Assembly: GCA_964549165.1 (NCBI GenBank)
Contig: CAZJUH010000001.1
Span: 74,566-138,565, forward strand
DNA: 64,000 nt
Reading direction: 5' to 3'
Origin: an uncultured Gammaproteobacteria bacterium
GTDB lineage: Bacteria > Patescibacteriota > Microgenomatia > UBA12405
The notes beneath the pieces were generated by a model. That model had not been told where the DNA came from. It did no database searches and saw nothing but the letters and a program-made list of their open reading frames with translations. A program made the position numbers and the translations under genes. The stretch's first letter is position 1. Each line of letters begins with the position of its first letter. This document shows positions 1 through 64,000 of the stretch, piece after piece.

Positions 1-1
1 T

Positions 2-751
2 GGCTTTATTTTTATTCTCTCTGGCTCCTTGTCTTATCTTTTAGCTGGCCGCACTCTTCGCCCAATTCAAAAAATGACTGAAGAGCAAAAACGTTTTATT
101 AGCGATGCTTCTCATGAGTTAAAAACTCCTCTAACTGGTCTTAAATCCCTTTTTGAAGTTTCTCTTCGCGATAAAAAAATTAATTTAGCTGAGGCCAAAA
201 ATGTGATCAAAGAAGGCCTTTCTCAAACAAATCAACTTCAGCTTCTTTCCGATTCTCTTTTAGAGCTCAATTATTTAAGTAGTTCCTCCTCTTTAAGCCA
301 AGAGTCCATCTCTATTAAAAAAATTATGACTGAGACGGTTAAAAAAATTAAACCCAAAGCCGATTTTAAAAAAATTATCATTAAAACAAAAACTGTTTCT
401 GGTGAAATTACTGTTGATCATCAAAAAATTGAAGAATTGTTTTTGATCCTACTCGACAATGCGATTAAATATAGTCCCGAGTCCCGGCCTATTAAATTTA
501 TGGCTCATAAAGCAAACAAAAATATTATTTTTAAAGTTATTGATCAGGGAATTGGCATTTCTAAAAAGGACCTTCCTTTTATTTTTGATCGTTTTTATCA
601 AGCCGACAATGCCCGCACCAAGGGCTCAAACTCTGGCTATGGGCTTGGGCTTTGTATTGCCAAGACGATCGTCAAGCAGCATCAGGGTCAAATAAAGGTT
701 AATAGTCTCCTTGGCCGGGGCAGTGAATTTCAAATTATTTTACCGATATAA
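2..751 (+). CDS. sensor histidine kinase, C-terminal HisKA + HATPase_c part; 5' end runs off the window (frame is open to position 2)
   Basis: H-box FISDASHELKTPL, N-box LLDNAIKYS, G1 box DQGIGISKKDLPFIFDRFYQAD, G2 box GYGLGLCIAKTIV; no stop between the window edge and the first listed codon. Confidence 0.8.
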   Translation, partial: GFIFILSGSLSYLLAGRTLRPIQKMTEEQKRFISDASHELKTPLTGLKSLFEVSLRDKKINLAEAKNVIKEGLSQTNQLQLLSDSLLELNYLSSSSSLSQESISIKKIMTETVKKIKPKADFKKIIIKTKTVSGEITVDHQKIEELFLILLDNAIKYSPESRPIKFMAHKANKNIIFKVIDQGIGISKKDLPFIFDRFYQADNARTKGSNSGYGLGLCIAKTIVKQHQGQIKVNSLLGRGSEFQIILPI

Positions 752-793
752 ATCTTCAGTTTTCTTTCAGCTTAAATTTTCATAATCAGCGTC

Positions 794-2107
794 ATGAAAT
801 CAATTAAAAAAATAAAAAACAAATTTTTCTCTTTCCCTCTCTTTTTAAAAATTATTTTTTCTCTAATTCTTCTCGGACTCATTTATTTCTCAGTAAAAAA
901 AATATTTTTTTCCTCAAACTCTGAGCCTCAATATAAAACTACTCAAGTCCAAAAGAGTAACATTGTTCAAAGCATTTCTGCCACCGGTTCTATTACCGGT
1001 GGTAATAATACTAGTATTTACACCAGCGCTTCTGGAATTGTCACGGCTCTTTATGCCAAAAATGGAGATAGCGTCAAACAAGGCCAAAAAATTGCCCAAA
1101 TTCAACTTGATCAAGATGGTCAAAAAAAACAAAGCAGTGCCTGGGCTTCTTATTTAAGTGCCAAAAACGCTGTTACTTCAGCTGAGCAAAATAAGCTGAC
1201 TCTTCAAAACCAGTTTGAATCATCTAAACTAGCTTTTGATCAGGCCGAGGATGCTGTCAATAAAATAGAAGACTTTACTAAAACTGACCTTCAAAAAGAG
1301 GTTATTAATATCAACTACAGTACCAGTCAAAGGTCTTTGACTCTATCGGAGCAAAAATATGCCACGGCCGACTTGGCTATTGCCATTGCCAAAGCTCAGC
1401 TTTCAGCCGCCTGGTATTCTTATCAGCAATCATCGAATACCATTTATGCCCCAGCCACAGGAGTATTAACCAATTTCGCCCTAACGAAAGGAATGTCCGT
1501 GGCGAATTTATCTTCTGATTCTACTAATTCCACTAGCAGCTCTGCTACCCAGTCTGTTGGCATTATCGCCAATCCCAATAATCAAACCACTGCCTCAATT
1601 TCCTTGACAGAAATTGATGTCATTAGCGTCAAGCCAGGTCAAAAAGTAACCATGACCATGGACGCCTTTCCCGACAAAACTTTCACTGGAGAAGTTTTGG
1701 CTCTCAATACTAGTGGCCAATCATCTAGTGGCGTCACCTCTTATCCAACTATCATTGTTTTTGATAATAGTCTTGACAATAGGTATCCCAACATGTCGGT
1801 TAGCGCCAATATCATTATCGATTCTAAAACTGATGTTTTGACTATTCCCACTTCCGCCCTTCAAACTACCGATGGAATTTCAACTGTTAAAGTCCTAAAA
1901 GATGGTCAAATTTCTCAAGAAACAGTTGAAGTCGGTATTTCTGACAATACCAATACCGAAATTATTTCAGGCCTAAACGAAGGAGAGGTTGTTGTCGTTT
2001 CCACCACCAGTGCTACGACTAATAATGGTATTTCTACCTCCACCACCAAATCGGTTTTTAGTGGGAGCGGGATTGGTGGTATGGGTGGTGGCGGCATGCG
2101 CCCTTAA
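794..2107 (+). CDS. HlyD/MacA-family periplasmic adaptor subunit of a tripartite efflux system
   Basis: N-terminal TM anchor, long coiled-coil-like middle region, biotin-lipoyl-like and beta-barrel segments (SITGGNNTSIYTSASGIVTALYAKNGDSVKQGQKIAQI); directly precedes an ABC ATPase and an FtsX permease; Gly/Met-rich tail. Confidence 0.7.
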   Translation: MKSIKKIKNKFFSFPLFLKIIFSLILLGLIYFSVKKIFFSSNSEPQYKTTQVQKSNIVQSISATGSITGGNNTSIYTSASGIVTALYAKNGDSVKQGQKIAQIQLDQDGQKKQSSAWASYLSAKNAVTSAEQNKLTLQNQFESSKLAFDQAEDAVNKIEDFTKTDLQKEVININYSTSQRSLTLSEQKYATADLAIAIAKAQLSAAWYSYQQSSNTIYAPATGVLTNFALTKGMSVANLSSDSTNSTSSSATQSVGIIANPNNQTTASISLTEIDVISVKPGQKVTMTMDAFPDKTFTGEVLALNTSGQSSSGVTSYPTIIVFDNSLDNRYPNMSVSANIIIDSKTDVLTIPTSALQTTDGISTVKVLKDGQISQETVEVGISDNTNTEIISGLNEGEVVVVSTTSATTNNGISTSTTKSVFSGSGIGGMGGGGMRP

Positions 2108-2111
2108 AAAT

Positions 2112-2834
2112 ATGAAAAAGGTTCCAATTATTTCCATAAAAAATCTTTCTAAAATTTATCAAACTGACGTATTAAAAACTGTCGCTTTAGATAATGTTTC
2201 TTTTGATATTCAAAAAGGGGAGTATGTCGCCATTATGGGTCCCTCAGGTTCGGGAAAATCTACCCTAATGCACATTATTGGCGCTCTTGACAAGCCTACT
2301 TCTGGAATTTATTTTCTCGATGGTCAAAACGTCTCGAAGTTAGATGATGACCAGCTGGCTGAAATTCGTAATCAAAAAATAGGTTTTATTTTTCAGGCTT
2401 ATAATTTACTGCCCCGAACTACAACCGTCAAAAATGTCATGCTCCCTATGGCTTATGCCAACATAGAAAAAGGAGAAAGAGAAAATAGAGCCATTAAATA
2501 TTTAAATTTAGTTGGTCTGGGCGATCATCTAAAACACACTAGCAATCAACTTTCCGGTGGTCAACAACAGCGTGTAGCCATTGCCCGGGCCTTAAGCATG
2601 CACCCCTCAGTCCTTTTGGCTGATGAACCAACTGGTAATATTGCCACCGTTCAGGCTGAAGAAATTATGGCTATCTTTCAAAAAATTAACGATGAAGGAA
2701 ACACTATTATTATGATTACTCATGAAGAAGATATTGCCAGACATGCAAAAAGAATTATTGTTGTTCGTGACGGCAAGATTGTTTCTGATGATTTAAATCA
2801 TCAACAGGTCGTTATTAATAATCAAAAATCATGA
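2112..2834 (+). CDS. ABC transporter ATP-binding protein (MacB/LolD-type ATPase)
   Basis: Walker A GPSGSGKST, ABC signature LSGGQQQRVAIARAL, Walker B LLADEPTGN; start taken at ATG 2112 (MKKVPII), not the alternative-start ORF beginning at 1989. Confidence 0.9.
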   Translation: MKKVPIISIKNLSKIYQTDVLKTVALDNVSFDIQKGEYVAIMGPSGSGKSTLMHIIGALDKPTSGIYFLDGQNVSKLDDDQLAEIRNQKIGFIFQAYNLLPRTTTVKNVMLPMAYANIEKGERENRAIKYLNLVGLGDHLKHTSNQLSGGQQQRVAIARALSMHPSVLLADEPTGNIATVQAEEIMAIFQKINDEGNTIIMITHEEDIARHAKRIIVVRDGKIVSDDLNHQQVVINNQKS

Positions 2835-4057
2835 AACTTAAAGAATTATTTTTAGAAAGTCTTGGGACTTTGACCTTAAACAAAACCCGGACCTTCCTCG
2901 CAATACTAGGAATTGTCATTGGAATAGGGAGTGTAATTGCTCTCATGTCCCTTGGTCAAGCGACTCAAAAATCGATTCAGAATCAAATCGAATCTCTTGG
3001 TTCCAATCTTTTGACGGTTCAGCCTGGGGCGATGCGAACTAATTCTGGTGTTCGCAGTGCTCCTGGTAGTCGCACCAGCCTAACCTTAGCCGACGCCAAA
3101 GCCATTGAGTCATCAACTGAAATTACGACTATTGACAAAGTGTCGCCGGAATATTCCTCTCGAACCCAGATTATTACTAGTCAAGGTAATTCCAATTCTC
3201 AGGTTATTGGCGTGACCCCAAACTATCAAAGCGTCCACAAAATTTCCCTTGAAGACGGGACTTTTATTACCGAGGCCGATGTTGATAGTTTAAAAAAAGT
3301 GACCGTCATCGGTCCAAATGTGGTGGCTACTCTCTTTCCCGGTGGAGATAATCCTATCGGTCAAAACATAAGAGTAAATAACCAAAGTTTAACTGTGGTT
3401 GGAGTTACCACCGCCAAAGGTGGTACTGGTTTTAATAATCAAGATGATATTGTTTACGTACCTCTGAGCACGGCCCAAAAACAAATTTTTGGTGTTAATT
3501 ATTTAAGCTCGATTGCTCTTGAGGCCAAAAGTGCCGATCTGATGGTGGCTGCTCAAGATGAAATTGGTTATTTTCTTCTCAGTCGCCACAAAATTTCTGA
3601 TGTTTCTGAGGCCGATTTTACGATTATGTCCCAGCAGGATATGATTAATACCATTAGCTCTACCACCGCCACCTTTACTACTCTTTTAGCCGGAGTTGCC
3701 GCCATCTCTCTGTTGGTTGGTGGTATTGGCATTATGAATATAATGCTTGTCACTGTTACCGAGCGAACTCGGGAAATCGGTCTTAGAAAAGCCCTTGGCG
3801 CCAAAAAGAAAACTATTACGACGCAGTTTTTGATTGAATCTGTAATTCTTACTTTTACGGGTGGTATTATTGGCATTATTTTTGGAATTATTACTTCCTT
3901 TATTATTTCAAGAGTAACCTCTTCTCTTTTTATTGTTTCCCCTGGCTCCGTCTTTTTGGCTTTTTCTGTCTCCACTCTTATTGGTATTTTATTTGGTTGG
4001 TATCCTGCGAGCAAGGCTGCGAAGCTTGAACCAATCGACGCTCTAAGATATGAATAA
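2831..4057 (+). CDS. ABC transporter permease, FtsX/MacB family with large periplasmic domain
   Basis: N-terminal TM, ~250-aa extracytoplasmic domain, C-terminal FtsX-like 3-TM region (ERTREIGLRKALGA); ATGA overlap with the upstream ATPase gene. Confidence 0.85.
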   Translation: MKLKELFLESLGTLTLNKTRTFLAILGIVIGIGSVIALMSLGQATQKSIQNQIESLGSNLLTVQPGAMRTNSGVRSAPGSRTSLTLADAKAIESSTEITTIDKVSPEYSSRTQIITSQGNSNSQVIGVTPNYQSVHKISLEDGTFITEADVDSLKKVTVIGPNVVATLFPGGDNPIGQNIRVNNQSLTVVGVTTAKGGTGFNNQDDIVYVPLSTAQKQIFGVNYLSSIALEAKSADLMVAAQDEIGYFLLSRHKISDVSEADFTIMSQQDMINTISSTTATFTTLLAGVAAISLLVGGIGIMNIMLVTVTERTREIGLRKALGAKKKTITTQFLIESVILTFTGGIIGIIFGIITSFIISRVTSSLFIVSPGSVFLAFSVSTLIGILFGWYPASKAAKLEPIDALRYE

Positions 4058-4110
4058 TTCAGTTTATTATTAGAAATAATTATTATTTATTATTAAATTT
4101 ATTAAAAAAT

Positions 4111-4581
4111 ATGAAAACAAATAAAATATTTCCACTCATTGTTCTTTTTGTTCTTGTTTCTCTCGGTTCTTTTCTTATCGGTATTAAGTATCAGCAAAAA
4201 AAAGTTTTTTCCAATTTCGGTCAATTAGCTTCAACAGGTAACCCCCAAGGTCTTGGTCGAAACACCAAAAGACCGGATGAACTTAATAATATTGATCAAA
4301 AAAATCGTGGCCAAGCTCTTGGTTTTAGACAAACTTTTGGAGAAATTATTAGTCTTGACGATAAATCAATTACAATTAAATTGACTGATGGCAGTTCCAA
4401 AATAATTTTACTTTCCGAATCTACCTTAATTAATCAATCCGTTGAGGCTTCTCTTTCAGACCTAAAAGTTGGCACCAAAGTTTCTGTTAACGGTGACACT
4501 AACACTGGTGGTTCAGTCACCGGTCGCAGTATTGAAATTAATCCTGTCTTTGCCACTATTTCTCCAATTCCTACAAGATAA
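4111..4581 (+). CDS. hypothetical secreted/membrane-anchored protein
   Basis: N-terminal hydrophobic segment, no recognisable motifs; last gene of the efflux operon. Confidence 0.4.
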   Translation: MKTNKIFPLIVLFVLVSLGSFLIGIKYQQKKVFSNFGQLASTGNPQGLGRNTKRPDELNNIDQKNRGQALGFRQTFGEIISLDDKSITIKLTDGSSKIILLSESTLINQSVEASLSDLKVGTKVSVNGDTNTGGSVTGRSIEINPVFATISPIPTR

Positions 4582-4603
4582 TTTCTAATTATCATTCTTG
4601 ACT

Positions 4604-4717
4604 CTTTGGCGGCATTGGGGCCTGGGATTAGTCTGTCTCTATAACACCCATATTATTACTGTCTTATTTTATCAACCTTTTGTGGCTAAATGAGACAAAT
4701 GAGACAGTATAAAAAAC
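4604..4717 (+). repeat. copy A of a ~115-bp intergenic repeat (ctttggcgg..ggtctggga..ctgtctctataacac..gtcttatttt..cttttgtagctaaatgagacaaatgagacagtataaaaaa)
   Basis: near-identical 3' 45 bp and a similar 5' part shared with copies at 7817-7932 and 12869-12984, all in the same orientation; internal inverted GAGACA/TGTCTC hexamers. Confidence 0.7.
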
Positions 4718-4800
4718 TCCAAACATCTTTAGAACTTAATATCTCAAAAAACGCGCAATAAAAACTTTAATCTGTTTTTAGGCAAAAAATTATTAAAAAA

Positions 4801-5208
4801 TCAATCAAAGGGATTATTTATTAAATGTTCGAACGGCATCTGCTCAGGAATTATGCCGATTGATTTGCCATATTCTCGTGCCTGAATCAATTGTGGATCA
4901 TTATCCCCAAAATCAAAAACCCTGTCTTTAAATACAACAGTCATCCTGCCGTTTTTACATAAATGTGTGTAAAACCCATCCTTAATATCAGTTTTTGCTT
5001 GCTTAACATATCCGTCTTTTATGGAATCAGAAACTTCAACTTTATGAAAGGTCATTACCCTGTTCTCTTTTTCCAGTTTCTCAACATCTGTGTGTACTAT
5101 TCTAGCCATGGCCAAAATCGATTTATCTTGTAAACTCTCTTCAAGCACAACTCCTTGCCATAAATTTAATTGATTTTCATTTTTATCCATATTTATCATA
5201 AAAACCAT
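4801..5208 (-). CDS. hypothetical protein
   Basis: 135-aa ORF with no recognisable motifs. Confidence 0.35.
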   Translation of the reverse strand: MVFMINMDKNENQLNLWQGVVLEESLQDKSILAMARIVHTDVEKLEKENRVMTFHKVEVSDSIKDGYVKQAKTDIKDGFYTHLCKNGRMTVVFKDRVFDFGDNDPQLIQAREYGKSIGIIPEQMPFEHLINNPFD

Positions 5209-5311
5209 TAATTATGTGTATTTTAATTTCTATAACAAAAATTGTCAAATAAGATCATTTATTACAATACATATGGGCAATATTCTTCGTTATATTTGGT
5301 AATTAACTTAG

Positions 5312-5817
5312 TTAGATCATTTCGCAACCAAGGTGTTTGAACTTCATAATAATCATAATTACTCCAATCCTCGAGTGTTTTTTGGGGGGGGTAAAACCAT
5401 GTTTGACAGCTTGATCATATAAAGGAGTACCTGGGAAAGGAGTGTAAATGTGTGCTTTTACTTCATGGATTGAACCTTTTTTCATGATTTTTTCACCAAA
5501 ATTCAACGTTCTTTTTATATTTTCTTCGGGAAAACCAGGATAACCAACAATAATGGTAAAACTACCGTGTATTTCAAAATTCTTTAACATCCTCGCCACC
5601 TTCAATACTTCTTTGGTTGTTACCCCTTTTTGAATAAATTTAAGCTCGTCTTCATTTCCAGATTCTGCTCCTATAAGAATTCTGGATAAACCGCTCTTCT
5701 TCAACAAAGAGAACTCTTCCTTTGTATATGACAACAAACTCTTTGGATGTGCCGATGCGGCCCAATTTATTTTCCAGTCTTTTTCGATTACATTTTGAGC
5801 AAATGCTAATACTCTTT
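5312..5817 (-). pseudogene. radical SAM (B12-binding class-like) gene remnant: N-terminally truncated at the IS boundary and frameshifted at a G8 homopolymer
   Basis: translation resembles the C-terminal half of B12-binding radical SAM enzymes (ILIGAESGNEDEL, IIVGYPGFPEE); the reading frame stays open up to a TGA abutting the IS end at 5818; the G8 run at ~5383-5390 is followed by a nonsense tail (IGVIMIIMKFKHLGCEMI). Confidence 0.55.
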
Positions 5818-5834
5818 GTCAAGTACCCCATTTG

Positions 5835-6692
5835 TTAAACCACTTTTTCTATAAGGTTTAGTTTTTGAAGATATTGTTGTTTGAATTGGATCGGAGACAT
5901 CTTGAGACTAGTGTGGATTCTGGTTTGGTTGTAGTAATTAATTGTTTGGTGAATAGCTTCGACAAATTCACCAACTGAATTAAACCTATCAAACTCTAAA
6001 CCAAGATCAGTTTTGAAATTATCATAGAAAGATTCCTGATAACCATTTTCCCAAGGTGAAGCTTTTTTACTCATGGATACTGTTACACCCAGATCAGTGA
6101 TTAGTTTGGTGTAATCATGGCAATTGTACTCTACTCCCTGATCTGAATGAACAAATTTAGGCAAGATTCCTTTGTTTTCAAAAGCATCAAAAAAGGCATT
6201 GATAACTAAATCTTTGGTATGTCTGGCTGATAAGCTCCAACCAACAATTTCTCTAGTGAAAAGATCCATGAAAGTACAAAGGTAAATAAATCTGGAATTA
6301 AATCTAAGATAAGTAAAATCTGACACCCAGGTGACATTGGGAACAATGGGAAAACTACCTTTAATTTGATTGGTAAAAGCAGCTTCCGTCCTTCTTTCAT
6401 CTCTTCGTTTTCGCCATTTTCTTTTTCTCTTATACGGTTTGATATTAAATTGTTTCATCACCCGACGGATTCTTTTCTTGTTAACGCCTAAGGCAATAGC
6501 GATTCTTCTGTGACCATAACTGGGGTTTGATTCCAAAACAGACAGGATTTGTGCTTTTAATTGTTCGTCTTGATTTGGTTTAGAAGAACAGTAAAAGTAA
6601 ACATCACGAGAAATTCCTAAAAGTTTAATTATTTGGTTTTTACTGGCTTTAATCAAACTGTTATCTAGTTTGATTTTAATGACATCAAACAA
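5835..6692 (-). CDS. IS3-family transposase OrfB (DDE integrase catalytic domain)
   Basis: HRRIAIAL.. integrase-core region, YTYLRFN, HSDQGVEY motifs typical of IS3/IS150 OrfB. Confidence 0.85.
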   Translation of the reverse strand: MFDVIKIKLDNSLIKASKNQIIKLLGISRDVYFYCSSKPNQDEQLKAQILSVLESNPSYGHRRIAIALGVNKKRIRRVMKQFNIKPYKRKRKWRKRRDERRTEAAFTNQIKGSFPIVPNVTWVSDFTYLRFNSRFIYLCTFMDLFTREIVGWSLSARHTKDLVINAFFDAFENKGILPKFVHSDQGVEYNCHDYTKLITDLGVTVSMSKKASPWENGYQESFYDNFKTDLGLEFDRFNSVGEFVEAIHQTINYYNQTRIHTSLKMSPIQFKQQYLQKLNLIEKVV

Positions 6693-6711
6693 CCATTGAT
6701 AGAAAAGTGAT

Positions 6712-6960
6712 CTACTTTTTCTTTTTTTTTAATTTTTCCAATTCGATAGTTAAAGCCCCAACAATTTCTTTAAGTATTTGGTTTTCTTTCTTAATCTTAC
6801 CCAGTTCTAGGACAGAAATTGTGTCAACTACACCCACCTTTAACCAAGCATAAATAGTTCGATCAGAAACTCCGTATTGTGTAGCCACTTCCTTAACAGT
6901 TTTGCCAGATTTAACTTTGTCTAAGATTTCTTTTTTAACTTCAGAATTAATAGTACTCAT
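6712..6960 (-). CDS. IS3-family transposase OrfA (HTH)
   Basis: 82-aa HTH protein (VKEVATQYGVSDRTIYAWLK) with leucine-zipper-like C-terminus ending in KKKKK over an AAAAAAAG slippery site (programmed -1 frameshift site). Confidence 0.75.
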   Translation of the reverse strand: MSTINSEVKKEILDKVKSGKTVKEVATQYGVSDRTIYAWLKVGVVDTISVLELGKIKKENQILKEIVGALTIELEKLKKKKK

Positions 6961-7002
6961 TTAGTACCTCCTTAAATTATTAAACCACATGCACTAACTG
7001 GT

Positions 7003-7701
7003 TTAGTTTAAGGGGTACCGGTCAACATCCTCAGAGAATTCAAATACATTTGTCCACATTAATTCAACAATTTTATCTATTTCTTGATTATTTATTCTGG
7101 GTAGTAAGAGAGTTACTTTACCGTTATTGTTTTGATATTTTGCATGTCCCAATGACAAACCTCCATGTTCAATCTTTGATCTAACTTCATTAAAAAAATC
7201 ATGCCATTTCCGATCCTCAATGAGCATTTTTGCAAACTCTTTATCTCTTAAACTTCCGCTTTCCATTAGTTGTTTAATACCTTGATCAAATTTGTTTATT
7301 TTTTGAAAAAAGAATCCGATATCTAAACCATATCTTTTTACTAAATATTGTAGAGCTTTGAGTGCAATTTCTCCTTTGATGAAGAAATCTTTAAAATACT
7401 GGTTAACTTGTCGGTCTATCGATTCTTTAACTTCTACAATTTCTCCATTGTTCTGGAATCCCACTATCGTACCCGTCTCTATCTGTTCTCTATGATGCAA
7501 AATCAAAGAAACGAGTTGGTTTTTACTTTCTTGGCAATCATCTAGATTTTCAAGTATGGGGTTGTATAAATCATCAAATTCATTCCTTTCCAAGTCGTTT
7601 TTTACGATTAGGTCTCTTAATTTCATCACGCCAAACATCATCCTTGCATTAAAAGGGTCGTTTGAACCAGTATCTTTATACTTAATTAATGTACCTTGCA
7701 T
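7003..7701 (-). CDS. hypothetical protein (last 5 codons and stop lie inside the IS left inverted repeat)
   Basis: 232-aa ORF with no recognisable motifs; 3' end overlaps the IS terminus. Confidence 0.35.
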   Translation of the reverse strand: MQGTLIKYKDTGSNDPFNARMMFGVMKLRDLIVKNDLERNEFDDLYNPILENLDDCQESKNQLVSLILHHREQIETGTIVGFQNNGEIVEVKESIDRQVNQYFKDFFIKGEIALKALQYLVKRYGLDIGFFFQKINKFDQGIKQLMESGSLRDKEFAKMLIEDRKWHDFFNEVRSKIEHGGLSLGHAKYQNNNGKVTLLLPRINNQEIDKIVELMWTNVFEFSEDVDRYPLN

Positions 7702-7816
7702 TCCTTATTTTACCCTATTACAGGCTATTTCAGTGAAAAATGTTGTATTTGACGAATATATGGCAACAGCTTAGGACAATACTTGACTAGCAAGTGGGTC
7801 GCATAGAACTTTGACC

Positions 7817-7932
7817 CTTTGGCGGAACATTAAGGTCTGGAACCTTTCTGTCCTTATAACACTGTCCCCAACCTCTGTCTTATTTTACCAGTCTTTTGTA
7901 GCTAAATGAGACAAACGAGACAGTATAAAAAA
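7817..7932 (+). repeat. copy B of the ~115-bp intergenic repeat
   Basis: aligns with copies A and C; lies in the divergent promoter region between 7701 and 8036. Confidence 0.7.
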
Positions 7933-8035
7933 GGAATATTTCCACAGATTAGGAAATAATACATATATATTGTATATCTATATATTACAGGATGTTGTTC
8001 CAAAATAGGCACCTATTTGAAAAATACGTAAAATA

Positions 8036-9334
8036 GTGGTAAAACATAGTACTATGAAATCAAAAATCCTGTTCTTGTGGCCACCAGAGATACCATACGA
8101 CTTGACCCTACATTATCACTATACTGACTTTGGCGAAATTGCGGCTTATTTCATGAACCAACCAGATAAATATGAGGTCGATATTTTTGATGGTGGGGTA
8201 TTGGCTTACCTCAAAAAAGAGTACGTTAGCTACCTTCTCAAGGAATATGATTATTTGGTTATTCTAACCTACATTCAAAATACCCATTCTGCCGTTAGGG
8301 CAGCTGATCTATGTAAAAAGATATCTCCCAAAACTAAAATTATTGCCTATGGTTCATCGCCATATTACGTTCCTCAATTTTTTGAGAAGGAACCGTTCGA
8401 TGGTTATGTTTGGGATGGAGATTGGGAACTGGCAATTGAGAGTTTCGTAAAATACCATAATGGAGAAATTACCAAAGAAGAAACAAAAGGTATCTGTATT
8501 GATGAAGGCAAAATCAAAAACAAAGGCGAGTGGCTTGATCCCGCCAAATGGGCTTTTCCTCCATTGGGTTTACTTCCTTTGGATGACTACGACCGAGTCT
8601 TATCACAAAAGAAAACTATCAAGAAATTCGGTGACCGACAAATTAGTGTTACTGTTTCTCGAGGTTGTCCATTCGCCTGTCCATTTTGTAAAGCTTCGGT
8701 AATGTATGGTCGTCAAGAAAAACGCCGACCAGTTGATCAATTTATTAAATATTTGGAGGATAACATCGACAGATTTGACGTTCTTCAAATGTTTGCTCCA
8801 AACTTTACTCTTGATCAAGAATGGACAAAAGAATTTTGCCAAAAAATAATAGATAAAAAGTTAAAACTTGACTGGCGTTGCACCACCAGAGCACAATTAA
8901 TTACCCCAGAACTTGCTGAAATAATGGCAAAAGCAGGATGTAAATCTATTGGTATTGGCGTTGAATCTCTTCAGGATGATATTCAGAAAAACATCGGCAA
9001 AGTTCTTAATACTCATCAAATTTTGGACACATTTAGAACCCTAAAAAAAGTTGGTATTATTCCCAAAGGTTACATCATGCTGGGACTACCCGGTCAGACA
9101 CGTGAAGATGTTTATAAAACAATTCGCATGATTACAGAAGCTGGCGGAGAGGTTCGTCCAAGTTCATATTCGCCATACCAGAATCTAAATCGTCAATCGA
9201 CCTTAAAAGAAATTGCGGCTATGAATCGTTACACCTACGATATTAATGCCGTTAAAGGCTTAAATCCAGTTGAGTTCTTAAAAATTGTCTTCGAAAGAGA
9301 TCTTGAAGATCATCAACATCATTATGAAGATTAA
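8036..9334 (+). CDS. B12-binding domain radical SAM protein
   Basis: N-terminal Rossmann-like cobalamin-binding-type region, then the CPFACPFC (CxxxCxxC) radical SAM cluster motif. Confidence 0.8.
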   Translation: MVKHSTMKSKILFLWPPEIPYDLTLHYHYTDFGEIAAYFMNQPDKYEVDIFDGGVLAYLKKEYVSYLLKEYDYLVILTYIQNTHSAVRAADLCKKISPKTKIIAYGSSPYYVPQFFEKEPFDGYVWDGDWELAIESFVKYHNGEITKEETKGICIDEGKIKNKGEWLDPAKWAFPPLGLLPLDDYDRVLSQKKTIKKFGDRQISVTVSRGCPFACPFCKASVMYGRQEKRRPVDQFIKYLEDNIDRFDVLQMFAPNFTLDQEWTKEFCQKIIDKKLKLDWRCTTRAQLITPELAEIMAKAGCKSIGIGVESLQDDIQKNIGKVLNTHQILDTFRTLKKVGIIPKGYIMLGLPGQTREDVYKTIRMITEAGGEVRPSSYSPYQNLNRQSTLKEIAAMNRYTYDINAVKGLNPVEFLKIVFERDLEDHQHHYED

Positions 9335-10403
9335 ATTAACTGAAGAAGAGATTAATAAACTAAAGGTAAACCAAGGTGTCCGACCGCACCGAGTTAAATT
9401 TCAATTGACGAATGCTTGCAATGCAAGATGTAAGCATTGTAATTTGTACTTAATAAAGCCGGATGTGTTGTCCAAAGAAGTTGTTCTAAAAACTCTTGAA
9501 GATCTATCAGGACTAGGTGGTAAAGATGTCGATTTTACCGGAGGTGAGCCGACGACTCATCCAAATTTTGTCGAATTCATAAAGACTGCAACAGATTACG
9601 GACTCAAGGTAAAAGCAAATACCAACGGATTCTTGTTGACAGAAAAGTTAGCTGAGGGAATGATAAAAGCTGGTTTAAAAGAACTAGCAATATCTGTTGA
9701 CTCCCATAGCGCCGAGGAACATGACAGGCGCCGATGTTTACCCGGTGGTTGGCAGAAAGCCATTGACGGCATCAATTTTATCGATAAGTATCGAAATAAA
9801 TATAAGACAAGTACTAAGGTGATTCTTTATTCCATACTCTCTAATAAAAATTACAACCACGCTCCAGAAATAATTGATCTGAAAAAGATTGCTAATTTCG
9901 ACGAGATAAATTTTATCCCCATCAAAGACATTGAAAATAAAGAGGATTTTTTAACAAAAGAACAAATTCAAGATTATTACAAAAATATTAAACAGATATT
10001 GGTTGAAAAATACAATGAGTACAAATTCACTGGTATTTTTAGAACAATAGACGATCCGTTTGGTGTTATGGCCTCAAAAACCGAAGATAAATCAACCTCG
10101 GCCAAATACACCGAAGAAATTTACAAGAATCTTCCCTGTTATATCACTAATTTTTATTCATATATTATTTCTGACGGCTCAGTTGTTCAATGTTGTGTGG
10201 CGCCCCACCATCTTCGACCTGAATTTATCATGGGAAACATCAATCAACAAAGCTTTAAAGAAATTTGGAACTCTGACCGATATAATCAACTAAGACAAAC
10301 ACTTCTCAAACCAAATTTTGAAATTTGTAAATGTTGTAGTGGGCACCACACCGCTTTTAATCTTGATGTTCACCAGCAAATAAATGACTATGAAAAGGGT
10401 TGA
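9324..10403 (+). CDS. radical SAM protein with C-terminal SPASM/twitch-like Cys-rich domain
   Basis: CNARCKHC (CxxxCxxC) near the N-terminus; C-terminal CCVAPHH...CKCCSGHH cysteine cluster; start taken at ATG 9324 (MKIKLTEEE), overlapping the upstream gene. Confidence 0.8.
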   Translation: MKIKLTEEEINKLKVNQGVRPHRVKFQLTNACNARCKHCNLYLIKPDVLSKEVVLKTLEDLSGLGGKDVDFTGGEPTTHPNFVEFIKTATDYGLKVKANTNGFLLTEKLAEGMIKAGLKELAISVDSHSAEEHDRRRCLPGGWQKAIDGINFIDKYRNKYKTSTKVILYSILSNKNYNHAPEIIDLKKIANFDEINFIPIKDIENKEDFLTKEQIQDYYKNIKQILVEKYNEYKFTGIFRTIDDPFGVMASKTEDKSTSAKYTEEIYKNLPCYITNFYSYIISDGSVVQCCVAPHHLRPEFIMGNINQQSFKEIWNSDRYNQLRQTLLKPNFEICKCCSGHHTAFNLDVHQQINDYEKG

Positions 10404-11100
10404 AGATCTACTCATACGAGGTGAATTAACACCATTAAGGCGGGGATTAGTTAAGGAAACTTACCGTCACAAAGATGTTGTTATTGGACTGGTTCGGGTT
10501 GATAAATTGGATGTTCATGATCGTGACCCTCTAATGTTGCGTGATTCTGTCAGAAAATACGTTGACGGATTACATAGTGCTGGAGTACCAATAGTTGATG
10601 TTGTGGAAGTGGAACTTCAAGGATCTAATTTAGTGATGGTAACCAAGTTTATGCCTCAGTTCTTAGATTTAGCCATGAAGGCCAGTGAGGTAGATTTTGT
10701 CGCTGGGAGTAACCGAATGCTTTCAGATATTGCTAAAACTAAAGATACTCAAGTTGGGATTGATCCAACCCCCAAAAACTTTGCCTATAATCACGATCAA
10801 ATTTTATATGCAGATTTCTTTTATCCCATTACTCGGGAATATTCCGAGTGGAAAAAGAGTCGAATGACTTTAGATACTCCAAGACGTCGTTGGGTTCACT
10901 TTGCTCAAGATTACTTTTATTACCCCAGTGTCTATACTCATGCGATTTGTGATTTAGCCGATATCGGTATCCAAACTCGTGACGAGACGTTTCAACTAGT
11001 CACTGATTTTTGTCAGCATCGAGGTTTTGGTATTGACCTTAAATCTTCATTAGATTATTATCAGGAAACAAGGATTCGACATGGTCAACAAAAACACTAG
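10384..11100 (+). CDS. hypothetical protein with protein-kinase-like/aminoglycoside-phosphotransferase-like catalytic loop
   Basis: GIDPTPKNFAYNHDQILYADF resembles the H/DxxxxN...DF catalytic/DFG region of APH/choline-kinase-fold enzymes; weak. Confidence 0.35.
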   Translation: MTMKRVEDLLIRGELTPLRRGLVKETYRHKDVVIGLVRVDKLDVHDRDPLMLRDSVRKYVDGLHSAGVPIVDVVEVELQGSNLVMVTKFMPQFLDLAMKASEVDFVAGSNRMLSDIAKTKDTQVGIDPTPKNFAYNHDQILYADFFYPITREYSEWKKSRMTLDTPRRRWVHFAQDYFYYPSVYTHAICDLADIGIQTRDETFQLVTDFCQHRGFGIDLKSSLDYYQETRIRHGQQKH

Positions 11101-12241
11101 AACCCTATTCAAAAATACCACTGCTATTATCGGAGATGGAATGGAAGTGACTAATAATATAGATCTCTTAGTCATTGGTGACACTATTACTCAAATCGAT
11201 AAGGATGTCGATACATCTAATACTGAAATTTTAGATGGCGAACAATTTGTTTTATGTCCGTCATTTGTGAATGCACACACACATCTTGACGATAGTACTA
11301 TTACTGATATTGGCATTGGCCAAAGTCTTGAAGAGTTAGTATTTCCAAATGGTGTCAGAGAAAAAATTACTTCAGTTTCAAGGGACGATTTCAAATCTTC
11401 TATTAAAGATACTGTTCACAGAATAATTCTCGGTGGGACAGGAGTAATTTGCAGTTTTTGCGAAAGTGGAACTGAAGGTGTTGAGAAGGTTAAAGAATCA
11501 ATCAATCCTGATTTAAAGTCAATCTTGGTTGGTCGATTCAAAAGCAGGTTCCCGTACGAATCTAATGTTGAGAATCTACTAAAAATTGCCGATGGATTTG
11601 CTCCGGGTTTTATTAAGGATATCTCTGAAGAAGATTTGAAAAAAATATCTCAAAGGATTTTAACTGTTGGTGGTTTTATCGCAATGCACAGCCTTGAGTC
11701 AAAAGATCTTCCAGTAGAAAACTTTTATAAGACAGTCGATTATCTGAAACCAAAATTTTTGGTTCACCTAGTTCAAGCTAGTCAAAAAGAGATTAGCTAT
11801 CTTGCCGACAAAGATATCGGAGTTGTCTGTTGTCCCCGCGGTAATTCAATTACCGGAGTTGGCATTCCCCCAATTCTCCCGCTTTTAGAAAAGGGAATAA
11901 CCGTGGCTCTCGGGACTGATAATATTTTTCTTAATTCTCCTGATATGTTTCGGGAAATGGAGTTTACCTCAAGACTATTAAGAGGCATCACTCAAAATGC
12001 ATCAGCTACTGACTCAAAGACAATTCTTAAAATGGCAACAATAAATGGGGCCAAGATTCTCGGAATAGAGGGTAGCTATGGATCACTTTCTGTCGGTAAA
12101 AAAGCCAATATCATTGTATTCTCTAAGAAGTCAAGCAGTTTCATTCGATCTGCCGACATTGTTTCAACAATAGTTCATCGAGCTGGGGTAGACGATATTC
12201 ATGAGGTATATCTAAACGGGGATGTTTACAGCTCCAGGTGA
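11081..12241 (+). CDS. amidohydrolase-family metal-dependent hydrolase
   Basis: VNAHTHLDDS HxH metal-binding motif near the N-terminus, TIM-barrel amidohydrolase-like length and later His/Asp positions (HSLES, GTDN). Confidence 0.65.
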   Translation: MVNKNTRTLFKNTTAIIGDGMEVTNNIDLLVIGDTITQIDKDVDTSNTEILDGEQFVLCPSFVNAHTHLDDSTITDIGIGQSLEELVFPNGVREKITSVSRDDFKSSIKDTVHRIILGGTGVICSFCESGTEGVEKVKESINPDLKSILVGRFKSRFPYESNVENLLKIADGFAPGFIKDISEEDLKKISQRILTVGGFIAMHSLESKDLPVENFYKTVDYLKPKFLVHLVQASQKEISYLADKDIGVVCCPRGNSITGVGIPPILPLLEKGITVALGTDNIFLNSPDMFREMEFTSRLLRGITQNASATDSKTILKMATINGAKILGIEGSYGSLSVGKKANIIVFSKKSSSFIRSADIVSTIVHRAGVDDIHEVYLNGDVYSSR

Positions 12242-12813
12242 GATGTGTCGTTCCAAAATTTTACTTCAGCTTTGTCACCTTCAATTTCGAGTAGAGATAA
12301 AGCTCCACCAGTGGTGTGTTCCAATTTCATTCCAAAAAGAGAGTTAAGCCGACCAATGAAATGACCATGAGTGATGACTAATATATTTTCAAAACCTGAT
12401 TTTTCAATTAGTTCTTTAAATTCGGCGGCTCGACGTTTTACATCATTCTCACTCTCACCACCTTTACATTTGAAATCATCAGGATCAAGGCCACTACTAT
12501 CACGAACCGCATAATATTCCGTTGAAGGTTGGCCTTCAAACTCCAATCTGTTTATTTCTCGGACTAAGTCAGTAACAATCACTTTTTTTGGGTCAACTCT
12601 GAAGCCACCCTTAAAAATTTGATCCATGGTTTGCAATGTTCGAAAGAGACTACTACAATAAATCGCATCAATCTTGATACCATCTCTTACTAGTCTCTCT
12701 CCTAACTTTTTGGCATCCACCATTCCTTTGTCAGATAACCCGGTATAAGAAAAAGCGATGTATCCTTCGGCGTTACTAATAGACTCTCCGTGACGTGTAA
12801 GATATATTCTCAT
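12226..12813 (-). CDS. histidine phosphatase family protein (phosphoglycerate-mutase-like)
   Basis: IYLTRHGES RHG motif, later ITHGHFI histidine; convergent 16-bp overlap with the amidohydrolase gene. Confidence 0.75.
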   Translation of the reverse strand: MRIYLTRHGESISNAEGYIAFSYTGLSDKGMVDAKKLGERLVRDGIKIDAIYCSSLFRTLQTMDQIFKGGFRVDPKKVIVTDLVREINRLEFEGQPSTEYYAVRDSSGLDPDDFKCKGGESENDVKRRAAEFKELIEKSGFENILVITHGHFIGRLNSLFGMKLEHTTGGALSLLEIEGDKAEVKFWNDTSHLEL

Positions 12814-12868
12814 GAGTGATTATAACTTAATATAAAAAAACAATAAAATTGCTCGAACAATACACGAA

Positions 12869-12984
12869 GTGCGGAGCATGTGGGTCTGGGATGAAACTGT
12901 CTCTATAACACCCACATTGTCATTGTCTTATTTTTTATCAGCCTTTTGTAGCTAAATGAGACAAATGAGACACTATAAAAAAGG
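12869..12984 (+). repeat. copy C of the ~115-bp intergenic repeat
   Basis: aligns with copies A and B; immediately 3' of the minus-strand gene ending at 12986. Confidence 0.7.
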
Positions 12985-12985
12985 A

Positions 12986-13897
12986 CTACAACAGTTTATT
13001 GATTTCTAAGTCCCACCCATCTTTATGAATTAGTCGATCTTTACAAAGATTAGCATTGATTATCTCAGCTTTGGTTTTTTGAGACAACTCTTCCCAATTA
13101 TTTTCCAAAATATAGGTGGCATTTCCATAAAATGGGCTTTCAAGTACAAATAGATTTTTATTGGTAAAACCCATAATAATATAACCATGGAAACCTGCAT
13201 TTCCGACGGCAGTAAAATCAGGATGGTGTTTATTTATAAGTTCAAGACGATGTTCTAGATAAGAGCGATTTCCTTTTGGGGTCTCTTCAATAATCTTTTC
13301 AACCTCTTTTTTAAGAGATGACCATGGCATTTGTCCTTGTGGCAATATTGTCCAATTCAATCGTCTTGTTGGTGAAGCTACATCACCCATTTTTGGATCT
13401 AAAATCTGACATTCACCAAATATTTCCAAAAATAAATTTACTACATGTGTTACTTTGTCTTCATCACTAACATCAATTGTTGGACTAACAATTAGTTTTA
13501 TCCCATTTTGAATTGTTGATATTGATAATTCCACACTTGGTGGAACAATAAAAGTTCTCGGATATCTTTTATAAGGAACTTCAACAAATTTACTACGTTC
13601 AACCTGATAAGGACCGTGCCACTCTTGCCATGTCCATTCAGTAACACGCGATACTTCTTCCATTGGTTGATCTTTATGGATTAAATACTTACCCTCTGCA
13701 TTAAAGCTACTGACAGGACCGAATTGTGCTGACGGTAAAACTGTTTCTCCATTCTCAATTTTAGATGTAAAGCCTATTTTGCTGCTTAATTTTGAGTTTT
13801 CTGCGTCAACTGATACTCCAATAATAATATTTTTATATTTTGATAAAACTCCTTTAAAGGGTTTTAATGTTCTGATTCTTCTTTTTTTGATTAACAT
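12986..13897 (-). CDS. hypothetical protein, 303 aa, co-transcribed downstream of the Cas2/VapD-like gene
   Basis: no recognisable motifs; 12-bp spacing to the upstream gene. Confidence 0.4.
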   Translation of the reverse strand: MLIKKRRIRTLKPFKGVLSKYKNIIIGVSVDAENSKLSSKIGFTSKIENGETVLPSAQFGPVSSFNAEGKYLIHKDQPMEEVSRVTEWTWQEWHGPYQVERSKFVEVPYKRYPRTFIVPPSVELSISTIQNGIKLIVSPTIDVSDEDKVTHVVNLFLEIFGECQILDPKMGDVASPTRRLNWTILPQGQMPWSSLKKEVEKIIEETPKGNRSYLEHRLELINKHHPDFTAVGNAGFHGYIIMGFTNKNLFVLESPFYGNATYILENNWEELSQKTKAEIINANLCKDRLIHKDGWDLEINKLL

Positions 13898-13909
13898 AGT
13901 TTTAATAAT

Positions 13910-14176
13910 TTATAATCTGGCGTTTAACCAGTCATGGGCACCAGTGATCATCCATGCGGAATAGCTATTTTTATACAATTGAGCAGTGAAGATATAATCA
14001 TTTGAATCGACCACTGTTCTTATTTGATCACTAATAGTATTGAGATCATAAGCGGTATCCAGAAACCACAAATTTTGTAATGGATGAAGAGTTTGACCTA
14101 AACTCATAATTTTTTTATAGAGAGCATCGTAATTTTGCCCTTCTTTCCTTAGATCGTATGTTATTATATAGACCAT
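13910..14176 (-). CDS. Cas2/VapD-like small protein (ferredoxin-like-fold endoribonuclease family)
   Basis: 88 aa; MVYIITYDL N-terminus (Cas2 MLVLVxYDI/VapD MYAIAFDL pattern with the conserved Asp), central LHPLQNLWFL (cf. Cas2 RVQYSVFEC), C-terminal IRTVVDSNDYIFTAQL (cf. Cas2 IVDSEDSIRVYxL); motif-level resemblance only. Confidence 0.45.
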   Translation of the reverse strand: MVYIITYDLRKEGQNYDALYKKIMSLGQTLHPLQNLWFLDTAYDLNTISDQIRTVVDSNDYIFTAQLYKNSYSAWMITGAHDWLNARL

Positions 14177-14287
14177 ATTGACTTTAATTTATAATGATTT
14201 ATACTTAATTAATAAGGCTTAAGCCTACATCTTTAAGCATATACTTACAATTTTAAGCTTTTTATTAAAAAAATCAAGGGGTAATTT

Positions 14288-14656
14288 ATGATAAATAAAA
14301 TAGATTTAGGTTTTAGGATTGCTGAAAAAAGAAAAAGATTGGAAATGTCCCAATCACAATTAGGGGAAATGTTAGGTATTAGTCATGCGGCTGTATCTGA
14401 TATTGAAAGAGGGATAACTAATCTTAATGTTGAAGGAATATCTAAAATTGCTGATATTCTTAAAACAACATTTGAAGATCTTACTTTTATAAATGATTAC
14501 AGTTCTGCCACACAATCATTTAATTCATCGAATGGGATAAGTGTTTCTGGATATAGATTAGGAAAATACGCTAACAATAATGATATGGAAGAAGCAGATA
14601 AAAAAATTAAAGATAGATTGGCACAATTAAGAAAGGAGAAAAATGATTCACAGTAA
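14288..14656 (+). CDS. XRE-family HTH transcriptional regulator
   Basis: SQSQLGEMLGISHAAVSDIERG HTH_3 motif. Confidence 0.8.
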   Translation: MINKIDLGFRIAEKRKRLEMSQSQLGEMLGISHAAVSDIERGITNLNVEGISKIADILKTTFEDLTFINDYSSATQSFNSSNGISVSGYRLGKYANNNDMEEADKKIKDRLAQLRKEKNDSQ

Positions 14657-15149
14657 AGCTGCAAGAGAAAAAGCAGATAATATTATTGAAATGTATCATA
14701 TTGATGAAGCACCGGTCGATATTTTTGGAATTGCAGAAAAACTAGGTTTTGTGGTAGATAAAATTGAGTTACCCAATGAAATACCTGCAAAAATTGAGGC
14801 TCATGAAGATATTAAGGTCATTTTCATTAATAGTAAACATCCTTTAACAAAACAAAGATTCTCCGTTGGTCATGAACTTGGTCATTATCTGAGTGGGCAT
14901 GAAAATTTCAATGTCGATATTAGATCAATGGCAGATCCGGATAGAAAATATCTTAACTCTCAATATCAACAAGAATACGAAGCTGATGATTTTGCTGCAG
15001 AAATTTTAATGCCAAAATCAATTCTAAAAAAAGATTCCATGGAAAATAAACTTAGTCTAGCTGATTTGGTAAAGAAATACGAGGTAAGTGAACAAGCAAT
15101 GACCATTCAACTTGTTAATCTAAAATTACCCTTTAACAGTGAAAAGTAG
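14643..15149 (+). CDS. ImmA/IrrE-family metallopeptidase
   Basis: HELGHYLSGHE HEXXH motif in an ImmA-sized protein immediately downstream of, and overlapping, an XRE regulator gene. Confidence 0.8.
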   Translation: MIHSKAAREKADNIIEMYHIDEAPVDIFGIAEKLGFVVDKIELPNEIPAKIEAHEDIKVIFINSKHPLTKQRFSVGHELGHYLSGHENFNVDIRSMADPDRKYLNSQYQQEYEADDFAAEILMPKSILKKDSMENKLSLADLVKKYEVSEQAMTIQLVNLKLPFNSEK

Positions 15150-15151
15150 TG

Positions 15152-16234
15152 TCAGGATACAATTTTTACTAAATCATCCTCACTTTCGTAGCCCCTGATT
15201 CTACCTGTTAGAATTCCAAGTCTCTGACTGATTCCGTCACTCATTAATCGCCAGTTTGTATCTTCCAATGTTTTTTTAATCAATTTTTTTAAGTTATTTT
15301 GACTATCGTAGTCACTTTTTGAAGTATCTGATTCTTGTACAGAAAATGGAATTATTACATCTCTAGTAATTTCTGGTTTATCAAAGGAAAGTTCAATATA
15401 TTTTGCTTTTTCTAAGGTTTCTTTTAAAAGTTTTTGTAAATCAAAGACTTTTATTTTTTTTAAGGCTTTTGCTTTCTTATAACGTGGGTCAGCTTCCTTT
15501 GTTTTTCTTTCCTCTTCGTGTTTAGAATATAATTCTGACTGTATTTGATTTGAAACATACTCTTCCCCTTTTTCTTTACTTAAGCAAAATACTCCCCTAA
15601 AAGTTTCTAATAATTGTTTATCTTTTTCTTGTTTCCTTTTATATTCATCACTCTCAGCTTTCATATCCCAAACATCCTTGTTTTTATAACCACATTTGCA
15701 TGTTTCGATGGTAGTAATTACTTCACCTTTTCGTTGGCTATCTTCTTTTAATTCTTGATTACATTTAGGGCATGTGGGTCTTTTTGGTTTAAATTCTTCA
15801 CCATTATCAAAAACACCTCTTCCTTTTTTACAATTAGGACATCTGAAAAAGAATAATATGTTTGATGATTTTTCAGAAAGGTTATATAAGGTTTTGTCTT
15901 CAAACTCCATTGCCCAATTACAATCTGGGCAAAATATTGAACTTGGCTCTTTTGCATTGTCATATATTTCTTGTTCTATTCGATCCTTATCCATCCATTC
16001 TCTTATTGTTTTTTCCTTGTTTCGATATTCCTCACCTTTTTTATAATAGAGAGATATCTCTCCTAATCCTTCTACAAATCCTTTTGGATCTGCTAATTTA
16101 AAATCATTGATTTCTTCTCTATCTTTTTTAATCTTCTTTTTCCATATTTCAATAAAATCAAGGCAATTTTTAATAGTTAATAGATCATAAAGATCTTCAT
16201 AGTATTGTTTCTCTTTTATATAATTCATTAACAA
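15152..16234 (-). CDS. hypothetical protein with multiple CxxC zinc-ribbon motifs
   Basis: CPDCNW...CPNCKK...CPKCNQ...CKCGYK cysteine pairs; charged low-complexity regions; start overlaps the upstream gene by 7 bp. Confidence 0.4.
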   Translation of the reverse strand: MLMNYIKEKQYYEDLYDLLTIKNCLDFIEIWKKKIKKDREEINDFKLADPKGFVEGLGEISLYYKKGEEYRNKEKTIREWMDKDRIEQEIYDNAKEPSSIFCPDCNWAMEFEDKTLYNLSEKSSNILFFFRCPNCKKGRGVFDNGEEFKPKRPTCPKCNQELKEDSQRKGEVITTIETCKCGYKNKDVWDMKAESDEYKRKQEKDKQLLETFRGVFCLSKEKGEEYVSNQIQSELYSKHEEERKTKEADPRYKKAKALKKIKVFDLQKLLKETLEKAKYIELSFDKPEITRDVIIPFSVQESDTSKSDYDSQNNLKKLIKKTLEDTNWRLMSDGISQRLGILTGRIRGYESEDDLVKIVS

Positions 16235-16833
16235 TTAGCCTCTTCTGAATCTATTTCTTTTTGCGATTTAACAAATTTACCAGTGTCCATATCAAAACCT
16301 CTTACAAATTCAATTGAGTAGATACCGATACTATTAGCTGTTGAATCAACTGGTTGGTTTGATATCCTAGACAATTCATCAAATTTCTTATCATCAGTAG
16401 TAACCAAAACTGGTATCCAATTAATATAATTCCATTCTTTCTTTTTAACATCATAATGAGCTGGTAAAACCATAATATTATAAAACTGGTAAACATCATC
16501 CATCATTTTCATATATTCTTTTGATCTAAACAGATCATCAGTGGGAACAATATCTTTAGAATTCCAATATTCCTTTTTGAGTGGGAATCTTTTATTAAAA
16601 TTAATCTTAATAATAACCAACCCACTAACATAAATCGGGCCTTCTTTTAATTTAAGTAAATCTTTTCTTAATTTTTTAACTCTAGTTTGAAGAGATTTTA
16701 CTGTTGGATATATTTGAACTAGTATTTGAATATATCTTAAATTATCAGTTTTACCAACAAATATCACTCCCACATAAGCAGTATCTGGGAAATCCGGCTC
16801 TCGATAACAATACTTTTGGCTTTTCTTATCCAT
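16228..16833 (-). CDS. hypothetical protein, 201 aa
   Basis: ORF with no recognisable motifs; co-directional with, and between, the type IIG RM gene and the zinc-ribbon gene. Confidence 0.35.
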   Translation of the reverse strand: MDKKSQKYCYREPDFPDTAYVGVIFVGKTDNLRYIQILVQIYPTVKSLQTRVKKLRKDLLKLKEGPIYVSGLVIIKINFNKRFPLKKEYWNSKDIVPTDDLFRSKEYMKMMDDVYQFYNIMVLPAHYDVKKKEWNYINWIPVLVTTDDKKFDELSRISNQPVDSTANSIGIYSIEFVRGFDMDTGKFVKSQKEIDSEEANC

Positions 16834-17085
16834 GTTTTAACCAATATTAACATTTAAGGTAAAATTAAATTGAAATGAGTCCTTGGTTTAAAAAATGGTT
16901 ATGTAGAATAATTCTTTGGTATTCGGCCTTTTTTATAATTGCTGATATCTGGGGAGTGGATAATTTGAATCTGTTTATTATGGCCTTTTTTACTTTCTTT
17001 ATAATTGTCGTTCTCCGATTTGTAATAAGAATTTTAACAGAATTATTTAATCTCAGGCTAGAAATTTATCTACACAATTAAATTA

Positions 17086-19875
17086 TTAGGTATTTTCTAT
17101 AATTCCCTTTTCTTCTTCGTTTAATCCATACAATTTATAAACTTCTTTATCTATTTGTTTCTCTATTTCCGTAATTTTATTATTTAATTCAAAATATTTA
17201 TCTGAATTTTTAGAAATATTATTAACTTCTGTTTTAAAACTAATAATTTTATCGACTAGATTAATAATGTCCTTCTGTTGTTCTTTTTCTGCTTTATATA
17301 TTGGCACTTTTAATAAAGGACCTTTGTCTATTTGGAGCAAATCTCCTAATCTTTTTCCCTTATTTATCAACCAATAAAAAGCCAATTTTGAATTTAGCAA
17401 CCCAACTAAATATTTTAAGTTTATTCTATCGGTTTTAATAAAATTTAAAGCCCTTGATCCATAATACTCATTTTCAGTGTAGAAAAAACTTGGTAATGCT
17501 ACTCTTGCACCACCAATAATTTTACTTCCTTTTGTAAAAAACCGTTCATCTCTTTCTCGATGTAGGTAGTAATATGGTTTTGTTGGAGTTTTATATTTTA
17601 TTTTGGAATCTTTTAGCAAAGTTTCGTATTTTTTAAAATGGTTATGTAGTGATGGAAAATCTTCTATTGATTTTCCATTAAAATTTTTAGCGGATAAATA
17701 AATGATATATTTATTTGTTTGCGCTCCATTATATTTTTGTGCTGAAGTATAAAACGATTTAATATATTCACGTTCTTGTAATCCAAAATCTTTTAATTCA
17801 TTGATAATAAAACATTTATCAGGTGCACCAACAATACCTTGTGCTACTTCTTTTTCTTCCAACTGGAAATTTGCCTTTGATAGTATTTTTTCTAAAATCG
17901 AATTATTTTCCTTGTTTGAGAATATTATGTTTTGACCTAATAGTTTATTTTTTTCTATTTGAATTTTTATTTTGCTCTGTTGAATTTTGTTAATTATTTC
18001 TAGTTCAGTAGAACTACTGTTTTCAATTTTTAGATATTCAACATTGTATTTTTCTCGTGGTTTACATTTTTTAAAAACAAAAATCATCGTTTGTATCCCA
18101 GCTTCATTAAATACTTTGTAATCTCCGAAATCTATAAAGCTTAATATTTCTCCCTCATTTAATATTTTGTCTCTAAAAATACTAGCACCTGCATTGGAAA
18201 TCCAATTATTTGGTGCAATAAAACTTAAATATCCACCGTCACGAAGAAGATCAATTGCTTTACAGGCAAACAGTGTCCATAAATCCATTTTTCCTTGATA
18301 ATATGGGCTATCGTGTAAATCATTAAATGCCGCTTTGTTTACAAATTCTTTAATATATGGTGGATTTCCGACAATTACGTCGAATCCTGGATTTTCCCGC
18401 TTAAAAATATATTCAAATTCTTTTTTATATTCAAAAGCCTTATCAGTTGTTTTTTTATCTTCAATTAAAGAATTTCCTACACAAATGTTCTTGCTTATTA
18501 TTGGTAATTTGAAGTTTGGGACGACTGATTGTAGTAAAAGATTAAGTCGAGCAATTTCAATAGCTTGTTCGTCTAGATCAACTCCATAAATGTTTTCTTG
18601 TAATATTCGATATTTTCTAATTGCGGCAATATCTTTATCATTAATATCTTGATTATTTTCTTTTCTTAAATATTGATCTAAATATTCAAAACTATTTATT
18701 AAAAAAGAGCCACTACCACATGCAGGATCAAGAATTTTAATCGATTGTTTCTCGTTCAAATTATTCATTTCTGATAATTTTTTCCCAATTGTATTACTGA
18801 CTATATAATCAACAATGTAACTTGGTGTGTAATATATTCCCTGTTTTTTTCTTTTTCCCTCATCTTTTTTCCCTTTTTGAAGGTATCCCAAATATTGTTC
18901 ATAGACTTTTCCTAATACATCGGCATTTATTGCATCAAATCGATAACTAACCTGTTGTTTTTCATTGCGGTAAAGCTCAGGAATAATTTGTTTGAAAGGA
19001 TTACCCTCAGTATCGAGCTTTTCGCAATAATGTTCATGGAACAAATTACTGTTATAAGTTTGGTCAAATTTTCTAAAGAGTGGAATTAATAGTTCAATAA
19101 AATTATATGGTTTAAATCCATTGCTTTGCCATCTTTGAAATGTTTGCCATAAAAATTTATCTTCTATTCCTTTATCTTCAATCACACGAATAAAAATCAA
19201 TCTATCTAAAATTCTTTGGACAGATTCATTTAACAATCTCAAATCAACACCTGTATTCCATTGTTTTAGATTATTAGTTAATGTGTCTCGCCATCTGACT
19301 AGATCAGCTGCCAGTAATTCATTTACTTTTATTCTTTTTGAGCCAATACCAAAACTTGATAAAGTAGTATCAAGTAAATTTTGGTTAAATGATTCTTTTG
19401 AAAGAAGCCATAGGGTATCAAATTTATCTAAATATTCTGTATATTTAAAATCAAGCCTCTCTTTTGGTCGACCGATATTTTCTTCTGAATTAAAAAGTTT
19501 TAATCCTTCAAAGTCAGTTAATACAACCCATGGAACACCCATATTCCAACCGTATTCAACCGTTTGATTAGCCCATTGTTCTTTGTCTAGATTTTCCGAC
19601 ATTGATTTTGCTTCTAATAAAAACTGTGTTAGATGATTGACTCTAAAAGCATAATCAACTCGACCACAAATAGATGGATCTTCTTCAACAATATCTTCAT
19701 GAATATCCCAACCAAGAGCTTCAAACATTGGAAGAATAAAGTTTTTTCTTGTGTTTGCTTCGTTATAACTTTTCTTTTCTAAGGGTGTTAATCTCTTATA
19801 TTTTTCGATTAATTCAGAAATTTTTATCTTTGCTTCGTCTTTAGACATTTGTTTTTGATTATCTATTGGTGACAT
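17086..19875 (-). CDS. type IIG restriction-modification enzyme (MmeI/Eco57I-like: N-terminal PD-(D/E)xK nuclease + gamma-class N6-adenine methyltransferase + C-terminal specificity region)
   Basis: N-terminal GRVDYAFRV...LLEAKSM (HsdR-N/Mrr-like D..EAK nuclease motif), motif I ILDPACGSGSFL, motif IV VGNPPYIKE; 929 aa. Confidence 0.75.
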   Translation of the reverse strand: MSPIDNQKQMSKDEAKIKISELIEKYKRLTPLEKKSYNEANTRKNFILPMFEALGWDIHEDIVEEDPSICGRVDYAFRVNHLTQFLLEAKSMSENLDKEQWANQTVEYGWNMGVPWVVLTDFEGLKLFNSEENIGRPKERLDFKYTEYLDKFDTLWLLSKESFNQNLLDTTLSSFGIGSKRIKVNELLAADLVRWRDTLTNNLKQWNTGVDLRLLNESVQRILDRLIFIRVIEDKGIEDKFLWQTFQRWQSNGFKPYNFIELLIPLFRKFDQTYNSNLFHEHYCEKLDTEGNPFKQIIPELYRNEKQQVSYRFDAINADVLGKVYEQYLGYLQKGKKDEGKRKKQGIYYTPSYIVDYIVSNTIGKKLSEMNNLNEKQSIKILDPACGSGSFLINSFEYLDQYLRKENNQDINDKDIAAIRKYRILQENIYGVDLDEQAIEIARLNLLLQSVVPNFKLPIISKNICVGNSLIEDKKTTDKAFEYKKEFEYIFKRENPGFDVIVGNPPYIKEFVNKAAFNDLHDSPYYQGKMDLWTLFACKAIDLLRDGGYLSFIAPNNWISNAGASIFRDKILNEGEILSFIDFGDYKVFNEAGIQTMIFVFKKCKPREKYNVEYLKIENSSSTELEIINKIQQSKIKIQIEKNKLLGQNIIFSNKENNSILEKILSKANFQLEEKEVAQGIVGAPDKCFIINELKDFGLQEREYIKSFYTSAQKYNGAQTNKYIIYLSAKNFNGKSIEDFPSLHNHFKKYETLLKDSKIKYKTPTKPYYYLHRERDERFFTKGSKIIGGARVALPSFFYTENEYYGSRALNFIKTDRINLKYLVGLLNSKLAFYWLINKGKRLGDLLQIDKGPLLKVPIYKAEKEQQKDIINLVDKIISFKTEVNNISKNSDKYFELNNKITEIEKQIDKEVYKLYGLNEEEKGIIENT

Positions 19876-20090
19876 TTATGCTTTGATTATATCTCATAGG
19901 AGAATTAAAGCGGTTGGCTAAAATAAAAAAATCAAAAGAATTACTATAATTACTATAGATGCACAAAAATCGAGACCCAAACAAGCGGGACTCTCAACTG
20001 CCGTAACTCTTATATATCGGTCATAAGCATCTTACATAAGGACAAAATTTATTTATTTTTTGCGGTTTAGACCGCTGTCCTAATATAATT

Positions 20091-21446
20091 ATGATCGATA
20101 AAAATACAAACATTAATATTGAGTATATTGATATCAATTTACTCAATCCTTCCGCTTATAATCCTCGAAAACACGATAAGGAATCGGAAGAACAACTAAA
20201 ACAAAGTATTGAACGCTTTGGATTAGTTGATCCCCTAATTGTTAATTCTTCACCTGAAAGAAACAATATTGTGATTGGAGGCCACTTTAGATTAAAAGTG
20301 GCAAAGCAACTTGGTATTGATAAAGTGCCAGTTGTTTATGTCGATATTCCCGATATTGAAAAAGAAAAAGAATTAAATCTCCGATTAAATAGGAACACTG
20401 GTGAATTCGACTTCAAATTATTAGCCGAGTTTGACCAGAAATTCTTAATTGATGTCGGTTTCAGTAGTGAGGAACTCGACGATATTTTTCCAACTGAAGA
20501 TACTCCAGAAAACTTTGACTTGGAAAAAGCATTAGCAAAAGCTGGAGTAAATGAAGTTAAAACCAAAGAAGGTGACATTTGGCTTTTGGGAGATTCTAAA
20601 CTTATGGTTGGTGATTCAACTAAAGAGGAAGACATTTTAAAACTAATGGAAAAGGAAAAAGCCGATATGTGTTTTACTGATCCACCTTACATTCTTAATT
20701 ATCTAAAAGATAAAAAGAAAGATGGAGAACCAACAAAAGGCTTTGGTCAAAAACAAAACCGAAAATATATCGGGACTGATTCTCTCCCTGACAATTTTAC
20801 TGAATTATGGATGGCTAATATTGCCAAAATTCAGAAAGAAAGTTTTTCAATTATCGTTTATGAAAATTGGAAAAATATTAGAATCATTTGGGGAGAGATG
20901 GAAAAGTATTGGCGAGTAAAAAATATGCTCGTTTGGCATTTAAATAATCGTAGCCAAGGCTTTTCAGCAAAGTACAAATTCTTCTCAAAACACGACATTG
21001 CTATGGTGGGATCGTCCCAAAATGCCGATATTGAATTTAATATGGAGGAAGAAAAAGATGGATTACAAGAAGAATATGAAACCGCACTTTTTGCTATTCA
21101 AGGACATCCACAGTGGGAAGGTTATGAAAAAGGCAAAAAGTATCAGCCGACTGATTTTATCGAACATAAAGCGTCGGATGAAAAAAGTTCGGGCCAGGGA
21201 GTAATTTTTGGAACTAAGCCATTAGAAATATTAATCCCCTACATTAAAGTATTAACCAAAAGGGATAATTTAATTATCGAACCGTTTGGTGGTAGTGGTA
21301 GTACTTTGATCGCAGCAGTAAAAATGAAAAGACGCTGTTTTATTATGGAAAAATGTCCAGCTTATGCTGAGGTCATCAAAAAACGCTGGGAAAATCTAAC
21401 TGGACTTAAAGGAGTTTTGTATGAAGAGCAAAAAGGAAGTAATTAA
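20091..21446 (+). CDS. ParB-like nuclease domain fused to a DNA N4/N6 methyltransferase (beta class)
   Basis: N-terminal ParB/Srx-like segment (NPRKHD...GGHFRL), motif IV CFTDPPY preceding motif I EPFGGSGST. Confidence 0.8.
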   Translation: MIDKNTNINIEYIDINLLNPSAYNPRKHDKESEEQLKQSIERFGLVDPLIVNSSPERNNIVIGGHFRLKVAKQLGIDKVPVVYVDIPDIEKEKELNLRLNRNTGEFDFKLLAEFDQKFLIDVGFSSEELDDIFPTEDTPENFDLEKALAKAGVNEVKTKEGDIWLLGDSKLMVGDSTKEEDILKLMEKEKADMCFTDPPYILNYLKDKKKDGEPTKGFGQKQNRKYIGTDSLPDNFTELWMANIAKIQKESFSIIVYENWKNIRIIWGEMEKYWRVKNMLVWHLNNRSQGFSAKYKFFSKHDIAMVGSSQNADIEFNMEEEKDGLQEEYETALFAIQGHPQWEGYEKGKKYQPTDFIEHKASDEKSSGQGVIFGTKPLEILIPYIKVLTKRDNLIIEPFGGSGSTLIAAVKMKRRCFIMEKCPAYAEVIKKRWENLTGLKGVLYEEQKGSN

Positions 21447-21951
21447 GTGCTTAAAAAAGAACTCTATAATTCAAATAGCTTGTCAGCAAGCGGATATTAG
21501 TCGCGCCACCTATTATCGGTGGCGCGATGAAGATAAAAACTTTAAAAAAGAAACTGACCAAGCCAAAAAAGAAGGATTTGAAGTGATTAATGATTTAGCA
21601 GAAACAGGCTTAATAAAAGCAATTAAAGATGGTAACGTCACGGCTATTTTTTATCGACTTAATCATTGTCACCCAGATTATTCTGACAAGAGGTTGTATT
21701 TGTCTAACTCTGACCAAAAACAATTGATTGATGATATTAGTACAAGCAATATAAAAAATATATTGGAAATTCTAATGGAAAAACTTATAAAAGGAGAAAT
21801 TTCAAAATCTGCTGCTAACCAAGTCATATTAATGATTAATAAAATTTATCCACAAGAGGTTAATTCGTTACGTCAGCAGGAAATAAGGAAAACATTAAAT
21901 GAGATGTCAGATCTAATTAATGAGTTAAGTCCAAATTCAAATAGAAAATAG
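21421..21951 (+). CDS. HTH-containing phage-like protein (terminase-small-subunit/transposase-HTH-like N-terminus)
   Basis: IACQQADISRATYYRWRDEDKNF HTH pattern; overlaps the upstream methyltransferase gene. Confidence 0.35.
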   Translation: MKSKKEVIKCLKKNSIIQIACQQADISRATYYRWRDEDKNFKKETDQAKKEGFEVINDLAETGLIKAIKDGNVTAIFYRLNHCHPDYSDKRLYLSNSDQKQLIDDISTSNIKNILEILMEKLIKGEISKSAANQVILMINKIYPQEVNSLRQQEIRKTLNEMSDLINELSPNSNRK

Positions 21952-21967
21952 TAAATTAACTAATCTA

Positions 21968-22189
21968 CTATTCAAAAATATCTGAAAGACTTACTTTCAA
22001 AGCCTTGGCTATTTTTCCTAAAATTTCTAATGATGGAGTGTTCCTCCCTTGTTCGACATATCCAATATAAACTCGGCTAGCTCCGACTTTTTCAGCTAGA
22101 TCTTCTTGAGTCATATTAGCTTCATGTCTAAACTTTCTTATTTTTTGACACATTTTTTTGGTCAACTTGGAGTTTTTTCTCATTCCCAA
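21968..22189 (-). CDS. XRE-family HTH transcriptional regulator (small)
   Basis: MTQEDLAEKVGASRVYIGYVEQGRNTPSLEIL HTH_3 motif. Confidence 0.75.
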   Translation of the reverse strand: MGMRKNSKLTKKMCQKIRKFRHEANMTQEDLAEKVGASRVYIGYVEQGRNTPSLEILGKIAKALKVSLSDIFE

Positions 22190-22308
22190 GGCTATTGTGA
22201 AATTAGTATTTACTCCACTAAGCCAAACTTAGCAAATAGGCACAACATAGCCTTGACTTTCTGCTAATCGACAGTTAGCATTGTGATAATTAACAGTTAA
22301 TAAAAAAA

Positions 22309-22785
22309 ATGGAAAAAAAGAAAAATTGGTTTATGAAACACAAGATACTTACGATTATTTTGGCATTAGTAGTATTTTCAATTTTTAAAGGTGCAGCTGA
22401 AAGCGGAAAGGCTGCTAGAGTTAGTGAAAATCAATCTAAATCAGAAATAAAAACTGTTTTTGATGTTCCATTATTAGTTGGAAAAAATGTGGATGAAGTA
22501 ATCGCAACAATTGGACAGCCAAGAGAAAATAGTTTGCCAACCGAAGAACAATCAAAATTAACCAGTGACTGGAGTATTGAATTTGATAAAGAGGGACAGA
22601 TATTATTAGTTGAATATAATCTCAAGACAAAGATTGTTAAAGATTTATTTATCAGCGGTGATAATAAAGAAGATTTATTAAAAATCGGCAATTTGAAAGA
22701 AAATGCTGATAATTACGCTTTGAATTTTGTTAAACAACAGAATGATCCGACAAAAATAACTGGAGTGACAATTACCAAGAAATAA
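22309..22785 (+). CDS. hypothetical secreted protein
   Basis: N-terminal signal/TM segment; followed by a terminator hairpin. Confidence 0.4.
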   Translation: MEKKKNWFMKHKILTIILALVVFSIFKGAAESGKAARVSENQSKSEIKTVFDVPLLVGKNVDEVIATIGQPRENSLPTEEQSKLTSDWSIEFDKEGQILLVEYNLKTKIVKDLFISGDNKEDLLKIGNLKENADNYALNFVKQQNDPTKITGVTITKK

Positions 22786-22805
22786 ATAAAGGAATTATTT
22801 TAAAA

Positions 22806-22833
22806 CCCTCTGAGAAATCGGAGGGTTTTTGTA
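22806..22833 (+). terminator. rho-independent terminator
   Basis: ccctctgagaaatcggaggg hairpin followed by a T-run. Confidence 0.5.
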
Positions 22834-22846
22834 ATATCATTTAGAT

Positions 22847-23380
22847 ATGAATATCCAATCATGGTTGATAATAGTAGTTCTTGCATTTGTGGTAATTTAC
22901 CAATTTGTTAAATATTCTAATTTAGAAAAAAGAGCTTACGAAATAAAAGATGCTTATTTAAATTTAGCTATCAAAAAGAAATTAATAAATAGAAGAAAGT
23001 TTTTGCGATATGACGAAAATGAATTATATAAAACCCTAATTAATATCGCTGGCGGTAATTTTATTGTTATTCCTCAAGTTCATCTATGTGATATAGCTGA
23101 GGTTAAAACTGGATATAACGATCACGATAACTTATATTACGAACTCAAAAGAATAATTTACGATTACGCTATTTTTGACAAAGAATTTAATCCTTTAGTA
23201 CTTATTGAACTAAATGGAAAATCACACTTCTTTCAAGACAATAGAATAAATAGAGATGCTATTGCAGAAAATAATGCCAAAAATTTAGATCTACCTCTTA
23301 TTCCAATAAAAAAAGAAGATCGTTTTAATGAAAAACTTATAACAGAGAAGCTTTCACCTTATTTAAAACAAATCATCTAA
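22847..23380 (+). CDS. DUF2726-like protein (restriction-endonuclease/PD-(D/E)xK-like fold) with N-terminal TM anchor
   Basis: IVIPQVHLCDI ... IYDYAIFDKEFNPLVLIELNGKSH resembles the D...(D/E)xK core of DUF2726/NERD-like nuclease-fold proteins. Confidence 0.45.
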   Translation: MNIQSWLIIVVLAFVVIYQFVKYSNLEKRAYEIKDAYLNLAIKKKLINRRKFLRYDENELYKTLINIAGGNFIVIPQVHLCDIAEVKTGYNDHDNLYYELKRIIYDYAIFDKEFNPLVLIELNGKSHFFQDNRINRDAIAENNAKNLDLPLIPIKKEDRFNEKLITEKLSPYLKQII

Positions 23381-23414
23381 TAGACTTCCATAAAACCTGC
23401 GGTACAGTAGTGTC

Positions 23415-24755
23415 ATGAATAATAAAGAAGGTGGAAAGATACAGGAAAATGAACTAATCAAATATTGTCTTTATGCTCGAAAATCATCAGAATCTGATGA
23501 ACGACAAGCAATGTCGATCGAGTCTCAAATTAATGAGATGAAAACAATGGCAGAAAGAGAAAATTTGGTTATTAAGGAAATTAGACAGGAAAGTCATTCA
23601 GCTAAATCATCAGGGCTGAGACCAGTTTTTAATAAACTTTTGATTGATATCAGAAATGGAGAATTTAATGCACTACTAACTTGGGCACCTGATCGATTAA
23701 GCAGAAATGCAGGAGACTTAGGAACCTTAGTAGATTTGATGGATCAGGGAAAATTAAAAACTATTCGAACTTTTTCTCAATCATTTTCTAATAATCCAAA
23801 TGAGAAATTCTTATTAATGATTCTCTGTTCTCAGGCAAAACTGGAAAATGATAACCGAGGAATAAATGTCAGAAGAGGCATGAGAGCAAAGTGTGAGGCT
23901 GGATGGAGACCTAATATGGCACCGCTTGGATATTTAAACATAATGAGTTACAACAGAATTAGTTTTGTAGAAATTGATAGTGAAAGAGCACCAATAATTA
24001 AACAGATGTTTCAACGAGTCGGAGAAGAAGGACATAGTGGAAGAACAATTAAGAACTGGCTCGACAGAATCAAATTTACCACCCGAAGTGGAAAGCCACT
24101 AGCCTTGAGTAAGGTTTATACAACATTAAAAAATCCATTTTATTATGGAGAGTTTGAATTCGGTGGCAAGATTTATAAAGGCAAGCATGAACCGTTAATA
24201 GACAGGGCATTGTTCGATAAAGTTCAAAGACAGTTAATAGTTCCAGAAAAAGAATGGAATAAAAAAGTATTCCCTTTTAGAAACCTATGTGTCTGCGGGA
24301 GTTGTGGAGAAAAAGTAACTGCTGAAGAAAAGTATAAAAAAAGTAAATATGGTGAGGTAAGAAAATATGTTTATTATCATTGCGGGCGACATATAAATTA
24401 TGATTGTGACGAACCTTATATTACCGAGGAAGATTTAATTCAACAGCTAGTTATTCATATTGATGAAATAAGGTTACACGAGGTAGAACTCGCTCAATAT
24501 TTAAAACAAGATATTGATAAATTCCATAGGTTAAGAACAGAAGTTTTAAACCAGGAAATTTTAAGCGGAAAATTAGTTGAATTAGAATACGATGCTTTTA
24601 ATCACGTCGACAAAGATATGGCAAAAGAATATTTGATTTATATTCTTAAATTTGGAACAGCAGAGGAAAGAATAAAAGTGATGTCGGCAATAAAAACGAG
24701 ATTTATATTGCACAATAAGGAACTAACAATAAGAATTGATAATAGAAAAATATAA
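23415..24755 (+). CDS. large serine recombinase (resolvase catalytic domain + recombinase domain + Cys zinc ribbon)
   Basis: N-terminal YARKSSESDERQAMSIESQ with catalytic Ser, central recombinase region, CVCGSCGEK...YHCGRH zinc-ribbon cysteines, C-terminal coiled coil; 446 aa. Confidence 0.8.
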   Translation: MNNKEGGKIQENELIKYCLYARKSSESDERQAMSIESQINEMKTMAERENLVIKEIRQESHSAKSSGLRPVFNKLLIDIRNGEFNALLTWAPDRLSRNAGDLGTLVDLMDQGKLKTIRTFSQSFSNNPNEKFLLMILCSQAKLENDNRGINVRRGMRAKCEAGWRPNMAPLGYLNIMSYNRISFVEIDSERAPIIKQMFQRVGEEGHSGRTIKNWLDRIKFTTRSGKPLALSKVYTTLKNPFYYGEFEFGGKIYKGKHEPLIDRALFDKVQRQLIVPEKEWNKKVFPFRNLCVCGSCGEKVTAEEKYKKSKYGEVRKYVYYHCGRHINYDCDEPYITEEDLIQQLVIHIDEIRLHEVELAQYLKQDIDKFHRLRTEVLNQEILSGKLVELEYDAFNHVDKDMAKEYLIYILKFGTAEERIKVMSAIKTRFILHNKELTIRIDNRKI

Positions 24756-24772
24756 TTTTAGTCTATTCAGAG

Positions 24773-26473
24773 TTATACCGTCAATAATGGTATTCTGGTA
24801 ACTAAAATTTTATTAATATTCATAATATTTTTATTAATATTTTCCTTGGTTTCCATATCAATATTTTTCTTGAAATCTTTTTTTTCTTTTTTAGAATAAA
24901 AAATATAGGTAATAGTCTTTTTTAAATCAGATAAATTGGCAAGTTTTTTTAATCTATCACTATCATTTTTAGAAAACATTCCTTCTAATAAAATTCTGTT
25001 TTCGTTTTTATCACAGTACTGAATCCAATTCTCTGATTCTTTATTTCCAAAGAATTTTTTATATTTTTCAATTGCTTTGTCGCCAGCATTATCTCCATCA
25101 AAAACAGCCGTATATCTTTTAGAAGTTCCTATGGCAATGCTAATTAAATATTCATTTTGTTCTGCACCAAATCCAGGTAAAATTACAATATTTTCTGGTA
25201 AAATCATTTTCCAAAAATAAAAATCGGTTATTCCTTCAAAAACTATAACTTTTTTACTTAATGTACTATTAACCGATATTTTTGTTCTTAAAGCATTATA
25301 AAGTGTGGTCATAGCTCCTTGGTTTCTTTTACCTTTTGCCTCAGATAAAGGTACTAAATTGATTTGTCTGTCACTTTTATTTGCAATTTTTATTTTATTA
25401 ATATTAATTATTTCTGGATCAAGTAAAAACTCAGAATGTGTGGAAAAAATAACAGGGTGATCAACGGACAAGTCTTTTATTGCTTTTAATAAAATACTTT
25501 GGGCACTGTTATGTAAGTATGAACCCGGCTCATCAAATAAATATATAAATTTTTCCTGAGATCTAGCCCCATAACATTTTTTAGCACTAAAATTAAAAAA
25601 CCAAATAAAACCTAAGCTTCTTTCACTGAGTTTCATCGAAATTGAATGCTTTTGTTTATTATCATCTTCGAAATTTTCAAAAACATTAATTTTTATTGAC
25701 ATTTTATTTTGTGTATCTTGTAACAATCTGATTTCTATGTTTTCTAATTTTTCTTCACCAACTTCATCGTCTCTTAAATGCATTTTAATCCAATCATCTA
25801 TCATGTCTTTTGTAGTTTCTTTATTTATTTCTGTTAAATAAGTATCTTTAGTATTATCATCATCTTCAGTTAAAAATTCTTTTAAGGAATATCCTGCTTT
25901 TAAAAACATATTTTCTATTATTATTTGGTGTTCATTTAGAACATAGTCAGGATTATTAATATAATCTTGATCAAAATCTACATGATCGTTAAATTTATTC
26001 TCTAAAAAACTGTCAAAATAAAATATTCTTGGTAATCTATTGATTATATCTATACAAAATTTTTCGATTACAGGATCTTCTTCTTCATTAATATGGTAAT
26101 TAATACTCTCACCATCTTGATTTTTTCGAAAATATCTTTTAATAACTAGATTATCTGTTTTTATTAGTGTTAATAACTTTTGCTTCTCTTCTTCTAAATA
26201 ATTAACGATAATATCTTCTATTTCTGATTGTTTGATTGAAATTTCAGAGGTTATACAAAATTCTTTTTCTTGAGGTTTATATCTATTATTAAATTTCCAA
26301 CCTCTTTGAGCAGCCATACTATCGTTTCTGTGATCAAATCTAGCAATAGCTTCAAGAACAGATGTTTTTCCAGACTCATTTACTCCAATTATTGGTACTG
26401 GGTCAGAACCAATAGAAATATTAGAGTTTTTAATTGCTTTATAACTTTCTATATTAAATCTTATATATTCCAT
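24773..26473 (-). CDS. OLD-family ATP-dependent endonuclease (ABC-ATPase + TOPRIM)
   Basis: Walker A GVNESGKTS at the N-terminus, ABC-like middle (LFDEPGSYLH), C-terminal Toprim-like VIVFEGITDFYF ... DGDNAGD. Confidence 0.75.
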   Translation of the reverse strand: MEYIRFNIESYKAIKNSNISIGSDPVPIIGVNESGKTSVLEAIARFDHRNDSMAAQRGWKFNNRYKPQEKEFCITSEISIKQSEIEDIIVNYLEEEKQKLLTLIKTDNLVIKRYFRKNQDGESINYHINEEEDPVIEKFCIDIINRLPRIFYFDSFLENKFNDHVDFDQDYINNPDYVLNEHQIIIENMFLKAGYSLKEFLTEDDDNTKDTYLTEINKETTKDMIDDWIKMHLRDDEVGEEKLENIEIRLLQDTQNKMSIKINVFENFEDDNKQKHSISMKLSERSLGFIWFFNFSAKKCYGARSQEKFIYLFDEPGSYLHNSAQSILLKAIKDLSVDHPVIFSTHSEFLLDPEIININKIKIANKSDRQINLVPLSEAKGKRNQGAMTTLYNALRTKISVNSTLSKKVIVFEGITDFYFWKMILPENIVILPGFGAEQNEYLISIAIGTSKRYTAVFDGDNAGDKAIEKYKKFFGNKESENWIQYCDKNENRILLEGMFSKNDSDRLKKLANLSDLKKTITYIFYSKKEKKDFKKNIDMETKENINKNIMNINKILVTRIPLLTV

Positions 26474-26641
26474 ATTTTGTAATTTTCCTTATTTTACAAC
26501 ATATTTCGAATATATCTTATAGATGTAAAAAGTATCATTACAGGCTTCAAAACTGAAAAAAGTTGTTTCCTAAAAAAATACGAAGGAAAGTTAGGGATTT
26601 GTAGCTATACCACACAAATTTAGTGGAAAGACAGGCAATTT

Positions 26642-26726
26642 GCGGAAGGGGGGGGAGTCGAACCCCCATGCCCCTTACGGGACGCGGGTTTAGCAAACCC
26701 GTGCCTTACCATTCGGCGCACCCTTC
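26642..26726 (-). tRNA. tRNA-Ser (anticodon GCU), type II with long variable arm
   Basis: manual fold: acceptor GGAAGGG/CCCTTCC, anticodon stem CGGGT/ACCCG with loop TTGCTAA, long variable arm, T-arm GGGGG-TTCGACT-CCCCC. Confidence 0.8.
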
Positions 26727-26780
26727 CAAAAGACTTCACAAGTATATCAAATTTAAAGCAAATGCTTTATTATTATTTCA

Positions 26781-27326
26781 ATGGCACAAAGTCAAAATCC
26801 AACAAACGAAGTCAATGATTTATACGAAGAAAAAATTCTTTTTGAATGGGAGGCTCCCGAGAGGCCTTATCAAAAAAAAGGTAAAGACTTTTGGGTTACT
26901 TCCATTGCTATTTTGATTTTAGTATCCGTCATTTTGATTTTTATTAACGAATTCTTTTTAATTATGGCCCTAATCTCGGTCTTGTTTGTTTACTATGCCC
27001 TGTCCTCCGTCCCCCCGGGAACTGTCAAAAACAAGATCACTAACCATGCTGTTTATTTTGGTGAACTTCGATATAAATGGAACGGACTCCAAAATTTTTG
27101 GTTTAAAAAAAGCCTTTCCAGTCAAACCATCAACTTTGACACCATGCTTCGTTTTCCTAGAATGGTCTCACTAGTTATCGATCCCAAGGACCAGGAAAAA
27201 CTAAAAGAAATTGTCGTTAAACGGATTCCGATGTTGGAAAACTCGCCTACTTTTGTTGATAAATTGACAAAATGGTTTGCTGACCGACTTCCTCTTGAAG
27301 ATAGAAAAGAGGACAAAAAAGGGTAA
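26781..27326 (+). CDS. hypothetical membrane protein
   Basis: two predicted TM helices (ILILVSVILIFINEFFLIMALISVLFVYYAL). Confidence 0.4.
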   Translation: MAQSQNPTNEVNDLYEEKILFEWEAPERPYQKKGKDFWVTSIAILILVSVILIFINEFFLIMALISVLFVYYALSSVPPGTVKNKITNHAVYFGELRYKWNGLQNFWFKKSLSSQTINFDTMLRFPRMVSLVIDPKDQEKLKEIVVKRIPMLENSPTFVDKLTKWFADRLPLEDRKEDKKG

Positions 27327-27348
27327 TTAAGGTATAATTCGATGCATC

Positions 27349-27422
27349 GTACCCGTAGCTCAATTGGATAGAGTATTGGTTTGCGAAACCAACGGTTGGA
27401 GGTTCGAGCCCTCTCGGGTACA
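27349..27422 (+). tRNA. tRNA-Arg with anticodon GCG as read from the loop TTGCGAA
   Basis: manual fold: acceptor GTACCCG/CGGGTAC, D-arm GCTC-AATTGGATA-GAGT, anticodon stem TTGGT/ACCAA, T-arm GGAGG-TTCGAGC-CCTCT; acceptor/D/T arms nearly identical to the tRNA-Arg(CCG) at 43238. Confidence 0.7.
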
Positions 27423-27506
27423 CACCTACCTTGAGTTCGACCTGCCCGCAATCGCTGAAGTGATAGCTTCTGCAGGCGGGTTCTCAGTAGGCGCACATCC
27501 ATTTTT

Positions 27507-27590
27507 GGAGGGTTGGCCGAGTGGTTTATGGCGCTCGCTTCGAAAGCGTGTGGGCGAAAGTCCGCAGAGGTTCAAATCCTCTACCCTCCG
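27507..27590 (+). tRNA. tRNA-Ser (anticodon CGA), type II
   Basis: acceptor GGAGGGT/ACCCTCC, anticodon loop TTCGAAA, long variable arm TGGGCGAAAGTCCGCAG, T-arm AGAGG-TTCAAAT-CCTCT; one U-U mismatch in the anticodon stem. Confidence 0.65.
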
Positions 27591-27810
27591 CATTATCCCT
27601 AAGGTTACATACTATCTTAAATTAAGTTCTAAAACGAATCCGAACACCTGATTTAAAATCAGGTATGAATAAAAGAAAAAAATAAACGGAGTGGAGAGAG
27701 ATAAAAGGTGAATATCAGGCCATTAAGGGACATGAATTAAGTCTAAAAAGAAATAGAAAAAGTAGAAAAAACAATCCACTTAAAAATCCAGAAATCTATA
27801 GTTATGTTTA

Positions 27811-27869
27811 TGTCAAGTACCCCATTTGTTAAACCACTTTTTCTATGAGATTTAGTTTTTGAAGATATT
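27811..27869 (+). mobile_element. solo remnant of the IS3-family right end (terminal IR plus last ~35 bp of orfB)
   Basis: tgtcaagtaccccatttgttaaaccactttttcta..tttagtttttgaagatatt is ~90% identical to 5818-5876. Confidence 0.6.
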
Positions 27870-27883
27870 CATTATATAGCCAA

Positions 27884-28783
27884 TCATCTTATTTTTCGAA
27901 ATCCAATTACCAGATTGTTCACTCCTTTTTTGGAAACCACTGGCTGATACCCCTTAGATATAAATTGATCATTCAATTCAAGAAACTGCGCTTGATTCTG
28001 TTTTTTGGGAACAGCACTAACAATCATCCAACTCATAATGTTTTTAAGAAGATCTTTCGCCCCATGAATAGTCGTATCTTCTGGTTTTGCACCCAAAACT
28101 GTCACATACAATCCTCCGGGCCGTAATACCCGATTAATTTCTTCATTTTGTTGTCGTTCAGCCTCTTTCGATAGATACAAATTAAGCCCGTTGCTTATCA
28201 CAAGATCAAAACTTTCATTTTTATATGGGAGATACGTTACGTCTCCCTGTGCAAATAATGCATGTTCTCCAATATCACTTCTGTCGGCAGCTTTTTGAAG
28301 TGCTTCGTGAAGGATATCCATTCCTACAACATATTCACAATAGGGAGCAATAACTTTTGCCGCATTTCCAGAACCAGTGCCAATATCCAAACCTCGCTCA
28401 AACTTTCTCCATCGAACTTGTCGTTCTTCTTCCAATAACGGGATAACTAAAGATAGATTTTTTTCATTTTCGGATTGCGTAATGTCGTACCATAGTGCTC
28501 CATTAGAACAGGGTTGTAATAAAATATGATATCGCTCCTCCTGGGTTAATGCGGTTTGAAGTTGACGTCCGATAGTAATCATTTCATCAAGTGGAACTGT
28601 TGGTAAATATGTTTCTATCCCTTGTTCTTTTTCCACCAATGCCAAATTTACAATTGTATCCCAGGTCTTTTCATCATGCGGATTTTTCGCCGTCATATTC
28701 ATTAAAGTGCTATATTTCTCCTGAAAAAAAAGCTGAATCGCTTCAGGATTTTGACTATGGGAACCTTTTTCATCGGTCTTCAT
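27884..28783 (-). CDS. class I SAM-dependent methyltransferase
   Basis: LDIGTGSGNAAKVIA motif I, VVGMDI motif II. Confidence 0.75.
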   Translation of the reverse strand: MKTDEKGSHSQNPEAIQLFFQEKYSTLMNMTAKNPHDEKTWDTIVNLALVEKEQGIETYLPTVPLDEMITIGRQLQTALTQEERYHILLQPCSNGALWYDITQSENEKNLSLVIPLLEEERQVRWRKFERGLDIGTGSGNAAKVIAPYCEYVVGMDILHEALQKAADRSDIGEHALFAQGDVTYLPYKNESFDLVISNGLNLYLSKEAERQQNEEINRVLRPGGLYVTVLGAKPEDTTIHGAKDLLKNIMSWMIVSAVPKKQNQAQFLELNDQFISKGYQPVVSKKGVNNLVIGFRKIR

Positions 28784-29051
28784 CGAATTTTTGAGTCCAA
28801 TAAATAAGATTAGAATTATTCAGCATAATATTCATATTTTACCTTAAAAGGATCATAAGGGATTGAATAAGTTTCGGTACATTTGAGACTTTTGGTTGAC
28901 TAAATTATGTTCGGCCCAAAATTTAAACATCCTCTTAAATCCCTACATCACGGAATAGCAGGCTACAATCCGGCCATGAGTAAACATTATCAAAGTATTT
29001 TGGCCTTTGGGCTTCTAATTCACCGTGTACATTTGATTTATAGTTTGTTTA

Positions 29052-30959
29052 TTACAACCTTTCTTTAAATCCAAAAAGCCGAAGACCATTTAACACCACC
29101 AAAGCGGTGATTCCAACATCGGCAAAAATTGCTGATGTTAAGCTGCTCGATCCAGAAATGGCTAATATTAAAAATAATATTTTTACACCGACCGCGGCTC
29201 CGGTATTTACTTTTATAGTCTTATTTGATTTCTTTCCAAGTTCAATTAAATAAGGAACTAGAGATAAATTATTATTCATTAGAGCCACATCGGCGTTTTC
29301 AATAGCGACATCTGAGCCAATTGCCCCCATAACAATACCTACCGGAGCAGTAACAAGTGATGGGGCATCGTTGACACCATCACCCACCATGGCGACGTGT
29401 TTATATTCTTTTATTAACTTGTTTAATTCGTCTACTTTTTGCTCGGGTAATAATCCGGCACGAACAGATTCAATACCAATTTGATCGGCAATAAAACGAG
29501 CTGAGGCTTCATTATCACCAGTAAGAATAATTGGACTAATATTTGACTTATGGAGTGAACTTATCATATCCAGACTATCTTCTCTTAACTCATCAGTAAT
29601 ACTAATAACTCCAGTGACTTTTTTATTATCACTCATAATAATGGTAGTTTTTCCTTGTTTTTCAAACTCCTCAACTTGTTTTAAAATTTTATCTTCAACG
29701 TGATGCTCTTCGGTAATAAATTTAATACTACCTAAACAATGATGGCTATCAGAACAAACGGTACATTCACCTTTTAAACCTTTCCCGGCAACAGACTCAA
29801 AATGAGTAAATTCATGAGGAGTAATTTTATATTTTTTTGCTTCCTCTACAACAGAACGAGCCAAAGGGTGTTCGGAAAAAGATTCAATTCCTGAAGCACA
29901 GGCGATGACTTCTTTTTGAGTAAAGCCATTAAAAGGAATAATGTCGGAGATAACAGGTTCACCCTTAGTTAAAGTTCTGGTTTTATCAAAAGCAATTACT
30001 TTAATTCTTCCCAGTTCTTCTAAATATCGTCCGCCCTTAATAACAACACCACGTTTGGTGGCGTTACCAATGGCTGAAAAAATAGTGATAGGGGTAGAGA
30101 TAACCAAGGCACAGGGGCAAGAAATAATAAGAACTGTTAGAGCTTGGGTAAACCAAGGGGTAAATGGTTGATTAAAAAAACCGACGGGGATAACAACTAT
30201 TGAAGCGGCGATCAACATTACGGCAGGAGTGTAATACTGGGCAAATTTTTCGATAAACTTTTGGGACTGAGATTTCTTCTCGGCAGACTTATAAGTAAGT
30301 TTGATAATCTTTGACAAGGTACTATCTTGAGCAGTTTTAGTAACTTCGATTTCCAAATAACCGTTGCCGTTTATAGTACCGGCATAAACCAAGTCATCCT
30401 CATTTTTATTTTTAGGTAATGGCTCACCAGTAATAGTAGATTCATCAACTAAGGAAAAACCATTAGTCACTTTTCCGTCAAGCGGAATTTGGTCTCCAGG
30501 TCGAACAATAACAATTTGTCCAATTTTAACTTTTTTAATTGGAGTTTTAGAGTCTTTTCCTTTTATTTGAGCTAATTTGGGAGTGTTATCCACTAAATTT
30601 TTTAGAGCAGTTTGACTACGATTAATACCAAATTCTTCAAGAGCTTCTCCTAATCCAAAGAGAACCACAATAATTACTGCCTCAACAAATTGGTGGAGAG
30701 ATAAAGCTCCAAAAATAGCTATCGTCATCAATAAATTTATGTTGGCAAAATTAAGGCGAAATAAACTCTTAATGCCATCAATAAAGACATCTTTTCCAAA
30801 AACAAGAATTATGATTATAAAGATTGGTAGTTCAAACCAAATCGGAAGTCTGATTGAAAAAAACGATAATATCTCTGCTGGGATAACAATTAATAAAGAG
30901 GCTATTAAAAGTCGAATTTTGTTTTTCTCAAAAAATTCACTAATTTTATTTTCTTTCAT
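29052..30959 (-). CDS. heavy-metal-translocating P1B-type ATPase (CPC type)
   Basis: TM CPC motif (ISCPCALVISTP), DKTRTLT phosphorylation site, SEHPLA HP motif, VGDGVNDAPSL hinge; start placed at ATG 30959 (MKENKISEFF); the maximal ORF reaches a TTG at 31013. Confidence 0.85.
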   Translation of the reverse strand: MKENKISEFFEKNKIRLLIASLLIVIPAEILSFFSIRLPIWFELPIFIIIILVFGKDVFIDGIKSLFRLNFANINLLMTIAIFGALSLHQFVEAVIIVVLFGLGEALEEFGINRSQTALKNLVDNTPKLAQIKGKDSKTPIKKVKIGQIVIVRPGDQIPLDGKVTNGFSLVDESTITGEPLPKNKNEDDLVYAGTINGNGYLEIEVTKTAQDSTLSKIIKLTYKSAEKKSQSQKFIEKFAQYYTPAVMLIAASIVVIPVGFFNQPFTPWFTQALTVLIISCPCALVISTPITIFSAIGNATKRGVVIKGGRYLEELGRIKVIAFDKTRTLTKGEPVISDIIPFNGFTQKEVIACASGIESFSEHPLARSVVEEAKKYKITPHEFTHFESVAGKGLKGECTVCSDSHHCLGSIKFITEEHHVEDKILKQVEEFEKQGKTTIIMSDNKKVTGVISITDELREDSLDMISSLHKSNISPIILTGDNEASARFIADQIGIESVRAGLLPEQKVDELNKLIKEYKHVAMVGDGVNDAPSLVTAPVGIVMGAIGSDVAIENADVALMNNNLSLVPYLIELGKKSNKTIKVNTGAAVGVKILFLILAISGSSSLTSAIFADVGITALVVLNGLRLFGFKERL

Positions 30960-31284
30960 ATTTATTTTTATAACGCTGACACGATTCAATTTCTGGACCA
31001 ATTTTGGTAACAATTTTATCTGTTAATGACAATAATTTGTTAATGTCTTTATCTTTAATAAAATAAATAATATTTTTTCCAACTCGTCTTTTATCTACCA
31101 TGCCGCAATCAGAAAGACATTTTAAATGATTAGATACATTCGATTGAGACTGTTTGGTTAACTCAATTATTTGACTGACTGTTTTTTCACCATCAATTAA
31201 TGTCGTCAAAATTGACAACCTAGTTTCATCCGAAAATCCCCGATAAAATTTTACAATAGTGGAATTTATTTTTTGTTTTAACAT
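30946..31284 (-). CDS. ArsR/SmtB-family metalloregulator
   Basis: winged-HTH ELTKQSQSNVSNHLKCLSDCGMV; stop overlaps the ATPase start. Confidence 0.8.
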   Translation of the reverse strand: MLKQKINSTIVKFYRGFSDETRLSILTTLIDGEKTVSQIIELTKQSQSNVSNHLKCLSDCGMVDKRRVGKNIIYFIKDKDINKLLSLTDKIVTKIGPEIESCQRYKNKYERK

Positions 31285-31585
31285 ATCACCAACTAATGAT
31301 ATGTTATTTAATTAATTTAATCAAGAGTCACTTTATTTAATAGACATTTCTTTATTGTGAAGAATAAATTTTGTTTTTATTACCGACATTATTTAAATTC
31401 TATCCTCGGCTGATCTGGCTTTTAGGACATGGCGAATAATATCCGCTTTTATATAAAATAATTGTGCAATGTGTTTATCTTTTAGGGTCTAATAGTCATC
31501 CTTATGTTGGTTGTATGCTAATCTATTTATTAGATAATTCTACAAACTGTTTCCAAAATATTAAAAAAATGGACAAAAAAAATTA

Positions 31586-32206
31586 ATGATCGCCATTATT
31601 TTAACCGCCATTGCCACTTTTATTGCCACCGGAATAGATGAAATTGTTGTCCTGACTATACTTTTTGTCCATTACAAAGAAAGCCATTCTGTTAAAGATA
31701 TCTACATTGGTCAATTAATCTCAATGGTAGTTCTTTTGAGTGTTAGCTTATTAGCAGTTTTTGGTATTGCGACCATACCAAAGGAGTGGATTGGCCTGTT
31801 GGGATTCGTTCCACTTGTTTTAGGGGTTAGGGTTTTGTTAACCGGTGATACTGAATCTGATGATGAGTATGAAGAAAAAGATTTAATTAAAAAAACCAAA
31901 AAGTATAATAATTTAATTTTAGCGGTAGCTATAATTGCTATCGCCAGTGGTGCCGAAGAATTATCTATTTATATACCTTATTTGGCATCGCTAAACACCA
32001 AAGATCTTATTACCACATTAATAACTTTTATTTTATTAGTACCAATTTGGTGTGCCGTATGTAAAAGACTTTCTTCTGTTAAGGGTATTCAGGAAAGAAT
32101 TGGAAAATTTGAAAGAATTATTGTTCCAATTGTGTTTATCGGCTTAGGGATATTTGTTTTGATTGAAAACAATACCCTAGGTTATTTTATAAAATTGTTT
32201 TATTAA
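31586..32206 (+). CDS. CadD-family cadmium-resistance transporter-like membrane protein
   Basis: 206 aa, 5-6 TM, N-terminal TAIATFIATGIDEIVVLTILF resembles the CadD family signature; acidic central loop. Confidence 0.55.
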   Translation: MIAIILTAIATFIATGIDEIVVLTILFVHYKESHSVKDIYIGQLISMVVLLSVSLLAVFGIATIPKEWIGLLGFVPLVLGVRVLLTGDTESDDEYEEKDLIKKTKKYNNLILAVAIIAIASGAEELSIYIPYLASLNTKDLITTLITFILLVPIWCAVCKRLSSVKGIQERIGKFERIIVPIVFIGLGIFVLIENNTLGYFIKLFY

Positions 32207-32229
32207 GTCTATAGAGGTTATAATTATTT

Positions 32230-32553
32230 ATGATCAAAAAACTTTTAATCAACGCTCTTGCGTTTTATATTACGGCCTATTTAATGCCAGGCATTGTCAT
32301 TAGTGGTTGGTCAGCTCTGTTAGTTGTTTCTGTTGTTTGGGGAATACTGACAATTACTATTAAACCGATACTCGCTTTTTTAACCCTACCAATTAATATT
32401 GGAACCTTAGGTTTATTTACATTTGTGATTAATGCCGTTTTGCTCTTAATTGTTAGTAATATTGTTCCTGGATTCAGTGTTAATGGTTTCGCCACTGCCT
32501 TACTTGCTGCCGTAGTCCTGGCTGTTATTAACGGGTTTCTGTCGTTGATTTAG
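32230..32553 (+). CDS. phage-holin-4_2/DUF360-family small membrane protein
   Basis: 107 aa, 3-4 TM helices, YvlD-like pattern. Confidence 0.5.
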   Translation: MIKKLLINALAFYITAYLMPGIVISGWSALLVVSVVWGILTITIKPILAFLTLPINIGTLGLFTFVINAVLLLIVSNIVPGFSVNGFATALLAAVVLAVINGFLSLI

Positions 32554-32559
32554 TTCAAA

Positions 32560-33390
32560 TCAAGTAAAATTACTCTCCATCATCGCTTGATATCCCAAGT
32601 CGATTAATTTTTGATAGTTTCTTTTTCTAAAATCTAAAATAAAAATGTCGCTGTCAGTTAGGTTTAGATAGGTTATTTTTCTATTTTTTAATTTTTTAAT
32701 CTCTTCTTGCCCAATACGAAGTTGCATAAAAGCGACTGAGCTATAAAGTACGTCAAGTGAAGAGGTTTTATTATCAATTTTTTTAATTGGTCCGGTAATA
32801 TCAGAAACAATTAACTTGTCAGTGTCTTTAACGAGGGATATTGGTAAATTGTTGGCTAGCCCGCCGTCAATCAAATATTTTTCCTCAATTTTTACCGGAG
32901 AAAATACTCCGGGAATTGAAATAGCAGCCAACAGACCAGGAAAGAGAGGACCCTGATCAAAAACAACCTCTTCTTTTTGATTAATATCTGTGGTGTTAAA
33001 AGAAAATGGTATTTTAAGTTCAGAAAAAGTTTTTACCGGTATAAAACTTCTTAATAATGGTTCAATTCCTCTGGTTGAGCTTTCTTCTGTCCCAAGAGCG
33101 CTGGTTTTTAACATTTTTAAATAGTCGAGTTCTGAGACTAATTTTTCTAAATCAATTTGTGGATTAGCCGCATATATTGTTCCAATAATTGCTCCGATTG
33201 AGGTTCCGGATACTCTGTCTATTTTTATTCCTAACTCTTGAATTGCCTTAATAACCCCGACATGGAAAAAACCTCTGGCTCCGCCACCGCCAAGCACCAA
33301 ACCAATACTTCTCTTAGTAGATAGCACCCCTAAAGTATATCTAATCCTAAAGAATAAAACCGAAAAAGTTTCTTTAATGGTTTTAGCCAT
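32560..33390 (-). CDS. patatin-like phospholipase
   Basis: oxyanion GGGGARG, nucleophile elbow GTSIGA, later DGG catalytic Asp motif (LIDGGLANN). Confidence 0.85.
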   Translation of the reverse strand: MAKTIKETFSVLFFRIRYTLGVLSTKRSIGLVLGGGGARGFFHVGVIKAIQELGIKIDRVSGTSIGAIIGTIYAANPQIDLEKLVSELDYLKMLKTSALGTEESSTRGIEPLLRSFIPVKTFSELKIPFSFNTTDINQKEEVVFDQGPLFPGLLAAISIPGVFSPVKIEEKYLIDGGLANNLPISLVKDTDKLIVSDITGPIKKIDNKTSSLDVLYSSVAFMQLRIGQEEIKKLKNRKITYLNLTDSDIFILDFRKRNYQKLIDLGYQAMMESNFT

Positions 33391-33468
33391 GGTGGTTTAA
33401 ACCAGAGGGTACCTGACAAAGTTTAACTTAAAATTAGTAATCTAACCAAAATGTTCTAAAATAACCAA

Positions 33469-34107
33469 ATGATTATCAACGAAAGACTAAGCAACCAACT
33501 TAAAAAAACTCAAGAAAAATTAAAAGTTCCTCACCTCTCACTTGATGCTCTCGAAGAGATGAGTACTGAAACCAAAAAGATCTTTGATGAGTCGATAAAG
33601 TATTTGATGGCTAAACGCGACCTTCTTAAAAAAGTCGATTTTCGTCATGATTATTTAAAACTCTGGAAACATAAAGGGAAACAAGTTATTTTGCCGATTA
33701 ATTGGCGCTATCTTCTCAGCACTCCTTTTATTTATGGCATGATTTTTCCGGCTTTAATTTGGCACTTTGGCCTGGAAATTTATCATCAAATTTGTTTTAG
33801 ACTTTATGGCATTCCTCTGGTTAAAGCCGGAGAATATTTTATTTATGATCGGCAATTACTTTCCTTTTTAAATCCATTTGAAAAAATAAATTGCTACTAC
33901 TGTTCTTATGTGAATAATTTGATTCGCTATAGTTCTGAAATTGGCGGCCGGACCGAACGTTACTGGTGTCCCATCAAATATGCCAGAAGGGTAGGGAAAA
34001 CTCATTCTCAATATGCCAAATTTGTCGATATTAAGGACCAAAAACAATTTCGGAAGGAATGGGACAAACTTCGCGACTTTTCTGATATTGGTTCTAAAAA
34101 TAACTAA
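33469..34107 (+). CDS. hypothetical protein
   Basis: 212-aa ORF with one hydrophobic segment. Confidence 0.35.
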   Translation: MIINERLSNQLKKTQEKLKVPHLSLDALEEMSTETKKIFDESIKYLMAKRDLLKKVDFRHDYLKLWKHKGKQVILPINWRYLLSTPFIYGMIFPALIWHFGLEIYHQICFRLYGIPLVKAGEYFIYDRQLLSFLNPFEKINCYYCSYVNNLIRYSSEIGGRTERYWCPIKYARRVGKTHSQYAKFVDIKDQKQFRKEWDKLRDFSDIGSKNN

Positions 34108-34109
34108 TC

Positions 34110-35231
34110 ATGGCAGATATAGAATTTAAGCTGACTAAAAACAGAACCATTGGCAATTCAACTGTCTGGTTGCCGATAGCCACCACATTTTTGGTGGTCT
34201 TTATGGCAGTCGTCGCTATTTGGTTTTTCCGGGGAGGTTCTTTTCGACTTTATGCCAGTTTGTTTTTTGGACTTTATTCCATTGTTGGCCAAGTTTGGAT
34301 AGCCGTATTGTTGCTAGGACTTACTCAAACTATAGTTTTTATACCTCTCCATCTGTTGTCGCAACGTTTTTCCAACAGAATTGAAGATTTTGAAGATGAA
34401 CTTGAAAAAACTAAAGAAGACCAACAATATCTTTTATTCAAAGAAAAAGTCAAAAAAGGTGATTGGTCAATAATATTTTATATTCTCAATTTTGTTGTTA
34501 ATGCCATTGCCTTTTTATCAGCCGGAAGAATATTTTTAATTGATTTTTACACTCAAAAACTAAATCCACATTACCTCTACCATTTTATTCCGTATCCTAA
34601 TTATCCCCTAAAAGGAACGCTTTTTAAGTTACCAGCATTTAGAGTAACTGAAACCATCGCCTGGGAATGGAAAAATATCATATTACTTTGGCTGTCTTTC
34701 ATAGTCATTGCCGTAGTATTACGGCTTCTCTGGCGTTTTGTTAAACCAATTTTGGGTGGAAATAAGAAAATACTACAAATAAGGATTAGTCGAAACAAGT
34801 TTTTAGTCTGGGTTGGAGGAGGATCGGGAATATTATTAGTAGTTTCGACTTTTATCTTAAGACATATCCCCGTCGCTTTAGCACCAATAATGTTGGCAGC
34901 TGATTTAACTAGACAAAACACCACCATGAATACGGTGACTGCCATTGGCACCTTTATTATCACTTTTCATTTTGGTTATCAACAAAACAGAAAGGAAAGA
35001 AAAGAGGCCAAATTAGCCAACTTGTCGGATGAGATAATTGAGAAAGTCAGTCAACAGCACTTGAAAAACACCTTAAGAAACGCTGTGGTTTTGGCCCTTG
35101 GAGCATTTTTCTTAACTAATCAAATTCCCTGTGCCTTTGAATTATCTGTGGCCACATTTGAATTATTGGCAATGATAACGCCCTATTTTGAAAAAGGTAT
35201 TATCCAAAAAACAGTACATCAAACTAATTAA
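34110..35231 (+). CDS. polytopic membrane protein (possibly YidC/Oxa1-like insertase; weak)
   Basis: multiple TM helices with a charged helical loop after TM2; no strong motif. Confidence 0.3.
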   Translation: MADIEFKLTKNRTIGNSTVWLPIATTFLVVFMAVVAIWFFRGGSFRLYASLFFGLYSIVGQVWIAVLLLGLTQTIVFIPLHLLSQRFSNRIEDFEDELEKTKEDQQYLLFKEKVKKGDWSIIFYILNFVVNAIAFLSAGRIFLIDFYTQKLNPHYLYHFIPYPNYPLKGTLFKLPAFRVTETIAWEWKNIILLWLSFIVIAVVLRLLWRFVKPILGGNKKILQIRISRNKFLVWVGGGSGILLVVSTFILRHIPVALAPIMLAADLTRQNTTMNTVTAIGTFIITFHFGYQQNRKERKEAKLANLSDEIIEKVSQQHLKNTLRNAVVLALGAFFLTNQIPCAFELSVATFELLAMITPYFEKGIIQKTVHQTN

Positions 35232-36021
35232 TATTTTTCCACCAACCCTGGGCAATTTTTATATAATTTAGAACATATCTTTCTAAAAACCGTCTGACAT
35301 TTTTGTTTGCTATCTCTTTAATTTTATTTTTTAGCTCCTTAAGATTAGTGACCTTAGCAATCTGGCTAATAATTTGATAATCTCTTGGTAGCAAACCTTC
35401 CCTTCGACCTATTTCCTGAGCAATTTCTACACCCTCGACCACATATTCTCTAAAGGCATTTACTGAATTGCGCTTTTCGTATTTGAGAAGACCTTTTAAC
35501 TGTTTTAGTGGTATTTTTTTGGTTTCTTCCTTAGTAAAAAGATTGTTTAAAAAAATTTCCACTCCAAATTTAGTTTTGGCCATTTTTCTGAGACAAGGCA
35601 CTAAATCTTTTTTATAGTACACCCTTTCGCCGGTCAAATCTGAAAGAACATTCTGCATCCACCCGTTTAATGGATACCCCAAAACAACCTTAAATTTACC
35701 TTTTAAAACAGGCTCTAAAAGGTTTTTTAAATGATTATCGGAGAGATTGGTTAGGTCAGCATCAATAAAAGTGACTACTTCACCCTTAGCCCTTTTTATC
35801 CCCTCAACCAAAGCGTAACTTTTGCCTCTGTTTTTCTCAAAATCAATTAGTTGAATACTATTGTTAAACCTTTTTAAAATTTCTAAACTTTTATCAGTTG
35901 ATCCATCATTTATACATATGACCTCATTAATTAAGGGATTTTTTAACAAAACTTCAATAACGCCAGCGACGGTCTTTTCTTCATTGAAAACCGGGACTAT
36001 AGCAGAAACAGATTTTTTCAT
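35224..36021 (-). CDS. family 2 glycosyltransferase (dolichyl-phosphate sugar transferase-like)
   Basis: SAIVPVFNEE, DGSTD and DAD GT-A motifs. Confidence 0.8.
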   Translation of the reverse strand: MKKSVSAIVPVFNEEKTVAGVIEVLLKNPLINEVICINDGSTDKSLEILKRFNNSIQLIDFEKNRGKSYALVEGIKRAKGEVVTFIDADLTNLSDNHLKNLLEPVLKGKFKVVLGYPLNGWMQNVLSDLTGERVYYKKDLVPCLRKMAKTKFGVEIFLNNLFTKEETKKIPLKQLKGLLKYEKRNSVNAFREYVVEGVEIAQEIGRREGLLPRDYQIISQIAKVTNLKELKNKIKEIANKNVRRFLERYVLNYIKIAQGWWKNIN

Positions 36022-36650
36022 TTTATATCTTTAAAAAAGACAGTAATAATATCTTCTCCAAAGTTTTTAGTCTCTCTTTTAGCTGATGGGGGGATAACCT
36101 CAAAACCACGCTTGATTTGGTCAAGAAGTTGGTCATGGGTAGAAAAATATTCAACCTTAAAATCACCAGTACCGTCTTTTTCACTCCATTCTGTCAGACG
36201 TTTTTTTAAGAAATATATCAAACCACTACCAGTTTTCTCTTTTTTCCCGGGTTCACAAATAATAAACACTCTTTTGGTCGCAGAAAAACAATTTTTAATA
36301 AATCTCTTTCTCTCGTCGGGTTTTAGATGATGCAGAATATCGCAGGCAATAATCACATCTGCCGGATAATAACAACTTGGTTCAAGAACATTACCGAGAC
36401 GAACATTTAAGCCTTTTTTCAGAGCATAACTAAGAAATTCCTCATTAGTATCAAAACCACCATAAAGGAATCCTTCAGGTAGAAAATTTGCCAATATTGC
36501 TGGTCCACAGGCCGGTTCCAAAATTAAGTCGCCCTTCTTGGCGAAGCTGGCCATATATTGATAACGTTTGGCAAAATTAGTCCCATGAATCCAACCAAGA
36601 CCCCAAATATATAGCTGGGGATATTTATAAAAAATGCTTTTTTTACTCAT
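36018..36650 (-). CDS. class I SAM-dependent methyltransferase
   Basis: LEPACGPA motif I; overlaps the GT2 gene start by 4 bp. Confidence 0.7.
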   Translation of the reverse strand: MSKKSIFYKYPQLYIWGLGWIHGTNFAKRYQYMASFAKKGDLILEPACGPAILANFLPEGFLYGGFDTNEEFLSYALKKGLNVRLGNVLEPSCYYPADVIIACDILHHLKPDERKRFIKNCFSATKRVFIICEPGKKEKTGSGLIYFLKKRLTEWSEKDGTGDFKVEYFSTHDQLLDQIKRGFEVIPPSAKRETKNFGEDIITVFFKDIK

Positions 36651-36809
36651 TTACTTTCCTAACCTCCTTTGACGATTTTGAAATTCTAAAATAGTAATCT
36701 CTAATTGGGTTTTGTCAAAGTCTGGCCAATAAACTTTAGGAAAATACAATTTTGAATAAGTCGCTTGCCAGGGAAGCAATTCTTTTTGATTGGGGGACAT
36801 TTTATTCAT
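36651..36809 (-). CDS. possible 52-aa aromatic-rich small ORF (MNKMSPNQKELLPWQATYSKLYFPKVYWPDFDK...) between the rSAM/SPASM and methyltransferase genes; speculative
   Basis: ATG-initiated ORF abutting the methyltransferase start; not in the supplied ORF track (below its size cutoff); could be spurious. Confidence 0.2.
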   Translation of the reverse strand: MNKMSPNQKELLPWQATYSKLYFPKVYWPDFDKTQLEITILEFQNRQRRLGK

Positions 36810-36980
36810 CTATTTAATTTAATAAAACGTTCGGTCATACCAATAAAGGATTATACTACTTAACCCACCAAAACTTGTGACACCACCCATTATGGTATCT
36901 GGGCGAGGATTAGTCTTATAGCGACATCCATAATAATATTCACTGTTTATTATTTTTTGTTCTAATTTAATAAAATTACC

Positions 36981-38459
36981 TCATTTTGAGTTTTTATATT
37001 CTTTTTGCCAAATTGGGTCTAAGGTTTTAGCTAATTTTTTATCATAATCGATCATTCCCTCTTTATATTTTTGATCTTTTAATGCCTGTCTGGCAGTTTC
37101 ATCAATCGGCTGAGGTTTGTCTTGATCAATAAATTTCCTCATTTCTTCATAATGATCTCTGATAGGACAAGGTAGAATCCAATTACCCATATTTTCCGCT
37201 TTTTGTTTTAGAACGTAATCATCCTGCCATTTTCTAATTTTTTCAAGAAAAGGTAAGTTTAAAACGTCGTTTAAACTTCCACCTTTTTTATAAATTTCAT
37301 TAATATTAGCCACCGCATAAGGATTAAAGACGCAGGGGGTTACATTACCGTTCCATTCAATGTATAAATATCCGCCTTCTTTACCGGCCGAAATACAACC
37401 ATTGGTAACTGAACCACAATTCCAAAAATCAGCCATAAAGATCTTCTTTTTTTTAATTAATTGCTGGTTTTTCCTAAACATAGTTAATCTTTGTTCCGGA
37501 GTGACCAATAAATCCAAAGAATCAGCTCTCCCGATTGGCATTAATTGAAAAATCCAACCATAAACTGCTCCCTGTTTATTAAAATAAAAGTCCACAAATT
37601 CATCACTTAATATCAATTCAGCATTATTTTTAGTTGCGGTAACAGAAATACCAAAAGGTACCCCGGCCTCCCTTAAATTTTTCATCGCTTCTAAAATTTT
37701 CTTATGAATTCCTTTACCACGTCTGGCATCAGTTTCTTTTTCAAAACCTTCCACTGAAATGGCCGGAGTAATATTACCAACCTCAGCTAATTTTTTAGCC
37801 ATTTTTTTATCGATTAAAGTACTGTTGGTATACATCAGGAAAAAATTGTCCTGATGTTCTTTAGCCAAATCTATGATAGTTTTCCCCTGGCTCTCATAAA
37901 GTAAAGGTTCACCCCCAGAGATAACTGTAAAATAAGAACCCCATAATTTAGTTTTTTCTGTCACTATTTTATCCAAAACCTCCCAATCTAATTTTTCTGA
38001 AGAGGCTGAATTACTGTTGGCATAACAACCAGTACATTGTAAATTACAAAATTTCCCCGGACTAATAGTCAAAAAGGACGGTGGATTTCTCCCAAATTCT
38101 TTATGGAATTTCTCTTTCTGGATTTTTGATTTTAAAAAAATGTTTTGAATTAAAGAATTAATTAATGCTTTACGTACCATTGGAGCATTTTTGGCCCCTT
38201 CAAAAGCTTTATTCATTGCCGCAATAAAACTTCTCGACATGTAATATTTATCTTCTTGAACCTTTCGGGGGTAATTTTTATTTTCTAAAAGACCTTGATG
38301 AATTTTTTTATCCGCTAATCTGATTAGGTTTTTCCTAACAAGATGATTAGAAACCAATAGCTCCAACGGTTTACCCGTATATTTAGTAAATATTTCCTCC
38401 CACGAACTTTTTAGCTGATTTGTTTTCGACATAACTTCTCCTTTAAATTTTCTAATCAT
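36981..38459 (-). CDS. radical SAM/SPASM-domain protein with ~120-aa N-terminal extension
   Basis: CNLQCTGC CxxxCxxC motif, C-terminal Cys-rich SPASM-like region (CGSVTNGCISAG...CVF...CPIRDH). Confidence 0.8.
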   Translation of the reverse strand: MIRKFKGEVMSKTNQLKSSWEEIFTKYTGKPLELLVSNHLVRKNLIRLADKKIHQGLLENKNYPRKVQEDKYYMSRSFIAAMNKAFEGAKNAPMVRKALINSLIQNIFLKSKIQKEKFHKEFGRNPPSFLTISPGKFCNLQCTGCYANSNSASSEKLDWEVLDKIVTEKTKLWGSYFTVISGGEPLLYESQGKTIIDLAKEHQDNFFLMYTNSTLIDKKMAKKLAEVGNITPAISVEGFEKETDARRGKGIHKKILEAMKNLREAGVPFGISVTATKNNAELILSDEFVDFYFNKQGAVYGWIFQLMPIGRADSLDLLVTPEQRLTMFRKNQQLIKKKKIFMADFWNCGSVTNGCISAGKEGGYLYIEWNGNVTPCVFNPYAVANINEIYKKGGSLNDVLNLPFLEKIRKWQDDYVLKQKAENMGNWILPCPIRDHYEEMRKFIDQDKPQPIDETARQALKDQKYKEGMIDYDKKLAKTLDPIWQKEYKNSK

Positions 38460-39046
38460 TGGAATAATAAGGTAATAATTTGATCAGACACTTTGCCTGA
38501 ATTCATTCTTTTATCAAGAAATGAATATTCCAAAAGTAATCCATCCATCATACTGGTAAGTAGTGAGGTTAATAGCTTGCTATCAATTTTTTTAGTCAAT
38601 TTTTTACTGATCGATACCTCCTCAATTATTGGCTGGATTAAACTAATAACCTGTTCTCTTAACTGAATAATATGTCTGGTTATTTGAGGGTCGGATGAAG
38701 ATAACTTAAACACAAAAGCTTTAACTAAATTTTTCTCCTTAAAACCAAAATCTAAGTAATTTTTGATTAGCCGATATAACTTTTTATCGACTGTTGTTTC
38801 GTTTAAAGTCGCTTTGATTGCTAAACTTAAATCATCAAAAACACCTTCGAGTACCTGTTCGTAAATTTCCGCCTTGCCAGTAAAATGATAATAAAGTGCA
38901 GCTTTAGTAATATTTAGTTTTTTAGCAATATCGCTCATGGAAACACCTAAATAACTATATTCTGAGAAAAACCCACGGGCGGTATCGATAATATATTTTT
39001 TAGTATTTTGAACTACTCCTTTGGATTGGGTTGTGGTTGCTTGCAT
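38456..39046 (-). CDS. TetR/AcrR-family transcriptional regulator
   Basis: N-terminal HTH YLGVSMSDIAKKLNITKAALYYHF. Confidence 0.8.
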   Translation of the reverse strand: MQATTTQSKGVVQNTKKYIIDTARGFFSEYSYLGVSMSDIAKKLNITKAALYYHFTGKAEIYEQVLEGVFDDLSLAIKATLNETTVDKKLYRLIKNYLDFGFKEKNLVKAFVFKLSSSDPQITRHIIQLREQVISLIQPIIEEVSISKKLTKKIDSKLLTSLLTSMMDGLLLEYSFLDKRMNSGKVSDQIITLLFQ

Positions 39047-39174
39047 CGTTTTTAATATTCTATTTTTTACTTACCGCTCGGTAAGTTATTGATAGGTTAT
39101 CAGAAGGGCAAATGCATGTCAAATATTTTTAATGTTTATTCTCTGGGCTGGATATTTGTAAACAAATCTATTTT

Positions 39175-39660
39175 GTGAGATATTTATTTATGAAACTACC
39201 CAAATCCTGGACCACAGTTACCACCCTCTCAAAAATTATAGCCCTGGCCATGTTTGTCGGCCTACCCTTTATCGGCTTTTATTTTGGTTATCAGTACGGC
39301 ATTAAATCAGCGACAATTAGTAATTCAAATGTAAAACCAACTGTCGTAGAAGAAACACCAATCCAGCAAAAAGTAGAAAAAGCTCCGGAAACTGTGAAAG
39401 ACGCAGTTTCTAAAATTCTAATTAATAAATATAATTTGGAAAAAGATAAAGTATCTGTTCAGGTAAATAAGCAGGTGGGTGATTTTGCCACTGGATCGGT
39501 GGGATTTGGGGAAGAAATGGGGGGCGGTGGCTGGCTGGCAAGAAAAGTGGGGGGAAAATGGGAAGTGGTCTGGGATGCTAACGGCTCAGTTGATTGTCAA
39601 AAATTGAGGACAGAATATAAGTTCCCGGATGAAATCCTAAAGCCCAGCTTTTGTGATTAA
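39175..39660 (+). CDS. hypothetical secreted protein
   Basis: N-terminal TM/signal; Gly-rich segment. Confidence 0.35.
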   Translation: MRYLFMKLPKSWTTVTTLSKIIALAMFVGLPFIGFYFGYQYGIKSATISNSNVKPTVVEETPIQQKVEKAPETVKDAVSKILINKYNLEKDKVSVQVNKQVGDFATGSVGFGEEMGGGGWLARKVGGKWEVVWDANGSVDCQKLRTEYKFPDEILKPSFCD

Positions 39661-39669
39661 AAAAGAGGA

Positions 39670-39909
39670 CTAACTTTTTCTCGTTTTAATTTGCACTCCC
39701 GCCAGTCGATCAGCCAATTCTCCCAATTTATGGCCATCTTTTATGCTACTTGATCTAAGTAAAAGACCATAAAACATCAAAGCTTCATTACATTTTTTAT
39801 GAAGAGATAGAGAATCATCGTATTCGCCTGGCTCAGAAATTATTATTTTTTCCCTTCTATCAGTTCTCTTGCAATAACCACACTCAGTTACTTCTTTTTT
39901 CATTGTCAT
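39670..39909 (-). CDS. small hypothetical protein, tandem paralog 1
   Basis: 79 aa; shares an (E/S)PG(D/E)..L..(H/K)(E/K)C..A...(F/Y)..LLRS...KLA..LA...I.TRK pattern with the adjacent 64-aa ORF. Confidence 0.4.
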   Translation of the reverse strand: MTMKKEVTECGYCKRTDRREKIIISEPGEYDDSLSLHKKCNEALMFYGLLLRSSSIKDGHKLGELADRLAGVQIKTRKS

Positions 39910-39912
39910 ATT

Positions 39913-40107
39913 TTATTTTCTCGTTTCAATATCAATTTTTGCCAATTTATTAGCCAGTTTTATCATTTGCTCCGTGTTCTTATCGGTTTCCATTGATCTC
40001 AAAATTGCAAAATAATTAAAAGCTTTTAAGCATTCTTCATGAAAAGGCTTTAGATTTTCTAAATCATCCCCAGGTGAAGCATAAACTTTTTTTCTCTCGT
40101 CTACCAT
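39913..40107 (-). CDS. small hypothetical protein, tandem paralog 2
   Basis: 64 aa; paralogous to 39670-39909. Confidence 0.4.
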   Translation of the reverse strand: MVDERKKVYASPGDDLENLKPFHEECLKAFNYFAILRSMETDKNTEQMIKLANKLAKIDIETRK

Positions 40108-40279
40108 CCCACACCATTCGCATCGAACAGCTTTGTTATTTATATTGTCTTGTTCTATTGTTATTCTTTATTTTACCTCTTCCTTTCTATATTTTCTCCT
40201 CGATCCGTCGTACCCACCCCTTGCTAGTTTTTTTTGAAAGAAAAAGCCCGTTTCTGTTGTATATATACTATATATAGTT

Positions 40280-40852
40280 ATGATCGATCGGCAATGTCAA
40301 AATTTGGACGACGGGGAGCTCGTTGCGCTTTCTCTTAAGGACAGTCAATATTTTTACTGTCTCATGCGCCGTTACGAAGAAAAGCTTAGCCGCTATCTTC
40401 GGCGTTTTACCTATCTTGGTGATGATGATATTGCCGACATTGTCCAGGAATCATTTATTCGTGTTTATCAGCATCTAAATGATTTTGATTCAGAGTTAAA
40501 ATTTAGTTCCTGGATCTATCGCATTGTCCACAATCAGGCTCTTAATTTTATTAAAAAAAATAAGCAATCACTAAAAATTGAGATGACTGACTCTGATGAC
40601 AATTTTATTGATTGGCTGGTCGCTGATACCAATATTGAAAAAGAAACCCTTATCAAAGAACAAGATGAACACATTTCCTCTCTTTTATCTCAGCTAAAAC
40701 CGGATTATAAAGAAGTTTTAGTCTTAAAATTTTTTGAAGACAAGGATTATCAAGAAATCAGCGATATTTTACAAAAGCCCATGGGGACCGTCGCTACCCT
40801 TATTTCTCGGGCTAAGATACAATTTAAAAAAATCTATGAAAAAGAAAAATAG
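40280..40852 (+). CDS. ECF-subfamily RNA polymerase sigma-70 factor
   Basis: region 2 (DIVQESFIRVYQHLNDFD) and region 4 HTH (YQEISDILQKPMGTVATLISRAK). Confidence 0.85.
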   Translation: MIDRQCQNLDDGELVALSLKDSQYFYCLMRRYEEKLSRYLRRFTYLGDDDIADIVQESFIRVYQHLNDFDSELKFSSWIYRIVHNQALNFIKKNKQSLKIEMTDSDDNFIDWLVADTNIEKETLIKEQDEHISSLLSQLKPDYKEVLVLKFFEDKDYQEISDILQKPMGTVATLISRAKIQFKKIYEKEK

Positions 40853-41513
40853 TATCAGTGACATCACTTTAAAATTAATCAAAAAAAAGCATCTAAAACC
40901 TATTCCTAGGTGGGAATTTATCGCCAAAAACTGGGGCCTTTGGACCGGTCTTATTCTCTGTTTAATTCTTTTGGTTATTGGCTTTGGCCTCTCCATTTTT
41001 GGAGTCATTGACAATATTATTGTCCCTTATTTATGGCTTTTTATTGCTATTATCTTTTTTGTTCTATCCTATCTTCTTTTTCAAAAAACCAAGCATGGCT
41101 ATCACTTTCCTCGTTGGCAGGTCATCATTGTCATGATCGCCTTGGCTTTTATTTTTGGCACCGCCTTTTTCAAAGTTGGTTTTGCTCGTCGGCTCGATTC
41201 TAGTTTGGAAAACAAAATTCCCCGCTACCGTGAAGTGGTTCCCATGAAGCTTCAAACTTGGTCTCGTCCGGAGCAGGGCTATCTCTCCGGTACTATTACT
41301 AAAATAGTTGACGATTCAAATTTTGAAATTAGGGATTTTTCTGGGAAAAAATGGCAAATAAGTGGCAATAATATAATCATAAAAGGTCGTCTGACACTTA
41401 AGGTCGGCACTGAAATAAAATTAGTTGGCTCTCAGAGCGGTAAAGATACTTTTACTGTTTCTGAAATCCGCCCCTGGACGGGCATGGGTCAAAACTTGAT
41501 GAAAGAAAATTAA
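40839..41513 (+). CDS. putative membrane-anchored anti-sigma factor / sigma-associated membrane protein
   Basis: immediately downstream of and overlapping the ECF sigma gene; N-terminal cytoplasmic segment then 3 TM helices; start taken at ATG 40839. Confidence 0.45.
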   Translation, partial: KKKNSISDITLKLIKKKHLKPIPRWEFIAKNWGLWTGLILCLILLVIGFGLSIFGVIDNIIVPYLWLFIAIIFFVLSYLLFQKTKHGYHFPRWQVIIVMIALAFIFGTAFFKVGFARRLDSSLENKIPRYREVVPMKLQTWSRPEQGYLSGTITKIVDDSNFEIRDFSGKKWQISGNNIIIKGRLTLKVGTEIKLVGSQSGKDTFTVSEIRPWTGMGQNLMKEN

Positions 41514-41573
41514 CAGCCGCCTTGTATTACTAATAGACTGCGCAAGTCTTTTAATCATTTATTTCAAAAAAAT

Positions 41574-41936
41574 ATGACAACTAAAATTGTTCTCGGAATT
41601 GCGGCTTTAGCCCTCGGGCTAGTAGCTGTTAAATCTTTTACTCCAGTACTCGCTTATCGTGGTGATGCCACCGTCAAAGGTCCAAATTATACCGAGGAAC
41701 GACACACTATAAATACTACCGCCTTTCAAAAAGGGGACTACAAAGCCTGGGCTGCTAATATGGCTGGTCGAGGTGCGACAAGATTCGTTAACCAGTCTAA
41801 TTTTAAAGAATTTGCCGAGGCTCAACTAGCTTCACAAAAAGGTGATAATACCCTAATTAATGCTTTCCGTGCTAAATATGGCATGGGTCAAGGCAACGGT
41901 CAAGGTCGTGGCATGGGCATGCACGCCAATCAGTAA
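41574..41936 (+). CDS. hypothetical secreted protein with Gly-rich C-terminus
   Basis: signal peptide; GMGQGNGQGRGMGMH tail. Confidence 0.4.
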   Translation: MTTKIVLGIAALALGLVAVKSFTPVLAYRGDATVKGPNYTEERHTINTTAFQKGDYKAWAANMAGRGATRFVNQSNFKEFAEAQLASQKGDNTLINAFRAKYGMGQGNGQGRGMGMHANQ

Positions 41937-41956
41937 TTATCAAAATTACCTAATTA

Positions 41957-41990
41957 ATACCCGCCTCTTCGGCGGGTATTTTTATTTTCG
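41957..41990 (+). terminator. rho-independent terminator
   Basis: acccgcctcttcggcgggt hairpin followed by a T-run. Confidence 0.55.
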
Positions 41991-42566
41991 GCTAAATAGT
42001 CGAGTAAACCAACCAAAAAGACCATTAACCTTCTTTTCGTTGTTCAATTCGTTTTCTAAAGAAGTATTTTGCTTGATCATCGATGCAATTGTTAATTGAA
42101 GTTGATCTTTTTCTGCCTGATTTAAGGCTTGAGTCTTAAGTTTTTCTAAATTATCAATCAATAATTTGTTCTCATTGCTCATATATTCCAAGGCCTCAAT
42201 CTTCTTTTTGTCACTTCCCACGAAAAGTCTAACTAATTGACCTCTGTTTTTTAGTTCATAGTATGTTGACTTAATTTTTTCTTGATTTTTTTCCTGGTTT
42301 TGGGAAATTTCTCGAACTTGGGCTCCAATTCCACCCTCATCTTTAAAATCCAGTTTCAGCTGTTTAACCTGATCCGAAACTCTATTCATATTTTTACTTA
42401 CCCCCTCATCGACTTGCTCGATTTCCTCATTTTGAACCTGATTTTGATTCTTAATCTGATTTCCGTTAGCGCTTTTTGCTATTACCGGAAAAGAGATAAA
42501 TAAAAACAAAAACGACAGTATTAGATATTTCTTCATATTATTCAATTTAACTATTAATCTACTCAA
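41982..42566 (-). CDS. secreted coiled-coil protein
   Basis: signal peptide, Q/E/K-rich heptad-like sequence. Confidence 0.4.
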   Translation of the reverse strand: MSRLIVKLNNMKKYLILSFLFLFISFPVIAKSANGNQIKNQNQVQNEEIEQVDEGVSKNMNRVSDQVKQLKLDFKDEGGIGAQVREISQNQEKNQEKIKSTYYELKNRGQLVRLFVGSDKKKIEALEYMSNENKLLIDNLEKLKTQALNQAEKDQLQLTIASMIKQNTSLENELNNEKKVNGLFGWFTRLFSRK

Positions 42567-42649
42567 CTACAAATCTAATCTAATCATAACACTTTTACAA
42601 TTAAATTATCTTCTTGACACCCCCAGGGGGTGTAATATAAGCTTATTAA

Positions 42650-42889
42650 GTGAAAACGAATCAGCAACGCTTAAACAATGTTATCGGCCAGCTCAAAGGG
42701 ATCAAAAAAATGATGGATTCAAAAGCCGATTGTCTTAAAATTTTAACTCAATTAAAAGCCACTAGATCGGCTCTTTCTTCTGTCACGGATTCCGTGGTGG
42801 AAGACAAGTTCAACACCTGTCTTAAGAGTCTCAATAAAGATGATAAAAAATTATTTATTAATCTAAAAAAATATGTCAAATCCAATTAA
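42650..42889 (+). CDS. CsoR/RcnR/FrmR-family metal-sensing transcriptional repressor
   Basis: RLNNVIGQLKGIKKMMDSKADCLKILTQLKATRSALSSV closely follows the DUF156 pattern (RL.RIEGQ.RG...M.E....C.DIL.Q..A...AL..V). Confidence 0.65.
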   Translation: MKTNQQRLNNVIGQLKGIKKMMDSKADCLKILTQLKATRSALSSVTDSVVEDKFNTCLKSLNKDDKKLFINLKKYVKSN

Positions 42890-43208
42890 TGTCACCGGTC
42901 AGGAAAATTTTTTGACCGAAGTTATTAAATCTGGTCTCCCTGTTCTCGTCGACTTTTGGGCTGCTTGGTGCGGTCCTTGTCAAATGATGGCTCCAGTTCT
43001 CTCTGAGCTCGCCGATAAATTTGACGGGAAATTAAAAGTAGTTAAAGTTGATACGGAGGAGCCTCAAAATCAACAACTGGCTATGAATTACCAAATCCAG
43101 AGTATTCCCAACATAAAATTATTTATCAAAGGGGAGCTCGTCAAAGATTTCATCGGCTATCGTCCCACTGACACTTTCGCCACTGAATTAAAAGAATTTT
43201 TAGATTAA
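42873..43208 (+). CDS. trxA: thioredoxin
   Basis: WCGPC active site, thioredoxin length and fold pattern. Confidence 0.9.
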
Positions 43209-43237
43209 ATTAAGGTAAAATACGGGTACATCATCAA

Positions 43238-43311
43238 GTACCCGTAGCTCAATTGGATAGAGCATCGGCCTCCGAAGCTGAAGGTTGGAGGTTCAAATCC
43301 TCTCGGGTATA
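43238..43311 (+). tRNA. tRNA-Arg (anticodon CCG)
   Basis: manual fold: acceptor GTACCCG/CGGGTAT (G-U), anticodon stem TCGGC/GCTGA, loop CTCCGAA, T-arm GGAGG-TTCAAAT-CCTCT. Confidence 0.75.
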
Positions 43312-43396
43312 CCCAGTTCGACTTGCCAAGCCGTAGTTTTCAACGAAGGCTGGTTCCCGCCGGGCATACCCTCTATTTCATGCGTTATAATATCTT

Positions 43397-43909
43397 ATGA
43401 ATAAAAAGCCTGAAACACAGGATAATCTTTATTTTGACGAACGCTCTGCCGGTGGTATCGTTTATCGCCTTATCGATAACCAAATTTACTGGCTCGTTAT
43501 CAAAACTTTATCCAAAAAAAAGATCAATCGTCGCGGTCACAAAATCCGCCATACTATTTATAAGTTCCCTAAGGGTCACTTAAATTCCGGTGAAGTATTA
43601 AAACAAGCTGCCATGCGCGAGGTCGAGGAAGAGGGTCGAATCAAAGCTAAAATTATCGATAAAATTGGCTCCAAAGATTATATTATCTGGGATGAAGTTC
43701 AGAATAAAAAAATTATCAAAAAAGTCACTTTTTTTCTGATGGAGTACGAGGGTGAAAGCAATCTAAAATATTACGATACTGAAACTGTCATTGGTCGGGA
43801 GTGGTACAAGCTTGAGGATTCTCTCAAAAAATTGGCCTACGATTTTGAGAGGACTCTTCTCAAAAAAGCTAATTTTAAACTAAAAGCTTTATTAAAATCC
43901 CAAAAATAG
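43397..43909 (+). CDS. NUDIX hydrolase
   Basis: Nudix box GHLNSGEVLKQAAMREVEEEGRI. Confidence 0.8.
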   Translation: MNKKPETQDNLYFDERSAGGIVYRLIDNQIYWLVIKTLSKKKINRRGHKIRHTIYKFPKGHLNSGEVLKQAAMREVEEEGRIKAKIIDKIGSKDYIIWDEVQNKKIIKKVTFFLMEYEGESNLKYYDTETVIGREWYKLEDSLKKLAYDFERTLLKKANFKLKALLKSQK

Positions 43910-44071
43910 ATAAAATACTTTGCCTCGTGAAGTTATTTGGGTATTGCTCGTATTTTTTTAATGGAGGGCAAGCCCTCCGTAGCTTTAGCAGGGAGGGGTC
44001 GGACTATGCCCGTCCGTAGTCCTGAGTTTATCGAAGGACGAAGGCGGGTAGTGGTTTTTATTTAACAATTT

Positions 44072-44155
44072 GGAGGGGTCGGATAGTGGTTCATTCCACA
44101 CGCTTGGAAAGCGTGCGTCCGAAAGGACTCGCGGGTTCAAATCCCGCCCCCTCCG
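44072..44155 (+). tRNA. tRNA-Ser (anticodon GGA), type II
   Basis: acceptor GGAGGGG/CCCCTCC, anticodon stem CACGC/GCGTG with loop TTGGAAA, variable arm CGTCCGAAAGGACTC, T-arm GCGGG-TTCAAAT-CCCGC. Confidence 0.7.
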
Positions 44156-44375
44156 CTTGTAGTTTTTTCAAAGTTTTAGGAAAAATAATTTTAATAGTTA
44201 TTTTTTTGGTATTTTTTTTACATTTTGACATTATGTTTTCCCGAGCCTTTTTTTAAAAATAAAATTAAAAAATCAATAATCTATCGAGCATTTTACGAAC
44301 ACATAAACAAAAAACATTTTGGGGGTGGTTGGAAATAATTGTATTTATCGGACTTAATTGCTACAATAAGCCTCA

Positions 44376-45344
44376 ATGATTGGTCTTATTGAGGCTTGTC
44401 AACACAGTAGTGCCACTGTCCTAGATGTGGCTCGAAATCCAACCCATTTTTTAAAGGCACCCCACTCCAGTACAAAAACTGAATTAGTTCTTCAAACTGC
44501 CTCCCGTATCGCTTTTCCCGACATAAATAAAGAATCTTGCTCTGAAAAATTTAGATTAATTTCCAATCTAATTTTTTCTGCCAACGAATACTGGGATATT
44601 GGTCTTCGAGCCAAAGAAGAGCTTTACAAAAACAAAGCTCATAAATTTGTTGCTCTCAATACCATTTTCAGTGAAACAAAAGCCTCCTTAAACAATTCTT
44701 TAAATGAATTTAATTTAAAATATCCTCACTTAACCGATTTAGCCACCACTTTTATTCATGATGGGGAGGTCTTGGCCAGTAATAGTAAAGATTTTTCTGG
44801 TGTTCATTACCGTGAAATTGACAGTGGGATTACGGCTCTTTTTACTTTTGAATCTTTTTGTCAAAATGATTATTTTGAAAATCTGGGCATCGACTCGAGT
44901 AAAAAATGTCAGATGAGCCAGGATTTACTTGATAAATATAAATATTTTTTAGTCAACGATATCGATATTGGTAAATTGGATAAAAAATTAAAGAAAATTG
45001 TTGGATTGCAGGCCATCGAAATGATGGTCGCCTGTCAGGACGATCGCTGGGGGATCACCGAAGATTCAATTTTAAAAATCCCAAACACCATGGATAAAGG
45101 TCTCGATGAAAACAAAAAACTTTTCGATTCTTATAAAAATAAGGCCGTTAAATGTGGTTTTTCACCCCTTATTCCTGAGGTGCTATCTCGTCTTTCATCT
45201 CTTCACCGTATCAAATCAAATCGAATAAAAAATCTCAACACTATTGAAATTAATCACATTCAAAGACATCGCAATTTTAATAAAATCCATTATCTTCGTG
45301 AATGGCTCAATGAGTCTTCTCTCCTTTCTCAGCTTTTTTCCTAA
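44376..45344 (+). CDS. hypothetical protein
   Basis: 322-aa ORF, no recognisable motifs. Confidence 0.35.
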   Translation: MIGLIEACQHSSATVLDVARNPTHFLKAPHSSTKTELVLQTASRIAFPDINKESCSEKFRLISNLIFSANEYWDIGLRAKEELYKNKAHKFVALNTIFSETKASLNNSLNEFNLKYPHLTDLATTFIHDGEVLASNSKDFSGVHYREIDSGITALFTFESFCQNDYFENLGIDSSKKCQMSQDLLDKYKYFLVNDIDIGKLDKKLKKIVGLQAIEMMVACQDDRWGITEDSILKIPNTMDKGLDENKKLFDSYKNKAVKCGFSPLIPEVLSRLSSLHRIKSNRIKNLNTIEINHIQRHRNFNKIHYLREWLNESSLLSQLFS

Positions 45345-45348
45345 AACA

Positions 45349-45702
45349 TCATTGTTTTGGCAAATTTCTGTACTCTATCATTTGTCCAATTTTTTCCGCA
45401 TCTTTAATTCCATAGTTCATTCCCTCTGAAATTCCTCTATCGGTATATATAACTGTTGCTTCTGCTGTCGGTCTCCAGGTAAAACCTGCTTCAATTCCTT
45501 GCATTCTTTCACCAAAATCAGCATTATTCAATATTCCTTCTTGGGTATATAGTAAATGACTAGCAAAAGGAGCTTCATTGTGTCTCACAATACAGTCTCT
45601 GAGACATGCCCTTGCATATCTAACATTTTCTTCTTGTTCTTCGGGGGTTTTCCCTTTAAAAGGGGATTCAACTATAACTAGTCTTCGTTTAATTTCTGTC
45701 AT
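45349..45702 (-). CDS. hypothetical protein (GC-richer ORF; possibly DUF4406/nucleoside-deoxyribosyltransferase-like; weak)
   Basis: 117 aa; LVIVESPFKG...IYTDRGIS pattern; local composition differs from the neighbouring genes. Confidence 0.3.
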   Translation of the reverse strand: MTEIKRRLVIVESPFKGKTPEEQEENVRYARACLRDCIVRHNEAPFASHLLYTQEGILNNADFGERMQGIEAGFTWRPTAEATVIYTDRGISEGMNYGIKDAEKIGQMIEYRNLPKQ

Positions 45703-45766
45703 AGATTAACTTATAACAAAACACACATCAAAGTACAATAAGTATTAATTATTAAACTTTTTATTC

Positions 45767-46276
45767 TCAGCTTTTTTCTTGATCTTCTCCGTTAAACCAA
45801 TCAGAGACGATATCTACCCAGGTTCTAAAGTGTCTTGGCTTAGCTTTTGGTTTTTTGTCTTCGGGATGATTCAACAGATAGTTACTTTCTTTTTCTTTTG
45901 CTAGATTAAACAGATATTCATCGGTACTCCAGTCTCCAACTCTTGTTCTATGGGTTTCAGAAGAATGTTCGTATTCTTTAAAAGAGTTTTTATTTTTTGG
46001 GTATTCTTTTAGTTTCCAAGAAAGTTCTGGATAAAGAGAAGACTGTTTTCCATAAATATTTGTCCCCGTCAGCTCCATAAAATGATGTCGACAAATCGGT
46101 ACTCCTACCGAGCCTCTTCCCTCAATTTCTATTTTAGTCACATATAAATTATCTTTATTGCAGTTTCGATAAAAACCTTTATTTTCTGAATAAAAAGTTT
46201 TTTGACAACTAGCATTAGCCTCATCACCACTCCAAACTTTCAGCCACCACTGTCTTAAATTTTCTGAAAAAGCCAT
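45767..46276 (-). CDS. hypothetical protein
   Basis: 169-aa ORF; Cys/His-containing middle (CRHHFMEL). Confidence 0.3.
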   Translation of the reverse strand: MAFSENLRQWWLKVWSGDEANASCQKTFYSENKGFYRNCNKDNLYVTKIEIEGRGSVGVPICRHHFMELTGTNIYGKQSSLYPELSWKLKEYPKNKNSFKEYEHSSETHRTRVGDWSTDEYLFNLAKEKESNYLLNHPEDKKPKAKPRHFRTWVDIVSDWFNGEDQEKS

Positions 46277-46466
46277 AGTGAAGTATTTTACCTCATTTAT
46301 CGATTTATTTCCCTGTCCTTTAGCTAGTTTTTGTTTTGCTTATTTTAGTTAAGATATTTATAATTAATTATGAAAAATTTAAGAGGCAATAAAACCTTCC
46401 GACTGGTTTTAATCGGAATTCTAATTCTCCTGGTCACTTATATGTTGTACTCCTTATATTAAAAAT

Positions 46467-46901
46467 ATGGCTATCCCCAAATTCAAACCCTTAGCAAACG
46501 CTTCTGAAAAAACTAAAAAGACCGCGAAACCCATTTTAATGGCGGTTATTGCCGTCCTTCTTGGTGCCTTCGGCCTGACCGCTTCTGGCAATGATTGGGA
46601 CCTTAATAAAATTTTGACCGGTTCCTCGATGTCTGAATCCAAAATTCAAACTGACGAAGAGGGAAATCTAGTTCAAAATGAAGCTGGCGAATTCCTTTCT
46701 CGAATTATGCGCGATAAAGAAGGTAATGTTGTCGAAAGTGGCGGTAAATATACTGACCAGTACAACTGCGACGATTTTGCTACTCAGGAGGAAGCCCAAA
46801 AATTCTTCAAAAATGCCGGTGGTCCAAGTAAGGACGTCAATAACCTTGATGGTGACAACAATGGCATTGCTTGTCAGACCTTACCTTCAGAAAAACTCTA
46901 A
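46467..46901 (+). CDS. secreted protein with C-terminal Excalibur calcium-binding domain
   Basis: N-terminal TM/signal; C-terminal [18 protein letters not shown]...[12 protein letters not shown] (DxDxDGxxCE-like Excalibur motif). Confidence 0.65.
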
Positions 46902-47008
46902 CCCAAAATATATTTTTTTGTGTTTTCGGACTCGTGTCTTTTAATTTCCCTATCTTTAGGTAAATTGGCTCTGGCATTTTATTCTTAAAGTAATAAAATA
47001 AAACCTAC

Positions 47009-48772
47009 ATGAAACCCTTGCGGCATTATTATCAATTTTTAGCTAAATATAAATGGCAAATGCTTATCTTTTTAAGCATTTATGCTCTCTCCGTCGGCCT
47101 CGAAACCGTCCGTCCCTACTGGCTTAAATCTATTTTAGATAGTGCGCAAAATAATAATTTTAAAGCTGTTTTTAATTATCTGCTTCTTTTTGGTACCTCC
47201 ACTATTGGCGCTTCCTGGATTTCCGCTTTTGCCTACTACCTTGGTGATGGAGTTTTGATTCCTTTTTCAAGGGAAATTAGAGAGACTGTTTTTAAAAAAG
47301 TTTTAGAGCTTGATTTTGCCTATCATGTCAATAAAAATACCGGCTCTCTTATTAGTGCCTTTCGTCGGGGAGATGGAGCCGTTTATTCTATTTTCCACAG
47401 TATTCATTTTGAATTATTTCAAGTTTTTGTTTCTCTCTTCATTACCTTAATCTTTCTCTTTCGTGCCTCTCCCGACATTGCTTTTTCTATGATGGTTCTT
47501 TTTACTGTCAACATATTTTTGATCATTTGGCTGATAAAAATAAATCTAAAAACCCGTACCGAATTCAACAGTGCCGAGGATCATATTTCTGGAATTATTA
47601 CCGATTCTCTCATTAATTATGAAACCGTTAAATTTTTTGCCGCCGAGGAAAAGGAGCGCCAGCGCTTAAGTATTTCTTTCAGAGACTGGACCAAAAAATT
47701 TTGGAATTTTTCCAGTTCTTTTCGTCTAATGGATGTGGGGATTGGCACCACCTCCGGTCTGGGGATGCTTTTTATTCTCTGGCTAGCCGTCAATAAATTG
47801 AATCATGGTTTTACCTTGGGAGATCTCGTCATGGTAGCTGGTTTTATTACCGGATTTTATTATCAGTTCTTTAACCTCTTTTTTCGAATTCGGGATATTG
47901 CCAAAAATGTTACTGATTTAGACAAATATTTTTCTATCCTCGAAAACGAAACTCAGGTCAAAGATCCCTCTTCACCTAAAACCTTATCTAGTCCCACCGG
48001 CTCTCTTGAATTCAAAAACATCGCCTTTGCCTATCCTGGCAATAGGGAAAGAGTCGTTGATAAAATCAATCTTGAAATCAAATCAGGGGAGCAGGTTGCC
48101 TTTGTTGGTCGCTCTGGTGCTGGCAAGACCACTTTAGTTAAACTGCTATTGCGTTTTTATGACCCAACCTCTGGTGTCATCAAATTTGATGGAGTCGATA
48201 TTACCCACTTTACCAAAAGTTATTTGCGCAGTCTCATGGCCGTTGTCCCTCAGGAGCCAATTATGTTCAACAATACCATTAAATTTAACCTAAGCTATGG
48301 CAAAGAAAAAGCGACGATGACCAAGATGAAAAAAGCGGCCACTGATGCTAATATTTTAAATTTCATTGAAAATCTTCCCAAAAAATGGCAAACCGAGGTC
48401 GGTGAGCGGGGAATAAAACTCAGCGGTGGTCAAAAGCAACGTCTGGCTATTGCCCGGGCTCTCCTGACTGACCCAAAAATTTTAATTTTTGATGAAGCTA
48501 CTAGCAATCTCGATTCCGAGTCCGAGCGTCAAATTCAAAAAGCTCTCAAAATTGCTTCTCAAAGTCGCACCGTCATTATCATTGCTCATCGTTTTTCCAC
48601 CATTAGAAATGCCGACAAAATTGTGGTTTTGAGTAGTGGGACTATTGCTGAGATCGGTAAACACAGCGAATTAATTGCCAAAAATGGTCTTTACAAAATG
48701 CTCTGGACCCTCCAGTCAAAAGGTAAATTAATCACTGACAAAGAAGGTTTATTCGATTCTAATATAAGATAA
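47009..48772 (+). CDS. ABC exporter, fused transmembrane + ATP-binding domains (MsbA/MdlB-like)
   Basis: 6-TM N-terminal half, Walker A GRSGAGKTT, signature LSGGQKQRLAIARAL, Walker B ILIFDEATS. Confidence 0.85.
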   Translation: MKPLRHYYQFLAKYKWQMLIFLSIYALSVGLETVRPYWLKSILDSAQNNNFKAVFNYLLLFGTSTIGASWISAFAYYLGDGVLIPFSREIRETVFKKVLELDFAYHVNKNTGSLISAFRRGDGAVYSIFHSIHFELFQVFVSLFITLIFLFRASPDIAFSMMVLFTVNIFLIIWLIKINLKTRTEFNSAEDHISGIITDSLINYETVKFFAAEEKERQRLSISFRDWTKKFWNFSSSFRLMDVGIGTTSGLGMLFILWLAVNKLNHGFTLGDLVMVAGFITGFYYQFFNLFFRIRDIAKNVTDLDKYFSILENETQVKDPSSPKTLSSPTGSLEFKNIAFAYPGNRERVVDKINLEIKSGEQVAFVGRSGAGKTTLVKLLLRFYDPTSGVIKFDGVDITHFTKSYLRSLMAVVPQEPIMFNNTIKFNLSYGKEKATMTKMKKAATDANILNFIENLPKKWQTEVGERGIKLSGGQKQRLAIARALLTDPKILIFDEATSNLDSESERQIQKALKIASQSRTVIIIAHRFSTIRNADKIVVLSSGTIAEIGKHSELIAKNGLYKMLWTLQSKGKLITDKEGLFDSNIR

Positions 48773-48797
48773 GAGATTTAAATGCTAAAATAATCCC

Positions 48798-51104
48798 ATG
48801 GATAAGAGTTATTCTTCGGCCAGCGAATCGGATACTTACCAGTCTTGGGAAAAATCAGGTGCCTTTACTCCAACCATTGATAAAACTAAAAAGCCTTTTT
48901 CTATAATTTTGCCTCTCCCCAACGCCAATGATCCCATGCATATGGGTCATGCTCTTTTTACCATCCAAGACATTTTAATTCGCTATCATCGGATGCTCGG
49001 TGATCCCACCCTCTGGCTCCCCGGTGGCGACCACGCCGGTATCGAAACCCAGTTTGTTTTTGAAAAAATGCTTCAAAAAGAAGGTAAATCCCGTTTTGAT
49101 TTTGATCGGGAAACTCTTTATCAAATGATTTGGGATTTTGTCGAAAAGAATCGTATCCTTAATCAATTCCAAATGAAAAAGCTTGGTTTTTCCATGGACT
49201 GGACCCGCTATCACTATTCACTCGAGCCTAAAATTGTTGACAATGTCCTTTTAACTTTCAAAAAACTTTACGATGATGGCCTCATTTACCGCGATGAAAA
49301 AATCGTCAATTATTGTACTTTTTGCGGCACTTCTTTTTCTAATCTCGAAGTTAATCACAAAAGTGTTGACTCTCATCTTTGGTATATCAAATATGGCCCC
49401 TTGACCGTGGCCACTACCCGACCCGAAACCATGCTCGGCGACACTGCCGTGGCTGTTAATCCCAAAGATAAAAGATATCGGGGGTTGATTGGCCAAAAAA
49501 TATTATTACCTCTAGTTAATCGAGAAATTCCTGTCATAGGGGAAGAAACAATTGATATCAAATTTGGTACCGGAGCTGTTAAAGTCACTCCCTCTCATTC
49601 TCCCGAAGATTACGACATGGCCAAAAAACACGATTTAGAATTTGTTCGCATTTTTGATTATGATGGTAAATCCAATCTCAATGTCCCTGAAAAATATCGT
49701 GGCTTATTTCCAAATCAAGTCCGTCAAATGGTCATCGACGACCTTAACGCCGCCGGTCTCATTGAGAAAATTGAAAATTATTCTCATGAAGTTGGTCACT
49801 GCTACAAATGCGGACACCCCATCGAGCCTTTAACTGCGCCTCAGTGGTTTTTAAAAATAGATCCTCTGGCCAAAGCTGCTATCAAAGCTGCCAAAGATGA
49901 TGACATAAAGTTCTTCCCTTCTCGTTTTAAAAAAGCCTATCTTACCTGGATGGAATCAATTCGCGACTGGAATATTTCCCGTCAGATTGTTTGGGGTCCT
50001 CGTATTCCTGCCTGGTATTGTCTAGATTGTAATCCTCAGATTAAAATTAATTTTCTTGATAAAAACAAAAAATTAATTTCAGCTTACTACGCCGATATCA
50101 AAGATAAATATGGCTTTGAGGAAATCAATAGTGGCCTTCAATCTCTCCTCGCTCCGGTCGACTCCAAATATATTGTCGATTGTAGATTGAAGATTGAAGA
50201 CTGTCCCCGCTGTCAATCAAAAGCTCTACTTCAGGAAACTGATACCTTCGATACTTGGTTTTTAAGTGGCCAGTGGCCTTTAAATACTCTTGGTTTTAAT
50301 CCCAAAGATCCAAGTAAATCTTCACCTGACTTTGATTATTTTTACCCCACCTCTGTTATGGATACTCTCTGGGATATTCTTTTTTTCTGGGTGGCTCGGA
50401 TGACCATGTTTGGTCTTTATTTAACCAAAAAAGTTCCCTTCAAAACTGTTCATCTTCATTCTCGGGTCGTTGATGCTAAGGGTCAAAAAATGTCAAAGTC
50501 CAAGGGTAATGTTATCGATCCTCTCGTCATGACTGAAAAATATGGCACCGATGCTCTGCGTATGTCTCTAGTTTATGGCATTGCTCCCGCCTCCGATTTT
50601 GTCGTCTCTGAGGACAAAATTCGCGCTCAGCGTAATTTTGTCAATAAAATTTGGAACGCCTCTCGTTTTGTATTAATGATTATCGAGCGTTTTCAAGAAA
50701 GTAATCCAAATTTAAAGTTAGCCCCCTTTCCTCAAAGGGGGATGTCCGAAGGACAGGGGGATTTAAACCTCGACGACAAAGCCATTCTCACTTCTCTCAA
50801 TAAAATTATCTCTTCCACCACCACCGATATCAATCGCTACCATTTTGGTCAAGCCTCCGAGAATCTCTATCAATTTTTCTGGCATGATTTTTGCGATGTT
50901 TATATTGAAAAAGTTAAAGATAGAAATGAGGATGTCGTCCCAGTTTTACTCACCGTTTTAATCACTTCCCTAAAGCTTCTTCATCCTTTTATTCCCTTTG
51001 TCACTGAGTCTGTTTACCAGATTCTTAGGGAAAAAATAAAATTAGACGAAGAACAACTTATCACCGCATCTTGGCCAGCTGAGGTATCACTTCCTCAAAA
51101 ATAG
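48798..51104 (+). CDS. valS: valine--tRNA ligase (short form)
   Basis: PNANDPMHMGHA HIGH-type motif, WLPGGDHAGIETQ (ValRS GTDHAGIATQ pattern), KMSKSKGN motif, editing and anticodon-binding regions. Confidence 0.8.
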   Translation: MDKSYSSASESDTYQSWEKSGAFTPTIDKTKKPFSIILPLPNANDPMHMGHALFTIQDILIRYHRMLGDPTLWLPGGDHAGIETQFVFEKMLQKEGKSRFDFDRETLYQMIWDFVEKNRILNQFQMKKLGFSMDWTRYHYSLEPKIVDNVLLTFKKLYDDGLIYRDEKIVNYCTFCGTSFSNLEVNHKSVDSHLWYIKYGPLTVATTRPETMLGDTAVAVNPKDKRYRGLIGQKILLPLVNREIPVIGEETIDIKFGTGAVKVTPSHSPEDYDMAKKHDLEFVRIFDYDGKSNLNVPEKYRGLFPNQVRQMVIDDLNAAGLIEKIENYSHEVGHCYKCGHPIEPLTAPQWFLKIDPLAKAAIKAAKDDDIKFFPSRFKKAYLTWMESIRDWNISRQIVWGPRIPAWYCLDCNPQIKINFLDKNKKLISAYYADIKDKYGFEEINSGLQSLLAPVDSKYIVDCRLKIEDCPRCQSKALLQETDTFDTWFLSGQWPLNTLGFNPKDPSKSSPDFDYFYPTSVMDTLWDILFFWVARMTMFGLYLTKKVPFKTVHLHSRVVDAKGQKMSKSKGNVIDPLVMTEKYGTDALRMSLVYGIAPASDFVVSEDKIRAQRNFVNKIWNASRFVLMIIERFQESNPNLKLAPFPQRGMSEGQGDLNLDDKAILTSLNKIISSTTTDINRYHFGQASENLYQFFWHDFCDVYIEKVKDRNEDVVPVLLTVLITSLKLLHPFIPFVTESVYQILREKIKLDEEQLITASWPAEVSLPQK

Positions 51105-51609
51105 TCGAATTATCTTTAATTTCAAAGATCATTCCTTGATATTTTTTAATTACTGTTTCATATTTGTTTTTATTTTTTATTTCTTGTCTTGTCATCTCCA
51201 GTCTCTGTTTTATTTTTTCTTCACATTCACCTCTGTCCTTCATTCTTTTTTCAAGTATTTCCAGATTATTTTTATCTATGGTTAACCATATGGGCAAAAA
51301 ATTTGGATTATTTTGCATAAACTCTTCGAGGCTTTCTTGAGTAATTGCCAAGGTTAGTGGTGTTTTTTTCAGATCTTTTTTACTCCAGCCATAGTTAAAA
51401 TCACCGTACTGTAGGGTAAAAAAGAAATTAGTTCGGTTCTTTTCAAATTTCTCTCTACTCAGGGAGATTAATTTTTGAGAATCTTCTCCTGGGCGTCTTT
51501 CCCTATCGGTATATTTTGGAATCTGAAAACTTAATCCCTGTCTTTCGAGTTCCTCTTCTAAAAAACTTTTACCTACTCCAGAGGTTCCGGTAATAACTAT
51601 ATTTCTCAT
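51061..51609 (-). CDS. guanylate-kinase-like P-loop NTPase
   Basis: P-loop GTSGVGKSF, YTDRERRPGE resembling GMP-kinase TTRxxRxGE. Confidence 0.5.
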   Translation of the reverse strand: MRNIVITGTSGVGKSFLEEELERQGLSFQIPKYTDRERRPGEDSQKLISLSREKFEKNRTNFFFTLQYGDFNYGWSKKDLKKTPLTLAITQESLEEFMQNNPNFLPIWLTIDKNNLEILEKRMKDRGECEEKIKQRLEMTRQEIKNKNKYETVIKKYQGMIFEIKDNSTIFEEVIPQLAKMR

Positions 51610-52703
51610 TTTTTTGCCAATAGTTCTTTCATTTTGGCCAAATTTCTGGCCATTTCCGGTTTTTCAAAATATGTCCTCGCTGGTTCTAGTTTGTTAATTA
51701 TCCACTCTGTCAGCGCATTTTTTAAATCAAGTGGAAAAAGTGCTCCACTGGCGTAGTCGGTAACGATATCAGTATATCGGGTATAAGTTTTATTACCACC
51801 AAATTTCTCAGGTCTTTCAATAGTAAACTCTCCAGTTTCTTCACCCCAAAAAATCAGTGTTTTTACCCAGTTTAGGAGAGGATTAAATTCAACTATTTTG
51901 GGCGGTCCGTAGGCTTTTAAAATTTTATTTTTTATTTCCTCTGGAGTGTCATGAATAAAAATGGCACTATTTGGCTTTGACTTGCTCATTTTCAGTGACT
52001 CTTCATCTTTAATCTCGCTATCAGGGCCAGTGAGCCCGGCAATTAAATTTTGATGGATAGCTACCGGTGTTTGATGTTCTCCGGAAATCTTTTTTATGGC
52101 GCTTCTGGCTATTACATGAGCTTTTCTTTGATCCATCCCAGCGTGCGCCAAATTAATGTTCATCGTTACGATATCCGCTACTTGTAGCGGGGGATAAAAG
52201 AGGGTGGCCATGTCAACATCATTACCTTGTTTTTTTCCCATAATCGAAATACTCCGGAGGTTTCTGGACAGAGTCACCTCTTTTCCAATCTCCATAAAAT
52301 TTTGCCAATGAATTGGATTTTTTTCATACAAATTTTTTCCACTGACAAATTCAACCTCATTTTCTTCAACCCCGTAGCATTTTAGCGAGGCAACCAAGGC
52401 TGGTTTAAAATAATTTTCGGAGGCCCAGCGGATATCTTCCCATTTTCCTCCGAGTTTATTATTCAAAAAGCTATGAAAATCAGCCAAAAATATTTTACAT
52501 TTCACTCCGGCTTTTAAAAAATCGGCTATCTTTCCCATTGACATTAAGCCTGTACCCAAATGGACTAGCCCTGATATTTCAAAACCAATATAGTGATTAA
52601 TTGGCTTTTCACTCTCAATTAATTTCTTCAAATCTTCTTCCGTCAACACCTCTTGGCAGTTGCGGGTAATCAGTTTCATCTTTTCTTCTGTGGTCATGCT
52701 CAT
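51606..52703 (-). CDS. trpS: tryptophan--tRNA ligase, archaeal/eukaryotic type (class Ic; Tyr not fully excluded)
   Basis: GFEISGLVHLGTG HIGH-region, KMSKSKPNSAIFIHDTPEEIKNKI closely resembling eukaryotic-type TrpRS KMSASDPNSSIFLTD. Confidence 0.6.
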   Translation of the reverse strand: MSMTTEEKMKLITRNCQEVLTEEDLKKLIESEKPINHYIGFEISGLVHLGTGLMSMGKIADFLKAGVKCKIFLADFHSFLNNKLGGKWEDIRWASENYFKPALVASLKCYGVEENEVEFVSGKNLYEKNPIHWQNFMEIGKEVTLSRNLRSISIMGKKQGNDVDMATLFYPPLQVADIVTMNINLAHAGMDQRKAHVIARSAIKKISGEHQTPVAIHQNLIAGLTGPDSEIKDEESLKMSKSKPNSAIFIHDTPEEIKNKILKAYGPPKIVEFNPLLNWVKTLIFWGEETGEFTIERPEKFGGNKTYTRYTDIVTDYASGALFPLDLKNALTEWIINKLEPARTYFEKPEMARNLAKMKELLAKK

Positions 52704-52717
52704 ATTATACTAGTAAT

Positions 52718-53284
52718 ATGTCAACAATTTATCTCTTTCGTCATGGTCAGTCAGAATTTAATTTAAACAAAACCTTTACCGGCTGGCTTGATGCCAAGCT
52801 AACACCCCTCGGAATCGAGCAGGCCAAAGCTCTAGGAGAAATGTTAAAAGATAAAACCATCGATTTAGCCATTACTACCAGATTATCTCGTGCCGCCGAT
52901 ACCCTTAAAGAAGTTTTAGTTTTTCATCCCGAATGCCGGGAAACTATTATCGACGACCGGATGATAGAGCGTTCTTACGGTGACCTAAGTGGTCACACTC
53001 ACGAGGAAACTATCACTAAATACGGTCAAGAACAATTCGATAAATGGCATCGCGGCTGGACAGACAAAGCTGAAAATGGCGAATCATTTGCTGATGTTGA
53101 AATCCGGGTTAAAGAATTTATCGAATATCTAAAACCTAATTTCTCGTCTCAAAACTTAGGCATCGCTATCTCCGCCCACAGCAACTCTATTCGTCTTTTT
53201 AGAAAAATAATGGAAAACGCCACAATAGAGGATTGCGTCTCTTGGACCATTCCCTACGACCAGTATTTCGAGTATCAGATTTAA
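52718..53284 (+). CDS. histidine phosphatase family protein (phosphoglycerate-mutase-like)
   Basis: IYLFRHGQSEFN RHG motif, later SAHSNSIR histidine. Confidence 0.8.
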   Translation: MSTIYLFRHGQSEFNLNKTFTGWLDAKLTPLGIEQAKALGEMLKDKTIDLAITTRLSRAADTLKEVLVFHPECRETIIDDRMIERSYGDLSGHTHEETITKYGQEQFDKWHRGWTDKAENGESFADVEIRVKEFIEYLKPNFSSQNLGIAISAHSNSIRLFRKIMENATIEDCVSWTIPYDQYFEYQI

Positions 53285-54534
53285 ATTCCCATTTCCTCGG
53301 CAATGCGCATCAGTCTGTTATATTTACAGACTCTTTCCCCTCTAGTTGGGCCAACTTTGATGTATTCACTCCCAACAGCCACAGCCAGGTCTACCATAAA
53401 GGTATCATTTGATTCGCCCCCGCCTCGATGAGAAGGCACCGTCCACATGCTGTTTTCCTTGGCTTCGACACAGCAATCAATGGTTTCAGTCACGCTTCCT
53501 GCCTGATTTAGTTTTATTAAAATCGCATTTGCTGCCTTCATTTCAATTGCTTTTCGCCATCTTTTCAAATTGGTTACTGTCAAATCATCGGCAATATTAG
53601 GCATATTTCCTACTTTACTCGTTAGCTCCACCCAGTTTTCCCAGTCATCCTCACTCAGCATATCTTCAAAACTGACAATCGGATATTTTTGTAGCCAGGG
53701 CAAAAAATACTCAATTAGCTGCTTTCCATCCAGTTTTTTATTCTCTATTTTTAGGTTATATTTACCATCAGAAAAAAATTCAGAGGCAGCGGCATCAATT
53801 GAAATTCCAGCATCAATTCCCGGTATATAGCCTGAATTTTTTATAGCTTCGAGTATATATTCCATCGGTTTTTCGTTTGAAGTCAGTCCACTTGGAGCAA
53901 AAGCCCCTTCGTTGCCCACATTGGTTGATTTGTTTTCTCTTTTTAAAATCTTTTTTAATTCTTCATAAATTTCCATTTCCATTCTCACGTTTTCGCTAGC
54001 GCTTCTATTTCCCATTGCCGATACCAAATATTCCTGTAAATCGGTACTATCAGCCGCATGCTTGCCCCCTTCAATCATCACTATCATGGGTTTGGGTAAA
54101 GCATTAACCGGAACTAAATTAAAAGTCTTTTGCAGGTATTTATAAAGAGGTAGCCCTTCTTCAGTCGCCTGTGCCCTTGCTACTGCCATACTGACTCCGA
54201 GAATTGCATTTCCCCCCAGCTTAGCTTTATTTTCCGTCCCATCCATAGAAATCATTTTTTCATCGATCTTTCTTTGCTCACTGGTTTCCATTCCAATGAG
54301 TGTCTTCGAAATAATGTCATTTATATTTTTAACAGCCATCAGCATTCCTTTTCCTTTATATCTTTTTTCATCCCCATCAAGTAAAACTGTTACTTCATGA
54401 CTTCCAGCGCTGGCTCCATAGCTCACCGAGGCTTCCCCAATTGCTCCCGATTCTAGCGTAATTGTGACTTCTAGAGTTGGCGCCCCGCCGCTGGCCAGTA
54501 TCTCTCTGGCTTTAATTGTTTTTATTTTTGACAT
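53281..54534 (-). CDS. eno: enolase (phosphopyruvate hydratase)
   Basis: enolase-like N-terminal domain, SHRGGGESND (enolase SHRSGETED signature), IKVGPTRGER. Confidence 0.9.
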   Translation of the reverse strand: MSKIKTIKAREILASGGAPTLEVTITLESGAIGEASVSYGASAGSHEVTVLLDGDEKRYKGKGMLMAVKNINDIISKTLIGMETSEQRKIDEKMISMDGTENKAKLGGNAILGVSMAVARAQATEEGLPLYKYLQKTFNLVPVNALPKPMIVMIEGGKHAADSTDLQEYLVSAMGNRSASENVRMEMEIYEELKKILKRENKSTNVGNEGAFAPSGLTSNEKPMEYILEAIKNSGYIPGIDAGISIDAAASEFFSDGKYNLKIENKKLDGKQLIEYFLPWLQKYPIVSFEDMLSEDDWENWVELTSKVGNMPNIADDLTVTNLKRWRKAIEMKAANAILIKLNQAGSVTETIDCCVEAKENSMWTVPSHRGGGESNDTFMVDLAVAVGSEYIKVGPTRGERVCKYNRLMRIAEEMGI

Positions 54535-55319
54535 ATTGAGTTCATTATACCTTTTATAAATTTTTTATACTTAACATTTTTTATCATTATCCAGTAGTCT
54601 TGAAATTCCATTTTCTTTTTCAAAAAAAGATCGCAGTACCCAGGTCCCCAGACTTTTATTCCTTTATGTATCGGCCAGGGGACAGAAGCAAAGTCGTTGA
54701 TACTCCAAATATTTTGATAAATATTTTTCAAAAAATATATCATTTTATTATCCTTATATTCACCTGGCGTGTACTCCAAAAAAAGTGTCGGCTTGTCTCT
54801 TTTAATAATTTTTTTTGCTCCCTTTATAACTTCGGGTTCAAAGCCCTGAGTATCCACCTTAATCAAACTAATATATTGTTCATTTATTAACATATTATCC
54901 AGAGTCTCCGTCATAATTCTAGTGTCAATTTTCTCGTTTCTCATCTCTGATATCCGACTATTTCCCTGATTTTCTTCATCTTTTATCAAAAATCTATTCT
55001 CTTTCTTATTACTCGCTGCTTTATTAATTAGCACCACATTATTTAAATTATTTTCCTTTACATTTTTCTTCAAAATTTCAAAGCATTTTTTGTCCGGCTC
55101 GATAGCATAGACTCTTTTTACCCTTTGCGCCATTTGGAGAGTATAGTAACCAATATTGGCTCCCACATCAACAACGACACTATTTATATTAAGCTGGGTT
55201 AGCATTATCGCCGTTTCATATTTTTCATATTTCCCAAGGGCTATTCTTTGACCGATATATTTATCATCTTCCTGGTACCAAAAATCTAAACTGCTTAATT
55301 TTGTTTTTTTTAATGTCAT
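54522..55319 (-). CDS. FkbM-family methyltransferase
   Basis: VVDVGANIGYYT motif, AIEP motif. Confidence 0.8.
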   Translation of the reverse strand: MTLKKTKLSSLDFWYQEDDKYIGQRIALGKYEKYETAIMLTQLNINSVVVDVGANIGYYTLQMAQRVKRVYAIEPDKKCFEILKKNVKENNLNNVVLINKAASNKKENRFLIKDEENQGNSRISEMRNEKIDTRIMTETLDNMLINEQYISLIKVDTQGFEPEVIKGAKKIIKRDKPTLFLEYTPGEYKDNKMIYFLKNIYQNIWSINDFASVPWPIHKGIKVWGPGYCDLFLKKKMEFQDYWIMIKNVKYKKFIKGIMNSICQK

Positions 55320-55419
55320 CCTCCTCTATTATCTCACTTATCCCCTTGACCTATCGCCACTAATAGATATAATATTAGCAGTCTATTGCCCCGACTGATA
55401 ATTATAAATTTATCTTATT

Positions 55420-55713
55420 ATGCCTAAATCAAATATCAAACCAGTTGCCGGTTATATCTTAGTCGAACCCCTAAAACAGGAAAAAACTACTGCCTCAGGC
55501 ATTGTTTTACCCGAATCCCACGAGGAAAAACCTCAATCAGGTAAAGTTCTATCCGTCGGTGCCTCTATTTTTGACGATGGTCACGAAGTTTTGTCTCCCT
55601 GTAAAGTGGATGATGTCATTATCTACCGCGAATGGGGTGGAAAAGAATACAAGGATGGCGACAGGAATCTCCTAATTCTCAAATTTGAGGACGTCATGGC
55701 CACCATTAACTAA
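55420..55713 (+). CDS. groES: co-chaperonin GroES
   Basis: 97 aa, IKPVAGYILVEP ... mobile-loop pattern; immediately upstream of groEL. Confidence 0.9.
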   Translation: MPKSNIKPVAGYILVEPLKQEKTTASGIVLPESHEEKPQSGKVLSVGASIFDDGHEVLSPCKVDDVIIYREWGGKEYKDGDRNLLILKFEDVMATIN

Positions 55714-55739
55714 TTATCTATTTATCTATTAACTAATAA

Positions 55740-57410
<1,671 letters not shown>

Positions 57411-57486
57411 CGAGGTTAATACCGAGTCATCCCGATGGTGTCGATCTATCGACATAATATCGGGATAAATATTTAAAATTTTTAAT

Positions 57487-57512
57487 CCTCCCGCTCCGGC
57501 GGGAGGATTTTT
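57487..57512 (+). terminator. rho-independent terminator of the groES-groEL operon
   Basis: cctcccgctccggcgggagg hairpin followed by TTTTTG. Confidence 0.6.
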
Positions 57513-57526
57513 GTATAAAATATCTT

Positions 57527-58609
57527 ATTCGCAAAATATATTTTCTACTATTTATAGATCTTCTTTTATTAGCGGCTATTTTTGTTTTAAAAATATATTT
57601 CCAGCCAATCGCTATTGTTTTACCCCATCACAATATTGTTCAAAATATTCGTCAAAATTTCCTCCAAAAAATTTCTCATTCTCGATTAGTTACAAAAAAA
57701 ATTATTCTCATTGCTCCCGATCATTTTTCGCAAAACCAAGAGCAAATAAATATCAACAACGAAAATTGGAATTTATCAACTGGCCTTTTAAAATTTCAGG
57801 ATTTAAATTTTAATTTACCGGTCAAGAACACTCTTTTAAAAAATGATCACGCAGTTTACAATCCTCTGGCTGACCTCAAAACTTATTTTCCGAAGGCCAT
57901 CATTTACCCTATTCTAATTGGTCAAAAAGTTCCTTTTTCTAGTCTCGAAACTCTTATCTCCAATCTCAAATCTGTTTGTCGTTTTAATTGTCTGTTAGTC
58001 GCTTCTGTCGATTTTTCTCATTATCTTCCAGCCACTCTGGCCGAGGTTCATGACACTCACACTCTTAAAATTTTAAATAATTTTGATTTTAACAATCTAA
58101 ATAATGTTGAAGTTGATAGCCCCCAATCACTTTATATTTTGATTAAGTTTTCTCAAAATAAATCGGCTAAAAAATTCAATTTATTTGCTCATACCAATTC
58201 TGGTTTTATCATCGGCAATCCTGATATTGAAACAACGACTCATATTTTTGCCTATTACACTAGGGGATTTACACAAAAAATTAATATTTTCACCACAGTC
58301 TCCACTCCAAAATTATTAAGCCGAGCTGATAATCAAAGCACTTTGGGTGACCGATTTTTCTACGGCGTTGATGAATTTTCCCTTGATCCTTCTCTCGATT
58401 TTGTTGTCGCTAGTGTCACTACATCAAGTCAGATTATTAAATCATATTTACCCATCAAAGATAATTTGTTTATTCGAGGCGAGGAAAAACAAAAATTAAT
58501 AAAAAATTATTTTGACTCTCTTCCAAGTGACCAAAATATTACAAAAGACTATTATTGGGGTAGAATTATTTATGACAGAAAACAATCTTCTCCCTCCTCC
58601 AGTAATTGA
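57527..58609 (+). CDS. MEMO1-family (Memo-like) protein with N-terminal TM helix; no canonical in-frame start codon found (possible frameshift, non-canonical start or pseudogene)
   Basis: hand translation in the frame of the 58139..58609 ORF is open back to ~57458 and reads IYFLLFIDLLLLAAIFVLKIYF (TM) ... AIVLPHHN ... IILIAPDHFS ... NDHAVYNPL ... IIYPILIGQ ... LLVASVDFSHYLPA, matching the MEMO1 motifs (ILGPSHH, IAPHAGY, EHSIE..LP, IPVLVG, VVSSDFCHW); the first ATG/GTG/TTG in this frame is at 58139. Confidence 0.45.
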   Translation: MRKIYFLLFIDLLLLAAIFVLKIYFQPIAIVLPHHNIVQNIRQNFLQKISHSRLVTKKIILIAPDHFSQNQEQININNENWNLSTGLLKFQDLNFNLPVKNTLLKNDHAVYNPLADLKTYFPKAIIYPILIGQKVPFSSLETLISNLKSVCRFNCLLVASVDFSHYLPATLAEVHDTHTLKILNNFDFNNLNNVEVDSPQSLYILIKFSQNKSAKKFNLFAHTNSGFIIGNPDIETTTHIFAYYTRGFTQKINIFTTVSTPKLLSRADNQSTLGDRFFYGVDEFSLDPSLDFVVASVTTSSQIIKSYLPIKDNLFIRGEEKQKLIKNYFDSLPSDQNITKDYYWGRIIYDRKQSSPSSSN

Positions 58610-60347
58610 AACTCCCGAAAAACGCGAAATATTAAAGCCAATTAAACCAAAATTTAAATTTTCACCCATTTTTTTAATTATTGTATTAAGTCTCTTTTTT
58701 GTCGGCACTATTTTGGCGGCTTATTACTATGGTATTTCTAAAAAACAACCTACTGTTGAGGTGCCTGTCCCTGTCTTAACCGAGCCAACTCCTATTCCCA
58801 GTGAACCTGTTCCAACTGTTATACCAACTATTAGTGAAGATGTCAGTGACTTTGGTAAAATAACTTGGCTTTCTAATCCTATTAAAGTACCCAATCCTGA
58901 TATTCTTAACAAAAAGAATTTAGATTTAGAAAATTCTAACGGACACTCTTTTTTAACTGATGGTAGTACCTATAAAGTCGCTACTTTTTCTAATGGTGCC
59001 TCTCTACTCGTTACTTTTATTTCTCCAGTTGGTCCTTCTTCACCATATATTTTTAGAATTATACAAAATGGAAATAATTATTATCTTCATGAGTCTTTAG
59101 TTATCAATAAATATATTAAACCAGAGCTTGATAATATTTTTGATAAAAGCAAGATTAAGTATATTTCTTATAATACGCTTAATTTACTTCCTCCTGATTA
59201 TGTTATGTCTTTAGATAATAAAGTAGTATTTACTTCTGGCCTTAGCAGTTATGATCAATTTTTTCCTAAATTAAAAAACCCTGAGAAAATCGCTTCTTCA
59301 AAATATGGTGATTTTTATGCCGCTTACTCTGAATCATATCAAAACAGTAAACAGGTTTTAGAACGGCAAATATATTTAAAATTAGCGGATTCTACACTTT
59401 TATCTTATAAAACTGAAAGCATTTCTTCCTCTGATAACCATGTCCCCTATGTCAATATTTCAGGACAAGAAAACAAAGATGCTTACGAAAGCGGAATTAC
59501 AGTTAAATGTGGTCTCGGTGATGCTACAACTATTATTAAATCCAATTCTTCTATTCTTAATGACAAAGAAGAAGTAGGTAATGTATCAAACAATGACCAA
59601 AAAATTTATCAAATCAAAAATTCTTCAAATGAATTAGTTAAACAAATCTACGATAATTATAAAATTGGTCGTGATTATCCTTCAGGACCTCCTGTTATGT
59701 CTATTGATCAGTTTGTTAAGGAGCCTAATCATTTTCTCGCTCAGGATAAATTAGGAGACTGGGTTGTTTTTGTAAATTCTAAGTATGCACTTCAAGCTGA
59801 GTGTGGCAAGCCAGTCATTTATCTTTATCCAGAGAAAAATACCGAGGTTACAGTTAAAGTTGGTGCAGATATTACAAAATCCGAGCCTCTTTATCCTAAA
59901 GATGGCTGGACGGTTTTAGCTCATCCCAGTGGCCAATTAGATTATCAAGATCAAGTTTACCCCAATCTTTTTTGGGAGGGGACCGGAAAGGGCTATTATC
60001 CCAATTTGACTAATTATGGTTTTGTTGTCGCTCAAAAAGATTTAATCTCTACCTTAAATTCTCAGTTAAGAGACTTAGGGCTTAATGCCAAAGAATCGGC
60101 TGATTTTATGGAATTTTGGACCGATAAATTACCAAAAGCTCCTTATGTCCGCCTCACCTGGCTAGGGAATGCCGAGATGAATCAGCTCGCACCTCTATCA
60201 GTTAGTCCGAGACCTGATACCTCTATTAGAATATTTTTAGATTTTGCAGGCCTCGATAAACCGATAAAATTAATTTCTCAGAAATTAAGTGCTCCGCCAA
60301 GACGCGGTTTTACTCTAGTCGAATGGGGTGGTCTGCTGATAAAATAG
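58572..60347 (+). CDS. large secreted/membrane-anchored hypothetical protein
   Basis: N-terminal TM helix (FSPIFLIIVLSLFFVGTILAAYYY), Pro-rich linker, then ~500-aa domain without recognisable motifs; start taken at ATG 58572. Confidence 0.45.
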   Translation: MTENNLLPPPVIETPEKREILKPIKPKFKFSPIFLIIVLSLFFVGTILAAYYYGISKKQPTVEVPVPVLTEPTPIPSEPVPTVIPTISEDVSDFGKITWLSNPIKVPNPDILNKKNLDLENSNGHSFLTDGSTYKVATFSNGASLLVTFISPVGPSSPYIFRIIQNGNNYYLHESLVINKYIKPELDNIFDKSKIKYISYNTLNLLPPDYVMSLDNKVVFTSGLSSYDQFFPKLKNPEKIASSKYGDFYAAYSESYQNSKQVLERQIYLKLADSTLLSYKTESISSSDNHVPYVNISGQENKDAYESGITVKCGLGDATTIIKSNSSILNDKEEVGNVSNNDQKIYQIKNSSNELVKQIYDNYKIGRDYPSGPPVMSIDQFVKEPNHFLAQDKLGDWVVFVNSKYALQAECGKPVIYLYPEKNTEVTVKVGADITKSEPLYPKDGWTVLAHPSGQLDYQDQVYPNLFWEGTGKGYYPNLTNYGFVVAQKDLISTLNSQLRDLGLNAKESADFMEFWTDKLPKAPYVRLTWLGNAEMNQLAPLSVSPRPDTSIRIFLDFAGLDKPIKLISQKLSAPPRRGFTLVEWGGLLIK

Positions 60348-60352
60348 ACTCT

Positions 60353-62992
60353 ATGCAAAAATTTGTCTATTTCTTTGGGAGCAAACAAACCGAGGGTGAT
60401 GCCTCACAAAAATTCTTACTTGGTGGTAAAGGGGCGAATCTCGCCGAAATGAGTCTGCTCGACATTCCCGTCCCTCCTGGATTTACTATTTCCACGGAGG
60501 TTTGCAAATATTTTTACGATAATAATAAAAAATATCCGGAGACTCTAAAAAAAGAAGTTGATACAAATTTGGAAAAATTAGAAAAAGCGACCGGCAAAAA
60601 ATTTGGTGATATCAAAAATCCTCTTTTAGTTTCTGTCCGTTCTGGGGCCGCTTCGTCCATGCCGGGGATGATGGATACTATTTTAAATCTAGGCCTGAGT
60701 GAAAAAGTCGTCAATAGTATTGCCGATAGTACGGATAATCCTCGCTTTGCCTGGGATTCCTATCGTCGTTTCATTCAAATGTATGGCAGTGTCGTTGAAA
60801 ATATTGAGCATGAAAAATTTGAACATCTGATTGAAAGTATTAAAGACAAAAAGGGGATTACTCAAGATACTGACATGGGTGCCGCTGACTGGGAAGAGGT
60901 TGTTAAAGCCTACAAAAAATTATTTAAAATTGAAAAAAATCGGGAATTTCCCGATGATGCCAAGGTTCAACTTTGGGGTGCTATCGGCGCCGTTATTGGC
61001 TCATGGAACAATGCCCGGGCTATCACTTATCGCCGCCTGAATCATATCGATGAAGCTAAGGTTTTTGGGACGGCCGTCAATATCCAGTCAATGGTTTTTG
61101 GCAATCTTGGGGCTGATTCTGGCACTGGCGTTGCCTTTACCCGGAATCCGGCCACCGGTGAAAAAAAGTCCTATGGGGAATATTTAATGAATGCCCAGGG
61201 TGAAGATGTGGTCGCTGGTATTCGGACTCCAAAACATCTTGATTCCTTAAAAGAAGACAATGAAGAGGTTTACCAGCAGCTTACGGATATTTTTTCCAAG
61301 CTTGAAAAACATTATCGAGATATGCAGGACGTTGAGTTTACCATTGAAAATGGAAAACTTTATATTCTTCAGACTCGCAGTGGCAAAAGAACTGCCCCCG
61401 CTTCCATTAAAGTCGCCATAGATTTAGTCTCGGAAAAATTAATTACCAAAAAAGAAGCTCTTCTTCGAATTGAACCCGAAAAACTAGATCAGCTTTTACA
61501 TCCAACTCTCGATCCGAAAGCTAAATCTAAATTTAAGCTTATTGCTACCGGTTTACCCGCTTCTCCAGGTGCCGGTGTTGGTCAGGTTGTTTTCAATGCT
61601 GATACTGCCGTTGATTGGAAAGAAAACGGTAAAAAGGTTATTTTAGTCAGAGCCGAAACCTCTCCCGAGGATATTTCTGGGATGGATGCGGCCGAGGGTA
61701 TTTTAACTGCCAGGGGTGGCATGACTTCTCATGCTGCGGTTGTTGCCCGAGGCATGGGTAAATGCTGTGTTTCTGGCTGCGAATCAGTTGCTGTTTCCGA
61801 AATTGAGAAAAAATTCCGTGTTGGCGATTTGATTGTCTCTGAAGGGGATTTAATCACTCTCGACGGCTCGACAGGCGAGGTATTTCTGGGTGAAGTACCT
61901 ACAGTTAATCCGGAGCTTTCCGGATATTTTGGCACTATTCTGCAGTGGTCAGACGAATATAAAAAACTAGGAGTCCGTACCAATGCGGACACCCCAAGGG
62001 ATGCGCAGGTTGCCCGTGATTTTGGCGCTGCCGGCATTGGGCTTTGTCGAACCGAACACATGTTTTTCCAGGCCGATCGCATTTTTGCCGTTCGTCAAAT
62101 GATTTTGTCAGATACTCTCGAGCAAAGAAAAGCGGCTCTGGCCAAAATTTTTCCTATGCAAAAAAATGATTTTTTGGAACTCTTCAAAATTATGAAAGGT
62201 TTCCCGGTCAAAATTCGTTTACTCGACCCCCCTCTTCATGAATTTTTACCGAAAGTTAAAGCTGATATTGAGGCTTTGGCGGGGGAAATGGGTATTACGG
62301 TTGAAAAATTACAGGATAAAGTTGATTCTCTCCACGAACAGAACCCTATGATGGGTCACCGTGGCTGTCGCCTTGGAATTAGCTTTCCTGAAATCTCCGA
62401 AATGCAGGTCAAAGCGATTGCGGAGGCTGCCTGTGAGCTGATAAAAAGTGGTCAAAAAATCATTCCCGAAATTATGATTCCCTTAGTCGGTGAATATAAT
62501 GAGTTTAAATGGCTCAAAGATCGCCTTGTTCCTATTATTGAGGCCACTATCAAGGAGTATAAGGTCAAGATGGCTTATGAAATTGGCACCATGATTGAAA
62601 TCCCTCGGGCGGCTCTCACTGCCGACACCATTGCTACTGAGGCTGATTTTTTCTCTTTTGGCACCAATGATTTAACTCAAATGACCTATGGTTTTTCCCG
62701 CGATGACGCCGGTAAATTCTTAAAAGATTATTTAGACAAAAAAATTCTTTCAGAAGATCCTTTTAAAAGTCTAGATACTGTCGGGGTAGGCAGGCTGATG
62801 AAAATGGCGGTTGATCTTGGTCGATTAAGCAAAAAAGATCTTCACATTGGCATTTGCGGTGAGCAGGGTGGTGATCCGGCGACCATCAAGTTTTGCCATC
62901 AAATAGGTTTAAACTATGTTTCCTGTAGCCCCTATCGGGTCCCCATTGCCCGCCTTGCCGCCGCCCAGGCCGCCATTGAGGCCGAGAAGTAA
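60353..62992 (+). CDS. ppdK: pyruvate, phosphate dikinase
   Basis: N-terminal PEP-synthase-like ATP-grasp region, central phosphohistidine motif GGMTSHAAVVARGMGKCCVSG, C-terminal PEP-utilising TIM barrel (NDLTQMTYGFSRDD, CGEQGGDP); start at ATG 60353 (MQKFVYFFG). Confidence 0.9.
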   Translation: MQKFVYFFGSKQTEGDASQKFLLGGKGANLAEMSLLDIPVPPGFTISTEVCKYFYDNNKKYPETLKKEVDTNLEKLEKATGKKFGDIKNPLLVSVRSGAASSMPGMMDTILNLGLSEKVVNSIADSTDNPRFAWDSYRRFIQMYGSVVENIEHEKFEHLIESIKDKKGITQDTDMGAADWEEVVKAYKKLFKIEKNREFPDDAKVQLWGAIGAVIGSWNNARAITYRRLNHIDEAKVFGTAVNIQSMVFGNLGADSGTGVAFTRNPATGEKKSYGEYLMNAQGEDVVAGIRTPKHLDSLKEDNEEVYQQLTDIFSKLEKHYRDMQDVEFTIENGKLYILQTRSGKRTAPASIKVAIDLVSEKLITKKEALLRIEPEKLDQLLHPTLDPKAKSKFKLIATGLPASPGAGVGQVVFNADTAVDWKENGKKVILVRAETSPEDISGMDAAEGILTARGGMTSHAAVVARGMGKCCVSGCESVAVSEIEKKFRVGDLIVSEGDLITLDGSTGEVFLGEVPTVNPELSGYFGTILQWSDEYKKLGVRTNADTPRDAQVARDFGAAGIGLCRTEHMFFQADRIFAVRQMILSDTLEQRKAALAKIFPMQKNDFLELFKIMKGFPVKIRLLDPPLHEFLPKVKADIEALAGEMGITVEKLQDKVDSLHEQNPMMGHRGCRLGISFPEISEMQVKAIAEAACELIKSGQKIIPEIMIPLVGEYNEFKWLKDRLVPIIEATIKEYKVKMAYEIGTMIEIPRAALTADTIATEADFFSFGTNDLTQMTYGFSRDDAGKFLKDYLDKKILSEDPFKSLDTVGVGRLMKMAVDLGRLSKKDLHIGICGEQGGDPATIKFCHQIGLNYVSCSPYRVPIARLAAAQAAIEAEK

Positions 62993-63007
62993 AAAATATT
63001 TCTATTA

Positions 63008-63340
63008 TTATTTAATCCAATCAAAATCTTCTTTATAGTCATTGTTAAAAGACCATCCAGAACAATCATCACCCTTGATAAGGCTAACATCGGCACTAAT
63101 TGTGCCATCAGAAACATAACTATCTCTTCCTTTTTCCACACTTTCCCCCTTATCTATTTCGCAATATTTGCGTTCTATGAGAGAATCTAAAGGATTAATT
63201 ACTAAAGAGACGGTATCTTTTGCAACGCCATTATCTCCTATTTCTAGGTCTTGTGTTTTACTATCACATCCGGTCAAACCACCAATAGCAACACTAGCAC
63301 AGACAAGAGCTTTTACTTTAAGAGGAATATTTCTTTCCAT
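63008..63340 (-). CDS. hypothetical lipoprotein
   Basis: signal peptide with lipobox LTGC. Confidence 0.5.
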   Translation of the reverse strand: MERNIPLKVKALVCASVAIGGLTGCDSKTQDLEIGDNGVAKDTVSLVINPLDSLIERKYCEIDKGESVEKGRDSYVSDGTISADVSLIKGDDCSGWSFNNDYKEDFDWIK

Positions 63341-63438
63341 ATTTTTATGTTTAATGAATTAACAAAAATATTATCCCATAATATTAGTTATTTGTCAATA
63401 AGTAGACTTATAGGACACTGTTGTGATATTATATCGCC

Positions 63439-63744
63439 ATGACTGAAGCACATCTAATCAATACCCCGAGAGAATATAATCGAGAGTTATATTTTTCTGT
63501 TAAACCAAATGTTCATGGCGATGATATGGCCAGTATTTGTGGTCGCTGCGATTTAGAGCCTTGGTGTTTTGGTACCACCGCTCCAAATCGAAAAGACGCT
63601 CACATTAGTCTTGATGTTCCAAGAATCAGAAAAATTATTTCGTCTGACACCTCAAACTGCGGCATTATTATCGATCTCTTGGTTAAAAAAAATGAAGTTC
63701 AACCAGGTTTTTTTCCTAAACCAGGGTTTTCTCCGGCTAAATAA
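63439..63744 (+). CDS. hypothetical protein
   Basis: 101-aa ORF, no recognisable motifs. Confidence 0.3.
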   Translation: MTEAHLINTPREYNRELYFSVKPNVHGDDMASICGRCDLEPWCFGTTAPNRKDAHISLDVPRIRKIISSDTSNCGIIIDLLVKKNEVQPGFFPKPGFSPAK

Positions 63745-63812
63745 AAAAACAAAATGTTATGTCTCTGGCGCTAGGGCTAGAAATAGTTTAAAATCACGCA
63801 TAACTGATTCAA

Positions 63813-63883
63813 TGACCCGGTAGTCAAGCGGTTAGACAGCGGTCTGCAAAACCGTTCAGGTGGGTCCAACTCCCACCCGGGTC
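63813..63883 (+). tRNA. tRNA-Cys (anticodon GCA)
   Basis: acceptor GACCCGG/CCGGGTC, anticodon stem GCGGT/ACCGT with loop CTGCAAA, T-arm GTGGG-TCCAACT-CCCAC; short D-stem. Confidence 0.6.
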
Positions 63884-64000
63884 TCAATCTAAATTCAACT
63901 CTTTTACCAATCCGAAGCCTTGGCGTAGGATGGCCACCCGGGTCTCACAAATACTTTTTAAGTTTTTTTATTTCTTCAGCGTACACTTTTTGAGCCCATT

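Follow-up and report, generated by a model that had tools for sequence, protein, structure and literature searches.

A type IIG restriction-modification (RM) gene in the window, the whole 64,000-nt stretch of DNA that was analysed, is probably cargo of a low-GC integrative island of ~13.7 kb (~12.87-26.64 kb). The genome is probably that of a member of Candidatus Shapirobacteria, which belongs to the ultra-small Patescibacteria (CPR). The two genes that follow it, p201 and the zinc-ribbon gene ZnR, would form a separate unit of this island, and ZnR together with a ~115-nt element, EL, would belong to its backbone. GC content is 26-32% between ~12.9 and 26.6 kb. The region carries a large serine recombinase, a small-terminase-like (TerS-like) protein, a ParB-methyltransferase, an HTH and M78 pair and an OLD nuclease, and it ends by a tRNA-Ser (Table 1). 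The initial annotation had placed the gene in a mobile or defence island, and the low GC, the recombinase, the TerS-like protein, the OLD nuclease and the tRNA-Ser bear this out. No direct repeats flanking the island were found. Its right-hand boundary is drawn only from GC content and the tRNA.

Table 1. Features of the window discussed in the text, in order of position.
Feature	Position	Strand	Evidence or remark
EL1, full copy, after HlyD/ABC/FtsX transporter genes	4607-4717	+	nhmmer 8.2e-33
EL2, full copy	7819-7936	+	nhmmer 3.5e-34
EL3, conserved, non-coding, ~115 nt; four TGTCTC/GAGACA half-sites	12868-12987	+	blastn, alignment, nhmmer
303-aa gene	12986-13897	-	no homologue in any library searched
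88-aa gene, phrog_1090, cluster c15	13910-14176	-	recurrent downstream of ZnR
HTH_3 repressor and M78/IrrE-type peptidase, overlapping	14288-14656, 14643-15149	+	Pfam HTH_3 4.8e-14, Peptidase_M78 3.3e-19
ZnR, 358 aa from ATG (360 aa from TTG at 16234)	15152-16228	-	marker gene of variable region
p201, 201 aa	16228-16833	-	optional gene upstream of ZnR in one island sub-lineage
68-aa hydrophobic ORF	16875-17081	+	fills most of the IIG/p201 gap; ORF list, sequence
Type IIG restriction-modification gene, 929 aa	17086-19875	-	read as island cargo
ParB-N/N6_N4 DNA methyltransferase	20091-21446	+	Pfam, PHROGs
Small-terminase-like HTH protein	21421-21951	+	Pfam, PHROGs
DUF2726 protein	22847-23380	+	Pfam
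Large serine recombinase	23415-24755	+	Pfam Resolvase, Recombinase, Zn_ribbon_recom; PHROG integrase 3.4e-63
OLD-family ATPase/Toprim nuclease, second defence-type cargo gene	24773-26473	-	Pfam AAA_15, Toprim_2; PADLOC AriA 5.4e-18, Old 8.1e-18, GajA 2.1e-11
tRNA-Ser, next to OLD-family gene; low-GC region ends here	26642-26727	-	

As judged from its sequence, the 929-aa protein is a complete single-chain type IIG enzyme that is Eco57I-like rather than strictly MmeI-like. It contains an N-terminal PD-(D/E)xK nuclease motif (D73...E88-A-K90) and gamma-class N6-adenine methyltransferase motifs, with DPACGSG (motif I) at 383 and NPPY at 504. It matches the Pfam families Eco57I (2.7e-38), N6_Mtase (9.9e-29), and MmeI_Mtase (1.4e-14), and the PADLOC REase_MTase_IIG profile covers residues 13-925 (1.9e-103). 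Its target-recognition domain is TaqI_C-like, with a Pfam TaqI_C score of 25.7 bits that is slightly below the 26.5-bit cut-off. A chain of ~930 aa with an N-terminal nuclease, motif I ahead of NPPY in a gamma-class N6-adenine methyltransferase, a C-terminal target-recognition domain and a full-length type IIG profile match is what is seen in Eco57I/MmeI-type single-chain type IIG (IIL) enzymes. The earlier assignment to type IIG thus holds on motifs, Pfam and the PADLOC profile. The nuclease motif and NPPY that had been noted are also present, but the MmeI label is imprecise: among the MmeI-specific Pfam models only that of the methyltransferase core matches, and those of the N, helical, TRD and C domains have no match at E<=0.01. 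MmeI itself had no match at E<=1e-3 in a search of solved relatives. The best solved relative is CamA, an orphan methyltransferase, and the likeness is limited to residues 338-882. The enzyme shares an Eco57I-type methyltransferase core with BREX PglX (NCBIfam BREX_1_MTaseX 117.8 bits; PADLOC PglX 4.7e-30), but that NCBIfam score is far under the curated 500-bit cut-off and the N-terminal nuclease motif is absent from PglX. No PglZ, BrxC or BrxL domain was found by Pfam in any ORF of the island. The enzyme is a singleton in 90% clustering. A homologue with 35% identity over 98% coverage is the only cargo, and the sole non-rep/mob gene, of the 7.5-kb plasmid pA18BP1, which argues that this kind of enzyme works alone. 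Going by what is known of the family, the C-terminal target-recognition domain would read an asymmetric site, the methyltransferase would mark host DNA, and the nuclease would cut unmodified DNA at a distance. The enzyme would then be autonomous cargo for which a partner protein is unnecessary.

The enzyme gene, p201 and the 360-aa ORF at 15152-16234 all lie on the minus strand. All three have homologues elsewhere and are therefore not chance ORFs. The initial annotation reported a 7-bp overlap between the latter two. This is correct for the TTG start at 16234, but from an alternative ATG two codons further in, with GAAGAGG ahead of it, the protein has 358 aa and the overlap shrinks to 1 nt (TAATG). 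The window and loci L001, L098, L100, and L128 all keep the overlapping stop/start junction, TGTTAATG. The tight coupling of the two genes that had been recognised is thus real, and it runs through this TAATG overlap. The three-gene operon proposed for them and the enzyme gene fares less well. The genes are co-directional, but 252 bp lie between the stop codon of the IIG gene and the start of p201, and this gap contains an opposite-strand ORF of 68 aa. In locus L013 the corresponding place holds a 71-aa ORF with 73.5% protein identity to it. The 68-aa ORF has no Pfam, PADLOC or PHROG match. The gap and the conserved opposite-strand ORF mean that a single operon is not shown. Terminator prediction found none in the gap, and transcripts of the IIG gene may run on into p201-ZnR.

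ZnR has three CxxC pairs (100/103, 130/133, 153/156) and one CxC (177/179), and therefore two C4 zinc ribbons, not the four CxxC pairs originally counted. These cysteines are conserved among homologues. The predicted layout is a helical hairpin, the two C4 ribbons, a helical region, and a ferredoxin-like C-terminal domain (model pLDDT 88). Pfam, PADLOC, PHROG, NCBIfam and structure searches gave no sequence or fold homologue with known function. A search of species-representative genomes gave 346 matches to the family, most of them in records titled as Patescibacteria. We examined 95 ZnR loci and counted neighbours within 8 kb; the apparent universality of ZnR in them is partly circular because it was by way of ZnR that they were gathered. 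The ParB-methyltransferase (cluster c1) and TerS-like gene (c4), which are divergent from the IIG gene, are recurrent backbone genes found in 27 and 22 loci, respectively. Such backbone genes lie within 8 kb of ZnR in a minority of loci (TerL in 13 and a serine recombinase in 8, besides the 27 with the ParB-methyltransferase). In L057, L070, L072, and L076, the ParB-methyltransferase and ZnR genes diverge with no gene between them. This is the empty-slot state, and the same slot holds cargo in the window, L001, L014, and L098.

EL matches no Rfam family and its alignment has no covariation. Its 44 matches are spread over 37 loci and never share the strand of ZnR; 43 of the 44 are downstream of ZnR, at 29 nt to ~7 kb from its stop codon. 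Where related contigs cease to be identical, the break falls at EL or within it. L129 and L131 are 100% identical over 11,264 nt and part at precisely the outer end of EL. In L046 and L048, a serine recombinase gene reaches this outer end or overlaps it, and in L005 one is 93 nt away. In L071, a full and a partial EL bracket an 11.4-kb unit with a serine recombinase, TerL, TerS, the ParB-methyltransferase, ZnR, and a Shedu-like gene. In the window, EL3 lies where the low-GC island ends on the side of ZnR. Positions 8923-12908 are 99.8% identical in nucleotides to L013, and this identity stops ~40 nt inside EL3; the ZnR of L013 is only 73% identical and has an FtsK-like gene before it. The transporter flank of EL1 also adjoins the element in L001 and L014. 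EL2 separates a 3.1-kb segment (IS3-type transposase, radical-SAM fragment) from one of 4.9 kb (radical SAM/SPASM, amidohydrolase, histidine phosphatase). A simple single-integration model leaves the three full EL copies of the window unexplained. With its four TGAGACA-type half-sites, EL is always convergent with ZnR and lies where related sequences cease to match, or close by.

An earlier suggestion makes p201 and ZnR accessory subunits of the IIG enzyme, for specificity or regulation, in one RM operon. The three genes do lie co-directionally within 4.7 kb with no predicted terminator between enzyme and pair, and RM genes of some kind are frequent around ZnR, with a IIG- or N6-methyltransferase-like BLAST match within 8 kb in 22 of the 95 loci. 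However, the other 73 loci have none; ZnR does occur elsewhere with no link to such genes, which the initial annotation had named as grounds for rejecting its idea. The best IIG-like matches have 22-30% identity, in the methyltransferase domain only, and lie from seven genes upstream to three genes downstream of ZnR. An orthologue of the 929-aa enzyme is absent from all ZnR loci examined other than the window. Copies of ZnR that are at least 90% identical adjoin FtsK-like genes and genes of unassigned function, with neither the enzyme nor p201; L012 (92% identical) and L129-L131 (at least 90%) have other neighbours than the window. The conserved 68-aa ORF interrupts the supposed operon, the enzyme already has its own nuclease, methyltransferase and target-recognition domains, and its full-length homologue stands alone on a plasmid. 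The comparative context thus largely refutes the subunit reading, which we consider highly improbable. It is also unlikely, if less so, that p201 and ZnR are an independent two-gene anti-phage module beside the enzyme, which was the other earlier suggestion. The coupled pair is real, its junction is conserved, members of the close p201 subfamily always lie upstream of ZnR, 0-1 gene away, and the surroundings are rich in defence genes. Nevertheless, such a module is hard to square with the absence of p201 from 91 of the 95 ZnR loci. In the p201 position, L010, L011, and L013 have an FtsK-like ATPase and other loci have unrelated genes. Distant p201 relatives occur in ordinary chromosomal loci, and neither p201 nor ZnR has a recognisable effector or enzymatic domain.

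A role of ZnR alone in defence, either as a stand-alone sensor or as a BrxR- or CapW-like regulator of variable upstream "clients," has a somewhat better but still doubtful standing. Defence systems of many kinds (Gabija, CBASS, type I RM, KAP NTPase, Shedu) are strongly associated with ZnR on either flank, and such enrichment is what a defence gene would also show. The flanks are hypervariable: the tightly spaced upstream neighbours of ZnR (n=55) fall into 42 BLAST clusters and include GajB (5e-167), a CBASS cyclase, SAVED and effector, HsdR, a KAP NTPase, and a caspase, while SMODS and a Shedu SduA-like gene lie downstream in some loci. Some ZnR proteins have C-terminal extensions, either an extra zinc ribbon (~545 aa) or a P-loop AAA_33 kinase-like domain (~697 aa), and modular fusions are frequent in defence proteins. 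Upstream neighbours are on the ZnR strand in 72% of cases, and 44 of 68 of these same-strand genes (65%) are at <=10 nt. Yet the backgrounds are 67% and 50% (of 828 pairs), so that the excess is modest for compact genomes; the slightly tight spacing is compatible with co-transcription with cargo. Moreover, some upstream genes are the final ones of self-sufficient systems (Gabija, CBASS, type I RM), ZnR has no PADLOC match, and its fixed orientation to EL and the breakpoints at EL point to element structure rather than cargo. In the reading we prefer, that of an island backbone with varying cargo, ZnR is flanked on either side by cargo that differs between loci and is in many cases a complete known defence system. 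p201 and ZnR would be a co-translated pair of the island and not of the enzyme, with p201 as an optional, lineage-specific companion.

The HTH_3 and M78 genes (14288-15149) are, from their domains and profile matches (PADLOC capH 1.2e-8, capP 1.3e-28), a switch of the ImmR/ImmA or CapH/CapP type. Like ImmR/ImmA of ICEBs1 and phage phi105 and the CBASS-associated CapH/CapP, they overlap, and here they adjoin ZnR. Unlike those pairs, they are convergent with ZnR, with two bases between the stop codons, and not divergent from a defence operon. A LexA-like S24 repressor (cluster c3) holds their position downstream of ZnR in other loci, where it replaces the window-type pair in related islands. Temperate phages and their satellites are known to carry hotspots for defence systems, such as the P2/P4 hotspots and the cargo regions of PICIs. 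As in these, backbone genes of the ZnR-type islands flank a slot that is empty or filled with varied defence systems, and there is an integrase, a repressor module and a small terminase but few or no structural genes. The ZnR-type islands differ in that their hosts are CPR bacteria, their integrase is a large serine recombinase, and many ZnR loci are without terminase or recombinase genes within 8 kb. To our knowledge, described satellites have nothing that corresponds to ZnR or the ~115-nt element.

The most likely role for ZnR, which we put forward tentatively, is that of a non-catalytic zinc-ribbon factor that binds nucleic acid or protein and serves the life cycle of the element. It may act in regulation, or it may help serine-recombinase integration or excision at EL. 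On the genomic evidence, ZnR is a conserved, uncharacterised marker of CPR islands in which many different anti-phage systems appear to accumulate.

The 929-aa type IIG restriction-modification protein (the IIG enzyme) carries an N-terminal PD-(D/E)xK-type motif (D73...E88-A-K90). Its AdoMet motif I, DPACGSG, stands at residue 383, ahead of NPPY at 504, which is the gamma-class order. The PADLOC type IIG profile spans residues 13-925 (1.9e-103), and Pfam assigns Eco57I (2.7e-38, 132 bits), N6_Mtase (9.9e-29) and MmeI_Mtase (1.4e-14, 54.3 bits). HSDR_N (E 0.0044, 17.3 bits against a cut-off of 25.1) is sub-threshold, and TaqI_C (25.7 bits against 26.5) falls slightly short. The closest solved relative is the methyltransferase CamA, aligned over residues 338-882 with its DNA-recognition part included. 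The nuclease motif, the methyltransferase and the single-chain profile bear out part of the initial annotation, which had called the enzyme MmeI-like, but the MmeI-specific N-terminal, helical, TRD and C-terminal domains were not detected. Their Pfam models, MmeI_N, MmeI_hel, MmeI_TRD and MmeI_C, give no match at E<=0.01, and a PDB search returned no MmeI chain at E<=1e-3. Since MmeI_Mtase is all that is shared with the MmeI family in the strict sense, and is weaker than the Eco57I match, the protein appears to be an Eco57I-type type IIG enzyme and only loosely "MmeI-like". It also differs from BREX PglX: NCBIfam BREX_1_MTaseX scores 117.8 bits, far under its curated cut-off of 500, and the BREX companion domains PglZ, BrxC and BrxL are absent from the island ORFs. 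Judged by its sequence, it appears to be a complete enzyme of a sort found alone. The 7.5-kb Psychrobacter plasmid pA18BP1 encodes a homologue (35% identity, 98% coverage) as its sole gene apart from rep and mob, which supports autonomous action. The 90%-identity cluster of the enzyme has a single member, the window's own copy. It is a fresh member of an already known enzyme class and is itself routine.

Two genes follow on the same strand, encoding a 201-aa protein (p201) and a zinc-ribbon protein (ZnR). The 7-bp overlap between them that was first described holds if a 360-aa ORF is read from TTG (15152-16234). If translation instead begins at an ATG two codons inside this ORF, behind a GAAGAGG, ZnR has 358 aa, and the p201 stop and ZnR start overlap by one base (TAATG). 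The three genes are indeed co-directional, but the single operon stays a proposal, because the 252-bp gap between the IIG stop and the p201 start holds a conserved ORF on the opposite strand. This hydrophobic 68-aa ORF has a 71-aa counterpart in the equivalent position of L013, at 73.5% identity (L numbers denote loci on other contigs). A promoter and terminator scan was uninformative: promoter-like sites came up less often than in shuffled sequence, and the gap gave none.

The initial annotation proposed p201 and ZnR as accessory subunits of the enzyme and asked whether they are conserved beside MmeI-like or PglX-like genes. The comparison covered 95 ZnR loci, each taken with as much as 8 kb of sequence to either side, as far as the contig extended; ORF calling gave 1,525 proteins, all of which were clustered. 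N6-methyltransferase or IIG-like matches occur in 22 of the 95 loci, at 22-30% identity over the methyltransferase domain only. Their position relative to ZnR varies between 7 genes upstream and 3 genes downstream, none is an orthologue of the IIG enzyme, and no neighbour is conserved across the loci. In L012, ZnR is 92% identical and neither the IIG enzyme nor p201 is present. Three contigs with ZnR at >=90% identity have a DUF2779 protein, 257-aa and 708-aa proteins, and FtsK-like genes upstream instead. By this comparison ZnR and p201 are not conserved partners of the IIG enzyme, and it is very probable that they are not its accessory proteins.

The genes lie in a region of 26-32% GC at about 12.9-26.6 kb, flanked by DNA of about 36% (see table). 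The region has a site-specific recombinase, a regulatory switch, atypical GC, a tRNA-Ser at one edge and, at the other, a conserved non-coding element of about 115 nt (EL; the window's copies are EL1 to EL3). No convincing flanking direct repeats were found around it. The island setting given initially stands, and the region can be read as an integrative island with defence cargo. Judged by the names that homologues bear, the host may belong to Candidatus Shapirobacteria (Patescibacteria). L013, at 99.8% nucleotide identity to window positions 8923-12908, is of the same species and is a variant at the same insertion site, with a different island. The L013 ZnR is 73% identical in DNA and has an FtsK-like gene ahead of it. 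Because the flank is 99.8% identical and ZnR only 73%, ZnR travels on exchanged DNA.

Coordinates of the island, of the EL copies and segments beside it, and of selected genes at related loci
Feature	Location	Coordinates	Strand	Evidence
EL1, full copy	window	4607-4717	+	
EL1-EL2 segment (rve 5835-6692; truncated radical-SAM ORF 5312-5737)	window	4801-7701	-	
EL2, full copy	window	7819-7936	+	
EL2-EL3 segment	window	8036-12813		
EL3, full copy, conserved ~115-nt element	window	12868-12987	+	nhmmer
303-aa protein without assignment	window	12986-13897	-	
88-aa protein, phrog_1090	window	13910-14176	-	PHROGs
HTH_3 and M78 peptidase, overlapping, CapH/CapP- or ImmR/ImmA-like	window	14288-15149	+	Pfam, PADLOC
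ZnR	window	15152-16228	-	
p201	window	16228-16833	-	
68-aa ORF	window	16875-17081	+	
Type IIG enzyme	window	17086-19875	-	Pfam, PADLOC
ParB-N/N6_N4 methyltransferase	window	20091-21446	+	
Small-terminase-like (TerS-like) HTH protein	window	21421-21951	+	
158-aa protein without assignment	window	22309-22785	+	
DUF2726 protein	window	22847-23380	+	
Large serine recombinase	window	23415-24755	+	
OLD-family nuclease	window	24773-26473	-	
tRNA-Ser	window	26642-26727	-	
1129-aa gene	L005	4607-7996		
1207-aa gene	L008/L009	4385-8008		
Recurrent ~257/~710-aa block	L128	3476-6996		
Recurrent ~257/~710-aa block	L012	534-3453		
Recurrent ~257/~710-aa block	L129	2680-5572		

The regulatory pair consists of genes 14288-14656 and 14643-15149, which overlap by 14 nt and match HTH_3 (4.8e-14) and Peptidase_M78 (3.3e-19) as well as PADLOC capH and capP; adjoining or overlapping HTH_3 and M78 genes are the arrangement of CapH/CapP and ImmR/ImmA. 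The pair is convergent with ZnR, with two bases between the stops, and a LexA-like S24 repressor occupies this position in related islands. The OLD ATPase/Toprim nuclease (PADLOC AriA, Old and GajA matches) is a second defence-type gene of the island. It sits between the serine recombinase and the tRNA-Ser, with no GajB-like helicase adjoining. The layout is satellite-like, with a ParB-methyltransferase, a TerS-like HTH protein and a large serine recombinase and no TerL or structural genes. In L001 and L010, ZnR is followed by a "290-aa" gene; the 303-aa gene, compared with it as a possible counterpart, proved to be a different gene.

ZnR belongs to a family of hundreds of homologues, annotated with faint zinc-ribbon matches at most. 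The four CxxC pairs first described are in fact three CxxC (100/103, 130/133, 153/156) and one CxC (177/179). These cysteines are invariant or nearly so in 104 homologues and give two C4 zinc ribbons. The structural model (pLDDT 88) places a helical hairpin at 7-91, the zinc ribbons at about 100-188, helices at 189-254 and a ferredoxin-like domain at 261-357. This C-terminal domain holds the most conserved motif of the family, TNWRLMS...RLG...G...GYE. That p201 and ZnR lack known domains was confirmed: neither matched any PADLOC-DB v2 family at E<=0.01, and Pfam, PHROGs and NCBIfam were likewise blank. PDB profile searches gave ZnR only sub-threshold zinc-ribbon similarity to Rpb9/TFIIS (E 0.013) and p201 nothing. 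Among species-representative genomes, 346 stretches encode ZnR; they are labelled as many lineages of Patescibacteria (CPR), a few Omnitrophota and others, and two genomes bear two copies. Viral contigs contributed 6 loci only. Some homologues are longer: ZnR genes starting at position 8001 of L022, L024 and L060 encode ~697-aa proteins with a C-terminal P-loop AAA_33/AAA_18 kinase-like domain, and ~545-aa variants (e.g., P0072) have an additional C-terminal zinc-ribbon region.

The genes around ZnR are diverse. The gene directly upstream shares the strand of ZnR at 68 of the 95 loci, and at 44 of these 68 the spacing is 10 nt or less. The background in the same loci (n=828 pairs) is 67% for a shared strand and 50% for spacing this tight, so that coupling is only modestly above the norm of these compact genomes. 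Clustering splits the 55 upstream genes with tight spacing into 42 unrelated groups, whose proteins range in length from 54 to 1207 aa. Among them are GajB (5e-167), a CBASS cyclase, SAVED protein and effector, HsdR, a KAP NTPase, SF1 helicases, a caspase, a trypsin-like protease and large proteins without a domain match. Downstream lie LexA-like S24 repressors, HTH_3 proteins, SMODS/CBASS genes and a Shedu SduA-like protein. Recurrent within 8 kb are a ParB-methyltransferase (27 loci), a TerS-like HTH protein (22), a LexA-like repressor (22), TerL (13), a serine recombinase (8, by jackhmmer), a PDDEXK_1 nuclease and an FtsK-like ATPase. The ParB-methyltransferase and ZnR genes are direct divergent neighbours in L057, L070, L072 and L076. 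The slot between them holds the IIG enzyme, the 68-aa ORF and p201 in the window, a DpnII-type restriction-modification system and other genes in L001, and further differing cargo in L014 and L098. A slot empty in some loci and filled in others is the pattern expected for a cargo hotspot. Judged by these neighbourhoods, ZnR is mobile and highly conserved, and it marks hypervariable regions rich in defence genes.

Two upstream gene types stand out. The 1129-aa and 1207-aa proteins of L005 and L008/L009 have no Pfam domain, adjoin ZnR at +4 and -14 nt by the ORF calls made here and are candidate new defence genes. The other is a recurrent block of uncharacterised genes upstream of ZnR, encoding proteins of ~257 and ~710 aa and accompanied at some loci by a ~205-aa gene (cluster c18), commonly also by FtsK-like or PDDEXK_1 genes. 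It may serve the element in transfer or replication. Those L128 copies that were tested had no PADLOC match.

ZnR is tied to EL both physically and directionally, and EL coincides with sequence breakpoints. Comparison of related loci gave the conserved, non-coding consensus GCGGAGCA...CTGTCTCTATAACACC...CTGTCTTATTTTATCAG...TAAATGAGACAAATGAGACACTATAAAAAAGG, with four TGTCTC/GAGACA half-sites. An nhmmer search found 44 EL hits at 37 loci, every one on the strand opposite ZnR, and 43 of the 44 lie downstream of it, from 29 nt to about 7 kb past the ZnR stop. L129 and L131 are 100.000% identical over 11,264 nt and part precisely at the EL outer end, and the identity between the window and L013 stops about 40 nt within EL3. 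The EL outer end is reached or overlapped by a serine recombinase gene in L046 and L048 and lies 93 nt from one in L005. In L071, a full and a partial EL bracket an 11.4-kb unit that carries a serine recombinase, TerL, TerS, ParB-methyltransferase, HTH, ZnR and a Shedu-like gene. From the breakpoints, the recombinase ends and the L071 bracketing, EL behaves as a putative element end or att-associated site. A structured RNA was rejected, as EL has no Rfam family and shows no covariation. Of 19 matches to the EL core pattern in viral contigs, 18 are chance and only L115 is real.

The three window copies of EL share one orientation, and EL1 comes after ABC-transporter genes that also flank EL in L001 and L014. 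The arrangement may reflect tandem accretion of EL-bounded segments. The EL1-EL2 segment, with an IS3-family transposase, a truncated radical-SAM ORF and two further ORFs, looks like a decayed insertion. The EL2-EL3 segment encodes two radical-SAM proteins (one SPASM), an amidohydrolase and a histidine phosphatase, with a weak, sub-threshold DUF6206 match, and is 99.8% identical to L013; it may be a peptide-modification cluster.

Could p201 and ZnR form an independent two-gene defence module, as was also suggested? Members of the p201 subfamily at >=40% identity always lie 0-1 gene upstream of ZnR (window, L001, L015, L055, L098, L100 and L128), but p201 is present in 4 of the 95 ZnR loci, a count that was the same by BLAST and by an HMM of 150+ family members, which revealed no hidden relatives among ZnR neighbours. 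The 299-aa gene upstream of ZnR in L002 proved unrelated. Sequences in the broad p201 alignment diverged too much to serve for finding loci; the close alignment found only 5 metagenome loci and 0 viral. The wider family has 235 representative clusters, and relatives at 24-27% identity are found among MFS, metallo-beta-lactamase and MarR-type genes at ordinary loci, where neither ZnR nor a restriction-modification gene is close by. The p201 model is poor (pLDDT 65) and gave no informative match. We consider the two-gene module decidedly improbable; p201 would be an optional companion. That ZnR acts as a stand-alone defence protein or a regulator of cargo is an idea to be set beside both its defence-gene surroundings and its fixed orientation to EL, and we think it unlikely.

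On balance, the picture that we favour is one in which the IIG enzyme is probably cargo, with ZnR and EL as island backbone. As a backbone factor, ZnR would most likely bind DNA or protein without being catalytic and take part in regulation, or else in recombination at EL, and an EL-directed role is offered tentatively. Some of the elements look satellite-like in gene content (serine recombinase, TerS alone or together with TerL, ParB-methyltransferase, no structural genes). A more speculative extension is that ZnR and EL jointly mark hitherto undescribed, widespread CPR integrative elements whose cargo slots act as defence reservoirs, with ZnR a new zinc-ribbon DNA-binding factor at EL, for example in recombination directionality or maintenance.

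In other bacteria, integrative elements and satellites are known to carry cargo hotspots, and CPR bacteria are often called poor in defence systems. In the literature that could be searched, we found neither the ZnR family nor EL described, nor CPR islands of this kind. The interest here lies in the neighbouring ZnR gene rather than in the restriction enzyme, and the case cautions that adjacency within islands should not be read as functional partnership. ZnR and EL provide a search handle for sites of anti-phage accumulation in CPR, for defence islands in metagenomes and for new candidate systems, and the many immediate ZnR neighbours without a Pfam domain form a pool of such candidates. For this lineage, ZnR and EL may also define a first family of mobile elements that are integrative or satellite-like.
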